The notes beneath the pieces are model-generated. The model made no database searches and was not told where the DNA came from. It was given only the letters and a program-made list of their open reading frames with translations. From positions 1-43,559 of the forward strand of contig JAEORS010000001.1 in the NCBI GenBank assembly GCA_016840795.1: a DNA stretch of 43,559 bases. The letters are read 5' to 3'. The stretch comes from Candidatus Thorarchaeota archaeon (lineage in GTDB: Archaea; Asgardarchaeota; Thorarchaeia; Thorarchaeales; Thorarchaeaceae). The translations under genes were made by a program, and so were the position numbers. Of this stretch, positions 1 through 43,559 are shown one piece after another (position 1 is the first letter of the stretch; each line of letters begins with the position of its first letter).

Positions 1-347
1 GCGCCTCAGCAGTTGAGGTGTGTACAGCAGCAATCCTAGAAGGCGATACAGTCTATGGACGCATCGCATCTGAGATCCAAGAATGGCTCGACGAACACGG
101 CTATGGTTCAGTTGAGGATGTGAAAGGGATAGCACTTCCACATATTGAGAAGGGAATAGTTCTAGAACCGCCACCCAAGATTGACCTTGAGCGTTGCACA
201 TTATGCGGACTCTGTAAGAAATCATGCGTATACCATGCAATATCAATTGACAAGGCCAAGGGCCTCATCGATATAGACAAAGAAGCATGCGAGGCATGTG
301 GTATGTGCATCTCAGTCTGTCCGCATGATGCGCTTAGCGTTGACTAG
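1..347 (+). CDS. C-terminal fragment of a dihydroorotate/dihydropyrimidine dehydrogenase-like (PreA-like) protein with a 2x[4Fe-4S] ferredoxin tail; the 5' end lies outside the window
   Basis: The frame is open from the window edge. Two CxxCxxCxxxCP motifs (CTLCGLCKKSC, CEACGMCISVCP) follow a DHODH-like C-terminal segment. Confidence 0.6.
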   Translation, partial: ASAVEVCTAAILEGDTVYGRIASEIQEWLDEHGYGSVEDVKGIALPHIEKGIVLEPPPKIDLERCTLCGLCKKSCVYHAISIDKAKGLIDIDKEACEACGMCISVCPHDALSVD

Positions 348-363
348 AACTGATTGGATGTTA

Positions 364-1560
364 CTAGAGATAGAGCAATTCATCAAGTCCAGTTGTGAGT
401 AGCTTCGCCTTGCCCTTGGTCACAGCGTAATCATTCTCAATCCTGACTCCACCAATCTCTTTGAAATACACTCCAGGCTCTATCGCCATTACGTTGCCGA
501 CTGTAAAATGGTCCTCACGCCGATACATGCTCGGCCCCTCATGCACAGCAAGACCAATACCATGACCTAGACCATGCGTCATACCCTCAGTGGCGGCTGG
601 GTTCAGACGACGCGATTCATAACCGGCCTCCTTCAGCGTTTCAGCACAGGCGAGATTGACATCGTCAATCTTGGCTCCATCCTTGAGTGCATCAACTGAG
701 GAGTCGGCCGCCGCCTTGACGGACTCAAACATATGACGAATCTTCTCACTCACTGAACCCTTGATGAACGTTCGAGTTACATCTGCGACATAACGTTCCA
801 TCTTCAGCACAGGAAAAACGTCCAAGATTATCGGGACCTCAGCTTTGAGCTCGTCCTTGGGAGCACCAAGATAGTGCCAGTCAAACCCCTTGTAACCAAC
901 AGCCAAGATTGTGTCCTCGGCAGAATGAGCGCCTTGGTCCAGTAGGAAATGCTCAAGTGTTAGCTTGACATCCTTGACGGTCAACGGCTTGCCCTTGTAC
1001 ATCAACGTCTTCTTCGGACCGATATCTGAGTCCTTCACCATCACAAGGACTCTGGATATTGCGCTAGTCGTTGCGTCACCAGCCTTCTTGATCGCTTGGA
1101 TCTCGCTCTCAGACTTGGTTGCACGCGCATCCATCATGATATCAGAAACGACCTTGACGTCGTAGCCGAGCTTTTGGACTGTATCAAGCACCCTTGAAGA
1201 TGTTTCCTCTGGGATTCCAATTGTATTCCCGGTGAACACATTGCGCAGTATATCATCAAAGATTACATCGAGATTTTCATCAGGTCGTTTGTTTTCTTTC
1301 ATCAGTTTGAGATAGACGTCGGTGACGTCATGAGTGGTCTTGATTCGACTCTCCTTTTGCACACGACTGAGTGTGTGGAAACCAGCAGCAACAATCGGTT
1401 TGTCGTTTATGTTTTGGATGAATGCAATCTCATCATTAGATCTGAATCCTGTAAGCCAGAATAGATCGGCCATTTTGAAGGCACTCCCAGCAGTGAAGAG
1501 TGCGTCAATCCCATACTTCTCCATGAGAGCGTTCAGGTCGTCAAGCACTTGTAGCACCAA
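364..1560 (-). CDS. M24 family Xaa-Pro aminopeptidase/prolidase
   Basis: 398-aa ORF with the motifs HGLGHGIGLAVHEGP and GNVMAIEPGVY and a creatinase-like N-domain. The start codon is TTG. Confidence 0.85.
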   Translation of the reverse strand: MVLQVLDDLNALMEKYGIDALFTAGSAFKMADLFWLTGFRSNDEIAFIQNINDKPIVAAGFHTLSRVQKESRIKTTHDVTDVYLKLMKENKRPDENLDVIFDDILRNVFTGNTIGIPEETSSRVLDTVQKLGYDVKVVSDIMMDARATKSESEIQAIKKAGDATTSAISRVLVMVKDSDIGPKKTLMYKGKPLTVKDVKLTLEHFLLDQGAHSAEDTILAVGYKGFDWHYLGAPKDELKAEVPIILDVFPVLKMERYVADVTRTFIKGSVSEKIRHMFESVKAAADSSVDALKDGAKIDDVNLACAETLKEAGYESRRLNPAATEGMTHGLGHGIGLAVHEGPSMYRREDHFTVGNVMAIEPGVYFKEIGGVRIENDYAVTKGKAKLLTTGLDELLYL

Positions 1561-1596
1561 GTTGCTGGAAATAATTGCATTTGAAAAAGCCTTCCC

Positions 1597-2490
1597 TCAG
1601 GCCTGAGAGTATGGCTTCATTCTTCGCAACACCTGTTCCTTGCTGGGAAGATTGTATGGACCAAGGGTTTCTACGTTGAATGATGAGCAAGCGGCTCCGA
1701 AGAGACCCGCGCGCCGTACATCACCGGTCCGCATGTACTCCAACAGGAATCCTATCGTGTAGCTGTCACCACATCCGGTCGAGTCTACCTGGGCATTAGC
1801 AAGTACTAGAGGAATGTCGACCTGAATATTGCGCGTGTATATCGTTGAGCCTCTCTTGTCACGCGTCACAACCACCATTCTAGGCCCTAAGGCAAGCAGC
1901 TCGGTGGCCGCCGAGAGTTCGGACTTGGCTTCCGCTGCAAGCTCGAGTTCGCTGTCGTCGAGCTTCACAACATCCGTCAGACTGATTACCTCATCACGGT
2001 CAGGCCACTCTCTCTCCACGACCTCTTCGCCCTTAACAGCCCTTAGATATCCCTGTGCATCAAGAGAAACCAGACCTCCGCTCGTTCTCGCAGCCTCAAT
2101 CATGGAAACGGGTATCTCGTCTGCTGTAAGTGGGCAGAAGTGGTATATGCTAGCCCCAAGGTACTTCGATTCTATGTCATCGATCTTCAGGGGAGGGGCC
2201 CTTGCCTCGAGTCGCTGTGTGCGCACTCCCTTCTCATCATACTCGTTGATAAAACGCGTGGATTTGCGACCTCTGTAATGTAGTCCCTCGATATCTAGAC
2301 CTGATTCTTGAAGAGTCTGAACATATTCCTCCTCGAAGTCAGTTCCTACGCAGCTTATGATTCCAGCCCCGAAGGCTTCAAGGCTCATAGCCAGCATTGC
2401 ATAGGCTGTACCACCTCCAAGAGCCTCCCTTGTAGTCTCTGGCGTGATTATGAGATCCCTGCTCAGATGACCAACAACCACAATCTCCAT
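1597..2490 (-). CDS. PfkB-family carbohydrate/nucleoside kinase
   Basis: 297-aa ORF with an N-terminal VVGHLSRD and GG dipeptide region and the C-terminal DSTGCGDSY anion-hole motif. Confidence 0.8.
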   Translation of the reverse strand: MEIVVVGHLSRDLIITPETTREALGGGTAYAMLAMSLEAFGAGIISCVGTDFEEEYVQTLQESGLDIEGLHYRGRKSTRFINEYDEKGVRTQRLEARAPPLKIDDIESKYLGASIYHFCPLTADEIPVSMIEAARTSGGLVSLDAQGYLRAVKGEEVVEREWPDRDEVISLTDVVKLDDSELELAAEAKSELSAATELLALGPRMVVVTRDKRGSTIYTRNIQVDIPLVLANAQVDSTGCGDSYTIGFLLEYMRTGDVRRAGLFGAACSSFNVETLGPYNLPSKEQVLRRMKPYSQA

Positions 2491-2599
2491 TTCTGGAACC
2501 TCGAGTACTAGCCTACGCAGCAGCGACTGGACGCCTGTCCTTCAGCAATGTCACCTATAATTCCTCTGAATCTTCCTGCCATGTCACACTTCGGAACGG

Positions 2600-2606
2600 T
2601 TAAAAT
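2600..2606 (+). promoter_or_regulatory. Candidate TATA box (TTAAAAT) for the MoaD-like gene; this would imply a near-leaderless mRNA
   Basis: A/T-rich heptamer about 27 nt upstream of the TTG at 2633. Confidence 0.3.
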
Positions 2607-2632
2607 CCCTAGTAGTAGGTTCGTAGGTTGAG

Positions 2633-2923
2633 TTGACGATTTTGGCAACAGTCACCGTGAAGTTCTTCGCGACAGTTCGCGAGGCAGTCGGCAAGAGAAG
2701 CGCTGAGATGGAGGCTGCGAACATAAGAGAACTGTTGGAGCTTCTAAAGCGGACATATGGGAAACGCTTCACCGATACAGTGATTGACGAGGAGACTGGT
2801 GAGCTAAAAAGGTTCTACCAGTGTATGGTCAATGGAAAGCGCATCGAGCTTCTGGATGGCTACGAAACAGAACTGAACGATGACGACTCAGTGGCCCTTT
2901 TCCCTCCCGTCGGAGGAGGCTAG
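2633..2923 (+). CDS. MoaD/ThiS-family ubiquitin-like small protein (SAMP-like) with a C-terminal Gly-Gly
   Basis: 96 aa. It has the FFATVRE..G motif typical of MoaD and ends in FPPVGGG followed by a stop. TTG start. Confidence 0.7.
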   Translation: MTILATVTVKFFATVREAVGKRSAEMEAANIRELLELLKRTYGKRFTDTVIDEETGELKRFYQCMVNGKRIELLDGYETELNDDDSVALFPPVGGG

Positions 2924-2957
2924 ATGCCAGTTCATTCTCGAGAGAGGTGTGGTGCTG

Positions 2958-4316
2958 ATGGTTGATTTGGTAGTGAAGAATGCCCGGCTTCTACTAGAAT
3001 CAGGGCTTACGAGAGGAGGGATCGGGGTCGAGCAAGGTCGCATAAGCGTCATTGCGAGAGATGAGCATTTGCCAAAGGCTGATACTGTGGTTGATGCCGA
3101 GGGCAACATCTTGATGCCGGGTCTAATTGATGGACACGCACACATTCACGATCCAACTATGCTCGACCATGAGGATTTCACAACCGGTTCTCGCGCCGCT
3201 GCTGCGGGAGGTGTCACAACTGTCGTTGACATGCCTCTGACCAATCAGATCGATACTCCACAGGCTGTGGACGAACACATCAAGCAAGGAGAACAGATGT
3301 CCATTGTTGACTTCTCGTTCTACACAGGAATGCTGAACTCAGAGAACTACTCGATGATACCGTCAATGGTCGAAAGGGGAATCGCGGCCTTCAAGGCGTT
3401 TACGTGCGAACCTTATTTGACGCCTGATGGAGTACTAGTCCAGTCACTGAGTATGGTTTCCGAGTACGGCGGGCATGTGACGGTGCACTCAGAGAATCAG
3501 GGTGTCTTAGACGAGTTCAAGAAGGAGATGGAGGGAGAATGGGACGCTCCGATCAGTCACTCTCTTGCTAGGCCAAATCTTGCAGAACAGCTGGCAATAA
3601 GACAGATGGTGAGTATCGCAGAGCAGACCCAGGGTCACTTGCACGTAGCACATGTTACCACCAGCGAAGGTATAGTTGAGGTTGAACGCGGAAAGCTGAG
3701 AGGGGTGATGGCAACCACTGAAGTATGTCCTCATCATCTTGTCTTCCAAAGGGATGATATGAATCGACTTGGTCCTAAGAGCAAGATGAATCCACCACTC
3801 AGAGCCAAACAGGACAGGTCAGCTTTGTGGTCAGCCCTACTCAGAGGTACAATTGACATAACCGTAAGTGACCATGCACCGTGCCCGATAGAGAAGAAAG
3901 AAGCAGGAGCTGATGACATAAGAGAGGCGTGGTCAGGGGTCGACGGGGTCCAGATGATTCTAAGAGTCCTACTTTCAGAAGGAATCAACAGGGGCCGACT
4001 GTCTTTTGCAAGACTCCTCAACGTCGCATCACGTAATCCGGCCAAAATCTTTGGACTCTACCCGAGAAAGGGAGTTCTTCAAATCGGAGCCGACGCTGAT
4101 TTTGTCATAGTAGACCACACAAAGGAAGAGAAGATTAGTTCGGAGATAATGTTCTCCAAGTCTGGGTGGACACTCTACGAGGGCATGAATATGAAGGGAG
4201 TCCCTCTCAAGACTTTCGTGCGGGGCACGCTTGTCTTTGAGGCGGACAGGACTACAGTGAAGCCGGGTCATGGAAGATTCCAGTCCATGAGTGGCATGAA
4301 ACCATTTGAGGACTGA
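2958..4316 (+). CDS. Cyclic amidohydrolase (dihydroorotase/allantoinase/dihydropyrimidinase-hydantoinase family)
   Basis: Motifs PGLIDGHAHIHDP, GSRAAAAGGVTTVVDMP, AAFKAF (candidate carboxylated Lys), HSEN and VSDHAP. The start was trimmed to the ATG at MVDLVVKNARLL. Confidence 0.8.
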   Translation: MVDLVVKNARLLLESGLTRGGIGVEQGRISVIARDEHLPKADTVVDAEGNILMPGLIDGHAHIHDPTMLDHEDFTTGSRAAAAGGVTTVVDMPLTNQIDTPQAVDEHIKQGEQMSIVDFSFYTGMLNSENYSMIPSMVERGIAAFKAFTCEPYLTPDGVLVQSLSMVSEYGGHVTVHSENQGVLDEFKKEMEGEWDAPISHSLARPNLAEQLAIRQMVSIAEQTQGHLHVAHVTTSEGIVEVERGKLRGVMATTEVCPHHLVFQRDDMNRLGPKSKMNPPLRAKQDRSALWSALLRGTIDITVSDHAPCPIEKKEAGADDIREAWSGVDGVQMILRVLLSEGINRGRLSFARLLNVASRNPAKIFGLYPRKGVLQIGADADFVIVDHTKEEKISSEIMFSKSGWTLYEGMNMKGVPLKTFVRGTLVFEADRTTVKPGHGRFQSMSGMKPFED

Positions 4317-4319
4317 ACA

Positions 4320-4811
4320 ATGACGGTACGAGAGTTCGTCTTTGGAGACCCAGATGTATGCACCGGATGCATGATCTGTGTCAACGTTTGCAGCATGCAC
4401 TACTTCAAGGTAATAGGACCAGCATGGTCTCGTGCCAGGGTTATGAGGGTGGAGCCAGGACTTGACTTCCCTCTGTTCTGTCGTAACTGCGAAGATGCAC
4501 CTTGCATTGGCTCCTGTCCGGAAGAGGCGCTCAGCAGGACATCAAAGGGAGTCGTGATAGTGAACAACAAGAAGTGCCAGGGACACGGTGCCTGCATCGC
4601 TGCATGTCCATATGACGCAATCAAGCTGAATCCGGATACTCAGAAGGCTATCAAGTGTATTCAGTGCGGCAGATGCGTGGAACGATGCCCAGTCAACGCA
4701 ATCTGGATCACGACGGAAGAAGAACTCAAGGAGAAGGATTCAGACGGTAGGCTTGCTGGGCATTATGAAAGAAACAAAGAGGTCCTCTATAGCAAGGGGG
4801 GTATGTCATGA
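4320..4811 (+). CDS. 4Fe-4S dicluster ferredoxin-domain protein, probably the electron-transfer partner of AOR
   Basis: 163 aa with several Cys clusters (CTGCMICVNVC, CRNCEDAPCIGSCP, CQGHGACIAACP, CIQCGRCVERCP). Its stop overlaps the AOR start (ATGA). Confidence 0.8.
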   Translation: MTVREFVFGDPDVCTGCMICVNVCSMHYFKVIGPAWSRARVMRVEPGLDFPLFCRNCEDAPCIGSCPEEALSRTSKGVVIVNNKKCQGHGACIAACPYDAIKLNPDTQKAIKCIQCGRCVERCPVNAIWITTEEELKEKDSDGRLAGHYERNKEVLYSKGGMS

Positions 4812-6688
4812 TCAAGGGAATAGGTGGAAACATCATCTGGGTTGATCTAGCTAAGGGAGAGATAGAAAAGCGACCAGTCGAGGAAGATATGGTCAGACAG
4901 TATCTTCTTGGAGCGGGGTATCTGTCAAGGGTAATCTTCGACATGGTCCCGGTGGGCACGGATCCTTTGTCATCTAGGAACGTCCTCGGAATTGCGACCG
5001 GGCTTCTTACGGCATCGATGTTTCCTCAGGCGTCACGTCATGTGGTGGCGGCACTGTCTCCTCTCACAGATGTTTGGGGAGAATCGCACGCGGCAGGATT
5101 CTGGGGGCCAGAGTTGAAACTGGCAGGCTACGACGCGATATTGTTCACTGGTGCCTCTTCAGACCCTGTCTATCTCAATATCGAGAACAGGAAGGTCGAA
5201 CTCCTCGACGCCAGTAAGATTTGGGGAACATCCGTCTTTCAGACTGATGATTGGATTCGAGAGAAGCACGACAGACAGTCTAGAGTGCTCTCAATTGGTC
5301 AGGCTGGAGAGAATCTTGTAAGATTCGCAGCCGTAATGAACGATAGAGACAGAGCATCGGCAAGATCCGGGCTCGGTGCAGTAATGGGTGCGAAGAAGCT
5401 GAAAGCGGTATCTGTACGCGGAACCGGCAAGATAGAGGTGGCGGACCCGCAGAACTACTTGAAACAGATGGACATATTCTATGAGCGCATGTTGGCCAAC
5501 CCCTTCACTGAAGAGAGGGCGAAATACGGTACTACAAACCTGGTTGAACTAATGGACCACATAGGCAGGCTTCCCAGCTACAACATGAAACAGGGCGTCT
5601 TTGAGGGCTACGAGAAGATCAGTGGAGAGACTATTACTAGGGAGTATCTAGTGAAACCGCGGTCAGACTGGAGTTGCTTGCAGAGATGTGGCAGATATAC
5701 AAGAGTGAAGGATGGCCCTTACAAGTACATAGGCGGGTCTCCAGAGTTCGAGTCCCAGTCATCTCTTGGTTCGAGGTGTGGAAATGACAACATAGAGTCT
5801 ATACTCTACTCTCATCATCTCTCTAATCTCTACGGCATGGACACTATCTCTCTTGGTGGCACAATCTCGTGGGCTATGGAGGCCTGGGACGAGGGACTCA
5901 TAACAGAAGAAGACACTGGAGGAATCGACCTCTCTTGGGGTAACCACGAAACCATCGTCAGGTTGACTAAGATGATTGCGCTGAGAGAGGGATTCGGTGA
6001 TATCTTGGCTGAGGGGAGTGCAAGAGCTGCTGAAAAGATTGGTCGCGGTACTGAGAAGTTCGTGATGGCTGTGAAGAAGCAGGAGATGGCAGGACAGGAA
6101 CCCAGAGCCCAGAAATCAATGGGCCTGGCCGCAGTCACAGCGGCGCGAGGAGCAGACCATCTCTACTCATTTCCAGTCTTAGATGAAGCTGGATTTGACG
6201 ATGAGATTAGGGAACGCTTCGGAGAGCAGTATCTTCCTGAGATGGCTGATCGACTTAACCCCAAGTACAAGGGTATAATGGTGAAAGAATGCGAGGACTT
6301 CATGGTGGTTGTCGAAAGCGTGGGATTATGCAAGTATGGTACGCAGATTCCTCCGGAGTTCTATTATGAAGACGTTGCTCTTGCCCTTAAGATTCACAAT
6401 GGGCTTGAGTTCACAGTGGAAGAGCTCCAGACGATTGGAGAGAGAATCGTCAACTTGAATCGTCTGTTCAATGTGGCGCGCGGAGTTACTCGTAGCGATG
6501 ATCAACTACCTAATCGACTCACAAAGGAGAAGGCCCCCAAGGGACCACCAAAGGGTCAAGTTGTCGAACTGGACCAGATGCTTGACGAGTATTATCAAAT
6601 GAGAGGGTGGGACGTTGAAACAGGAATGCCTCTGAAGAGCACGCTTGAACGACTGGGTCTAGCGAAGGATGCAGAAGGAGTTGTCTAG
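4808..6688 (+). CDS. aor: Tungsten-containing aldehyde:ferredoxin oxidoreductase (AOR family)
   Basis: 626 aa with an AOR-type N-terminus (GGNIIWVDLAKGEI). The length and overall pattern match the AOR N-domain plus domains 2 and 3. Confidence 0.9.
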   Translation: MIKGIGGNIIWVDLAKGEIEKRPVEEDMVRQYLLGAGYLSRVIFDMVPVGTDPLSSRNVLGIATGLLTASMFPQASRHVVAALSPLTDVWGESHAAGFWGPELKLAGYDAILFTGASSDPVYLNIENRKVELLDASKIWGTSVFQTDDWIREKHDRQSRVLSIGQAGENLVRFAAVMNDRDRASARSGLGAVMGAKKLKAVSVRGTGKIEVADPQNYLKQMDIFYERMLANPFTEERAKYGTTNLVELMDHIGRLPSYNMKQGVFEGYEKISGETITREYLVKPRSDWSCLQRCGRYTRVKDGPYKYIGGSPEFESQSSLGSRCGNDNIESILYSHHLSNLYGMDTISLGGTISWAMEAWDEGLITEEDTGGIDLSWGNHETIVRLTKMIALREGFGDILAEGSARAAEKIGRGTEKFVMAVKKQEMAGQEPRAQKSMGLAAVTAARGADHLYSFPVLDEAGFDDEIRERFGEQYLPEMADRLNPKYKGIMVKECEDFMVVVESVGLCKYGTQIPPEFYYEDVALALKIHNGLEFTVEELQTIGERIVNLNRLFNVARGVTRSDDQLPNRLTKEKAPKGPPKGQVVELDQMLDEYYQMRGWDVETGMPLKSTLERLGLAKDAEGVV

Positions 6689-6690
6689 CT

Positions 6691-7206
6691 ATGGCAGACG
6701 AAAACATAGACCGATTTCAGGTCAAAATGGACATTACGGTGGAGGACCACATTAAGACTACAAGTGCGAAACTAGTGTCGTTGGTTCGAGAGCTTGAGGA
6801 AACACTCGGAAAGGGCCGCGCTCATCAAATCGTATCCGATTGGGCGGAGAAGAATTCCATCAATGATGTCAGGAATATAGTAGAATCGTTGGAGAAACCA
6901 ATACAGGACTTTGAGGATGTCAAGGCGCTTCTCAGAAAGTGGGTCAAAGAGCTGAATAATAACAACATCGAAACCGTTGGAATCGTCAAAGAAACTGCTG
7001 ACAGATCAATCTGCCATGTTACTGAATGTGTGTACGCAAAGGTGTACAATGATCTAGAGGCTCCTGACATCGGATATCTGCTCCACTGCAAACATGATTT
7101 TGCAGCCGCACCCGCAATCCATCCCAAGGTCGATTTAGATCGTAGCAAGACTCTGATGGAGAAGCAAGACTGTTGTGATTTCGAGTACTACTGGTCAAGC
7201 AAGTAG
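6691..7206 (+). CDS. L-2-amino-thiazoline-4-carboxylic acid (ATC) hydrolase-like small protein
   Basis: 171 aa. The C-terminal pattern C..EC.Y..V......P..G....C..D.........DL.R..TL......CCDFEY resembles the ATC-hydrolase family. A GAAGGAG SD sits upstream of the ATG, which is 3 nt after the AOR stop. Confidence 0.5.
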   Translation: MADENIDRFQVKMDITVEDHIKTTSAKLVSLVRELEETLGKGRAHQIVSDWAEKNSINDVRNIVESLEKPIQDFEDVKALLRKWVKELNNNNIETVGIVKETADRSICHVTECVYAKVYNDLEAPDIGYLLHCKHDFAAAPAIHPKVDLDRSKTLMEKQDCCDFEYYWSSK

Positions 7207-7245
7207 GAAGAGCGACTGTGATAGGGGCCTATCTTTGAGAAGTTC

Positions 7246-7491
7246 CTACTCATATGCCGCACAGACATTGGTAACTGTATCTTTGACGCCATCCACCTTC
7301 CTTAGAGAGTCGACTACAAATGAACTGAGTGACTCAGGAGACTTGAAGACCCCCTTGATGAGCAGGTCGTATGCACCATAGATCAAGTGAGCCTCTTCAA
7401 CCTCATCGAGTTTCCTGACACTATTCAGAACATCACGTGCCTTGGCCGACTCGACCTTGGCCATTATGAAAGCAGTAATCACGGCATCCAC
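7246..7491 (-). CDS. Stand-alone Lrp/AsnC ligand-binding (RAM) domain protein
   Basis: 81 aa. ITAFIMAKVE...VLNSVRKLDEVEEAHLIYGAYDLLIKG is typical of an AsnC-type RAM domain, and there is no HTH. GTG start. Confidence 0.7.
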   Translation of the reverse strand: MDAVITAFIMAKVESAKARDVLNSVRKLDEVEEAHLIYGAYDLLIKGVFKSPESLSSFVVDSLRKVDGVKDTVTNVCAAYE

Positions 7492-7638
7492 CAGCTGTCA
7501 ATCACGGAACTGCTCTATCATCTCTTTGAAGGGATAAAACTGTTCCTTCTCAGAAGGAGCAGAAAGTAGCGGCCGCAAACAGGCAGACCCAAAAGTGGCT
7601 ATGAGAAAACAGAGCGAAGTGGTTTAGCAAATGGAGAG

Positions 7639-8325
7639 TTGGCCATGACTTCGAAAGGAAAACTTGGATTCCTAATCAGCGAACGGCATTTTCCACTTTG
7701 GGGCATCGGAGGTTCTGTCGTTGGACTTGTGTTTATCTTGGGAGCACAGGTTCCCTACTCCGGAAGATACGGAGAGCCATTCTCCATGCTGAACCACTTT
7801 GTGTCGGAACTCGGTGAGCTTGGAGTATCAGAGTTCGCACTCCTGTTCAACTCAGGGATGATAATTGCTGGGCTCATCTTCATACCATTCATGATAGGCC
7901 TGGGCCTCTACATGGACAACATCGTTTCCAAGATTGCTGGAACGGTTGGCGTCTTTTCCGCCTTGTCGATATTCCTCGTGGGGATATATCCGATGAACTA
8001 CCTTGCCGAGCATAGCATGGCTGCTATGTCATTCTTCTTCAGCGGCATGATTATGGTAGGGCTCTGGACTATCGCCATCTTGCTTCAAAAGCAGGCAAAG
8101 ATACACAAAGGCTTCTCCTTGGGAGGGGTTATCAATTTCATGATATTCTTCCTCTTCCTCTATGGTCCGTGGGACTCAGTGGAAGACCTCTCCACTCGTC
8201 CAGATATCTGGATGGTGCCAACCCTTGAGTGGGGCATCTACTTTGCCATAGTTGGATACCTTTTCGCGTTGTCTGTCTTTGTCTGGAACAAGGAAAAGCG
8301 AGTCAGCGGCACTCAGAACGTCTAG
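7639..8325 (+). CDS. Polytopic membrane protein (DUF998-like)
   Basis: 228 aa with about six hydrophobic segments. The start is either TTG at 7639 or ATG at 7645. Confidence 0.5.
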   Translation: MAMTSKGKLGFLISERHFPLWGIGGSVVGLVFILGAQVPYSGRYGEPFSMLNHFVSELGELGVSEFALLFNSGMIIAGLIFIPFMIGLGLYMDNIVSKIAGTVGVFSALSIFLVGIYPMNYLAEHSMAAMSFFFSGMIMVGLWTIAILLQKQAKIHKGFSLGGVINFMIFFLFLYGPWDSVEDLSTRPDIWMVPTLEWGIYFAIVGYLFALSVFVWNKEKRVSGTQNV

Positions 8326-8340
8326 GAGGACTAGGAAAGA

Positions 8341-8634
8341 CTAGGGCAACTCTGCGGCTAGCTTCGCAGCCTCTTCTGTGGGTATCGCCAACAACGTTTC
8401 AGTCCTGTTTCCACCGCCCGATCCAAACATGAAGAGCGTCTTCATAGCAGCCTCGATGCTTGGGGCCTCTACTATCGTGACCCAATCATATCGACCCATG
8501 GTGAAGTATGTATCAACGATTTTGACATCCATGGATTTCGCCAGCTTCTGCGTGTTCTCTAACGCGCTCTTCAGGTCCTTTATGGCCTTGATTCCTTCCT
8601 GCGTCAGATTCCCAAGAACTACAAATCTGGGCAT
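8341..8634 (-). CDS. GYD-domain protein
   Basis: MPRFVVLGNLTQEG...TMGRYDWVTIVEAPS...A matches the GYD family pattern. The start was trimmed to the internal ATG. Confidence 0.7.
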   Translation of the reverse strand: MPRFVVLGNLTQEGIKAIKDLKSALENTQKLAKSMDVKIVDTYFTMGRYDWVTIVEAPSIEAAMKTLFMFGSGGGNRTETLLAIPTEEAAKLAAELP

Positions 8635-8718
8635 TCTCTCACCTCCTCTGAAATGTAATGGACTCATCTAATACCTATACTTCCTATTAAGCCTAATTAG
8701 AGATTGGGCTGGGCAGAC

Positions 8719-11622
8719 TTACTCAAGGAACAATGAAACGCGGCCGGGCAATGCAAAGCGCGCCTTGTTGTCAGGGTCATAATCAGTCTTCGTGGAATCA
8801 TGGACGTAGATGGTCATGCCAACTTCGGATTCGATGTATTTCGCTGACTCTTGCAACGCAGCTAGCTCGTCCTTTGCAGTCTTTGAATGGTCCCACAAAC
8901 CGTTCTCTTTTGCTATTCTGTCAACGATGCCTTTCACTTGTTTTCCGTGTTTCCTGAACTCCTTGTCCGACATCAGATGCTTCATTATGTCACTCACAAT
9001 CAGCGACAGTTCAGCTTCCCGTATACTGTTCATTGCCACGAACATCCATTCCGGTGCAACATACAGATGTGCCTTGGAAGGTTTCTTGCCTTTCAGCAGT
9101 TTTGCAATCTCTCTGATGTCACGTACTGTAGACTCTATGACTTGATGCTCAACCTCGGCATACGAATCAATCAATTTCTTGTCAACCTTCGGCCACTCTG
9201 CCAAGGTAACATAGCCTTCACGCTTCATCTTCGACCAGATTTCTTCACATGCATGGGGTGCCAATGGAGCCATCAGTCGAACCCACAAATCACAGACATA
9301 TCCCATGGTTGCGTCGCGCTCTTCTTTGGGAACCTCCGCACGTTTCAGGTAGTGATTGACAACACGAATCATTTCAGACGTGACAGTGATGGCATATTCT
9401 CGGATTCTGAAATTCTCTAGAGAGTCAGTGCATTCTTGAGCAATCGAGTTTGCTTTGGAGAGTAGCCATCTCGTCATGGCTGTTGGACTGTCTTTCTTTG
9501 TGTATGCCTTTGGTATTCTAGTAGCATACTTCACAAGCAAATCATTGAATTGACGTAGGCGGTTCCCAGCTGGGGGGACATCGCGTTCACGCCAGTCCAT
9601 GATATTTCCTGGCTCAGCGCCAGAAACAACGTAGATTCTGTAGACATCTGCTCCGTATTTCTCAGGAATCTCAACCAACGGTATTACGTTCCCCTTACTC
9701 TTGGACATCTTCCTGCCTTCCATGATGAGATCTTGGTTCAGACTTATACACTGAATCCAGTGCTTCTTAGGGAAGATGGCCACATGATGGAAGATTGCAA
9801 AGCTCAAGTGATTCGAGATGTGGTTTGTAGAGGTGTGCCGCTGATCATTTGGGTACCAGTACAGAAACTCGTCCCTCATAGTCTTCAACAGAGCTTCAGA
9901 GATACGGGTTTCGTCGGCTACGTTCTCTGCTTTGCCCATGCCTAAACAGACGTAGTCAAAGAAATCGCCAGTCAACTGCTCTGGTTTCAGCCTATTGTCG
10001 GCGATATGGTGTGCAATAGTATAGAAGGCCATGTAGATTGTTGAGTCTGACAGAGATTCAATAATCCACTCCTTGTCGAAAGGTAGGAAAGTGCCGACTC
10101 CTCTCTTTCGAGCACATGGTCTCTGTGCCAGCCAGTCAAAAGTCGACTCGAACAGATTCCTGAATATGTCTGGGACTATCTTCATTTCGTTGAGTGCGAC
10201 CCAGGCATCATCCTTCCAACCAGGGCTCTCATAGTCCAGGAACCACTGTCCAGCGAATACTCCGACTTGAACATCAGTTCCACACTTGCAGACTACTGGC
10301 CTCAAATCTGGTTCATAGAAGACATCCACACGGTTAATTGACCTCATCCACTCAATCACGTCTTCCTTGACGTCTTTGATTGCACGACCGGAGAACTGCC
10401 CACAGTTATCCTTCATCACACCCTCATAGAACTCAGCCTTGTAAATCTCCTGAGTGGCATCTTCCAGCTTTTCGGCCTCGTCCTGTCGCTTGATGTTTCG
10501 ACTCTCGACAGCATCCTTTGCTGGGAACTCGCTGTAACCTTTCATCTCGATCATACTGATTATTCTAATAGAACGGACCTCATCGGCAGATATCCCAAAT
10601 TGGTCCAAGCCAGAGGGGTCGTCCCAAAGGTCACGCAGGGCGATATAGTCGAAAGGAGCATGCCCAGGAACAGAATAGACTACTCCAGAAGCATTATCAG
10701 TGTCTACGAATTCTGCAGGTAGGATTAGGACCTCACGATCGTCATGGATTGTCATGAATCTCTTCCCGATGATCTTCGAGCCTGGGAAGGTTTCTAGGAC
10801 CTCAATCTCCTTGGCCTGCAGTTTCAGTTTCTCAGCCGCTTGACGTGAGATGACCCATTTTTCATCTCCAACTTTGGCCCAAACGTATTCCGCAGTAGGA
10901 TGTATCCACATGTTGGTGACGCCGAAAATGGTTTCCGGTCGAAGCGTGGCTGCAACCAAGAAGCCGTCCTCAAAGGGCCACTTGATGGCTGTGAACTCCT
11001 TTATCTTGGCGTTCTCCCCCTTCAGCAGGTCATCCTCACCAACAGGGTTCTCGTCATTAGGACAGTATAACAGAGGATAGTTCCCTTGCTTGAGGTAGCC
11101 TTTCTCCATGAACTTGTGATACTGCCATGTGATGAACTGATTGTAGGTAGCGTCACCGGTTGTGAAATGTCTTCGCCAATCTATGCTGTATCCTAGTGCC
11201 TCGAAATCTTCGTGGATGACCTTGGCGAAGAACGCCGCAGTTGCCCAAGCATCAGTGAACTTTGCGAGCTGTGCCTCGACTTCATCTTCAGTATCGAAAT
11301 ACAAACGCAAGTCCCGCTTGTATTTTTCAATGGCAACTGGGTCACCAGCCTTGATTCTGTCAACCATGCCTTGCACTGGCGTACCAGTCATGTGCGATGC
11401 CATGGGGAATAGTACGTTGTAGCCACGCATGCGTTTGTACCTAGCGAGTACGTCGCCAACCGTATAGGTTCGACCATGACCGACGTGAAGAGACCCGTTA
11501 ACATATGGATATGGAACCGTCAAGAACCACTTTTTTCTCTTGGGGTCCGGATCGGCCTCAAACACTCGATCCTTCTTCCATCTTTTTTGCCACTTCTTCT
11601 CTATCTTGGCGAATTCACTCAT
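8719..11622 (-). CDS. leuS: Leucyl-tRNA synthetase, archaeal/eukaryal type
   Basis: Contains the HVGH (HIGH) motif, KMSKSKGN (KMSKS) and a large CP1 editing insert. The start is set at the ATG (MSEFAKIEKKWQKRW), downstream of the TATA-like element. Confidence 0.95.
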   Translation of the reverse strand: MSEFAKIEKKWQKRWKKDRVFEADPDPKRKKWFLTVPYPYVNGSLHVGHGRTYTVGDVLARYKRMRGYNVLFPMASHMTGTPVQGMVDRIKAGDPVAIEKYKRDLRLYFDTEDEVEAQLAKFTDAWATAAFFAKVIHEDFEALGYSIDWRRHFTTGDATYNQFITWQYHKFMEKGYLKQGNYPLLYCPNDENPVGEDDLLKGENAKIKEFTAIKWPFEDGFLVAATLRPETIFGVTNMWIHPTAEYVWAKVGDEKWVISRQAAEKLKLQAKEIEVLETFPGSKIIGKRFMTIHDDREVLILPAEFVDTDNASGVVYSVPGHAPFDYIALRDLWDDPSGLDQFGISADEVRSIRIISMIEMKGYSEFPAKDAVESRNIKRQDEAEKLEDATQEIYKAEFYEGVMKDNCGQFSGRAIKDVKEDVIEWMRSINRVDVFYEPDLRPVVCKCGTDVQVGVFAGQWFLDYESPGWKDDAWVALNEMKIVPDIFRNLFESTFDWLAQRPCARKRGVGTFLPFDKEWIIESLSDSTIYMAFYTIAHHIADNRLKPEQLTGDFFDYVCLGMGKAENVADETRISEALLKTMRDEFLYWYPNDQRHTSTNHISNHLSFAIFHHVAIFPKKHWIQCISLNQDLIMEGRKMSKSKGNVIPLVEIPEKYGADVYRIYVVSGAEPGNIMDWRERDVPPAGNRLRQFNDLLVKYATRIPKAYTKKDSPTAMTRWLLSKANSIAQECTDSLENFRIREYAITVTSEMIRVVNHYLKRAEVPKEERDATMGYVCDLWVRLMAPLAPHACEEIWSKMKREGYVTLAEWPKVDKKLIDSYAEVEHQVIESTVRDIREIAKLLKGKKPSKAHLYVAPEWMFVAMNSIREAELSLIVSDIMKHLMSDKEFRKHGKQVKGIVDRIAKENGLWDHSKTAKDELAALQESAKYIESEVGMTIYVHDSTKTDYDPDNKARFALPGRVSLFLE

Positions 11623-11674
11623 CTGTGATAACCTCTTGAACCTAGGCAACTGGAGGAGCCGTGACCAGTATCCT

Positions 11675-11681
11675 CTATAAA
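11675..11681 (-). promoter_or_regulatory. Candidate TATA box (TTTATAG on the minus strand) for leuS
   Basis: It lies about 53 nt upstream of the ATG at 11622. The longer TTG-initiated ORF would begin upstream of this element. Confidence 0.35.
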
Positions 11682-11894
11682 GGACACGCAAAAGAAGACT
11701 ATGCTAGCGGTCGAGAACGCAATCCATCCTGGCTCACTCTATGGATGTCACATATGGCTCCCTTATTAGAGCTTTGGCTCAGCCCAGTTGACCATACAAC
11801 TCATAGCGCCGATTCACTTGACCTTCAAGGACTAACGCGAGATGGCAACCGCAAGAGATAGAGTAAAATCTCGTGCCCGCTGGCATTAGCGACG

Positions 11895-12554
11895 ATGCAA
11901 ACAGATTGGATGCGTGCGAAGACTTCTCAGTACATAGACATTCATGGAGAACTCTATCCATACGATAAGGTATTGTCCTTCTTCGAAACTGTCGAGAGTG
12001 AGTTTGATGTCTTGAGGTATTGTAGCGGAGCAAACGCAGCAGCAAGATGGATCTTCCAGGTCTACAATAGGGAGTTCATTCAGGAGCTTGCTGACCTAAT
12101 CAACGAAGCCCTGGCAATTCTTGGCGACTCGAAGCCTGTTCTGGAGGTCATGGGCGGGGACGGAAGGCTGTCAGAGTTCCTCAAGGCCCAAGTGGGTTCT
12201 GAAATAATCTGCACAGACTCAAGACAGGGTGGATATGACATCGCCTATCCCAAATGGGTGTTACAGTTAAGTGCTCTTGAATCAGTTGAGAGGTTTCATC
12301 CGTCTCTGGTGATTATAAGTTGGGAGCCCTTTTTCTCAACTGCTGGTCAAAACATTGTAGACATGGGTATGCCAACAGTTTGGATTGGTGATAGGGAACA
12401 TTGTGCAGTTCACTCAGAGATGTTCAGTAGTCCTCACATCAGGATGAACTCAGAGTTCGCCCTTGGAAGAAAGGACTCTTTCATTAGTGGAGAGTTCAAG
12501 ACTGACATCTATCTTTTCAACTGGCCAGGCATGATAGATGGGCAGGGTGTATAA
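11895..12554 (+). CDS. Hypothetical protein, possibly with a class I SAM-methyltransferase-like fold
   Basis: 219 aa. VLEVMGGDGRLSEFL resembles motif I, and IICTD and LVIISWEP resemble later motifs. The assignment is weak. Confidence 0.45.
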   Translation: MQTDWMRAKTSQYIDIHGELYPYDKVLSFFETVESEFDVLRYCSGANAAARWIFQVYNREFIQELADLINEALAILGDSKPVLEVMGGDGRLSEFLKAQVGSEIICTDSRQGGYDIAYPKWVLQLSALESVERFHPSLVIISWEPFFSTAGQNIVDMGMPTVWIGDREHCAVHSEMFSSPHIRMNSEFALGRKDSFISGEFKTDIYLFNWPGMIDGQGV

Positions 12555-12634
12555 GCGGCCAGAGCCCCAGCGTGTTACACTACTTCATATTCGACACAGA
12601 GGAATAGTCCCATCACTCCTGAGAAGGTCTCCAA

Positions 12635-13576
12635 ATGGTGAAACCGACGGTTGATGCCTTGGACATCGATCCAAAGACAGGGACCACACTGGGATTCTAC
12701 ACCTTTGGTCAGGAACGCCCAAACATCATGATTGTCTCTGGTATGAACGGCCTATCCGCGACCGATGTTTATGCCAACTATCTAACACTGAGGCATCTTC
12801 AGGATCTCGCTAGAATCAGCGGGTCAGTAACGCTACTCCCAGTTGCGGGCCCGCTCGCATTCAGACTTGGCACCAGAGTATCGCCATTAGACTCGAAGGA
12901 CCTAGATAGTGTCTTTCCTGGTGATGAGCACGGCACGATAACCCAGAGGGTTGCTTGGGAGATATGGCGAAGAGTGTCTCAGGCGGACGCAGTCATTCAT
13001 CTGAGAACGGGAACCCAAGCATGTATCAGTCACGTGGTGGCACTGCATCGCGAGTACATACACGTTAGGAATCTTGCTTCGCAGATTGCGTTACCAATCG
13101 TGGCCCAGAGCCTAGGGCAGAGAGGGGCACTCTCTACTGAGGCGGCCCATGAGGGTATTCCAATCGTCACCATAGAGGTAAGGGGTGATAGAAACAACAC
13201 AGACACTCAGGCGGCGGTAGAGGTCAGAGAGGCAATCCTAAACTACCTCAGAATAAGGGACATGATTGAAGGAGAAAGCATAGAGGCATCAAGTGTCTTC
13301 ACAGCAAGGATGCGACATGTCAATGCAGATGGCGAGGGCTTCTTCATTCCCAAAGTGCTACTAGGGGAAGAGATACGAAGCGGTGATGTCGTCGGTCAGA
13401 TTCAGGACAAGTCTGACGTCACCTGTCCCTTCGACGGGACTGTTGTTTCGTGTAGTCGGATGTCATACGTGTTTGAAGGGGACTTGATTGCGAGAGTGGC
13501 AACGCCTCTTGTTGACATGCCGCTAGATACCGAAATGAGTTCAGAAACACCGCCTCCTCCAAGAAGGAAGTGGTAG
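12635..13576 (+). CDS. Succinylglutamate desuccinylase/aspartoacylase (AstE/AspA, M14-like) family protein with degenerate metal ligands
   Basis: 313 aa. It has the family layout (IMIVSGMNGLS..., LLPVAGPLAF, LDSVFPG, C-terminal GDVVGQI barrel), but the usual GxHGxE reads GMNGLS. Confidence 0.6.
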   Translation: MVKPTVDALDIDPKTGTTLGFYTFGQERPNIMIVSGMNGLSATDVYANYLTLRHLQDLARISGSVTLLPVAGPLAFRLGTRVSPLDSKDLDSVFPGDEHGTITQRVAWEIWRRVSQADAVIHLRTGTQACISHVVALHREYIHVRNLASQIALPIVAQSLGQRGALSTEAAHEGIPIVTIEVRGDRNNTDTQAAVEVREAILNYLRIRDMIEGESIEASSVFTARMRHVNADGEGFFIPKVLLGEEIRSGDVVGQIQDKSDVTCPFDGTVVSCSRMSYVFEGDLIARVATPLVDMPLDTEMSSETPPPPRRKW

Positions 13577-13685
13577 TGGGCCGTTAGTGGATGGTGTCAA
13601 ATCCTCCATGTGCCTATCGTTCGAGCCTATTGTCTCATATGACAAGAAGGATCCAGTATCTCTCTAGGACCAGGGTAAGATTGGC

Positions 13686-14279
13686 TCAGTGCCCTTGCCT
13701 TCTGAGGACCGGAACCATAAAGCCGGCCTTCTTGCGATATTCTAGATACTCTTGGCCATATTGCAGCAGAAGCTTTCTCTCCTCCAGCCAGGCGCCGACC
13801 AAGACATAACCGATTAGTGACAACGCGAACACGAGTACGTTTGTAAACGGATAGACTGCAGCCATGCCCAAGAGAAGCAAAATGGTGGCAAGATAGAGCG
13901 GATGACGAATTCGTGAGTATATTCCGTCCGTCACAAGCTGTGGTCTTCTGTCAGTGCGCATGTCAGCCACAGTACTAACGGAAATTGCCTGTGAGGCCTT
14001 TGTAGATACTATGAGTCCCAATGCAATCAAGATGACGCCAGGAAACAGAAGAACTGGTTGTACTGCTTCAGGGTTGGTCAAGAAATATAGCCACCCCCAG
14101 AAGTTCATGCTGAAGAAAGCCAAGGCAACGGTAAGGATGCTCGAACCATTGAATAGCCTAGCGTATCCGACCTTGCCCCATCGATCGATGATTCTCCCTT
14201 TGACTCTCAAAGCAGAGAGCCCGCTGTGTTGTAGTCCAAATAGAAGGACTGAGACGATAATCAATAGTTGCTCAACCAA
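13686..14279 (-). CDS. Membrane methyltransferase of the ICMT/PEMT-like family
   Basis: 197 aa with multiple TM segments and the motif GIYSRIRHPLYLATILLLLG...EERKLLLQYGQEYLEYRKK. A GGAGG SD lies 7 nt upstream of the TTG start. Confidence 0.7.
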   Translation of the reverse strand: MVEQLLIIVSVLLFGLQHSGLSALRVKGRIIDRWGKVGYARLFNGSSILTVALAFFSMNFWGWLYFLTNPEAVQPVLLFPGVILIALGLIVSTKASQAISVSTVADMRTDRRPQLVTDGIYSRIRHPLYLATILLLLGMAAVYPFTNVLVFALSLIGYVLVGAWLEERKLLLQYGQEYLEYRKKAGFMVPVLRRQGH

Positions 14280-14367
14280 TGAATGTCCTCCTTATGCATT
14301 ACAGAAATCTTATAAGATTTGGAGATGCCTATTAACAATAGTTAATTTACGTCTTAAAAGCATTGAG

Positions 14368-14943
14368 ATGATTGACATGATCAAGAACCCATTTACGCCA
14401 ATAGTCCTCAGCGAGGACATAAAGGCCAAAGTGAAAGAAGAAGATGAGAAGAAAGAAGTTGATGCCAAGAGATACTGGATTCGATACAAGATAGGAGAAT
14501 CCAGTGACATTCGCTATGTCGATGGTGGAGAGGATGATATTGGCTCTGTGGAGGACAAGACAGTCTTCCTAGTTCCGTCAGTCCACAGAATGGAGGGCGA
14601 TCCCTTCCATTATGATGCGTCAACAACAGAGAGAGTCAGTGGGAGGGACCGCATTGATGCCGGAATCCAACTACTGAATCGGCATCCAGCCTGCGATTCT
14701 CATGAGATTGTAGAAGTGACTTATGAGAGTCCAGGAGTAGAGTGCTGTGCCATGACCAAGGAAGAAGCAGACAAACAGAAAGTGCCGATACAATACATTG
14801 CCGGATACCTTCTGGGCCGCTCGGATGGGCTGGTAAAGGTTGCTCTCTCAAAGACGGTCGTTGATGAATCCGACTACACCTACTTCGACAACATACGCAT
14901 CATTCCCGAAGCTGTGATTAAGGAACTGAATTGTCTAGAGTGA
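14368..14943 (+). CDS. Hypothetical protein
   Basis: 191 aa after trimming the 13954 ORF, whose 5' part is antisense to the methyltransferase gene. I recognised no motif. Confidence 0.5.
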   Translation: MIDMIKNPFTPIVLSEDIKAKVKEEDEKKEVDAKRYWIRYKIGESSDIRYVDGGEDDIGSVEDKTVFLVPSVHRMEGDPFHYDASTTERVSGRDRIDAGIQLLNRHPACDSHEIVEVTYESPGVECCAMTKEEADKQKVPIQYIAGYLLGRSDGLVKVALSKTVVDESDYTYFDNIRIIPEAVIKELNCLE

Positions 14944-15128
14944 GCAGATGGTATCTGATTCACATCAGCAATGGTCAATAAGACACGGCGGGCGTCCATA
15001 GTATCTCCCTATCTGTCCGACCCCACACGGTCAGGTATCTATTCGTTATCGACGTCCGCCAACCATCTGAAATCCCGTCCTAGTCAATTGAACTAAGGCG
15101 GAGTACACAATTTCACCGATGCTTAAAC

Positions 15129-15134
15129 TTATAT
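15129..15134 (+). promoter_or_regulatory. Candidate TATA box (TTATAT) for TFB-1, implying a 5' leader of about 90 nt
   Basis: This is the only strong A/T box in the 14944-15249 spacer and lies about 116 nt upstream of the ATG. Confidence 0.3.
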
Positions 15135-15249
15135 TGGGATATAACAGCGCTTCGGGACACATTCCTCTCGGAGTGTAGTTTTGCACCACCGTGTTGCGCC
15201 CACTATTCGTGAGGCCAAATCCGAGAGACAATCTGCAAGGTGAACATTA

Positions 15250-16194
15250 ATGGCGAAACCAGTCCGCTCGATGACCGGCCGTGACAGGGGCACAAACGTA
15301 TGTGCAATATGTGGTGGCAATGACTTCTATCAGGACCTTGCTAGAGGAGAGAGTGTATGCACAACGTGTGGTTGTGTAATCAATGAGAGACATATCGATT
15401 CGGGCCCAGAATGGAGAGCATTCACTTCTGAGGAAAGAAATGCTAGGGCACGAACTGGCTCCCCGATGACCCTCACCATGGCTGACAAAGGGCTCGCAAC
15501 AACAATAGGCTGGAGTGACAGAGATGCCAACGGCAGAGCAATCGCTGCAAGTTCACGCGCCGCAATCTACCGGATGCGTAAGTGGCAGATTAGAACTCTT
15601 GTTCACAGCTCTCAGCACAGAAACCTGAGTATTGCAATGAGTGAGATGGATAGGCTCACATCCCAGCTGGGAGTGCCAAATGAAACCAAGGAAACAGCAG
15701 CCCTTGTCTATAGGAAGGCCCTTGCAAAACGCCTTGTCAGAGGGCGCAGCATCGAAGGAATGGAGGCCGCGACCATCTATTTGTCTTGTAGAATCCACAA
15801 GATACCCAGGCAGCTTGATGAGATAGTCGCCGAGGCTAGAGTTAACAGGAAGGAACTAGGTCAGTGTGTGAGGCTCATTCTACGACACGTTGACGTCAAG
15901 GTTCCAATTCCTTCGGCAAACGACCTTATGCCGAGAATATCCTCAGATCTGGGACTCGACGGTCAGACTGTCCAGACAGCAATGAGTATCATCAACGATG
16001 CTAGGAGAGAGGGGATAACGGCTGGCAAAGACCCCGGTGGTCTTGCAGCAGCAGCACTCTACATTGCTGGCATAATCACAAGCGACAGGCGGACACAGAG
16101 AGAGATTGCTGAGGCCTCAAACGTGACTGAGGTCACTGTGAGGAACAGATACAAGGACCTGGCCAATAGCCTGGAGATTACAATCAAACCGTAG
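15250..16194 (+). CDS. tfb: Transcription initiation factor IIB (TFB), paralog 1
   Basis: N-terminal Zn ribbon (CAICGG...CTTCGCV), B-reader/linker (DSGPEWRAF) and two cyclin repeats (RGRSIEGMEAATIYLSCR, GKDPGGLAAAALYIAG). Confidence 0.95.
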   Translation: MAKPVRSMTGRDRGTNVCAICGGNDFYQDLARGESVCTTCGCVINERHIDSGPEWRAFTSEERNARARTGSPMTLTMADKGLATTIGWSDRDANGRAIAASSRAAIYRMRKWQIRTLVHSSQHRNLSIAMSEMDRLTSQLGVPNETKETAALVYRKALAKRLVRGRSIEGMEAATIYLSCRIHKIPRQLDEIVAEARVNRKELGQCVRLILRHVDVKVPIPSANDLMPRISSDLGLDGQTVQTAMSIINDARREGITAGKDPGGLAAAALYIAGIITSDRRTQREIAEASNVTEVTVRNRYKDLANSLEITIKP

Positions 16195-16196
16195 TA

Positions 16197-16245
16197 GTGG
16201 GAGTGACCCACTGCTGCGTTTCACTTCTTTTCAGCAGATTCTTTT
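16197..16245 (+). terminator. Possible terminator: a GTGGG-AGTGA-CCCAC hairpin followed by two oligo-T tracts
   Basis: It lies directly after the TFB-1 stop, and T-runs are the usual archaeal termination signal. Confidence 0.25.
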
Positions 16246-16275
16246 GTGGGATGACCATACCTCTCCTGACAGCTA

Positions 16276-17040
16276 ATGGACCAATTCTTGCTAGCCTTAT
16301 GTGGAATACCCGCCTCGGGCAAGTCGGCACTGGCTTCTGTCATTGTTGCGCGGTTGACGAAAGAAACGGACGTAGTGATTGTCAGCACAGATGACTGGCG
16401 CGACGACAAGTACTACGCGGAATTCAGCCCTGATAACGAGAAGAGAGTTAGACGGGCAGCGCTCGAGAAGACAGAGAAAGCGATTGGAGAAGGAAAATCC
16501 GTCATCCACGATGACACAAACTACTATACAAGCATGCGTCACGAACTCTATGAAATAACGGTGCGAAGAGGATGTAGCTTTGCCACTGTTCACATTTCGA
16601 CACCAGTGGATGATGCGCTCTCTAGGAACACAGAGAGAGGCTCCAACATTCCTGAAGAAGTCATCCTGAGAATCAATGAGAAACTCGACGTTCCGGGCGA
16701 CAGATACGCTTGGGACAGTCCGATAGCGACTGTAGACCTTGGGGCTCACACACTTGATGATGCAGCAGACGAGATTGTTGAGAGGTTGAAGACGCTGGAG
16801 CCAAGTTCAGAGATCCAAGAAACTCAAGATAGTGGTGCCCGGAGTAGACTGGTGGACGTTATCACAAGGCAGGTCGTGGCACGCTTTCTGCAGGAGAATC
16901 CCACTTACAGAAACGACCCGAGAGTCACGAAAGCAAGACGAGAGGCATTGGCAAGATCCAAGGCCGAAGGGCTCACACCTCACGAAACAGAACAGTCACT
17001 GGTGGAAGACTTGGGAGCTCTAGTGGAGGACGAGCGATAG
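16276..17040 (+). CDS. pstK: O-phosphoseryl-tRNA(Sec) kinase (PSTK)
   Basis: 254 aa with a P-loop (LCGIPASGKS) and the PSTK-characteristic DDTNYYTSMRHELY motif. It sits 18 nt from the tRNA-Sec 3' end. Confidence 0.85.
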   Translation: MDQFLLALCGIPASGKSALASVIVARLTKETDVVIVSTDDWRDDKYYAEFSPDNEKRVRRAALEKTEKAIGEGKSVIHDDTNYYTSMRHELYEITVRRGCSFATVHISTPVDDALSRNTERGSNIPEEVILRINEKLDVPGDRYAWDSPIATVDLGAHTLDDAADEIVERLKTLEPSSEIQETQDSGARSRLVDVITRQVVARFLQENPTYRNDPRVTKARREALARSKAEGLTPHETEQSLVEDLGALVEDER

Positions 17041-17058
17041 AGAGTGCAGCAAGAAGAA

Positions 17059-17149
17059 TGGCGGCCTCCTAAGAGAATCGAACTCTAATCGCTTGCACGA
17101 TCATGGGTTTGAAGCCCACGGAGCCGGACCACCGACCCAGTAGGAGGCC
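17059..17149 (-). tRNA. tRNA-Sec (anticodon UCA) with genome-encoded CCA
   Basis: Folded by hand. Acceptor GGCCUCCUA/UAGGAGGCC (9 bp); CU linker; D stem GGGUCGG/CCGGCUC (7 bp, includes G-U pairs) with loop UGGU; anticodon stem CGUGGG/CCCAUG (6 bp) with loop CUUCAAA; variable arm AUCGU-GCAA-GCGAU; T stem AGAG/CUCU (4 bp) with loop UUCGAUU; discriminator G; CCA. Confidence 0.9.
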
Positions 17150-17173
17150 ACAGACTCCTCATATCAGATCAGG

Positions 17174-17180
17174 ACTTAAG
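17174..17180 (-). promoter_or_regulatory. Weak TATA-like element (CTTAAGT) at -25 to -31 of tRNA-Sec
   Basis: The call rests on position relative to the mature 5' end only; the sequence is a poor TATA match. Confidence 0.2.
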
Positions 17181-17196
17181 CTTGAGGGTCGAGCGT

Positions 17197-17847
17197 CTAG
17201 AGATATCTGGCTATGACCTCTTGTGTTTCCTTCTTCCACTCTATGCTCTTCTTCGCCAACTCGGTGGCGATATTGCCAGGAAGAGGCTCCTCACGGGGCA
17301 TGGATTCAATCCGACTTAGCCAACCCGAGGTCGTAAGCGGAAGTGACATCATGTCCTCCCCCTCGATGGCCTTGATCATCATCTCCCTTCCATGAGCCAG
17401 CTGGAAATAGACCGCACCCAAGGATGCCTTATTAAGTATCTCGAACACAAGACGGTCCCAACAGGTCTTTGCGACTAGTGCACGTCTGAGTTTTCCCTTG
17501 ATATCGTCAGGCAAGGCCTGATACTTCTTTAGAGAGTTTCCTGTAGACGTAGTTATCTCATCAATGTATTTCTCAAGTGCCGCGGGGTCTTCGCCCAAGG
17601 CGGTGACTTCAACCATCTTCTGGGCCTCCTCAACCGAGACGCTTACGTCAACCTTGTTGCCATCAATCTTGGTCGAAAATACAGCCTTCCCCTCAAAGAT
17701 CTGACTCTCAGCTTCGCTGTATTCGTTCAGAAGGACGCCGGGCCGGGAAGCAACGGCGTACCAAACGAGTCTAAACACAACTGCAGACTCAGGGATGTCG
17801 TAACCGAGGGTCTTTTTGATCTCAGTTCTGTCACCAATCTCTGCCAA
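17197..17847 (-). CDS. Uncharacterised 216-aa protein encoded between SepSecS and tRNA-Sec
   Basis: The ORF has a strong GGGAGGG SD 8 nt upstream of a TTG start. It begins 32 nt after the spcS stop and ends 47 nt before tRNA-Sec. I recognised no family motif. Confidence 0.7.
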   Translation of the reverse strand: MAEIGDRTEIKKTLGYDIPESAVVFRLVWYAVASRPGVLLNEYSEAESQIFEGKAVFSTKIDGNKVDVSVSVEEAQKMVEVTALGEDPAALEKYIDEITTSTGNSLKKYQALPDDIKGKLRRALVAKTCWDRLVFEILNKASLGAVYFQLAHGREMMIKAIEGEDMMSLPLTTSGWLSRIESMPREEPLPGNIATELAKKSIEWKKETQEVIARYL

Positions 17848-17879
17848 GGTTTTAGCCCTCCCTACTGGCCAACCGTGAA

Positions 17880-19190
17880 TTAGCTACTGACCTCCTTATA
17901 GAGTTTGGCAGTAGCTGTTTCCACGTCTTTTCTTGACGCTCCAATGGCCGCGTTCATTACTATGTAGTCGTGCGGATAGTTGTCGATGCAGGAACCAAAT
18001 GCTCCTCTTTCCACCACACGGGGTCCTGTGACCCGCCGGCAATACAATCTGGCTCCTACCTCCTTTGCGGATAGGCCATCTAGAGTCATCGCACAGGCGA
18101 TTGCATTATCTACGGAAAGAACACGTTGCTTGACTGATTCGGCTATTTCTTCCATCTTGTTCTCCAAGAACTCCCTGTTTTCTCTCTGCTCTTCTCTCAG
18201 CTTTTCATATCCCTCTTGACCAATGGCTAGCATGGCGGCGAGTGTCTGGACCACTGGCGCGGCCGTTGCCCTGCCGGCGTAGGTTTCTGCAATCCATTCC
18301 TTGGTTTCGGATTCAGGAGTCACGACAATCGATGCGCCAACTGGTGAAAGGAAGTTCTTGTCGCTGCTCTGTACAATTGCATCAACTCTACCAGCATCTA
18401 TTGCGGAACGGATGGAGGACATTATGGCTTCTGATTGAACTCCATACGCGTTATTGATTATCAGAGGAATTGCGCTGTCGCTGCAAAGTCTGGAGATCTC
18501 TTTCAAGGGATCAGACAACCGGGGCGGAAAGAAGGTTGTTGTCGCCAATACTGCATACGATTCATTCTTCGATATACATCGTTCTAGCTCAGAGATGTCT
18601 GCTTGGACAGCATCACCCTCTAGAATCGTAGGTACTTGTACATGTTCAAGCCCGGCTAGTGCTATTGCACGAATGGGAGAAGCATGGTCAAGTCTCGGAT
18701 ACAGCACTCCTCGGACGCCCATTTCTCTCCGCAGGGCGCCCAGGACTAGGGCAATGCTCATTCCAGTCGCTAAGGGCAGCACAACGCCGTTTCGGACATT
18801 GCTCAGCCCCAGCTTCCTGATGGCGTCAACTGCCACTTGGTCCGCCACCTGCTGCATCAGTGACGTCCCGGGGGCCTTGGGCTGAGGGGCAGCAACATGG
18901 CCACTGCGACCGATTCCATGATTGAAACCGAAAGCCATCCGTTCGACAAAAGGGGATGCCACCCGTCCTTCTCGTTCCCCGACTCGTGCCGATTCTGGAT
19001 CCTTATCTGTGTCCATTGAGGACAAGAGTCTGAACAGAGTCTCCAACTGCAAGTCTGAGAAAGGCATCTTGGGGAATCTTCTGCGGTTCAGCAGGTCCCT
19101 AAGAGGAGCCAACAGTGCCTCAATAGTCACCCGTCCTCTCTCTGCCATGTTCGTTGGAATGATATCAAGCAGTCGATCTTCTATATCCAA
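17880..19190 (-). CDS. spcS: O-phosphoseryl-tRNA(Sec) selenium transferase (SepSecS)
   Basis: IPTNMAERG...FRLLSSMDTDKDP N-terminus and a PLP-lysine region, SSDKNFLSPVGASIV. The preferred start is the TTG at 19190, preceded by AGGAGG; the ORF could extend to the TTG at 19208. Confidence 0.9.
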   Translation of the reverse strand: MDIEDRLLDIIPTNMAERGRVTIEALLAPLRDLLNRRRFPKMPFSDLQLETLFRLLSSMDTDKDPESARVGEREGRVASPFVERMAFGFNHGIGRSGHVAAPQPKAPGTSLMQQVADQVAVDAIRKLGLSNVRNGVVLPLATGMSIALVLGALRREMGVRGVLYPRLDHASPIRAIALAGLEHVQVPTILEGDAVQADISELERCISKNESYAVLATTTFFPPRLSDPLKEISRLCSDSAIPLIINNAYGVQSEAIMSSIRSAIDAGRVDAIVQSSDKNFLSPVGASIVVTPESETKEWIAETYAGRATAAPVVQTLAAMLAIGQEGYEKLREEQRENREFLENKMEEIAESVKQRVLSVDNAIACAMTLDGLSAKEVGARLYCRRVTGPRVVERGAFGSCIDNYPHDYIVMNAAIGASRKDVETATAKLYKEVSS

Positions 19191-20571
19191 AGCTGAGTTC
19201 CTCCTCAACGAGTTTTTCGTAAATCACTTTGTCTGACTCCTTCACTGGGGCCTGGAAGACGCCGATTAGCACACCTCGAGTACCAAAGGGCCGCATAAGG
19301 GTTCCCCTGATGCCACTTGTAGTCTGTACAGGGGAACCTACAAACAACTCAGCGCGATCCTTGCTTGAGGCAATTCCTTCGACTAGTACATCGTCAGTAC
19401 GCACTCTGCCTATTCTTCCCATGCGAACTCTGCGTCTGTTCAACACAATCTTCGCTGGAGTTTCAATGACCTCCCCCGACCCAACTATCCTCATATGAGT
19501 AGGCGGCAGGTCGGTCCTCATTAAGATCACCTTCTGGCCTTCCTCAACTGCGATTTGGTTCTGGAATAGCAGGGCTGCCATGAATCCCGTTTCCTTTGCC
19601 TCATCCATGATGACCCTCCTATCTTCAGTGAAGGGCACAATTTCGGCGGTCACGTTCGGCATCCCCACCATTGTGCTTACAACCATCCTGTCCGTTATTC
19701 TCCCCTTGTACAATCGGTTTCTTTCCAGTTGGACTAGGACTCCTTTCCGGCTGACGAGAGCCCCTTGTTCAGACAAATAGTCACCGCGACTTATCTCGCT
19801 GTATTTCATGTCAGGAATGTTGACACCCACTCGGTCTCCAGCCTTCGCCTCAGGTAGGTTTTCCCCGAATGTCTGGATCGTTCTTACTCTCGCTTCTGCA
19901 TCCTGTGGCATCAGCCTCACTGTGTCCCCAGCGCGCAGAATCCCTCGTTGGATTGTGCCTGTGACCACTGTACCATGGCCCTTCACTGGAAATGCATGGT
20001 CAATAGGCATAAGAAATGAGCCATCGGTCAATCTCTTCTTCGGCCTAATCTTCTGGTTGAGGACCTCCTTCAGCTGGTCAATACCCTCTCCATTCTTGGC
20101 TGAGACTGCGACATATGCTGTGTCTTTGAACGCCGCCTCTTGAAGGACGGTACGTACCTTTTCTTGGACTGCCTTTAGGGCCTTGGGTTCAACTAAATCA
20201 CTCTTGGTTATCGCCACCACAATCGTATCAATCCCCAAGGACCGCAGCACGACAATGTGCTCTCCCGTCTGAATCTTGGGACCCTCGTCTGCGGCCACAA
20301 CAAGAATCGCTGCATCGATTATGTTTGCTCCTGCAACGACACTCCTAATCAAGTCTGCATGTCCCGGGGCATCTACCAGTGTCACACGCATTTTCCCAAG
20401 AGTGAACATCGTGAAGCCAAGGTCGATGGTTATTCCTCTCTCCTTAGCTTGCGGATGCTTGTCAAGGCCTGCAGTGGAAACTTTCTCACTCAATGCGCGG
20501 GCCAGCTCGGTCTTGCCATGATCAATGTGACCCACAAGGCCGACATGAACTGGAACGAGTTGCGTCATCAT
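19165..20571 (-). CDS. selB: Selenocysteine-specific elongation factor (archaeal SelB/aEFSec)
   Basis: 468 aa with GTPase motifs GHIDHGKT, DAPGH and TKSD. There are EF-Tu-like domains II and III and a short domain IV, with no bacterial winged-helix extension. Its 3' end overlaps spcS. Confidence 0.85.
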   Translation of the reverse strand: MMTQLVPVHVGLVGHIDHGKTELARALSEKVSTAGLDKHPQAKERGITIDLGFTMFTLGKMRVTLVDAPGHADLIRSVVAGANIIDAAILVVAADEGPKIQTGEHIVVLRSLGIDTIVVAITKSDLVEPKALKAVQEKVRTVLQEAAFKDTAYVAVSAKNGEGIDQLKEVLNQKIRPKKRLTDGSFLMPIDHAFPVKGHGTVVTGTIQRGILRAGDTVRLMPQDAEARVRTIQTFGENLPEAKAGDRVGVNIPDMKYSEISRGDYLSEQGALVSRKGVLVQLERNRLYKGRITDRMVVSTMVGMPNVTAEIVPFTEDRRVIMDEAKETGFMAALLFQNQIAVEEGQKVILMRTDLPPTHMRIVGSGEVIETPAKIVLNRRRVRMGRIGRVRTDDVLVEGIASSKDRAELFVGSPVQTTSGIRGTLMRPFGTRGVLIGVFQAPVKESDKVIYEKLVEEELSFGYRRSTA

Positions 20572-20602
20572 CCAACAGTCTTGGTCTTGCTCAGAACACC
20601 AG

Positions 20603-20608
20603 CTTAAA
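20603..20608 (-). promoter_or_regulatory. Candidate TATA box (TTTAAG on the minus strand) for the selB operon
   Basis: It lies about 32 nt upstream of the selB ATG in a 107-nt divergent spacer. A TTTATT box at about 20657 serves the opposite gene. Confidence 0.3.
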
Positions 20609-20678
20609 CCCTTCGCTATCGAGCTTGTTACGCTCCAACACTACGATTAGCGGGCTGTTTATTGGGCAGATTGCTGAG

Positions 20679-21098
20679 ATGAATCTCATGGTTTCAAGGT
20701 CTCTAGAGAAGATGCTTCTAGTTGCAATTGGTCTCTCAACTGCCGTGCTGATAGGTGTTCCAGTTCTCATGTACGCAATGGACACACTTGGAACTGCGTC
20801 TCAATTAGAGAGAGCAAGTCTATTCGCTGACAGAGTACATAACGTCACTGGAAGCGTGAACGACGGGCTAGCAAACAACATCGCGATCGAGATCCACGTG
20901 CCCGACGGCATAGTCATTGCCTCTGTTGGGACAACTCTCACGATTATGTTTGAGATGGAAGGCTTGGAAACCAGAACATGGAGTGTGGCCTATGATCACT
21001 CGATAGTCCTTGTTGGACCATCGGATTCTGGACCCTACATAATGCATGTTCAACTCGATTCCGGCACTATCGAGATTGCCTTTTCCTCCGTCATCTGA
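20679..21098 (+). CDS. Hypothetical N-terminally membrane-anchored protein (possible archaeal pilin/FlaF-G-like beta-sandwich)
   Basis: 139 aa after trimming the part antisense to selB. It starts MNLMVSRSLEKMLLVAIGLSTAVLIGVPVL and continues with beta-rich sequence. Confidence 0.45.
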   Translation: MNLMVSRSLEKMLLVAIGLSTAVLIGVPVLMYAMDTLGTASQLERASLFADRVHNVTGSVNDGLANNIAIEIHVPDGIVIASVGTTLTIMFEMEGLETRTWSVAYDHSIVLVGPSDSGPYIMHVQLDSGTIEIAFSSVI

Positions 21099-21188
21099 GG
21101 CTAAAGGTCGGTTTCATTTCAGCACAAGCTTTTTAATGACGGCTCAGGTCTTCGCCGTCGATACCTCCTTGGTTGAGGTCTGAATGTA

Positions 21189-22250
21189 ATGGCTAAGGAT
21201 TCTGAATCGTCTGAAGACATGGATGTTGAAGAGGACGAGTTGGACTTAGAAGAGGTTTCAGATGACGAGGACAGTGAAATCCACCATGAACCAGAGACCC
21301 CAAGAAGACTGAGTCTAGAGAATCCAATCGGCATCATCTTCAATATTCGGATGCTAAGACGAGTTGTCCAGCTGCTGTTCCTCCTAGGAATCAACGCATA
21401 CATTCTCGCTACGTGGTTTGGGGGTGAGCAAATTCTAGCATTCTGGGAGGGCTTTCGCGACATCTTGCCGAGCTTGCCCATCATCGCCCCCCTGGAAGCA
21501 CCAGGAGCTGTTCTTGCTGGCACCTTCGACACTCTTCAGCGAGAATTCTCCGGAGGCATATTCCCGTTCTTCACACTCGGAGCGATGATCATAATCCTCA
21601 CGATTCTCGGCAGATCAGCCTGCGGGTGGGTGTGTCCAATTGGGACAATCCAAGACTTCGCTACACTTCCAAAAAGAACCAAAGTGCGTCCGTCTCCTAA
21701 TACTGAGGATGAGCTTCGGCGCGTTAAGACGTACATCTTCGTAATCGTAATGGGGCTGGCCGTATGGGTTGGAATAAGCGGGCTCTTCGGAACTGCTGAT
21801 GATCTTGTGAACATACTTGGACCATTCGCCACAGCGGCATTTGATCCTTTCAATCCCGCCTTCATTATCTTCTACGAGGCTACCACACAGCTTTGGCCCT
21901 ACTCGTTGGAAACTATATGGTTCATCACACAGTGGGGATTCTTCATAGCACAGATTGCGTTCGTGATTTTGATTGTGGGTATCGGAATCTGGGTGCCCAG
22001 ATGGTTCTGTAGATGGTTGTGCCCTGCAGGATGGCTCTATGGTGCGTTCTCCAGAGAGGCTATCGTTGGCATAGGAAGGAATCCTGCAAGATGTACACCG
22101 GACACCTGCAACGTGTGTGAAGTTGTGTGTCCCATGAACATCAGAATTCGCCGCTACCCCTATAAGGCGTTGCGTTCGCCGGAGTGCATCCTCTGTCTAG
22201 AGTGCAAAAGCCATTGTCCAAATGGGGCAATCGTACTACGGTTTTCGTGA
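21189..22250 (+). CDS. NapH/MauN-like integral-membrane 4Fe-4S protein with an acidic N-terminal tail
   Basis: CGWVCPIGT and CRWLCPAGW TM-embedded motifs plus a C-terminal CNVCEVVCP / CILCLECKSHCP ferredoxin domain. The first 40 or so residues are D/E/S-rich. Confidence 0.7.
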   Translation: MAKDSESSEDMDVEEDELDLEEVSDDEDSEIHHEPETPRRLSLENPIGIIFNIRMLRRVVQLLFLLGINAYILATWFGGEQILAFWEGFRDILPSLPIIAPLEAPGAVLAGTFDTLQREFSGGIFPFFTLGAMIIILTILGRSACGWVCPIGTIQDFATLPKRTKVRPSPNTEDELRRVKTYIFVIVMGLAVWVGISGLFGTADDLVNILGPFATAAFDPFNPAFIIFYEATTQLWPYSLETIWFITQWGFFIAQIAFVILIVGIGIWVPRWFCRWLCPAGWLYGAFSREAIVGIGRNPARCTPDTCNVCEVVCPMNIRIRRYPYKALRSPECILCLECKSHCPNGAIVLRFS

Positions 22251-22604
22251 TTGATCCCTGGTCCGCTTCACGGTGACCCTCTCGAAACTATCCTGTACAC
22301 TGGCAAAGAGATCCATGAGTTTCAGACCAAACCCGGTTATTCTTGCGCCCCCACCACCCTCAGTGCCACCCTTGTAGGTTTCTAGGAGCTTGACTCCGGT
22401 TTTCTGTTCAATCTTCCTCACGACACCCCAGGCATATCGATATGACATTCCTAACGCCTTCGCGCCCTCTGTAATTGTGCCGTTCTCTTTGATGCTCCTC
22501 AGAATTGCGAAAGCACCAGGTCCAAATACGTAGTCGCCATCATGCTCTAACCACAACTTCCAGTTAGGCTTCAGCTTTGAGAATGCGTCATCTTCAGCTG
22601 TCAT
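22236..22604 (-). CDS. ModE N-terminal-domain-like winged-helix regulator (molybdate/tungstate-type HTH)
   Basis: ILRSIKENGTITEGAKALGMSYRYAWGVVRKIEQKTG...L...KGG..GGGA.IT..G matches the ModE-N/COG2005 pattern. An alternative start is the GTG at 22628. Confidence 0.65.
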   Translation of the reverse strand: MTAEDDAFSKLKPNWKLWLEHDGDYVFGPGAFAILRSIKENGTITEGAKALGMSYRYAWGVVRKIEQKTGVKLLETYKGGTEGGGGARITGFGLKLMDLFASVQDSFERVTVKRTRDQSRKP

Positions 22605-22663
22605 CGGTGAACACTTCCAGTGGCCCACTGGATAAGGGTGGATTACTACTCATATGACAGTTG

Positions 22664-22918
22664 CTAATGGCCCCAACGGAGTCGCTCTGGCTTCGTGTCT
22701 TTCTTGAATTCCTTCTTAACAAGTTTCCAATGGTCAGAGCAGAGATAGACTTTCATTGAACGAGCGTCCTTTACCTGCAGACCTGTATTCGCGATGCTCT
22801 TGGTTATGCGTACTGTCGGGAAAGACCGCTTGGAATCGTTTTGACACCCAACAATGCTGCAGGTCTTCTTTGCTGACGACAACTTCCTCACTTCATCGAT
22901 GAGCGTACACGTGTACAT
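22664..22918 (-). CDS. Small C2CH zinc-finger protein with a basic C-terminus
   Basis: 84 aa with C20-X4-C25-X34-C60-X2-H63, followed by WKLVKKEFKKDTKPERLRWGH. Confidence 0.55.
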   Translation of the reverse strand: MYTCTLIDEVRKLSSAKKTCSIVGCQNDSKRSFPTVRITKSIANTGLQVKDARSMKVYLCSDHWKLVKKEFKKDTKPERLRWGH

Positions 22919-22944
22919 TATAACATTGACGGACCAGCAGAGCT

Positions 22945-23943
22945 CTAGACATCACCTTTCGGAGTCAATAGTGGGCCTTCTGAGTAGTCAAACATGACCC
23001 GTTCTTCTGCGGACAATCTAAGCCTAAGTGACATCGTATTGTCCACCTCACCTACTTGGACCGCTGTAAGCCCGCACTCGCGCGCCACCTTCTCTACCAA
23101 GGGCACTTTCTCTGGATTCACTGCTACAAGGAATCCCAATGATACGTACATGCGAACCCAATCTTCGAGTATTATAGAGTTGGGACGAGCTGAGTCTACT
23201 GCATCAAGGTCGAGAAATCCTCCCTTCCCTGAGTATTCCAGTAGCATTCCGGCTGTGCCCACGAGTCCTGCAACTGAAACATCCTTGGCGGCGGTCACAA
23301 GATGCTTTTGAGCTAGTTTGATCATCACAGAGAGCCGTTCCACGACCTCGTTCGCAGATCGCTCAGTGACCGAGTCCCAACCTAACTTGTAACTGCCTCC
23401 GCGACGTCCTCGACTGTCGAAGAGCAGAATCAACACATCGTTGTCGCAAGCCCCACCGGCCGTCAGCATATTCTCTTTCTTGACCGTCCCTGTTGCAGAT
23501 CCAACAACATAGGTAGACGTGGACTGGGGATTCGTGTGGCCTCTAACTATGGGGACTCGAAAAGTATGAGACCCATCAATCAAACCCTCTAGAATCTGCT
23601 CGCCGATAGCGGAGTCATAGTATGAGATTGCCACAGCGAAGGAAGTAGGAGTGCCCCCTGCTGCATAGATGTCCATAACGGTTGCCAATACTGCATTGAA
23701 GCCGGCGGCTCGCGGATGGTTGAGGCATAGTTCCTCAACAATTGCGTCAGTCGTGAGTAGAACAATCTCATCGCTTGTTGTCAGAATTGCGGCCGAATCT
23801 TCACCAAGTCCGTGTTCTTGATTGCCATTGTAAGACGTTGCACGAAGACGTCCGATAATAGAAGGAAGAACGTACTTGCGGGAGATTCCCTCGAACTCGT
23901 GTAGGAGGGCAACAATCTCCTCTAAACGTGTCAAACAGAACAA
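22945..23943 (-). CDS. AIR-synthase-related (PurM superfamily) protein, selenophosphate-synthetase-related type, without a Sec/Cys-Lys loop
   Basis: 332 aa. GLGEDSAAIL...LLTTDAIVEE...AVLATVMDIYAAGGTP...RGHTN is the PurM/ThiL/HypE/SelD-type N-domain. TTG start. Confidence 0.65.
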   Translation of the reverse strand: MFCLTRLEEIVALLHEFEGISRKYVLPSIIGRLRATSYNGNQEHGLGEDSAAILTTSDEIVLLTTDAIVEELCLNHPRAAGFNAVLATVMDIYAAGGTPTSFAVAISYYDSAIGEQILEGLIDGSHTFRVPIVRGHTNPQSTSTYVVGSATGTVKKENMLTAGGACDNDVLILLFDSRGRRGGSYKLGWDSVTERSANEVVERLSVMIKLAQKHLVTAAKDVSVAGLVGTAGMLLEYSGKGGFLDLDAVDSARPNSIILEDWVRMYVSLGFLVAVNPEKVPLVEKVARECGLTAVQVGEVDNTMSLRLRLSAEERVMFDYSEGPLLTPKGDV

Positions 23944-23963
23944 CTCTTGGGAGAATCAGTGAG

Positions 23964-24089
23964 CTACGGTGGACCGAGGAAGCCTATCGCGAAAGCAGCC
24001 TGTCCGAGTATGATACCAATCCCTAACATAGAAAGCCCTATCATGAGGTAAATCAGGGCCCTCATTTCTGAGCGAACTTCCTCTAGCAC
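23964..24089 (-). CDS. Possible 41-aa single-TM micro-protein upstream of the PurM-like gene
   Basis: I translated this by hand: VLEEVRSEMRALIYLMIGLSMLGIGIILGQAAFAIGFLGPP. Support is only that it is hydrophobic and co-directional. Confidence 0.2.
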   Translation of the reverse strand: MLEEVRSEMRALIYLMIGLSMLGIGIILGQAAFAIGFLGPP

Positions 24090-24152
24090 TTTGGTTCACC
24101 TTGGCTTGCTGCGATGACTTGCGTGTTGCTTATAGAGGTTGCGGGACAAGTC

Positions 24153-24482
24153 CTATATGCGCCCGTTTCTATCGAAGGCTCTCTTCCCCCCTAGATGCCT
24201 GGAGTATGTAGACGGGACTTCTTCCAATCTATCCCCAGTATAGTCAAAATCGTCATTTAAGGGGGCTCGCACAGTCTGAAGCCCCTTGCATTTGCCAGCA
24301 TCCGTCATCTTCCGTATGGCGCAGACTCCGAATTTGCACCAGGCTCCATCGCACTCATCGTCAGTTTCTGTGCACATTATCGTCTTCTTCGAGTCTGTAC
24401 GCCGAATCCTGAGTGCGCTGGGCTGGCGACTGCATTTGAATTCTCTACAAGTTAGTGTGCATTCAGTGAGACCCTTGGACAT
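24153..24482 (-). CDS. Cysteine-rich hypothetical protein (8 Cys in the first 65 aa)
   Basis: 109 aa with the pattern C-x3-C-x4-C ... C-x6-C-x4-C-x4-C-x10-C. I did not recognise a family. Confidence 0.5.
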   Translation of the reverse strand: MSKGLTECTLTCREFKCSRQPSALRIRRTDSKKTIMCTETDDECDGAWCKFGVCAIRKMTDAGKCKGLQTVRAPLNDDFDYTGDRLEEVPSTYSRHLGGKRAFDRNGRI

Positions 24483-24511
24483 AACAACTCACTCCAAACA
24501 CAACTCATTGT

Positions 24512-25306
24512 TCATTTCTTCTTCTTGGCTTCAACGAGAGCCTCATCCAGAATTGCCCTGCCAATCTCGAGAATCTTCAAGGACCGTTCCACTCCGGCTC
24601 TTTCTGTTTCATACTTGCCTGATGAAACGTCTCCGATCCTATGTCGAGCTTCGAGTCGACTACTGTTTCGTTGCAGAGTTTGGCTTGTCTTGTTCATGCT
24701 CTTCAACCAGTTCTCTGCGTCCTTTATGGAACTCTTGAGATTCTTCTTTGTAGTCTTGATTGCGTCGGCAATCTTCTTTTTCTGCTCCTTGTAGACAGAC
24801 TTGTCTAGAGTCCCTTGCATTTCTTCTAGCTTGGAACGTTTCTCCTCTAGCACATCAAGTGTCTTGACTGCCCTCTCCAGACGAAGATCCCCTCTGAAAT
24901 CAGAGAGCTCATCACGCCTTGTCTTGGTCTTGTCAAAGGCAGCTCTCAGGTCTTCCGCCCGTGCGGTTATGACGGCCTTGTCAGCATGTTTCAGTTTGAG
25001 AGCCTGACGCGTAGCTTGAATCTGATCCAGCAAGGTGTCTAGTTCCTTTCGAATGACCCTTAGTTCAGCTCTGGACATCAATGTCACAAACTCTCGTTGG
25101 TCCATTCCGTCAACGGTCATGCCAAATGGAACTGCCACTGTTGGTGTATCTGTAACGGAAGATTCCAGATCTACAGGCGCCCCAAAGGCCTCAAGGTCCA
25201 AGGTAGCTTCTTCAGTGACTGCCAAGGGTTTCCCGCAAGACTTGCAGAAACTCCCCTCAGGAACCTCCATACCACATGAGGGACAAGTCACAAGTTCCTC
25301 AGACAT
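24512..25306 (-). CDS. Zinc-ribbon plus long coiled-coil protein
   Basis: CPSCGMEVPEGSFCKSCGKPL at the N-terminus, followed by about 190 aa of heptad-like K/E/L/R-rich sequence. A GGAG SD lies 8 nt upstream of the ATG at 25306. Confidence 0.6.
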   Translation of the reverse strand: MSEELVTCPSCGMEVPEGSFCKSCGKPLAVTEEATLDLEAFGAPVDLESSVTDTPTVAVPFGMTVDGMDQREFVTLMSRAELRVIRKELDTLLDQIQATRQALKLKHADKAVITARAEDLRAAFDKTKTRRDELSDFRGDLRLERAVKTLDVLEEKRSKLEEMQGTLDKSVYKEQKKKIADAIKTTKKNLKSSIKDAENWLKSMNKTSQTLQRNSSRLEARHRIGDVSSGKYETERAGVERSLKILEIGRAILDEALVEAKKKK

Positions 25307-25382
25307 CGGATTACTCCGCCCCGTGCAGAGTCTAGTTTTGCATTTTGCAGAGTGGGTTGCAACTTTCATGCTTAGATTGTCA

Positions 25383-25700
25383 CTACGTCAGTGTACCAAG
25401 ACGTGCTGTGACTTCATCTAGCTTCGCCTTGGTTGAAACTATGCTCTCAGCGCCGTAATCGGGAAGGACCTTCAGTTCTTCCACAAGAAGCGCAATTGCT
25501 TTCGCAGGTTCAACCTCCTTCGTGTCGATAGAACCATCAGGGAAGGTGAGTGATGCCTCAACCCACTTCTCTTTGGATTCGTCAGTTGGATATAGAATGT
25601 ATATGTAGTCGTCATTGCTGCAGATGAAGGAAGGAGTATGCTCCCAAGCTTCCGCCAACAATGACCCGAAGGTCTTTGCGTTCTCAGCTTTGTCTGCCAT
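25383..25700 (-). CDS. Hypothetical protein
   Basis: 105-aa acidic ORF, co-directional with its neighbours. No motif recognised. Confidence 0.45.
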   Translation of the reverse strand: MADKAENAKTFGSLLAEAWEHTPSFICSNDDYIYILYPTDESKEKWVEASLTFPDGSIDTKEVEPAKAIALLVEELKVLPDYGAESIVSTKAKLDEVTARLGTLT

Positions 25701-25780
25701 TCAGAAATCACCCTTCTGGGCTGGATGAGTTTGGGAAACGCTTGGTCTGAGTCCTTATTTGTTTTGCTCCGGTATGACAC

Positions 25781-26368
25781 CTACGGACGATGCCAAACGA
25801 AACTGTAGTATGCAATCTGGCCGTTTTCCTTGATGGTCGCGACAATGAACCGCTTACGAACGCTGGTTGCGAGCCTCCCAGCCCTAACAATATCTAGGGG
25901 GACAACACCTTTTCTCTGCGGTATCACATGCACCAGTAGTGGAGCATGATCTTTTCCTGGTCCGTGTTCGTAAACCGCAAAGTCAGTTCCAAACTTGAGA
26001 CCGGGCCTCACGACATACCCTCGCTCACGCAACTGACTATAGACCAAGAATCGTTCCTTGAAGTCTTCGACCTTCTTTGCGCCAAGCTCCAAGAGATCAT
26101 CATGCGTTAGAGTTCGTTGTTCTTGCCTGCTGTGTAACTCTAGTCGGCCGGCCTTGGTGAGGTAGGTACACTCAATCAACGAGAGTTCTAGCGGCTTGTC
26201 AAACACAGCAGACTTGGGCTTTCTAATCCCGAGAGGTTGTCCGAAATAGCCGTCTCCGTAGAGCCGCATGCCATGTTCAGGGTTCCAGACTACGCCTCGG
26301 TCCCCAACCAATTCCGCCTTGGCAATATCCTCATATGGACTTGACAATGCCTCCACCGGCCGTATCAT
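25781..26368 (-). CDS. endA: tRNA-splicing endonuclease (EndA)
   Basis: 195 aa. LSLIECTYL N-domain and catalytic C-domain YVVRPGLKFGTDFAVYEHGPGKDHAPLLVHV...K (Tyr/His/Lys triad context). Confidence 0.85.
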   Translation of the reverse strand: MIRPVEALSSPYEDIAKAELVGDRGVVWNPEHGMRLYGDGYFGQPLGIRKPKSAVFDKPLELSLIECTYLTKAGRLELHSRQEQRTLTHDDLLELGAKKVEDFKERFLVYSQLRERGYVVRPGLKFGTDFAVYEHGPGKDHAPLLVHVIPQRKGVVPLDIVRAGRLATSVRKRFIVATIKENGQIAYYSFVWHRP

Positions 26369-27027
26369 GTGTTGAGTGTTAGAGAGAGACCTCTGATTGT
26401 GTTGGCTGCGTCTTCGCTGAAGTTAGATATCTCTTCCATCATGTTGATGAAATCACGGAAACGAAGGACCACTGCAAGATCGACCTCAAGTGAGTAGAGA
26501 TGAGATACGATATCTCTCTGAAGGATGTCTATTTGCTTCTCAAGCCTACATATCTCATCAGCTTTCTTGATGGACTCCTCGATATTGATGTGAAGGAATC
26601 TTACGGCTTCTCTCTGATGTGTGATCTGGTCAATGAATAGCCCGATGAACTTGGCAATCATCGATTTCAGGTCACCCGTTGGATTCCAGGACCCCGCAAC
26701 CGCCGCAAGATGGTAGCATGCAATCTCCGCCCCGTCGATGAGTTTGTCATTGTAATTGACCAATCGTAGCAGGTCCTCACGCTGCATCAGTGTATTGACC
26801 TTGGAGAGCTCATTGAGAATGGCTAGCTTAATCGAGTCCCCCTTCTCTTCTAGCTCGGTGATCTTCTCGAGTTGTTTGGAGTCTACCTTCCTCCCCTCCT
26901 CGAGCCAGTCAACGATTGCACTCTTCACAATCTTGTTTGCCGATAGCGCAACTCGGAAGTGTTCCTCAAGCATCTGAGTGATTTGTGCCAGTTCAGAACT
27001 GATGTATCTGTTGTTGTCGAGGACCAT
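26365..27027 (-). CDS. DUF47 / PhoU-like (TIGR00153-type) helical protein
   Basis: 220-aa all-helical sequence with two repeat halves (..LEEKGDSIK.. / ..ICRLEKQIDILQRDI..). Its stop overlaps the endA ATG (ATGA). Confidence 0.6.
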   Translation of the reverse strand: MVLDNNRYISSELAQITQMLEEHFRVALSANKIVKSAIVDWLEEGRKVDSKQLEKITELEEKGDSIKLAILNELSKVNTLMQREDLLRLVNYNDKLIDGAEIACYHLAAVAGSWNPTGDLKSMIAKFIGLFIDQITHQREAVRFLHINIEESIKKADEICRLEKQIDILQRDIVSHLYSLEVDLAVVLRFRDFINMMEEISNFSEDAANTIRGLSLTLNT

Positions 27028-27108
27028 GTGTTCTCATCTCTGCGTGAATAGTCAGTCGGGCTCAGAGCTACCCTTTTAATTCTTTAGTACCGAGCGTGGC
27101 CTAAGTGG

Positions 27109-27915
27109 ATGATACTCATGGAACCTTGGCAGATCATAGTGGCAGTGATTCAAGGACTTGTAGAATGGTTGCCGATAAGTAGTGAAGGCCAGGTTGTTCT
27201 TTTCGTTTACAATTTCGGCCAGGTTCCGTCTGACGAACTGTTGTCACTAGTAGTGTGGTTGCATCTCGGGACTACGCTCTCAGTATTGGTTCGATATCCA
27301 AGAACAGTTCTCGATGTCCTAACGATGAAGGATAGGCGACTCTTGAGACTACTAGTGATTGGAACGATTGGCACGGCCGTGACAGCGATTCCACTCTATG
27401 TCTTCTTGAAGGACGGTCTTGCCACGATCCATGGCGAGATGATGAATATGGTTGTCGGGATTCTACTTCTCGCAACCGCGCTTTTTCTATATATCCCCAC
27501 ACGCAGAACGCAGAGTGAGATGTCCAATCACACTCCAAACGACGTTGGAGACGAAGAGGCAATCAGTACTGGACTCGTTCAGGGTCTTGCCGTGCTTCCG
27601 GGACTAAGCAGATCCGGCGTCACAGTTTCGGCACTCCTTATGCAGAGAGTTGACAAGGAGTCCGCCTTGAGATTCAGTTTTCTTATGAGCGTCCCAGCGG
27701 TCATAGGCATACTTGCAGTTGAAGTGCTCTTTGGAAATGCAGTGCCATCATCGATTGGTGTACTAGACTTGGCGATGATGGAGCTCATCGTGTTCATCGT
27801 GGGCTTGGCATCAATGGAGTCTCTTCTTAGACTGGCACGCACAATCAGCTTCTGGAAACTATGTCTAGTCCTAGCCTTGGTCGCTATTGTGTTCGGCCTT
27901 CCGGCATTACTCTGA
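27109..27915 (+). CDS. uppP: Undecaprenyl-diphosphatase (UppP/BacA family)
   Basis: EWLPISSEGQ (motif 1) and PGLSRSGVTVSALL (motif 2) in a polytopic membrane protein of 268 aa. Confidence 0.85.
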   Translation: MILMEPWQIIVAVIQGLVEWLPISSEGQVVLFVYNFGQVPSDELLSLVVWLHLGTTLSVLVRYPRTVLDVLTMKDRRLLRLLVIGTIGTAVTAIPLYVFLKDGLATIHGEMMNMVVGILLLATALFLYIPTRRTQSEMSNHTPNDVGDEEAISTGLVQGLAVLPGLSRSGVTVSALLMQRVDKESALRFSFLMSVPAVIGILAVEVLFGNAVPSSIGVLDLAMMELIVFIVGLASMESLLRLARTISFWKLCLVLALVAIVFGLPALL

Positions 27916-28626
27916 CCGTTTCTGAAACATAATTGCAATGGGCGCATTCGCCTTGCGCCATTCTGCCAGCTTGCCCTTGTAGTCCAGTGGAACAGGATGT
28001 CGTCCATGATTGCCTATAATCATGAAAAGCGTTCCAAGTCTTGCCTGTTTGAGTAGTACCTTGACCCAATTGTCGGTCCTTCGGACAATCTTCTCCAAAA
28101 GCGTCTTTGGAGGAGTCCTGTGGCCATACTGAGCATACAGACTCTCGAAGTCCAGAAAGTGAAGAAATAGCAACTCATTCTTGAAGATGTGCTTCGTCGA
28201 CTCAACGTAGGTCTGCATATCATCTCGCTTATGTACGGTGAAGCCCGGATCCAATCCGAGTTCCTCCATGTCATCTTCTCTGCAGATTGCCTTCACCGTC
28301 TTACCATAGTTTCGTATGTATTGAATGAGGTGAAAATACTCGCTTCGACCAGTGAGAAGCGTCTTCAAAAGAGGCATAGCGTAAGGGTCATCGGTTTCGA
28401 TAAGCGCCAAGGCCTCCATATTCTTGATCAGAGCCTCCGGTTGGTATACTACGGCCTCGAAGAGACCGAAGTTGTCAATGATTATGAGCACTACTCCAGT
28501 CGGATTGAACTTCTCAAGCAGCTCTTGGTTTGGTGGAGGCATGCCATCAGGAACCTCCATACCCATAAGCTTGATGATTGTGGAGGGGAATTCCCATGCT
28601 GTTGTTCTCACTTGGGGAAACGACAT
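27907..28626 (-). CDS. Hypothetical protein, alkaline-phosphatase-superfamily-like
   Basis: VVLIIIDNFG, DFESLYAQYGH and MIIGNHG loosely resemble the AP/NPP metal-site motifs, but with Asn where Asp is expected. The assignment is weak. Confidence 0.4.
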   Translation of the reverse strand: MSFPQVRTTAWEFPSTIIKLMGMEVPDGMPPPNQELLEKFNPTGVVLIIIDNFGLFEAVVYQPEALIKNMEALALIETDDPYAMPLLKTLLTGRSEYFHLIQYIRNYGKTVKAICREDDMEELGLDPGFTVHKRDDMQTYVESTKHIFKNELLFLHFLDFESLYAQYGHRTPPKTLLEKIVRRTDNWVKVLLKQARLGTLFMIIGNHGRHPVPLDYKGKLAEWRKANAPIAIMFQKRSE

Positions 28627-28785
28627 GCAGCTGTCCTCGTAAGTATTACTCTCTCAAGGAACTTCTCGACAATATAGTTGTTATCCTGCGATAGGTTTCT
28701 GTACGTCTGCTGACTGAAACCGCACAGTTGGTGCGAGGGAAGCATTAATACAGCCACACGAGGCCAGTGCGGCAGAGGTCACATA

Positions 28786-29748
28786 ATGACTATCAAAGAC
28801 ATAGTCTTCAATGAAAACATCAAGTTCATCCTCTCAGGAGGGAAGGGTGGCGTTGGCAAGACGAGCTGTGCAGGAGCAATGGCCGTTCTATCAGCGCGGC
28901 AGGGTTTCAGGACCCTCGTTCTGTCAACCGACCCAGCTCATAGCCTTAGTGACAGCTTCGACCAGGACGTTTCAGGCGGCGAAATCGTGGCCATCAAGGG
29001 ATTTGATAATCTCTGGGGTATGGAAATAGACACTGAAAAGGGTATGAAAGAGTTCGAGAACACCATTGGGTCAGGAGCTGCAGGACCTGAAATGGAAATG
29101 GCCTCACAGCTGATGGGAGACATCAGTACGATGTCCCCGCCGGGTTCGGATGAAGCGATGGCGTTTGGCAAAATGCTGGAGTTTCTCGAAGACAGCTCCT
29201 ACGATCGAGTAATCTTCGATACAGCACCAACTGGGCATACGCTGAAGTTGCTAGAGCTACCTGATCTTCTGGATAGCTGGCTGGGGAGGATTCTCACACT
29301 GAGGCAACGGTTGGGCTCTATGATTGCAGGGATGAGAGCCATGTTTGGTGGAGGGGAGCGCGAGGACACGTCATGGGAGATGTTGCAGAACACCAAGGAG
29401 AAGATCCGGGCGGCAAGATTGGAACTCTCTGATGCAGAGAAGACTCAATTCGTCGTGGTCATGATACCAGAAGCTATGGCTGTTTTTGAAACTCAGCGCC
29501 TACTAGCGAGTCTGAACGTCTGGAAGATCCCCGCATCCAACATCATAGTGAATCAACTTGTTCCAGGGAATCCTGATTGTGTGTTCTGCTCAAAGCGCCG
29601 TGAGATGCAACAGACGAATCTTGCGGATATCAGAGAGCTATATTCGGACCTTGACCTTACGGAGGTTCCGCTCTTCGATAGTGAGATTAGGGGTATAGAG
29701 GGTCTGGAAGACTTAGGTAGGATTCTGATAGGAGAGAACGTGCAATGA
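28786..29748 (+). CDS. get3: Get3/ArsA-family ATPase (single-domain, with a CxxC motif)
   Basis: P-loop GGKGGVGKTS, STDPAHSLSD, DTAPTGHTLKLLELP and the CVFC pair (Get3-type Zn motif). Confidence 0.9.
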   Translation: MTIKDIVFNENIKFILSGGKGGVGKTSCAGAMAVLSARQGFRTLVLSTDPAHSLSDSFDQDVSGGEIVAIKGFDNLWGMEIDTEKGMKEFENTIGSGAAGPEMEMASQLMGDISTMSPPGSDEAMAFGKMLEFLEDSSYDRVIFDTAPTGHTLKLLELPDLLDSWLGRILTLRQRLGSMIAGMRAMFGGGEREDTSWEMLQNTKEKIRAARLELSDAEKTQFVVVMIPEAMAVFETQRLLASLNVWKIPASNIIVNQLVPGNPDCVFCSKRREMQQTNLADIRELYSDLDLTEVPLFDSEIRGIEGLEDLGRILIGENVQ

Positions 29749-29843
29749 GATATGGGTGGAAACGGAAGATCATAACGCTGTTTTTCATATTTCTCTTCCT
29801 GGCCTCAATGCTGACTGCTGTGATCTTGATGTACAGACCATGA
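29745..29843 (+). CDS. Possible 32-aa single-TM micro-protein translationally coupled to get3
   Basis: Hand translation gives MRYGWKRKIITLFFIFLFLASMLTAVILMYRP. Its ATG overlaps the get3 TGA (ATGA), and a GGAG lies 10 nt upstream. Confidence 0.25.
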   Translation: MRYGWKRKIITLFFIFLFLASMLTAVILMYRP

Positions 29844-29866
29844 CTTGCAGTCATGGCTTTGGAGAA

Positions 29867-30010
29867 TCAGGTTCCTTTGACTCGCTTCACAACTGGCGGG
29901 CGAATCTTGTACAGTATTCGGCCTCCACAATAGGGGCATTTAACTCCTGGCAGAGTCCTGAGGCCCTCTGGTGTGACTTCTTTGTGGCAACTATGACAAA
30001 TGTAGACCAT
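29867..30010 (-). CDS. rpoP: DNA-directed RNA polymerase subunit P (Rpo12/RpoP)
   Basis: Absent from the ORF track because it is under 60 aa. Hand translation gives MVYICHSCHKEVTPEGLRTLPGVKCPYCGGRILYKIRPPVVKRVKGT, which has the CxxC...CPYCGxRIL.K.R signature. Confidence 0.85.
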   Translation of the reverse strand: MVYICHSCHKEVTPEGLRTLPGVKCPYCGGRILYKIRPPVVKRVKGT

Positions 30011-30110
30011 AAGATATCGCCTCTTAAGACTCGGTCAAAGGCGGCAAACCTCGGTGCATCTCTCGGTAGGATTGAGCTTATGAAGCTTTTCTTGTGGTGG
30101 TGCACAAAGC

Positions 30111-31709
30111 CTACTCTTCGTCTGTTTCGGGCTGCACCGTGCCTTCTACCAGACCACTACTTAGCACTTTCTTGATTTGAATGGGAAGCAGAGCCCCCGA
30201 AGAGAACCCACCCCTAACCGCAATGAGTGGCCCCTCTTCTAGGGGATAGAACATCGTGTAGCCGTGCCGCTCCCATGAGGGCTCAGCGGCGATTCCGAGC
30301 AAGGTCTTTCCTAGGTACTCCTTTTTCTTGGCTCTGTTTATCTTGGATGCTTCCTGCTTCAGTTCTTTGTATAACGGATTCTTGGGTGAGGGCTCGTGAA
30401 AGTCTGAGAAGGCAGACCCAGGGAGTGCTCTGAATCCGTACAGGATTATGCGTTCCGCTCCAGCTTCAGCAACTTGGTTCATGAATCTAATCGACTCTTT
30501 TATCGTTTCGGGGGTTTCACCTGGCAAGCCATAGATCAAGTAGACAAACGGAGCCATACTGTGATTCACAGCAATCTTTACGGCTCTGAGAACGTCGCCC
30601 TTACTTCCACACTTCCCGATGCACCGGAGGTGGTCGTCTGACCCGGTTTCAACACCTATGTTCGGAGATATTCCCCTCATCGATTTTGAGAGTGCCAATG
30701 CAACTTCATCAGTGAATAGGCAAGCCTTGACGTTCTCAATAGAGATTCTGGCCAGGCCATCGATTATCGGCGGCAATGACGAGAGTCGTTCAAGAAGGTC
30801 GGAGATGGCATCTATGTTAGCTTCAGGTTCACAGGGGTGAGTCAACGGTTCCGACCCTCGATAGTAGTCTAGGAAATCTGGAGCTTCTAGCACGATCTTA
30901 TGCACTCCTAGGTCTAGAAGAATCTCGATTTCATCAAATATGGATTCAGGAGTCCGACTTCGGGGAGGGCCCCAAGTATGGGGCACACTGCAGAAACCAC
31001 AGCCGGCAGGTATGTTCTCTGGACAGTCTAGTCTATCATCAGGGCGTTCAGACTCGCAATTACCACATTCAGAGCACTCACGTCCATCAGGCAATTGGAG
31101 GGTGGTTCTCCTGAAGTTCGAACAACCTCGTACCGCTTCTACGTAGACTCTGGCTGCTTGGTAGGCTCCATAGTCCACGATCCTTGTAGTTGAGGGTACG
31201 TAGACCTCTGAGATCTCAATGGCCGTCAAGAGTGAACGGGGGGCATTAACAATAGGCTTCTTATTGTCAAGAAAAGCTACGCCTCGGAACTGAGAGCAGT
31301 CAATACTCTCATCCAAGTAGCCGGCCACAAGAAGACTGTTCAAGGTGCCCTCCCCCTCACCTGTCACAAGCAGATCTGGTTTTAGCTCTCTCAGGACATT
31401 GATTGGATCAGAGCTAATTGGACCTCCGAGGATGACTCTACCTGAGGCGTTCGTGTGTCGCCATTTCTTGATAATCGATTGAGTAACAGGAGAGTCCATG
31501 GTCATTGCGCTTAACGCAATATGATCATAGCCACGCAGCCGTCGTGGAGTAGCCAGAACCTCCTCAGCCCGAACTATTCTGCAAGATACATCGTGCATCT
31601 GCAAGACACCAGCGACCGCGCGGGGGCCGCAGCCAATCGAATCACGGGAGCTGGTACGGCGACCTCTTCCTGCACTCAGAGCATCAACTATTAGGATTCT
31701 GGGGACCAT
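30111..31709 (-). CDS. B12-binding-like domain / radical SAM domain protein (archaeal MJ0865/MJ1487-like)
   Basis: 532 aa with an N-terminal Rossmann-like domain (ILIVDALSAG..GPRAVAG). The RGC...CGFC radical-SAM cysteines are interrupted by a Cys-rich insert. Confidence 0.7.
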   Translation of the reverse strand: MVPRILIVDALSAGRGRRTSSRDSIGCGPRAVAGVLQMHDVSCRIVRAEEVLATPRRLRGYDHIALSAMTMDSPVTQSIIKKWRHTNASGRVILGGPISSDPINVLRELKPDLLVTGEGEGTLNSLLVAGYLDESIDCSQFRGVAFLDNKKPIVNAPRSLLTAIEISEVYVPSTTRIVDYGAYQAARVYVEAVRGCSNFRRTTLQLPDGRECSECGNCESERPDDRLDCPENIPAGCGFCSVPHTWGPPRSRTPESIFDEIEILLDLGVHKIVLEAPDFLDYYRGSEPLTHPCEPEANIDAISDLLERLSSLPPIIDGLARISIENVKACLFTDEVALALSKSMRGISPNIGVETGSDDHLRCIGKCGSKGDVLRAVKIAVNHSMAPFVYLIYGLPGETPETIKESIRFMNQVAEAGAERIILYGFRALPGSAFSDFHEPSPKNPLYKELKQEASKINRAKKKEYLGKTLLGIAAEPSWERHGYTMFYPLEEGPLIAVRGGFSSGALLPIQIKKVLSSGLVEGTVQPETDEE

Positions 31710-31794
31710 TCTGAATCACAGTCTGTGGTTTCGACTTCTTTACTCTTGCTCAAAGAGGGCTTCCGTATTACCCTTGGGATTACCCTTCAGAGAA

Positions 31795-31801
31795 CTTATA
31801 T
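31795..31801 (+). promoter_or_regulatory. Candidate TATA box (CTTATAT) for aSUI1
   Basis: It lies downstream of the TTG at 31774 used by the ORF track and about 50 nt upstream of the GTG at 31852, which is preceded by a GGAG. Confidence 0.3.
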
Positions 31802-31851
31802 GCGTGACTGGCCCCAAGGTGCAAAAACCAACATCAGGAGTAAAAGACTGC

Positions 31852-32196
31852 GTGAGCGATGACGAAGGTGGGATCTGTCCCACGTGTGGCCTTCCAACAG
31901 ACCTATGCGTTTGTGAAACCATAGCGCAGGAAGAGGCCCGTATTACTGTGACTGTAGAACGAAGAAAATGGGGCCGGCTGACAACTGTAATAGAAGGCTT
32001 CGACAAGAATATTGAACTTGGTGACTTGGCCACCAAGCTCAAGGGCAAGCTTGCTTGTGGGGGAGCTGCAAAGCATGGCCACATAGAGCTCCAAGGTGAC
32101 CATCGTGGTGTCATCAGCGATGTCCTGGCAAAATTGGGCTTCCCTGAGGAAATGGTTCAGATAGACTGGACATTCCAGAGACAAGGACGGAGATAG
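31852..32196 (+). CDS. sui1: Translation initiation factor aSUI1 (eIF1 homolog)
   Basis: CPTCGLPTDLCVC zinc knuckle plus a SUI1 domain (ITVTVERRKWGRLTTVIEGF...LKGKLACGG...IELQGDHR). The start is uncertain, between 31774 and 31852. Confidence 0.85.
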   Translation: MSDDEGGICPTCGLPTDLCVCETIAQEEARITVTVERRKWGRLTTVIEGFDKNIELGDLATKLKGKLACGGAAKHGHIELQGDHRGVISDVLAKLGFPEEMVQIDWTFQRQGRR

Positions 32197-32259
32197 CCGT
32201 TAGTCCAGTCTGGAGTACCCGTTTCTTCTGATTCGTTGAATTCTAACAGACAGGGGGCT

Positions 32260-33228
32260 CTAGGCAAGATTCATTGTGTCTATGCCCAGTTTCCGCACAA
32301 TCTCTTTGTATCTGTTGCGTACAGTTACCTCAGTGACTCGAGCCACCTCAGCAATCTCACGCTGTGTTCTTCTCTCATCCAACATTATGGACGCCACGTA
32401 AATGGCTGCAGCTGCCAGGCCAAGAGGATCGCGTCCTATTGTAAGACCTATGTCTCTGCTTCTTTTCAGTATCTCAACGGTCCTGAGCTGAACAGGACTA
32501 GATAGAGAAAGTTGAGAAGCGAAGCGAGAGATGTAGTCGATTGGGTTGCTAAGTGGAATCTTGATGGCCAATGACCGCAAGAGCAACCGATAGCACTGGC
32601 CGAGCTTCTTCTTGTCTACCCGGGAAGCGTCAGCCACCTCATCAAGAGGTCTGGGCTTCATCCGGATTCTGCAAGCGGCATAAAGGGTAGCTGCGACCAT
32701 AGCTTCTATGGACCGACCGCGAACAAGCTTCTTGATTATGGACTTCCTATAGAGAAGCGCGGATAACTCTCTTATCGGCTTTGGAATCCCTAGCTGGGAA
32801 GCGAGTCTCTCAAGCTCGGACATTGCCTGGGCCAAGTTTCGATCCATGGAGCTGTGAACTCGAGACCGGATTTGCCATTTGCGTAGTCGATAGATCTCCG
32901 ACCTTCTTGTGGGTGTCAGTTTGCGGCCGGATGTGTCCCGGTCGCGCCAGTCGATGACGGTAGAGAGACCCTTGTCGTGAACAGTGTATCTCAGTGGGGC
33001 ACCAACTCGGCTTCGCGCATCAGCCTCTTCAGAACTAAAGGCCCTCCATTCTGCACCGGAATCAATTCGGTGGTCGGATAGGACTAGGCCACAGCCACCA
33101 CAGACACGCTCTCCTCGCGTCAGGTCCTCGACCACAGAGTTTGAACCACACTCCGGACACATCTGTATCTCAGAGTCGACCTTAGCGATACTACTCCTCT
33201 CTGGAGCATCACCGCGCATATGATCCAA
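32260..33228 (-). CDS. tfb: Transcription initiation factor IIB (TFB), paralog 2
   Basis: CPECGS...CGGCGLV Zn ribbon, DSGAEWRAF, and two cyclin repeats. I estimate roughly half of the residues are identical to TFB-1. TTG start at 33228 (GGAGG 7 nt upstream) or ATG at 33219. Confidence 0.95.
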   Translation of the reverse strand: MDHMRGDAPERSSIAKVDSEIQMCPECGSNSVVEDLTRGERVCGGCGLVLSDHRIDSGAEWRAFSSEEADARSRVGAPLRYTVHDKGLSTVIDWRDRDTSGRKLTPTRRSEIYRLRKWQIRSRVHSSMDRNLAQAMSELERLASQLGIPKPIRELSALLYRKSIIKKLVRGRSIEAMVAATLYAACRIRMKPRPLDEVADASRVDKKKLGQCYRLLLRSLAIKIPLSNPIDYISRFASQLSLSSPVQLRTVEILKRSRDIGLTIGRDPLGLAAAAIYVASIMLDERRTQREIAEVARVTEVTVRNRYKEIVRKLGIDTMNLA

Positions 33229-33344
33229 ATCTGCTCCTCCCTTTGGCTATACGGACCGGTAAGGTGCTGCCAGATATCGACGGCCTAGTCAGTGCTTAGA
33301 AGACAGTCTCCCGGGACCCACATAAACCAAAAGCGAAATCACAC

Positions 33345-33352
33345 TTTTAATT
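33345..33352 (-). promoter_or_regulatory. Candidate TATA box (AATTAAAA on the minus strand) for TFB-2
   Basis: This is the only A/T box in the spacer, about 117 nt upstream of the start. Confidence 0.3.
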
Positions 33353-33450
33353 GTTCTGAAACTCTTGAATTGATGTGCCTAACCGCGTTTTCAGGCTGCA
33401 CAAAGGGAGTCTTCTATAGCATTGCTCCGGAAAGAACCGTGGGATGCAAC

Positions 33451-34419
33451 CTACGTTGTCTTTTCAGCGCCCTTTGCAGTGACTATAACTGTGTCCTCAG
33501 CTTGAGATACAAACTCGCCCTCTTCCTCGGTGAGGATATGGTGGGCAAGAAGTGCCCCATTCTTCTGAAGCTCCCGGATTGCGAGCTCAAGCTCAGCTTT
33601 TCGAAGATGTTCAGCCATCCATCTCTTGGCAAATGGGAACTCCTTGAACTCCTTCCTCGCAATACCCAAGAATCGCTTCGTCCCCTTGAAACGGACCGGC
33701 ACTCTGATTGGTAGCAATTGGTAGATGAGAGGATCGGGAAGGTCAGTGACATTGCCAGATCCCGTGCTTGCGAAAGTTTCAATGGCGTAGACCTCACCCT
33801 CCTCAACTAGGACCTCAGACTTGCCTGATACACACGGAACCTGTTTCTCTCCATGCAGCTCGTACTCCTTTAACTGATGGCCGGATAGCTGTTTGATGGG
33901 TTCGAATCCAGCGCTCTTTATGGTGTCTTCAATCAATGCGCCGATGGTATTCAGCTTCGCACCAGGTCGCATCATGCGGATGGCGACCCTGGTTGCGTCC
34001 TCTGATGCCTTCACAAGAGCCTCATGATCAGGGTTGAGAGCAATAGTAAACGCGCTATCTGAAATGCATCCATCCACGTGAGCGCCACAATCAACTGTCA
34101 CCAAGTCTCCCTCTTCAATGACAGTCTGGTCGTCCACCGGAGACGTGTAGTGGGCGGCGATGTTGTTAATCGCAACGTTGCAGGGAAAAGACATTCCAGA
34201 AGCATTCTCCAGAATATGGTTCTCCACTGCTTTCACGATATCCAATACCTTGGTACCCGGTTTCACCATGGGTCGGGCAATGCTAAGTGCCTCTCGCGCA
34301 ACTACTCCGGCCTGTCGCCACTTAGACCATTCATCCTCTGACTCCTCAGAGTCCTCGGTCTTCTTGGATTTGTCATCAGGCACATCTATCACCTTTGTGA
34401 GCTTATCTAATGCACGCAT
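33451..34419 (-). CDS. map: Methionine aminopeptidase, type 2 (archaeal/eukaryal MetAP2), with an N-terminal charged extension
   Basis: FPCNVAINNIAAHYTSP, VTVDCGAHVDGCISDSAFT and the helical insert typical of type 2. An extra stretch of about 30 aa, DDKSKKTEDSEESEDEW, sits at the N-terminus. Confidence 0.9.
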   Translation of the reverse strand: MRALDKLTKVIDVPDDKSKKTEDSEESEDEWSKWRQAGVVAREALSIARPMVKPGTKVLDIVKAVENHILENASGMSFPCNVAINNIAAHYTSPVDDQTVIEEGDLVTVDCGAHVDGCISDSAFTIALNPDHEALVKASEDATRVAIRMMRPGAKLNTIGALIEDTIKSAGFEPIKQLSGHQLKEYELHGEKQVPCVSGKSEVLVEEGEVYAIETFASTGSGNVTDLPDPLIYQLLPIRVPVRFKGTKRFLGIARKEFKEFPFAKRWMAEHLRKAELELAIRELQKNGALLAHHILTEEEGEFVSQAEDTVIVTAKGAEKTT

Positions 34420-34454
34420 TCAGATTCGATAAAAGAGTGCCGGAATGAATGCCA

Positions 34455-34829
34455 TCATAGAATGCTAGCAATGCGCCTTGCGACTCTTGCCATCATAAAG
34501 AACATGTAGCCGATGTTCGCGCCCTTAGTTGTAAGAACTGCCAGAATAGATTCTTCTCCCGCGTCACAAATGATGACATAGCCGGACTCGCCTTCAATCA
34601 GCATTCTGGCAAAGGGTCCGCGCTTGAGTTGTTGGAAGACCTTTCGAGTTTCTGATTCTATCTGCGTGGCTCGACCAGCTATCACATCCTCCTCTGGTAC
34701 AACGGAAGGATCATGGTCTGGCGGAAAATGAGTGCAAATAGGGAGTCCTTGGGACCTCGAAATGATTACGCTCGCTTGAACATTGCCTTGGGAGGCTCTA
34801 CTCAGGTCTTCGAGGAGTTCAGTGAGCAT
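34455..34829 (-). CDS. Roadblock/LC7 (MglB-like) domain protein
   Basis: 124 aa from the internal ATG. It shows the pattern ..GNVQASVIISRSQGLPI.. ... ARMLIEGESGYVIICDAGEESILAVLT. Confidence 0.55.
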   Translation of the reverse strand: MLTELLEDLSRASQGNVQASVIISRSQGLPICTHFPPDHDPSVVPEEDVIAGRATQIESETRKVFQQLKRGPFARMLIEGESGYVIICDAGEESILAVLTTKGANIGYMFFMMARVARRIASIL

Positions 34830-34924
34830 TTCCGTCTTCGAGGACACTGTGAGTATTCCTCCGTTTCGAGGCCTTTCGGTGAAAAAGCATTCCCAAGTAT
34901 TTAAGGTTGCTTTCGACAGGTCCA

Positions 34925-35698
34925 CTAGACCCGCTTCGAACCCGCATCCTTCAGTGCCTTTACTATCTTCTTGAGACCAGCGCCTTTGTCTTTGTGGACA
35001 TTCTTCTCCAAGTATGTACCCTGGACCACAATGGATGCCCCTGCTTCAACACCGCGCACAACAGATTCAGCGTCATTGAAGCCGCCGCCGGCTATGATAG
35101 GCAAGTCGGAATATTGTGCAACTGTGGATATTGTTTCTGGAGGTACACCTCCGCCTTCGGCGCCGCTCCCAGCCTCAAGGTACACGAGCTTGTATCCGAG
35201 CAACTCAGCAGCCAGTGCGTACATCAACACCAGCTTGGGCTTCTCGCGCGGAAAGCATTTCGCCTCGCCAACCCAAGCTGCTGACTTGCCAGGCTCTATC
35301 AGTAGGTAGGCCATCGGGATTGTTTCTATTCCGGAGAACTTCACTCTCACAGCGGCGAGTGCCTGAGCCCCAATTATGTAATAGGGATTTGAGCTGTTGA
35401 GAAGACTCATGAAGAACATAGCATCAGCGTGTTCTGTGACTCCGGTGATATCGCCTGGAAAGAGTATCGTGGGAATGTCCACAGCCTCCCTTATCGCCTT
35501 CGCGGCATTATCGATGCTTCCGAAGACGGTACTGCCTCCAATCATGATGGCGTCAGTGCCGGCCTTCTCTGCTAATTCGGCAATGCCCACAATGTATTCA
35601 TTGCTCGCGCTCAGAGGGTCTGGGTCTAGCAGAGAGAAGTGACAAGCCCCTTCGCTCTCAAGCTTCTCAGTTATGTATTTCCACACTCTTCCAGTCAT
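34925..35698 (-). CDS. Geranylgeranylglyceryl phosphate synthase (GGGPS/PcrB family)
   Basis: HFSLLDPD, IMIGGST, LFPGD, YLEAGSGA and IIAGGGF motifs of the TIM-barrel GGGPS family. Confidence 0.85.
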   Translation of the reverse strand: MTGRVWKYITEKLESEGACHFSLLDPDPLSASNEYIVGIAELAEKAGTDAIMIGGSTVFGSIDNAAKAIREAVDIPTILFPGDITGVTEHADAMFFMSLLNSSNPYYIIGAQALAAVRVKFSGIETIPMAYLLIEPGKSAAWVGEAKCFPREKPKLVLMYALAAELLGYKLVYLEAGSGAEGGGVPPETISTVAQYSDLPIIAGGGFNDAESVVRGVEAGASIVVQGTYLEKNVHKDKGAGLKKIVKALKDAGSKRV

Positions 35699-35895
35699 TG
35701 CAGACAGTCTCCACCGGGTGAAACCTCGGCTTGGTGCGATGCTTTTTACGGTTTTGGTAACTGAACAATACTGAATCCTGCATCCAAATTCGCAGCTGGC
35801 GTTCCTTAAGGCTTATTACCCATTCTGCCCGAACTCAACGAAATCCTCATGGGACCGGGTGAGGATGATAACCCATGTTTGGGGAATGAAACTGG

Positions 35896-38415
35896 ATGAC
35901 CACAAGTGAACATGCAGATGGCGACAGCGTGGAAGTCGCTGAGCCTGAAGTCGTATCAGGAACTGATGAAGTTCGAATCGGGGTCTTCCCGTGCATGTGC
36001 GGGAAGAATATCGGTGCAGTTGTTGATATTGAAGCCATCGCCGAGTTTTCAAAGTCCCTTCCCGGTGTAGTCTTCGTCCAGACGAACAGATACACTTGTG
36101 CAGACCCCGGGCAGAAAGAGATCCAGGAGGCGATCAAGGAACACAATTTGAACAGAGTTGTCGTAGCATCTTGTTCACCAACAATGCACGAAGACACGTT
36201 TAGGAAGACTGTCAAGGCCGCCGGTCTGAATCCCTACCTCTGCGTCATGGCAAACATCAGGGAGCACGTATCTTGGGTTCACGCACATGAGCCGGAGTTG
36301 GCCACTGTGAAGGCAAAGGAACTGGTATCAATGTCTGTGGCGAAGGCAATGACTCTAGAGGCTCAGCCTGAATTGGATGTGCCCGTTACTCAGGCAGCAA
36401 TGGTGGTCGGGGCGGGCGTAGCCGGAATGCAGGCCTCTCTTGATTTGGCCGAGGCAGGATTCAAGGTCCATCTGATTGAACGCCAGCCAACAATCGGTGG
36501 AATCATGGCCATCCTCGACAAAGTATTCCCACAGAATGACTGCTCGATCTGCATCCTCGGCCCGAAAATGGTCGATGTCGCAAAGCATCCCAATATCAAT
36601 CTGATAACAATGGCTGAGGTTGATGAGATATCGGGCTATGTGGGCAATTTCAATGTCCGAGTTAAACAGAGAGCTCGCTATGTTGACATTGAGAAGTGTA
36701 CCGTATGTGGAGACTGCGTTGAAGTGTGTCCTGTGGATGTTCCAAGTCGCACAGATCAGAATCTCACATGGAAGAAGGCTATCAGTATTCCCTTCCCTCA
36801 GGCGGTCCCCTCTTCTTACTACATTGATACCGACGCGTGTTTGGGAATGGACCTCATTAGGTGCGGCAAGTGTATTGACAAATGCGAACAAGAAGCAATC
36901 GTTCCGTCAGACAGGGACAAGATAATCGAATTTAAGGTCGGGGTCATCATCCTTGCGACTGGATTCTCACCAGCAGATCCGAACAAGATTCCACGTCTCG
37001 GTTGGGGCAGATATCCAAACGTTATAACCACGCTTGAGTTTGAGAGGCTCATAAACGCCGCTGGGCCTACTGAGGGTCACCTTGTAAAACCTTCTGACCT
37101 CACCAAGCCGGGATCAATTGCCATTGCTCAGTGTGTAGGATCTAGGAACTTGAGCACTAGAACAGGTTGCTCCAACTATTGCTGTGCAGAGTCAGTGAAG
37201 TGTGCACTCCTGATAAAGGAACATTACCCGGACACTGAGGTCACCATCTACTATCAAGATCTTCGAATGCACGGGAAGTACTTTGAGGACCAATATCTCA
37301 AAGCGCGAGAAGAGGGCATCAAGTTTGTGAGGGGCCGAGTCGGAGAGATACAGCAGTATCCGGACACAAAGAACCTCCGGGTGAGTGTAGAAGATACGAC
37401 TCACAATCAGCTTGTAATGAAAGACTACGATATGGTTATCCTCTCGATGGGCGCAGAAGGCACAGCAGGCGACTTTCCCTTGCCCATCTCATGTACCTCG
37501 GACTCTTTCTACATTGAATCGCATCCGAAGCTGCGACCTGTAGACACAAGCTCGGCGGGCGTGTTCATCTGTGGTGGCGCAGAGTCACCAAAGGACATCC
37601 GCGATTCCGTCATCCAAGCTAGCGCAGCAGCAGGTCGAGCTGCAATCATTCTTCAGAAAGGGCGGTACCCAATCGAGGCACTGAGCGCCAGGATAATGCA
37701 GGAGAAGTGCAACCGCTGCGGCACCTGTGTGAATAGGTGCCCATATGGGGCAATAGTTGTAGATGGGACTGGCAAGCACACGGTGATGGGGGCGCTTTGT
37801 CAGGCCTGCGGGTCCTGTGCTGGAGACTGTCCTCAGGGTGCAATCTACATGCCGAATTTCACAGATCAACAGATAGAGGCCCAGATAGAGATGGCATTGA
37901 AGGAAGATGCCGCCGGGAAGATCGTGGCCTTCGCCTGTGCATTCTGTTCTTACAGAGGCTCAGACCTAGCAGGCGTGTCCAGAATGCAGTATCCAACTAA
38001 CGCGAGAGTCATCCGAGCAATGTGTTCTGGCCGCTTCCATGTCAAGTTCGCGCAGAAAGCGTTTGAACTGGGTGCGGGTGCCGTGCTCTACTCTGGTTGC
38101 CACTTGCCGGCTGACTGCCATTTCCAGAGCGGCAATCATTGGATGGCAAAACGTGAACCACGTATTCGACGTTGGATGAAGAGGAATAACATAGACGATG
38201 ATAGGTTCAGAGTAGAGTGGGTATCAGCTGGCGAGGGCAAGAAATGGCAAGGGATCATGACCCAGATGTCAGAGGTCGCTGAGAAGAATAGAGAGGCCTC
38301 ATTAGCTGCTGCGAAACCAAAGAAGAAGCCAGTATCGAAGAAGTCGACCAAAGCCAAGGCGGCAACGAAGAAAAAGCCGAAGAAGCCGACCGAGAAGAAA
38401 CAGTCGAGGAAATAG
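35896..38415 (+). CDS. hdrA: Heterodisulfide reductase subunit A fused to an MvhD domain, with a Lys-rich C-terminal tail
   Basis: N-terminal Cys domain (FPCMCGKNIG), FAD motif (VVGAGVAGMQASLDLAEAG) and four CxxCxxCxxxCP ferredoxin motifs. The MvhD region is IVAFACAFCSYRGSDLAG...RAMCSGR...GC....CHF. The last 36 aa are K/P/A-rich. Confidence 0.9.
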   Translation: MTTSEHADGDSVEVAEPEVVSGTDEVRIGVFPCMCGKNIGAVVDIEAIAEFSKSLPGVVFVQTNRYTCADPGQKEIQEAIKEHNLNRVVVASCSPTMHEDTFRKTVKAAGLNPYLCVMANIREHVSWVHAHEPELATVKAKELVSMSVAKAMTLEAQPELDVPVTQAAMVVGAGVAGMQASLDLAEAGFKVHLIERQPTIGGIMAILDKVFPQNDCSICILGPKMVDVAKHPNINLITMAEVDEISGYVGNFNVRVKQRARYVDIEKCTVCGDCVEVCPVDVPSRTDQNLTWKKAISIPFPQAVPSSYYIDTDACLGMDLIRCGKCIDKCEQEAIVPSDRDKIIEFKVGVIILATGFSPADPNKIPRLGWGRYPNVITTLEFERLINAAGPTEGHLVKPSDLTKPGSIAIAQCVGSRNLSTRTGCSNYCCAESVKCALLIKEHYPDTEVTIYYQDLRMHGKYFEDQYLKAREEGIKFVRGRVGEIQQYPDTKNLRVSVEDTTHNQLVMKDYDMVILSMGAEGTAGDFPLPISCTSDSFYIESHPKLRPVDTSSAGVFICGGAESPKDIRDSVIQASAAAGRAAIILQKGRYPIEALSARIMQEKCNRCGTCVNRCPYGAIVVDGTGKHTVMGALCQACGSCAGDCPQGAIYMPNFTDQQIEAQIEMALKEDAAGKIVAFACAFCSYRGSDLAGVSRMQYPTNARVIRAMCSGRFHVKFAQKAFELGAGAVLYSGCHLPADCHFQSGNHWMAKREPRIRRWMKRNNIDDDRFRVEWVSAGEGKKWQGIMTQMSEVAEKNREASLAAAKPKKKPVSKKSTKAKAATKKKPKKPTEKKQSRK

Positions 38416-38919
38416 GTGACAACAGTGACAGATAATGCAAAGAAGAAACAGATCGACGAACTCCGGGAGGCGGCCAGACCATGTTTTCAGTGCGGCATCT
38501 GTGCCTCTTCTTGCCCAGTTTTTCGAGTCGCGCCAGACGTGAATCCGCGGCTGGCTGTTGACTCCATAGTTTCCACGGGTCAAGTTGCTGAACAAGGGAA
38601 CGAGTGGTTGTGTGCCTATTGTCTGATGTGTGATCAAAGATGTCCAATGGGCATCTCTCTGGCGGACATTCTTATCAAGCTCAAAAACATCTCTTCGGCC
38701 GAGGGAAAGGCACCATCTAGTGTAGTTCAAGCCGTTGAATCTCTTTTCACGACAGGGATTATAGCCCTAGGTTCCACAGGGGTGGACAGAAAAAGGAGTC
38801 AGCTTGGATTGCCTGAGCTACCCAAACCAAATCCGGAGCATATCGAGAAACTGTTCAGGGCGACAGGAGCAATGGAGATTCTTGAGAAGAACCTCGCCAA
38901 GGAGGGCTCCGCACAGTGA
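38416..38919 (+). CDS. hdrC: Heterodisulfide reductase subunit C-like 4Fe-4S protein
   Basis: CFQCGICASSCPV and CAYCLMCDQRCPMGI. The GTG start is immediately after the hdrA TAG, and a second in-frame GTG lies at 38425. Confidence 0.8.
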   Translation: MTTVTDNAKKKQIDELREAARPCFQCGICASSCPVFRVAPDVNPRLAVDSIVSTGQVAEQGNEWLCAYCLMCDQRCPMGISLADILIKLKNISSAEGKAPSSVVQAVESLFTTGIIALGSTGVDRKRSQLGLPELPKPNPEHIEKLFRATGAMEILEKNLAKEGSAQ

Positions 38920-39815
38920 AATTCGCCTTCTTTCCAGGTTGTACGATGGCGTATCGTCTACCCTTTGCTGAGAAGTCAGTGAGAATGGTAGCGCCTCATC
39001 TTGATATTGAGCTCGTCGATTTGCCATTCACATGTTGTCCCGAGCCCAACGGAATCCGCTCGTTCTCTGATGAAACTTGGCTTGCGTTCGCTGCCAGAAA
39101 CATCGCATTGGCAGAGGAGGAAGAGCTAGATATCCTGACCACCTGCGCAGGCTGTCATGAATCCCTGACGATGGCAAAACATGAGATTGACACAGAGTCT
39201 TCCAAGAGAGAGATCGTCAACCAGAAACTCTCTGACATAGGGATGGAGTACAAGGGCACTTCGAGAATAATCCATCTGCATCAGCTGCTTCACGATACGA
39301 TGGGGGTAGAGGAGATTGAGAAGAAGGTTGTAAGGCAAGTCCCTATGCGCGTGGTTACACATACAGGATGTCACTTGCTTAGGCCAGAGGAGATTCTCCA
39401 AGTTGACTGCGCCGAAGCTCCTGCCAAACTTGACCGTCTGGTGGAGGGGCTTGGCATGGAAGCTCTAGAATACATGGACAAAACGATGTGTTGTGGAGCA
39501 GGGTTACGTGGTTATGCCTCCGATACAGCTTTCGCAATCCTGAAGGAGAAGCTAACAAGCATGATGATGGTGAACCCCGATGCGGCGGTAGTGTTTTGTC
39601 CGACTTGCTTCATCTCATGTGAGGCCGGACAAAAGATTGTGAACAGAATGTTTGGTACCGACTTCAAGATACCAGTCTACTACTACACTGAGTTGTTGGC
39701 TGTAGCAATGGACCTATCTGATGTTGCAACCGTTCTGGCAGGACACAGGGTCAAACCAGACACGCCACTAATTGATAGCCCGGCCCAAGAAACAGGAACA
39801 CCTTCTACGTCTTAG
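38916..39815 (+). CDS. hdrB: Heterodisulfide reductase subunit B-like protein (two CCG domains)
   Basis: FFPGCTMAY, TCCPEPNG, HTGCHLLRP, MCCGAG and FCPTC. The GTG start overlaps the hdrC TGA. Confidence 0.85.
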   Translation: MKFAFFPGCTMAYRLPFAEKSVRMVAPHLDIELVDLPFTCCPEPNGIRSFSDETWLAFAARNIALAEEEELDILTTCAGCHESLTMAKHEIDTESSKREIVNQKLSDIGMEYKGTSRIIHLHQLLHDTMGVEEIEKKVVRQVPMRVVTHTGCHLLRPEEILQVDCAEAPAKLDRLVEGLGMEALEYMDKTMCCGAGLRGYASDTAFAILKEKLTSMMMVNPDAAVVFCPTCFISCEAGQKIVNRMFGTDFKIPVYYYTELLAVAMDLSDVATVLAGHRVKPDTPLIDSPAQETGTPSTS

Positions 39816-39892
39816 TGAAGGTCTAGTAGGTCTTCTAGGACGCGGATATGAAGGCACCTTGGTCTCGGTTCCGAGTTGACTAGACTGGGCAA

Positions 39893-40102
39893 TTACTCTC
39901 GTCTGTATCCTAGAATCTGTGTGTGACTACCTCTTCTGGCGAGCTCTCTCTCTATTCTCTGTATATGCACTGCAACTGTGACTTGTGCATTCTTGAGCGT
40001 GACTAGATCTAACCTAAGATCGTTGTCACTATCAGTTTTGATGCTGTGTGGAAGCATGACAGGGATAACCTGTCTTCGGCCAATTTCGGTTCTATTCCTC
40101 AT
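39893..40102 (-). CDS. Hypothetical 69-aa ORF in an otherwise non-coding 590-nt spacer
   Basis: Supported by the ORF only, with an ATG start and a weak SD. No motif recognised. Confidence 0.2.
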   Translation of the reverse strand: MRNRTEIGRRQVIPVMLPHSIKTDSDNDLRLDLVTLKNAQVTVAVHIQRIERELARRGSHTQILGYRRE

Positions 40103-40406
40103 TGCAATTGCCTTCTAGTAAGAGAACATGCTGGACGACACTATATTCGTGGTTTTTGCTAAGTACTATGTTGTTTCAACATGTAATTAACCGTCAATGA
40201 TTTCGCTCATTGAATTAAGGACTGTTACTCATGTCTAGGCCCCGGTTGCATTTCGGAAGTTTATGGCCGCTTCAGAGCTTCACATTGTTACTCCTCGAAT
40301 CGATTCGAAGGATTGTTTGTCATCGGAGGGTTCTTCAACACATCGCCATCCAACCGAGCGGACATCAAGACATGATTTGTGCTCGCAAGGGAGCGATTAG
40401 AGAGAG

Positions 40407-41036
40407 ATGAACTGCATGGACCTAACCGTGGCTATCTTGGCAGGTGGTGACTCCTCACGCTTCAAGTCCAAAAAGAGTATGGCCAGGTTCAGGGGAAGAC
40501 CACTAATCTCACACATGATTGAAATCGCGGGTCAACTGTCAGACAATGTATTGGTTGTCGTTTCCAACGAGGCAGATAGTAGTGCCCTAAGAGAATCTGT
40601 CGAAGAAGCGATGTTGGTTGTAGATCCTGATGATTCGGTGAGATGTGCATTGACTGGAGCAATCACAGCATTCGAACATACAGACACTCGCTACACGCTT
40701 TTGTTGCCTGTAGATACTCCACTGGCAAATGTGCATCTCCTCAGGACCCTCTGTGATTTGCGAGAGGGACACGGAGCAGTTGTCCCTTCGTGGCCCTCTG
40801 GTTACATCGAGCCTCTTCACTCGGTCTATTTGTCAGAGCACGCATACTCTCAAGGTTTGGTTGTATCCAAGGCCGGCAGACACAGAATGAGAGATCTCCT
40901 TGATGGTCTATCAAACGTAATGTACGTTTCGACGATTGTACTCAAGGAGATTGATCCCGAGCTCACCACGTTCACAAACATCAACACGGAACCGGATCTT
41001 AGAGAGCTAGAGAAGAGCACAACTAGGGGAAGCTAG
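40407..41036 (+). CDS. mobA: Molybdenum cofactor guanylyltransferase (MobA-like)
   Basis: AILAGGDSSRF...GRPLISH N-terminal nucleotide-binding signature and LLLPVDTP. 209 aa. Confidence 0.75.
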   Translation: MNCMDLTVAILAGGDSSRFKSKKSMARFRGRPLISHMIEIAGQLSDNVLVVVSNEADSSALRESVEEAMLVVDPDDSVRCALTGAITAFEHTDTRYTLLLPVDTPLANVHLLRTLCDLREGHGAVVPSWPSGYIEPLHSVYLSEHAYSQGLVVSKAGRHRMRDLLDGLSNVMYVSTIVLKEIDPELTTFTNINTEPDLRELEKSTTRGS

Positions 41037-42175
41037 ATGTCTGGGTACTCGTGTCGAATCCTGCAAGTACCCTCATGACCCACCATGCATGGACCATACG
41101 GATCCTCGGGGGTGCATCGTTTGCCGAACAGAGCACATTCATTGGGGTCTGTGATACCGAGAATCACTTCGTGGCATCTGCATCCTGGTAGGATGTCAAC
41201 GGATTCTTTTGGAGGGATCTCAAAGCAAAGTCGCGCATCATACTCCCCATACTCTTCACGAAGATAGTAGCCAGAATCACTGATGACTCCAAGGCCCCTC
41301 CACGATGCGTCACCTAGTTGAAACACCTTGTCCAGAACAGCTTGAGCAGCAACATTACCTTCTGGTCTGACCACTCTTGTGTATTCATTCTCTGAATCTG
41401 CGCGTCCATCATTGATCTGCTGTAATATCATCCGAACGGACTCCAAGACATCCAATGGTTCGAAACCCGCTACCACGCATGGAACACGATGCTTCTGCGC
41501 AAATGGTTGAAAGGCGTCTGAGCCGATTATGGCACTTACATGACCAGGGGTGATGAAGCCGTCAACACCGAAATCGTCGATATCAACCAGTATCTCCATT
41601 GCAGGCGGAATCACCTTGAGTGAGGTTAAGACTGAGAAGTTGCTAGGTGGGCCTCTAAGGACCTCAGCAGCGATTGTGGGAGCAGTTGTTTCAAATCCAA
41701 CTCCAATGAAAACGACCTTGCAGTCGGGATTCCTCCTTGCAATCTCGACAGCCTCGCTTACACCATACACTACTCGTATGTCGGCCCCGGCACTTCGCTC
41801 TTTCGCCAAAGAAGAGTCGGTTGATGGCACCCGGATCATGTCACCAAAGGTTGTCACGGTGCGTCCCTGTCGTGCGAGTTCTACAGCCACATCAACATCT
41901 TGGGCTGAGCAAACACAGACGGGACATCCCGGGCCAGCCACTAGACTGATGCCTTCCGGAAGCATGGACCGAAGTCCGTGCCGGCTTATGGTGTCCTCAT
42001 GAGTTCCGCAGACATGCACAATCCTAGTTCTTCTCTCGGCGTTCAAGCGTTCAATCTCTTTGCTGAGAGTCTTAGCATGCTTCGAGCTTCTGAACCCGGA
42101 CTGATTCATCATCTGGCTTTCAAAAGGTTCTAAGGCCGTGCCCACATAAAAGAAAGCTCTTCTGGACTCTCTCAT
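41033..42175 (-). CDS. hypD: [NiFe]-hydrogenase maturation factor HypD
   Basis: VCGTHED, GPGCPVCV, GFETTAP, PGHVSAIIG and the C-terminal Cys-rich CRCHEV...C...C segment. Confidence 0.9.
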   Translation of the reverse strand: MRESRRAFFYVGTALEPFESQMMNQSGFRSSKHAKTLSKEIERLNAERRTRIVHVCGTHEDTISRHGLRSMLPEGISLVAGPGCPVCVCSAQDVDVAVELARQGRTVTTFGDMIRVPSTDSSLAKERSAGADIRVVYGVSEAVEIARRNPDCKVVFIGVGFETTAPTIAAEVLRGPPSNFSVLTSLKVIPPAMEILVDIDDFGVDGFITPGHVSAIIGSDAFQPFAQKHRVPCVVAGFEPLDVLESVRMILQQINDGRADSENEYTRVVRPEGNVAAQAVLDKVFQLGDASWRGLGVISDSGYYLREEYGEYDARLCFEIPPKESVDILPGCRCHEVILGITDPNECALFGKRCTPEDPYGPCMVGHEGTCRIRHEYPDI

Positions 42176-42489
42176 TCCTTTGACTTTGCATCATCCAGGA
42201 TAACGATAGACTCCCCAAGGGTGACAGACAGCCGGCCAGCTAGTTCTTGCGGGGTGATATCTGGATTCCTAGTCAGTATGACTTCCCTGGTGTATCCTGT
42301 AAGACTAGCATAGCGAGGGTTCTCTCTCGCTGTTTCAACAAGAATGTCCCACAAAGGATGGGTCTTGAAATCAGTAAGGTTGATCTCAATGTGGCGCGTA
42401 GAATTGGTCTTAGTTCGGAGCGCTCGAGCCTTCTTTCCAGAAACTGACTCATTTTCAGAAGATGGTCGTGTGAGTCGTTCCTGCTTCAA
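42172..42489 (-). CDS. Hypothetical small protein with an HTH-like C-terminus, translationally coupled to hypD; it is not HypC
   Basis: 105 aa. Its stop overlaps the hypD ATG (ATGA). ITPQELAGRLSVTLGESIVIL looks like a helix-turn-helix, and the HypC MCL(A/G)IP start is absent. TTG start. Confidence 0.45.
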   Translation of the reverse strand: MKQERLTRPSSENESVSGKKARALRTKTNSTRHIEINLTDFKTHPLWDILVETARENPRYASLTGYTREVILTRNPDITPQELAGRLSVTLGESIVILDDAKSKE

Positions 42490-42738
42490 GTCTGCTTCCC
42501 TTACCTTGTCCCGGCGTGTGTCTTAGGTAGAGGACTACTGGCTCAATGTGTATATCGGTGATATAAGGCTTCGGGCGTTAATCATCGCTGAGTACGGTTT
42601 GGCGGGCTGGGAAGTGGTCTGCACATCAAAGAGGCGGGACCAACACACTCACACAGCAACATGCCGCGACGTAAGGTTTAACAGGAGTCTTCTAAACGGG
42701 AAGGCAAAGCAATCAGACCGATGGGTCAATTTCGGAGT

Positions 42739-43044
42739 ATGGAATTATTGCCTCAAGGCATCAGAAGAATCGTTCTTGACGTGCTGAAGCCTCACACCCC
42801 TAGGCTCACTGACCTTGCCCTCATGCTCTCAAGGGACGAGAACGTGAATGGGTTGAATATATCTCTGAAGGAAGTGGATCAGAACACAGAGAGCATCACC
42901 ATAACACTAGAGGGTGATGATCTGCAATACGAATCCATCAAGGAAATCCTTGAACAGGCAGGTGCTGTGATCCACTCAATCGATCAGGTAGTCGCCGGGA
43001 AGCGATTTGTGGAGGAGGTCACTCTCCAGCCAGAGAACACTTAG
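42739..43044 (+). CDS. DUF211-family protein (archaeal COG1888-like)
   Basis: GIRRIVLDVLKPHTP...VNGLNISLKEVDQNTESITITLEGDDL.YESIKEILEQAGAVIHSIDQVVAG matches the DUF211 pattern. Confidence 0.7.
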   Translation: MELLPQGIRRIVLDVLKPHTPRLTDLALMLSRDENVNGLNISLKEVDQNTESITITLEGDDLQYESIKEILEQAGAVIHSIDQVVAGKRFVEEVTLQPENT

Positions 43045-43559
43045 ACTGACTCTTTATCCCCTTGGAGTTGGTCTAACAACCGTTTACTCTCCTCCTCTAT
43101 CTTACGCTGTACAAGACGATGCAGCTCATGTTCAAATGTATGGGGAACAACCTTCACGACACTGCAGAGCTTGTCCACAATTCTGTCCGCCAGCGCGTGC
43201 GGCGACACTGCACCACCCTTGACAACTCCTTGGACAACCTCCTCACCAACACTGCCTATCACGATTGAATCGATAACGCTCATTATGGTGCCTTGAGGAT
43301 CGACATAGTATGGATTGCGGCTGCTATCGTAGAGAACTACGAATCCAAGCTTCTCGACGATGCTGTCTGTGTACCACTCAAGACTAGACTCCTTCATTCT
43401 GAGCCTAGAGGCAAATTCGGTCTTAGTAAGAGGGTTCGGATGACTCCATGGGTGTCGGGTCACCACATACAGCGTGGCTCCATAGAGAGGGTCACCTTCA
43501 CGAGGAGTGCCTTCCTGTGAGACATATCGTCTCACCAAGTCCAGTGCTATGTTCTGGTA
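43041..43559 (-). CDS. Hypothetical protein; the N-terminus may extend beyond the window
   Basis: The frame stays open to the window edge. A possible winged-helix-like segment is LTKTEFASRLRMKESSLEWYTDSIVEKLGF. Confidence 0.4.
   Translation of the reverse strand, partial: YQNIALDLVRRYVSQEGTPREGDPLYGATLYVVTRHPWSHPNPLTKTEFASRLRMKESSLEWYTDSIVEKLGFVVLYDSSRNPYYVDPQGTIMSVIDSIVIGSVGEEVVQGVVKGGAVSPHALADRIVDKLCSVVKVVPHTFEHELHRLVQRKIEEESKRLLDQLQGDKESV

Follow-up and report, generated by a model that had tools for sequence, protein, structure and literature searches.

The window analysed here, a stretch of 43,559 nucleotides, carries at positions 16276-20571 pstK on the plus strand and, on the minus strand, tRNA-Sec, an open reading frame (ORF) of 216 amino acids, spcS (coding for SepSecS) and selB (Table 1). 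An earlier note had placed four known parts of the selenocysteine (Sec) machinery within these limits; profile and structure-sequence searches assign all four, and the ORF calls, ARAGORN, Rfam and the sequence agree with its positions for all five features.

Table 1. Features of the Sec locus, with the strand and the evidence for each.
Feature	Position	Strand	Evidence and remarks
pstK, O-phosphoseryl-tRNA(Sec) kinase, 254 aa, convergent with the tRNA	16276..17040	+	profiles, structure relatives, context
tRNA-Sec (UCA), 87 nt plus encoded G73 and CCA	17059..17149	-	ARAGORN, Rfam RF01852
216-aa Asgard-specific protein, NF045535	17197..17847	-	TTG start behind GGGAGGG
spcS, SepSecS, 436 aa from TTG 19190; alternative starts 19208, 19148	17880..19190	-	TIGR03531, PF05889, 2z67, KXH69750.1
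selB/spcS overlap, 26 nt, internal SD GAGGAGG at 19206-19200	19165..19190	-	sequence
selB, archaeal Sec-specific elongation factor, 468 aa	19165..20571	-	stop TGA 19167-19165; TIGR00475, PF21440, 4ac9, KXH69751.1
intergenic, divergent, 116 nt, presumed promoter region of the selB-spcS-216-aa unit	20572..20687	.	flanked by selB and a 136-aa gene (20688-21098, +); based on the sequence and on genes called on the identical ENA contig

ARAGORN reported a tRNA-SeC (tca) at 17063-17147 (minus strand), and Rfam family RF01852 matched 17063-17149, also on the minus strand, at 59.3 bits (gathering score 47); the anticodon is UCA. With G73 and CCA included it ends at 17059, which leaves 18 nt (17041-17058) between its 3' end and the pstK stop codon, as the earlier note had counted. 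In the minimum free energy fold (z=-4.0) the acceptor, anticodon and T stems measure 9, 6 and 4 bp, the variable arm 5 bp, and the D stem 7 bp, with a loop of 4 nt. Among 44 distinct homologues, all of which encode GCCA, 98.7% of the cells were paired and compensatory changes were seen in 16 of the 31 pairs; every pair is intact in the window copy. This covariation supports the archaeal/eukaryal form: the molecule is a 9/4 tRNA-Sec, which has G73 and whose variable arm and D stem (4-nt loop) are both long.

The SelB protein matched TIGR00475 with 273 bits (cutoff 242), over profile positions 2-324 of 581 only, and contains the domains PF00009, PF03144 and PF21440 (aSelB_III, the archaeal domain III family). 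It aligned end to end with the archaeal SelB 4ac9 (residues 8-454 against 20-478, E=3e-95), in agreement with the family originally proposed. According to these profiles and this alignment it comprises an EF-Tu-like G domain, domain II and the archaeal domains III/IV, and lacks the bacterial-type winged-helix SECIS-binding extension. SepSecS likewise falls in its expected family, with 446 bits on TIGR03531 (cutoff 224.85), 388 bits on PF05889 (E=5e-116) and a match to 2z67 (M. jannaschii/M. maripaludis SepSecS) at E=4e-99. Its motifs GIGRSG..PQPKA and SSDKN align with, and are of the same type as, those of 2z67 and human 4zdl; we take these to be the phosphate-binding loop and the site of the PLP-lysine, respectively.

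The full spcS ORF spans 17880-19208 (442 aa), and NCBI calls the 436-aa form. An overlap with selB of 26-44 nt had been claimed, and this holds: it is 44 nt from TTG 19208 and 26 nt from TTG 19190, and a start at ATG 19148 would reduce it to zero. Since the TIGR03531 alignment begins at residue 16 of the 442-aa ORF and that to 2z67 at residue 8 of the 436-aa form, the true start is placed upstream of ATG 19148. The TTG starts behind strong SD sequences were also confirmed, TTG 19190 following GAGGAGG and that of the 216-aa ORF following GGGAGGG; the closest relative of the latter gene has ATG at this position. In nearly all of 63 related loci an SD-preceded spcS start, mostly TTG, overlaps the selB stop, adjoins it or is only a few nt away, the commonest overlap being 11 nt. 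Gaps of 32 nt and then 47 nt follow on the same strand, before the 216-aa gene and tRNA-Sec, respectively. The genes selB, spcS and the 216-aa ORF form one tightly packed unit on the tRNA-Sec strand, with pstK convergent to it. This packing suggests translational coupling, which is probable for selB and spcS, and possibly co-transcription of the whole unit.

The 254-aa product of pstK belongs to PF08433 (KTI12/PSTK family; E=1.9e-32, 113 bits against a cutoff of 22), and its best NCBIfam match is TIGR03574 (E=1.4e-39, profile positions 1-230 of 249), at 136 bits, below the trusted cutoff of 290.5. Given that shortfall, the KTI12 name of the Pfam family and the NCBI annotation, which reads merely 'AAA family ATPase', one might see in this P-loop protein a KTI12-like or other small-molecule kinase and not PSTK. 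We give very little credence to that reading, since M. jannaschii PSTK (3a4l/3adb) provides the only significant solved relatives (E=2e-26), over the full length; no other kinase fell below E=0.08 in the solved-structure search, and no Kti12 structure appeared even at E<=10. The alignment to 3a4l (residues 3-229) takes in the C-terminal tRNA-binding half and conserves GIPASGKS (Walker A), DDTNYY and RNTERG, whose functional roles are presumably those described for the M. jannaschii enzyme. The gene adjoins tRNA-Sec in more than 50 loci and vanishes along with selB and spcS in loci without Sec genes; this context favours phosphorylation of Ser-tRNA-Sec as the likely function. The assignment to PSTK made in the earlier note is upheld, resting on the top NCBIfam match and the full-length alignment to the solved M. 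jannaschii enzyme.

More than 50 Thorarchaeia loci show this gene order, and most of 69 genome loci read AIRS, small Zn-ribbon gene, HTH, NapH-like, 136-aa gene, selB, spcS, 216-aa gene, tRNA-Sec, pstK, TFB. Every close homologue of the 216-aa protein is from a Thorarchaeota/Promethearchaeota MAG, and SelB and the 436-aa SepSecS are 100% identical to the Candidatus Thorarchaeota SMTZ1-83 proteins so named by NCBI (KXH69751.1 and KXH69750.1); these homologies place the host in the SMTZ1-83 lineage of Thorarchaeia (Asgard). Sec is used by 77.4% of Thorarchaeia genomes (PMC11227280), and the PSTK/SepSecS route and tRNA-Sec have been confirmed in this class (PMC9723677). The earlier note, which called Sec use rare in Archaea, had no means of knowing that the host belongs to Thorarchaeia. 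The trait being common and published in that class, the locus is not a new occurrence of a rare trait; this cluster is already known, and NCBI names three of its four proteins.

In the archaeal/eukaryal Sec route, SerRS, PSTK, SepSecS and SelB act in sequence. At this locus, serine would be loaded on tRNA-Sec by seryl-tRNA synthetase, and PSTK would phosphorylate Ser-tRNA-Sec to Sep-tRNA-Sec. PLP-dependent SepSecS would then exchange the phosphate for selenium, the donor being selenophosphate made by SelD, whose gene would lie elsewhere in the genome. Finally, archaeal SelB-GTP would bring Sec-tRNA-Sec to UGA codons in mRNAs with a 3'-UTR SECIS element. Going by their sequences, the PSTK, SepSecS and SelB encoded in the cluster should possess the corresponding activities. 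We consider, with a probability of about 93%, that the region is the chromosomal cluster of Sec machinery genes in a thorarchaeal host of the SMTZ1-83 lineage and that it follows this standard route.

As the earlier note observed, SelD is absent from the window. The sole AIRS-family protein (22945-23943, minus strand) scored 38.9 bits on TIGR00476 (cutoff 125), its best matches being to methan_mark_2 and to the sll0787 family. It lacks a G-U/C-x-C-K (Sec/Cys-Lys) motif, and the in-frame TGA upstream of it stands in unrelated surroundings. Nor is there a credible selenoprotein gene in the window: by ORF scan and translation the long same-frame pairs that a TGA joins are adjacent independent genes, and the earlier note likewise saw none with the TGA in a redox motif. 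HdrA and MvhD were indeed uninterrupted Cys forms, but they are not separate, being fused in one 839-aa ORF (35896-38415) that is followed by HdrC and then HdrB. No SelD or selenoprotein gene was found in the 8.6 kb past the 3' end of the window either, so that Sec use by the host rests on data from the SMTZ1-83 lineage. A contig of the SMTZ1 sample carries selD with an in-frame TGA (HG-U-SCK), 100% identical to supplement entry GCA_001563325_U, and this Sec-containing SelD probably belongs to the present organism. Sec-containing SelD and VhuU are listed in a literature supplement for Thorarchaeia GCA_001563325, one of two 2016 Thorarchaeota assemblies and probably SMTZ1-83, and Sec-containing SelD occurs in >90% of Sec-using Asgard (PMC11227280). 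Rfam, which holds no Asgard SECIS model, gave no SECIS match in the window (E<=10) or downstream of this selD.

The lack of SelD and selenoprotein genes in the window, the Cys form of HdrA-MvhD and the fact that Sec loss happens within Thorarchaeia could together be taken to mean that the cluster is a decaying trait no longer used by its host. This is highly improbable, given that the four protein genes are all full-length with catalytic motifs kept, that tRNA-Sec scores well over threshold with its pairs intact and that the closest relative (L006, CP070658) retains all parts at 76-90% identity, with a dN/dS of 0.076 for the 216-aa gene between the two. The earlier note had allowed that the three proteins might not fall in their families, or that SPS and selenoprotein genes might be missing from the genome; SelB, SepSecS and PSTK were all assigned, and the records for SMTZ1 Thorarchaeia include a Sec-containing SelD and VhuU.

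The 216-aa protein belongs to a family to which Huang et al. 2024 (PMC11227280) were the first to point. It matched NF045535 (Sel_Asgard, 'putative selenocysteine system protein') with 231 bits (cutoff 132) over 192 of 195 profile positions, and matched no Pfam family. Its AF2 model has a pLDDT of 93 and gave no significant PDB match; in this predicted model the N-terminal domain runs in the order strand-helix-four strands-helix, as is typical of TBP-like domains. Many TBP-like domains bind nucleic acids. The whole protein is acidic (pI 5.1) and its C-terminal domain mildly basic (pI 8.4). C129 and H152 are the only Cys and His invariant in Thorarchaeia.

In more than 50 Thorarchaeia loci, and likewise in a deep relative of 40% identity, the gene lies beside Sec genes. 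It is also kept at seven Thorarchaeia loci without selB, spcS and pstK, most of them also without tRNA-Sec; gene fragments remain in two (L048 and L053), and sub-threshold tRNA-Sec relics were found in L020 (37.6 bits) and L048 (46.0 bits; cutoff 47). An intact ORF of 210-216 aa is present in all seven; four copies keep every family-invariant residue, and the other three have conservative substitutions at 1-4 such positions. With dN/dS values of 0.096 (L007-L009), 0.056 (L035-L048) and 0.21 (L053-L050), these intact ORFs are under purifying selection where the Sec genes are gone. Distant homologues (20-30% identity, NF045535 E=1e-31 to 1e-41) occur at eight loci spread over at least five lineages. 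Among these lineages are Odinarchaeia, from which tRNA-Sec and Sec use are reported to be absent (PMC11227280, PMC9723677). None of the eight loci has a Sec gene within <=10 kb (less at contig ends), and all share as old neighbours a NapH-like Fer4_5 protein, a 71-aa Zn-ribbon protein, TFB, AstE, LeuRS, EndA, PhoU and BacA.

What, then, might this protein do? Its position between spcS and tRNA-Sec, on their strand and with gaps of 32 and 47 nt, and the constancy of that arrangement in the Thorarchaeia loci and the deep relative would suit a dedicated Asgard Sec component, either an SBP2-like link between SECIS and SelB or a scaffold for tRNA-Sec maturation. The NCBIfam name, the attention drawn to it by Huang et al. 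2024 (PMC11227280), a SelB devoid of the bacterial-type SECIS-binding extension, the absence of SBP2 from Asgard according to the literature, and the predicted TBP-like N-terminal order with a mildly basic C-terminal domain are consistent with such a role. We nevertheless regard it as unlikely: purifying selection maintains the gene at loci whose selB, spcS and pstK have been deleted or have decayed, and homologues exist in Odinarchaeia and in other lineages with no Sec gene within <=10 kb. In addition, C129 and H152 are not conserved in the wider family, outside Thorarchaeia, the protein as a whole is acidic, and it bears no significant structural or sequence similarity to RNA-binding proteins. 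The Sec genes of the Sec-less loci might have moved elsewhere instead of being lost, and the distant lineages may use Sec from genes sited elsewhere. Considerably more doubtful is the idea that the protein is the missing archaeal adaptor for SECIS-dependent UGA recoding, an SBP2 analogue with a TBP-like N-terminal and a basic helical C-terminal domain; if so, lineages without Sec would have kept it for an additional, broader function in translation or in the handling of tRNAs. On its distribution, a protein that is independent of Sec, or not exclusive to it, seems more likely than an obligatory Sec factor.

In a comparison with known SECIS-recognition factors, the 216-aa protein shares with SBP2 and the C-terminal winged-helix region of bacterial SelB only the functional slot, having neither an L7Ae nor a winged-helix domain and no sequence or fold similarity to them. 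No SECIS-binding factor is known in Archaea, a role for which the 216-aa protein has been put forward, and Asgard SECIS elements are reported to be eukaryote-like (PMC11227280). The gene for the 216-aa protein does not strictly track Sec. The name of NF045535 implies a Sec role, whereas members or near-members also occur in Thorarchaeia loci from which the Sec genes are deleted and, in other Asgard classes, in surroundings free of them. Methanococcales and Methanopyrus (3a4l, 2z67 and the M. maripaludis SelB 4ac9) have the same enzymes, a four-domain aSelB and a 9/4 tRNA-Sec with a long D stem, their proteins being ~30-45% identical to those of the window; unlike them, the thorarchaeal window has no methanogenesis genes. 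Methanogen Sec genes are generally dispersed, whereas the thorarchaeal ones are clustered. With the Sec loci of Thorarchaeia and other Asgard, as described by Mariotti et al. 2016 (PMC4989117), Sun et al. 2021 (PMC9723677) and Huang et al. 2024 (PMC11227280), the window agrees in gene order, in the PSTK/SepSecS route and in having SelD encoded elsewhere. SMTZ1-83 (KXH69748-KXH69751) shows no material difference: its SelB and 436-aa SepSecS are 100% identical to those of the window, and its PSTK and 216-aa protein each share a 90% cluster with their counterparts here. The window represents a further assembly of that population or of one nearly identical to it.

The features of the selenocysteine (Sec) cluster were found in the ORF list and with ARAGORN and Rfam at the positions that the earlier note had given them, including the 18 nt between the CCA end of the tRNA-Sec and the pstK stop codon.

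Features of the Sec cluster
Feature	Position	Strand	Source and remarks
pstK	16276-17040	+	ORF list; codes for a 254-aa kinase
tRNA-Sec	17149-17063, to 17059 with encoded G73 and CCA	-	ARAGORN, Rfam
216-aa ORF	17197-17847	-	ORF list; TTG start, GGGAGGG ahead
spcS ORF	17880-19208	-	ORF list; GAGGAGG ahead of TTG 19190
selB	19165-20571	-	ORF list

Both SelB and SepSecS belong to the families proposed for them and pass the NCBIfam cutoffs. SepSecS scores 446 bits against TIGR03531 (cutoff 225) and also passes PF05889; in its alignment to 2z67, the enzyme of methanococci (E=4e-99), both the GIGRSG...PQPKA loop and the PLP-lysine motif SSDKN are conserved. SelB scores 273 bits against TIGR00475 (cutoff 242), matches the archaeal domain III family PF21440 and aligns end to end to archaeal SelB 4ac9 (E=3e-95). 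Since its match is confined to the first 324 of the 581 positions of TIGR00475, a bacterial-type profile, it carries no bacterial SECIS-binding extension. The tRNA-Sec, for which ARAGORN had been named as a check, was confirmed by that program, with Rfam in agreement. It has stems of 9 (acceptor), 7 (D, with a 4-nt loop), 6 (anticodon), 5 (variable) and 4 bp (T). The 44 distinct homologous sequences all have a length of exactly 91 nt; canonical pairs fill 98.7% of their pair cells, and compensatory double changes occur at 16 of 31 pairs.

The SD-like strings said to precede the TTG starts of spcS and the 216-aa ORF are present, and both ends of the 26–44 nt range claimed for the selB/spcS overlap correspond to a start codon: TTG 19190 gives 26 nt and TTG 19208 gives 44 nt. 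A third candidate, ATG 19148, would leave no overlap, and lies downstream of the points where the alignments to TIGR03531 and 2z67 start. GAGGAGG precedes TTG 19190, which is also the NCBI start (436-aa form). Among 63 related loci, nearly all have an SD-preceded spcS start that overlaps, abuts or lies a few nucleotides from the selB stop; this start is usually TTG and the commonest overlap is 11 nt. The true overlap is thus most likely 26 nt, and selB and spcS may be translationally coupled. At its other end, the selB start is overlapped by a mechanical 201-aa ORF (20493-21098, +), in which the called gene runs for 136 aa from ATG 20688. No family was found for its product, whose hydrophobic N-terminus (MNLMVSRSLEKMLLVAIGLSTAVLIG...) hints at a pilin-like or membrane protein.

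The assignment of pstK is less straightforward. The top profile match of the 254-aa kinase is TIGR03574 PSTK (E=1.4e-39), as the earlier note would have it; its score of 136 bits lies below the trusted cutoff of 290.5, for which reason NCBI/GenBank names it only "AAA family ATPase". The sole significant solved relatives are structures of Methanocaldococcus jannaschii PSTK, which align over the full length and share the Walker A, DDTNYY and RNTERG motifs; no Kti12 appeared among solved structures up to E<=10. Gene context and structure-sequence evidence support its being a PSTK. As a practical by-product, this points to an annotation gap for Asgard PSTKs.

SelD is absent from the window, as had been noted. 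The SelD model gives the only AIRS-family protein (22945-23943, -) a score of 38.9 where 125 is required, and the protein was rejected as a cryptic SelD; it is also retained in Thorarchaeia loci that lack the Sec genes. It is methanogenesis-marker-2/sll0787-like (227 bits, cutoff 365) in a non-methanogen, and its gene constantly accompanies the Sec cluster of Thorarchaeia. No methanogenesis genes were seen in the window, again in line with the earlier note. Stop-to-stop frames containing a TGA were sought across the whole window. No selenoprotein gene was found, and the absence of selenoprotein-type TGA-joined ORF pairs held. The PfkB and M24 peptidase genes (364-2490, -) and the amidohydrolase and 4Fe-4S ferredoxin genes (2880-4811, +) were rejected as independent genes. 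The AIRS gene has an upstream extension of 57 codons, which was rejected because its context is non-conserved. The partners of both gene pairs share a frame, with only a TGA and a few codons between them; automated selenoprotein finders run on a Sec-using genome could mistake such pairs for read-through genes. The 8.6 kb past the 3' end of the window hold only a ribosomal protein operon, with no selD or hydrogenase selenoprotein. Rfam, which has no Asgard SECIS model and is therefore uninformative here, gave no SECIS match in the window even at E<=10, and nothing at permissive thresholds in five selD loci. The selD 3'-UTR folds no better than shuffled sequence (z=-1.1).

HdrA and VhuD often contain Sec in Asgard relatives. 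In the window HdrA and MvhD are uninterrupted Cys forms, as the earlier note held, though not two genes: they make up a single 839-aa fusion of HdrA2 type (1010 bits, cutoff 1100), followed by HdrC and HdrB (35896-39815, +), likewise Cys forms. A hypD gene lies nearby at 41033-42175. For Thorarchaeia assembly GCA_001563325, one of two 2016 Thorarchaeota assemblies, Sec-containing SelD and VhuU are recorded (Huang et al. 2024 supplement, PMC11227280). Two contigs, SMTZ1_10030775 and one of 28 kb from JGI, were found to carry this SelD at 100% identity; the DNA, ...CAT GGC TGA AGC TGT AAG..., has an in-frame TGA and translates to HG-U-SCK. A live Sec trait is accordingly very likely in the lineage; the organism of the window is tied to those contigs by sample and lineage rather than by assembly.

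The residual interest of the locus lies in the 216-aa protein. It scores 231 bits against NF045535 (cutoff 132), belongs to no Pfam family, and ten diverse members searched at E<=10 gave none that recurred. Of 1.8 billion representatives searched exhaustively with HMMER, no more than 20 were relatives; the family is thus narrow and confined to Asgard archaea. A second profile mixing close and distant members gave Thorarchaeia-type matches alone, and a third, from distant members only, gave 15 proteins. The AF2 model (pLDDT 93, pTM 0.90) has an N-terminal domain of a strand, a helix, four strands and a long helix, and a C-terminal domain of four helices; the former would be TBP-like in topology. 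Foldseek found no match in the PDB at E<=1e-3, and a profile search against PDB sequences found nothing. The top Foldseek matches were weak (TM<=0.33), namely EagT6, the RnlA NRD-HEPN, AlkA and a phosphohexomutase C-domain; in three of them (RnlA NRD, AlkA N-domain, phosphohexomutase C-domain) there is a TBP-like domain. A HEPN-like reading is a lead without sequence support, the conserved motif being R-x4-K/R and not R-x4-6-H. Family-wide, F25, A55, D131, R154-E155, L177 and W204-K205 are invariant; C129 and H152 are so within Thorarchaeia only, and a conserved Cys/His selenium-handling site was accordingly rejected. The protein is acidic (pI 5.1), with a mildly basic C-domain.

A comparative scan using one genome per species yielded 69 loci, almost all of which bear the label Thorarchaeota. 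The gene order in most of them is AIRS, small Zn-ribbon gene, HTH, NapH-like Fer4_5 protein, 136-aa gene, selB, spcS, 216-aa gene, tRNA-Sec, convergent pstK and TFB. The TFB gene (15250-16194, +) is the invariant downstream neighbour of pstK, at 77–97% identity across Thorarchaeia loci, and has a paralogue within 17 kb (32260-33228, -). A weak match to the C/D-box sRNA sR47 inside its coding region (15379-15433, +; 21.6 bits against 40, E=0.63) is probably due to chance. The window also encodes a Roadblock/LC7 domain protein (34455-34925, -), a eukaryotic-signature protein typical of Asgard archaea; its gene belongs to a block of radical SAM, M24, SUI1, Robl and PcrB genes.

Seven Thorarchaeia loci (L007, L009, L020, L035, L048, L053 and L062) have no selB, spcS or pstK at E<1e-8 within the locus; their MAGs are JBHLRV01, JBHIAE01, JAGXOC01, SOKL01, JBHLRZ01, DAOVDG01 and JAWAQK01. 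L053 retains stubs of SelB (102 aa) and SepSecS (117 aa), the one fused next to the other, and a PSTK fragment; L048 retains a SelB fragment. tRNA-Sec-like relics with broken pairs occur in L020 (37.6 bits) and L048 (46.0; Rfam threshold 47), and the other five have no tRNA-Sec. The 216-aa homologue is a full-length ORF in all seven. Its family-invariant residues are unchanged in four, and conservatively substituted at one to four positions in L035, L053 and L062. Across these loci dN/dS is 0.06–0.21 (L007-L009, 0.096 at dS 0.28; L035-L048, 0.056), and pairs within Sec-less clades are under strong purifying selection. It is possible that the Sec genes have relocated within these genomes; the simplest reading of the loci themselves is that the 216-aa gene would survive Sec gene loss.

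The distant homologues examined (20–30% identity; NF045535 E=1e-31 to 1e-41, two above cutoff) occupy eight loci in at least five lineages. Among these are Odinarchaeia, in which tRNA-Sec and Sec use are reportedly absent (PMC11227280, PMC9723677). Besides Odinarchaeia MAGs, distant homologues occur in GCA_053940065, GCA_964589775, GCA_016840065, GCA_016840135, GCA_048939465 and GCA_048939365. No Sec genes lie within up to 10 kb (less at contig ends) at any of the eight, and all eight adjoin genes that also flank the Thorarchaeia cluster: those for the NapH-like protein, a 70–72-aa Zn-ribbon protein (homologue at 22664-22918, - in the window), TFB, AstE-like protein, LeuRS, tRNA-splicing endonuclease, PhoU-like protein and BacA. 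On the simplest reading, the 216-aa gene would be part of an old Asgard syntenic block, with the Thorarchaeia Sec genes on both sides of it. In the comparative data the gene behaves as though it were older than the local insertion of the Sec system and persisted after its loss. The published suggestion that its product is a Sec factor becomes less likely. The NCBI name of NF045535 may overstate the selenocysteine link; caution is advised in using it as a Sec marker, and the search for an archaeal SECIS-recognition factor is narrowed.

At the Zn-ribbon position in the window, at L077 (10695-10910) and at L081, L082, L084, L085 and L086, we observed a lysine-rich, Cys/His-containing protein of 70–84 aa (CS..GC ... 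C.EHYK ... KW[RK].G). Its gene directly adjoins the distant homologues in Sec-free Asgard loci, and all Thorarchaeia loci have it some 2 kb upstream of selB; a conserved partnership between this protein and the 216-aa family is possible. Two distant-homologue loci, L075 and L083, also conserve the Roadblock-containing block of the window. L075 (GCA_053940065.1) carries a complete archaeal 16S rRNA gene (13204-14705, -) 2.6 kb from its 27%-identical homologue.

Every close homologue of the 216-aa protein is from a MAG of Thorarchaeota (Promethearchaeota), and two further contigs, one of 90 kb from ENA and one of 60 kb from JGI, carry the window sequence as well. Two proteins of Candidatus Thorarchaeota archaeon SMTZ1-83 are identical to the SelB and the 436-aa SepSecS of the window: KXH69751.1, which NCBI calls "selenocysteine-specific translation elongation factor", and KXH69750.1, called "O-phosphoseryl-tRNA(Sec) selenium transferase". 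A protein in the same 90% cluster as the 216-aa protein has the NCBI name "putative selenocysteine system protein". The earlier note treated Sec use as a rare archaeal trait; its host belongs to a class of published Sec users, with 77.4% of Thorarchaeia genomes using Sec (Huang et al. 2024, PMC11227280). The same paper mentions the 216-aa hypothetical protein beside secS, efSec and pstk. The Thorarchaeia tRNA-Sec and PSTK/SepSecS route were confirmed by Sun et al. (2021, PMC9723677), and a Lokiarchaeota Sec system was described by Mariotti et al. (2016, PMC4989117). Since the literature covers the trait and GenBank names the main genes, the locus was already known and annotated. The observation in the note is confirmed and its interpretation supported. 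It adds no new lineage with a rare trait and is nothing new as a Sec locus, its mechanism being the textbook PSTK/SepSecS/aSelB pathway.

Follow-up and report, generated by a model that had tools for sequence, protein, structure and literature searches.

Known systems with which the locus considered here can be compared include the accessory factors of selenocysteine (Sec) synthesis and decoding. SBP2, a member of the L7Ae family, and SECp43/TRNAU1AP serve the archaeal/eukaryotic-type Sec pathway in eukaryotes; both are missing from archaea, and their roles are therefore unfilled there. Recognition of the SECIS element by archaea has been a question for more than 20 years. SBP2 is absent from archaea, no archaeal equivalent of it is known, as the initial annotation of this locus had also noted, and archaeal SelB does not bind SECIS, while Asgard archaea carry eukaryote-like SECIS elements; an Asgard protein tied to spcS, the gene for SepSecS, is therefore the most obvious candidate. 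One such protein family has already been put forward, both in a published study and by NCBIfam. Huang, Xiao & Zhang (2024, ISME J 18:wrae111) flagged a hypothetical protein adjoining secS, efSec and pstk, with MBD3157761.1 as an example, and the NCBIfam equivalog model NF045535 ("Sel_Asgard") is described as a "putative selenocysteine system protein". A literature search found no experiment on the participation of the NF045535 family in Sec use. A further point of reference is SepCysE, which serves a tRNA-bound phosphoserine conversion enzyme of SepSecS's PLP family and co-occurs with archaeal Sec use (Mukai et al. 2022).

Results and Discussion

Gene Order and Family Assignment

The window analyzed is a whole stretch of 43,559 nt from a Candidatus Thorarchaeota archaeon. 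Its Sec locus is ordered selB, spcS, an open reading frame (ORF) of 216 aa and tRNA-Sec on the minus strand, with a PSTK-like gene convergent to them (Table 1). The initial annotation had placed the ORF 32 nt past the spcS stop, behind a GGGAGGG Shine-Dalgarno motif and ahead of tRNA-Sec on the same strand; all three placements were confirmed, with the spcS TAA at 17880-17882 and a gap of 47-49 nt to tRNA-Sec. The annotated start of spcS is overlapped by 44 nt of the selB 3' end, and tRNA-Sec scored 59.3 bits with Rfam RF01852 against a gathering score of 47. A convincing in-frame-TGA selenoprotein gene, sought within the window as a marker of Sec status, was not found, and no TGA interrupts the HdrA-MvhD fusion at 35896-38415. 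An AIR-synthase-like gene near the locus was rejected as SelD: it scored 39 bits against the selD cutoff of 125, is closest to the methanogenesis-marker-2 / sll0787 families, and is retained in loci that have lost the Sec genes.

Table 1. Coordinates of features at the Sec locus of the window.
Feature	Position	Strand	Evidence or remark
216-aa protein CDS	17197..17847	-	TTG start; ORF list; NCBIfam NF045535 member
spcS (SepSecS, O-phosphoseryl-tRNA(Sec) selenium transferase)	17880..19208	-	PF05889 E=5e-116; TIGR03531 446 bits
selB (archaeal Sec-specific elongation factor)	19165..20571	-	TIGR00475 273 bits; PF21440 aSelB_III
tRNA-Sec, anticodon TCA	17063..17149	-	ARAGORN 17063-17147; Rfam RF01852 17063-17149
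PSTK-like kinase (KTI12 fold)	16276..17040	+	PF08433 E=2e-32; TIGR03574 136 bits, below cutoff 290.5
Shine-Dalgarno-like GGGAGGG	17856..17862	-	Sequence; 8 nt before TTG
TATA-like box AAACTCTATAAGGA	17893..17906	-	-59 from start codon of 216-aa gene; within spcS last codons
C2CH zinc-finger-like protein, small, basic tail	22664..22918	-	Possible partner of 216-aa protein

The 216-aa ORF is a genuine gene whose sequence is constrained by purifying selection (pairwise dN/dS of ~0.08), with homologs in 327 + 147 clusters at 90% identity. Homologs begin at the same alignment column as its TTG start, some of them with ATG, and of 58 Thorarchaeia loci, 57 have an SD-like purine-rich motif at the corresponding position. 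The nearest relatives of the protein are encoded in Thorarchaeota MAGs, including one (CP070658) with 91% identity. Pfam returned nothing for the protein or for 23 diverse family members (E <=1). NF045535, however, matched at 231.3 bits (cutoff 132, E=9.2e-69), aligning residues 19-212 with positions 3-194 of the 195 in the model, so the earlier statement that the protein bears no family signature fails. The same applies to its description as a novel factor, since the family is named in NCBIfam and the inference from its neighborhood was printed in Huang et al. (2024).

The family is probably that of the hypothetical protein exemplified by MBD3157761.1; a cluster look-up returned the same accession series and not that accession, and neither the accession nor the Sec status of specific MAGs was found in the supplements of Huang et al. 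The family and its Sec-neighborhood inference are thus already known; the new results of this study are the retention of the gene in Sec-less lineages and the putative promoter discussed below. The family is small (29 representatives among 1.84 billion proteins) and its members with a named source all come from Asgard archaea: Thor, Loki/Promethearchaeota, Jord/Frey, Odin, Hod and Hermod.

Conserved Linkage to spcS

The observation that the 216-aa gene is embedded in the Sec locus was borne out, and the linkage is deeply conserved. All 58 Thorarchaeia loci that retain spcS carry the gene directly 3' of it (median gap 30 nt), and among 69 related loci, 53 have tRNA-Sec where the window has it, at a median distance of 44 nt. 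The position directly 3' of spcS is also found in Jordarchaeia, Lokiarchaeia and two other lineages, among which the order of the remaining Sec genes differs. With X as the family gene, the order is selB-spcS-X-tRNASec in Thor, PSTK...selB-spcS-X in Jord, and tRNASec-spcS-X in Loki, where selB lies 3 kb off on the other strand. In a metagenome sample anchored on spcS, the family gene was present in 37 of 67 evaluable loci, in 36 of these directly 3' of spcS, and about 24 of the 30 family-negative loci gave a Bathyarchaeia SepSecS as best match; no family gene was found next to spcS in Bathyarchaeia. Likewise, no member was found within flanks of ~1.5-6 kb at one Helarchaeota spcS locus and three Hel-like loci. 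The family is most tightly linked to spcS, not selB, and the ancestral position of the gene is directly 3' of spcS. A mirror-tree analysis was not discriminating as a means of choosing a partner among SepSecS, SelB and PSTK: partial correlations of the family with these three were 0.45-0.54, compared with 0.58-0.70 among the Sec proteins themselves, and SepSecS was not singled out.

A Putative Promoter within spcS

The TATA-like box covers the spcS codons K-L-Y-K-E and was detected in 63 of 69 related loci; nearly all of these boxes lie at -55 to -61. Conservation at third codon positions is 0.81 in the box vs. 0.49 in the 11 codons upstream, and the box is 14/14 identical in five of the seven loci without spcS. 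Because this conserved box is kept after spcS loss, the 216-aa gene seems to be served by a separate promoter within the final spcS codons. The initial annotation had described the gene as almost certainly co-transcribed with selB and spcS; that picture is incomplete, with read-through from the selB-spcS transcript possible and a TATA-like promoter of its own indicated in addition.

Retention of the Gene after Loss of the Sec Pathway

At least five Thorarchaeia lineages have independently lost selB, spcS, tRNA-Sec and PSTK by in situ deletion, with stubs left behind in some cases; PSTK was lost together with the other three genes. The 216-aa gene is intact in seven Sec-less Thorarchaeia species loci, and stubs of selB, spcS or PSTK are present in three of the seven. 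Relocation of the Sec genes, as opposed to their loss, was judged unlikely from a scan of the loci themselves, because these three loci keep their stubs in situ and none of the seven has a tRNA-Sec at the Rfam threshold. In Sec-less pairs the dN/dS of the gene is 0.097 and 0.063, vs. a median of 0.080 in 49 Sec-containing pairs. Over 49 conserved columns, six of the seven Sec-less copies show zero to one deviation and the seventh shows five, all within the range of the Sec-containing copies. No relaxation at conserved sites after Sec gene loss was therefore detectable in the seven copies, as would be expected for a protein that had never possessed a Sec-specific interface. Additionally, Odinarchaeia, reported to lack Sec, keep the family gene in Sec-free contexts that include the 1.42-Mb LCB_4 contig CP091871, and the gene is also present in a Sec-less lineage syntenic with Thor. 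Since the gene is kept intact in relatives that lost selenocysteine, the protein is probably not the dedicated Sec factor first proposed. The linkage to spcS is conserved, but exclusive service to the Sec pathway does not agree with homologs that are intact and constrained where the Sec genes are gone, and the proposal thus fails in part on grounds that the initial annotation had itself named as refuting it.

These results lend weight to the possibility that the protein has no direct role in Sec use and is instead an Asgard-specific housekeeping or regulatory protein, its adjacency to spcS being historical or co-regulatory. In the deletions, the 216-aa gene shares precisely the fate of the neighboring non-Sec genes (TFB, ORF201, NapH-like, AIRS-like and zinc finger), which are likewise retained in Sec-less loci, and its apparent own promoter fits with independence from the Sec genes. 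In such a role it could be the acidic partner of the basic C2CH zinc-finger protein, which has a weak THAP/SAP30 resemblance. The zinc-finger gene adjoins the family gene in Odin, in the P0142 lineage and in one Loki subgroup, and lies ~3-6 kb from it in Thor and other Loki loci; however, it was absent from the flanks examined in Jord, P0128, P0143 and several Loki loci. Furthermore, the position directly 3' of spcS is kept in at least four Asgard classes with scrambled gene order, which is rare without a functional link. Weighing both sides, the absence of a direct Sec role is a serious contender, to which we give a chance of roughly one third.

Predicted Structure

The initial annotation had read the N-terminal half as beta-rich and the C-terminal half as helical, which agrees with the AlphaFold model (strands within 8-85, helices within 88-215; pLDDT 88). 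In the model, residues 8-111 form a TBP-like beta-alpha-beta4-alpha domain (E8-15, H21-33, E39-46, E52-61, E64-73, E78-85, H88-111) and residues 114-215 form a bundle of four to five helices. F25, D131, R154, E155 and K205 are invariant family-wide and Y147 and W204 nearly so, and these seven residues persist down to 17% identity; the polar ones among them could have a structural part, as in a buried salt bridge, rather than mark a binding site. The pI is 4.6 for the N-domain and ranges from 4.8 to 9.1 for the whole protein across members, which are acidic in Thorarchaeia. The family has no conserved cysteine, histidine or metal-site residue: C129 is confined to Thorarchaeia, and the members P0134 and P0136 have zero cysteines.

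Neither catalytic nor L7Ae features were seen in the predicted structure, and no enzyme-like or RNA-binding family was identified via Pfam, PDB sequences or Foldseek. The L7Ae motif reported as missing by eye was also missing from the Pfam search (E <=1, 23 members) and from the Foldseek matches listed. Two Foldseek searches of the PDB, one using the full model and one the isolated C-domain, yielded no match at E 1e-3 or better, and a sequence-profile search of the PDB returned only a spurious coiled-coil match to the neck repeats of a C-type lectin family protein.

Candidate Functions

Our tentative reading, which we hold at somewhat below an even chance, is that the protein, itself not an enzyme, assists the SepSecS/tRNA(Sec) step as an adaptor or accessory and has an additional, Sec-independent role. 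The gene would be read through from the selB-spcS transcript and also transcribed from the promoter within the last spcS codons. Its product, a small two-domain protein made up of the TBP-like alpha/beta domain and the helical bundle, would act as a protein-binding adaptor, loosely like SepCysE of the Sep-tRNA(Cys) pathway or eukaryotic SECp43, and binding may occur through a polar cluster on the bundle formed by D131, R154-E155 and K205 with Y147 and W204. From the linkage we infer SepSecS as the candidate partner at this step, and a second, Sec-independent partner or role is suggested because selection on the gene continues after selenocysteine loss.

A further idea is a missing Asgard component that would couple the eukaryote-like SECIS, or SepSecS/tRNA-Sec, to SelB as a pre-eukaryotic analogue of SBP2/SECp43, with a general RNP or translation function, possibly exercised with the C2CH zinc finger, explaining its survival in Sec-less lineages; we consider this improbable. 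Similarly unlikely, and slightly more so, is a dedicated SECIS-recruiting factor of Asgard archaea that would do the work of SBP2 by binding the eukaryote-like SECIS and/or bringing SelB to it, a possibility suggested in the initial annotation and also raised by Huang et al. (2024, ISME J 18:wrae111). Such a factor would fill the place left by SBP2 and by the SECIS-blind SelB, and the restriction of source-named members to Asgard archaea, with Bathyarchaeia spcS loci lacking the gene, parallels the reported restriction of eukaryote-like SECIS to the same group. Yet the protein has no L7Ae or other RNA-binding domain, its N-domain is acidic, its linkage is tightest to spcS rather than selB, it was not found near spcS in the Helarchaeota-like loci, and it is fully retained and constrained in lineages with no SECIS to bind. 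The earlier suggestion of a SECIS or tRNA-Sec binder is without support as far as direct RNA binding is concerned.

Delivery of selenium to SepSecS, as a chaperone for selenide or selenophosphate, had been proposed as well and agrees with the position beside a selenium transferase gene; it is nonetheless very improbable, given the lack of a conserved cysteine and the two members devoid of cysteine. Additionally, lineages without a Sec pathway retain the gene, and no other selenium-utilization pathway was found in Asgard archaea (Huang et al. 2024). A HEPN/RnlA-like toxin was rejected because, as with the selenium carrier, the defining motif is missing: R-x(4-6)-H is not present, H152 precedes R154 in the sequence and is limited to Thorarchaeia and close relatives, and the RnlA Foldseek match is weak (TMq 0.25-0.27).

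Overall, the original idea of a missing Sec component is partly supported: the locus, the linkage and the Asgard-only distribution speak for it, whereas its novelty does not hold, a dedicated role fails in part, a selenium carrier is unlikely and direct RNA binding is unsupported. The results offer several experimental handles: the fold is modeled with confidence, seven residues are invariant or nearly so, the gene has a putative internal promoter, the zinc-finger protein is a candidate partner, and the Sec-less genomes are natural "Sec knockouts". Since the gene repeatedly outlives the Sec pathway, caution is warranted and members should not be annotated or assumed to be dedicated Sec factors. 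Should the protein be a true Sec adaptor, it would bear on the origin of the eukaryotic Sec machinery; if not, it would be one more uncharacterized Asgard-specific protein.

Comparison with Known Systems

The N-domain shares its beta-alpha-beta4-alpha order with the TBP-like fold (SCOP d.129: AlkA N-domain, phosphoglucomutase domain 4, RnlA N-domains, Bet v1/SRPBCC), and its best Foldseek matches belong to d.129 or to the related PsbP/DcrB/EagT6 class (E=1.4e-3 to 7e-2, TMq <=0.34). There is no sequence similarity to these proteins, and the fold predicts no function because it is functionally heterogeneous. The best structural match of the C-domain is the C-terminal four-helix bundle of Vps28 (ESCRT-I, PDB 2J9W), at a non-significant E=0.053. 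The alignment with 2j9w_A has a TM-score of 0.58 (query) and 0.73 (target), an rmsd of 2.5 A over 94 columns and 13% identity; its E-value is more than 10 times better than that of the next unrelated entry, in a class of helical bundles that match easily, and Pfam VPS28 (PF03997) matched none of 23 members even at E <=1.

Compared with the eukaryotic accessory factors SBP2 and SECp43, the 216-aa protein differs in having no L7Ae or RRM domain, in being acidic in Thorarchaeia and in being present in Sec-less organisms. SepCysE, the adaptor in the archaeal SepRS-SepCysE-SepCysS transsulfursome (PDB 5X6B/5X6C), was absent from the PDB profile matches (E <=10) and from the best 50 matches of each of two Foldseek searches. 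With no sequence or fold similarity detected, the likeness is a functional analogy only, to a protein that is likewise small, non-enzymatic and ~200 aa in length. The described family that the 216-aa protein does belong to is NF045535 Sel_Asgard, with which it shares the full-length HMM match, the Asgard origin and the secS/efSec/pstk neighborhood, and from which it differs in nothing.

Family Identity and Locus Organization

The 216-aa gene considered here (X) is a real gene: its nearest relatives are encoded in Thorarchaeia MAGs (one database protein is 100% identical), the closed Thorarchaeota chromosome CP070658 carries a 91% identical copy, homologs form 327 clusters at 90% identity with a further 147 recovered through a profile of distant members, and the median pairwise dN/dS among Thorarchaeia copies is 0.08. 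Pfam holds no model for X; NCBIfam NF045535 (Sel_Asgard), an equivalog model named "putative selenocysteine system protein", matched it with 231 bits (cutoff 132), and this label is already present on some GenBank MAG proteins. Additionally, Huang et al. 2024 (ISME J 18:wrae111) reported Asgard-exclusive genes for hypothetical proteins, often near secS, efSec and pstk, a description that fits the X family. The family is thus both curated and mentioned in print, and the novel selenocysteine (Sec) pathway factor proposed in the initial annotation had been anticipated by these two sources; no experimental test of X-family function was found in the literature searched. In one 268-aa database protein (P0123), the X-family C-terminal helical domain follows an unrelated N-terminal stretch of 134 residues, which might stem from a fusion, from truncation or from an artefact of gene calling.

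The Sec locus in the window had been described accurately, including its gene order, the 32 nt between the spcS stop and the X start, the GGGAGGG located 8 nt 5' of the TTG start, and the 47-49 nt from the X stop to tRNA-Sec. The spcS (SepSecS) ORF as annotated from a TTG start shares 44 nt with the 3' end of selB (19165-19208, minus strand), and its true start may lie further downstream. The neighboring kinase scored 136 bits against TIGR03574 (cutoff 290.5) and matched KTI12 and AAA_33 well; its assignment as PSTK draws on its context and on its loss alongside selB, spcS and tRNA-Sec. Two TFB (TFIIB) paralogs are found less than 17 kb apart, one of which is the conserved PSTK neighbor. The conserved ORF201, divergent from selB, has homologs in all Thorarchaeia loci and a hydrophobic N-terminal segment, and gave no match in Pfam or NCBIfam; where selB and spcS are deleted, it directly adjoins X in divergent orientation.

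In Thorarchaeia, the surroundings of the Sec locus also encode an AIR-synthase-like (AIRS-like) protein, a NapH-like polyferredoxin membrane protein and a ModE-type HTH protein. The AIRS-like protein was considered as SelD and rejected, the closest families being methanogenesis-marker-2 and sll0787; one Helarchaeota contig has an AIRS-like gene immediately 3' of spcS. This block is kept in Thorarchaeia without Sec genes and is therefore probably not Sec-specific. The main Asgard selenoproteins are HdrA and FrhD/MvhD; the 839-aa HdrA-MvhD(FlpD) fusion in the window, followed by HdrC- and HdrB-like genes, contains no in-frame TGA and thus looks like the Cys form.

Features of the Sec locus and related loci (window positions unless a locus, L, is named)
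Feature	Position	Strand	Remarks
selB	19165-20571	minus	
spcS (SepSecS)	17880-19208	minus	
TATA-like box AAACTCTATAAGGA	17893-17906	minus	within last spcS codons (K-L-Y-K-E)
X	17197-17847	minus	216-aa ORF, TTG start
tRNA-Sec	17063-17147/9	minus	
PSTK-like kinase	16276-17040	plus	convergent with Sec genes
TFB	15250-16194	plus	convergent with Sec genes
Second TFB paralog	32260-33228	minus	
ORF201	20493-21098	plus	
C2CH zinc-finger gene	22664-22918	minus	
C2CH zinc-finger genes, other loci	L072 10695-10907; L084 10670-10882; L087 10699-10908; L085 1921-2151; L081 10746-11054, 11098-11397		
Block with AIRS-like, NapH-like and ModE-type HTH genes	22945-23943 (-), 22236-22628 (-), 21189-22250 (+); L168 7395-9439		
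HdrA-MvhD fusion, HdrC- and HdrB-like genes	35896-39815	plus	
Sec-locus decay intermediates	L048 7899-8545, 10207-10386; L043 9560-9947; L015 9761-9948, ~10700-10790		

Distribution and Neighborhood of the X Family

Only 29 X-family representatives came out of an exhaustive HMMER search covering 1.84 billion representative proteins. Members with a named source come from Thorarchaeia, Lokiarchaeia/Promethearchaeota, Jordarchaeia/Freyarchaeota and Odinarchaeia, plus a few MAGs that bear Hod- or Hermodarchaeota labels. In Thorarchaeia (69 GTDB species loci), gene order is near-constant, with selB, spcS, X and tRNA-Sec in series, a divergent ORF201 before selB, and convergent PSTK and TFB at the far end. 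X follows spcS in all 58 loci that retain spcS (median gap 30 nt, range 14-124), and tRNA-Sec follows X in 53 of the 69 (median 44 nt). Outside Thorarchaeia the neighborhood is otherwise altered, with X still directly 3' of spcS: Jordarchaeia show PSTK ... selB-spcS-X, Lokiarchaeia show tRNA-Sec-spcS-X with selB 3 kb off on the other strand, and X is directly 3' of spcS in three more lineages.

In an spcS-anchored metagenome sample of 80 loci, downstream sequence was sufficient in 67, and 37 of these contained an X-family member, directly 3' of spcS in 36. For approximately 24 of the 30 loci lacking X, the best match was a Bathyarchaeia SepSecS, and these loci displayed PSTK-selB-spcS or a PSTK/selB fusion; the remainder, for which there was no close labelled reference, were Helarchaeota-like (3), Freyarchaeum-like (1) or weakly Frey/Jord (2). 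A Helarchaeota-labelled contig had no X-family member within 6 kb of spcS. Bathyarchaeia spcS loci (L117-L157, e.g., L120 and L157) occur in two arrangements, both lacking an X-family member. In one, PSTK, selB and spcS are in series; in the other, PSTK and selB, side by side or fused, occupy the opposite strand and a convergent tRNA-Sec lies ~30 nt after spcS.

Retention of X after Sec Loss

Seven loci of Thorarchaeia species (L002, L004, L015, L030, L043, L048 and L057) have X intact between ORF201 and TFB and lack functional selB, spcS, tRNA-Sec and PSTK; a partial eighth locus (L069) has the same appearance. The Sec genes appear to have been lost in situ, and relocation is unlikely, because remnants persist in three loci and no tRNA-Sec reached the Rfam threshold in any of the seven. 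In L048, selB codons 2-102 abut spcS codons 321-441 and a 59-codon PSTK stub is left; in L043, the selB N-terminus is frameshifted and the last 28 spcS codons are left; L015 holds a C-terminal spcS stub and a tRNA-Sec-like remnant called by neither ARAGORN nor Rfam. Nearest-neighbor relationships indicate at least five independent losses.

Constraint on X is unchanged after Sec loss. Its dN/dS is 0.097 (dS 0.275) for L002/L004 and 0.063 for L030/L043, compared with a median of 0.080 over 49 pairs from loci with Sec genes. At the 49 columns that are at least 95% conserved among 61 copies from such loci, deviations in the seven Sec-less copies number 0, 0, 0, 1, 1, 5 and 0, within the leave-one-out range of those 61 copies (mean 1.08, maximum 7). 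The non-Sec flanking genes were kept likewise. Odinarchaeia, described as not using Sec by Huang et al. 2024, carry divergent, motif-complete members in Sec-free contexts, one of them on CP091871 (LCB_4, 1.42 Mb), and the P0128 lineage (26% identical, syntenic with Thorarchaeia) has the family between the same flanks with no Sec gene there. Judged by the refuting condition that the initial annotation had set, a dedicated Sec role is refuted in part: linkage to spcS is conserved, but the persistence of homologs without Sec machinery in the seven Thorarchaeia loci, Odinarchaeia and P0128 contradicts dedication. The interpretation as a whole is partly supported.

A Putative Promoter of X within spcS

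The TATA-like 14-mer AAACTCTATAAGGA or close variants were detected in 63 of the 69 Thorarchaeia loci, in almost all of them 55-61 nt 5' of the X start codon. Third codon positions are more conserved in the box (0.81) than in the 11 codons preceding it (0.49). Five of the seven loci without an spcS reading frame carry a 14/14 identical box, and the Sec-locus deletions consistently end just upstream of it. From these sequence patterns, we infer an archaeal TATA box for X, with a leader of ~30 nt that would include the ribosome-binding site. Since the box is unchanged after spcS deletion, the promoter of the downstream gene seems to impose constraint on the end of the spcS coding sequence. Co-transcription with selB and spcS, previously held to be almost certain, is possible; given the putative promoter, it would not be the sole route of expression.

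Predicted Structure and Function

The full-length AlphaFold2 model of X (pLDDT 88, pTM 0.86) comprises an N-domain (residues 8-111, beta-alpha-beta4-alpha) of TBP-like topology and a C-domain helix bundle (residues 114-215; pLDDT 95 when modelled alone). Foldseek returned no significant match in the PDB, and the N-domain matches were to TBP-like or PsbP/DcrB/EagT6-like folds (E 1e-3 or weaker, TMq <=0.34). Members down to 17% identity share invariant F25, D131, R154, E155 and K205 and near-invariant Y147 and W204. The family has no conserved cysteine, two members having none at all, and whole-protein pI spans 4.8-9.1 (4.6 for the Thorarchaeia N-domain). Sequence, model and residues gave no sign of catalysis, selenium relay or a canonical RNA-binding module.

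The cross-class adjacency to spcS argues for a functional tie of X to the SepSecS/tRNA-Sec step, while its repeated survival without that step argues that the core function is Sec-independent. Combined, these results lead us to favor, tentatively, a non-enzymatic adaptor or accessory that would work with the SepSecS step where that step exists and would have another role besides, independent of Sec. The main rival, itself a serious possibility, is that X has no Sec role and is perhaps paired with a zinc-finger protein; survival through repeated Sec loss under unchanged constraint speaks for this, the adjacency to spcS conserved across classes against it. A mirror-tree analysis did not tell candidate partners apart. 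A dedicated SECIS- or SelB-recruiting factor is unlikely, as nothing in X suggests a canonical RNA-binding module, and a selenium chaperone, lacking a conserved cysteine or any hint of selenium relay, is highly improbable. For a standing question in how archaea decode selenocysteine, X is still the obvious candidate and cheap to test; the natural genomes that have lost Sec make it less likely to be the answer.

The zinc-finger protein (70-84 aa) has a C-x4-C...C-x2-H signature and a basic K-rich tail. Its gene immediately follows the X-family gene in all Odinarchaeia loci and the P0142 lineage. In one Lokiarchaeia subgroup it is the next gene downstream, on the other strand; a different Lokiarchaeia group has it between selB and spcS. 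It lies ~4.8 kb from X in Thorarchaeia and was absent from the flanks fetched for several lineages. With respect to known systems, Foldseek matched the X C-domain best to the four-helix bundle at the Vps28 C-terminus (E=0.053, TM 0.58/0.73), a likeness taken as a lead only. The zinc-finger protein weakly resembles the eukaryotic SAP30 and THAP C2CH fingers (PDB 2n1u, E=0.018; best Pfam THAP E=0.002), and may be a partner of X or an Asgard relative of a eukaryotic finger.
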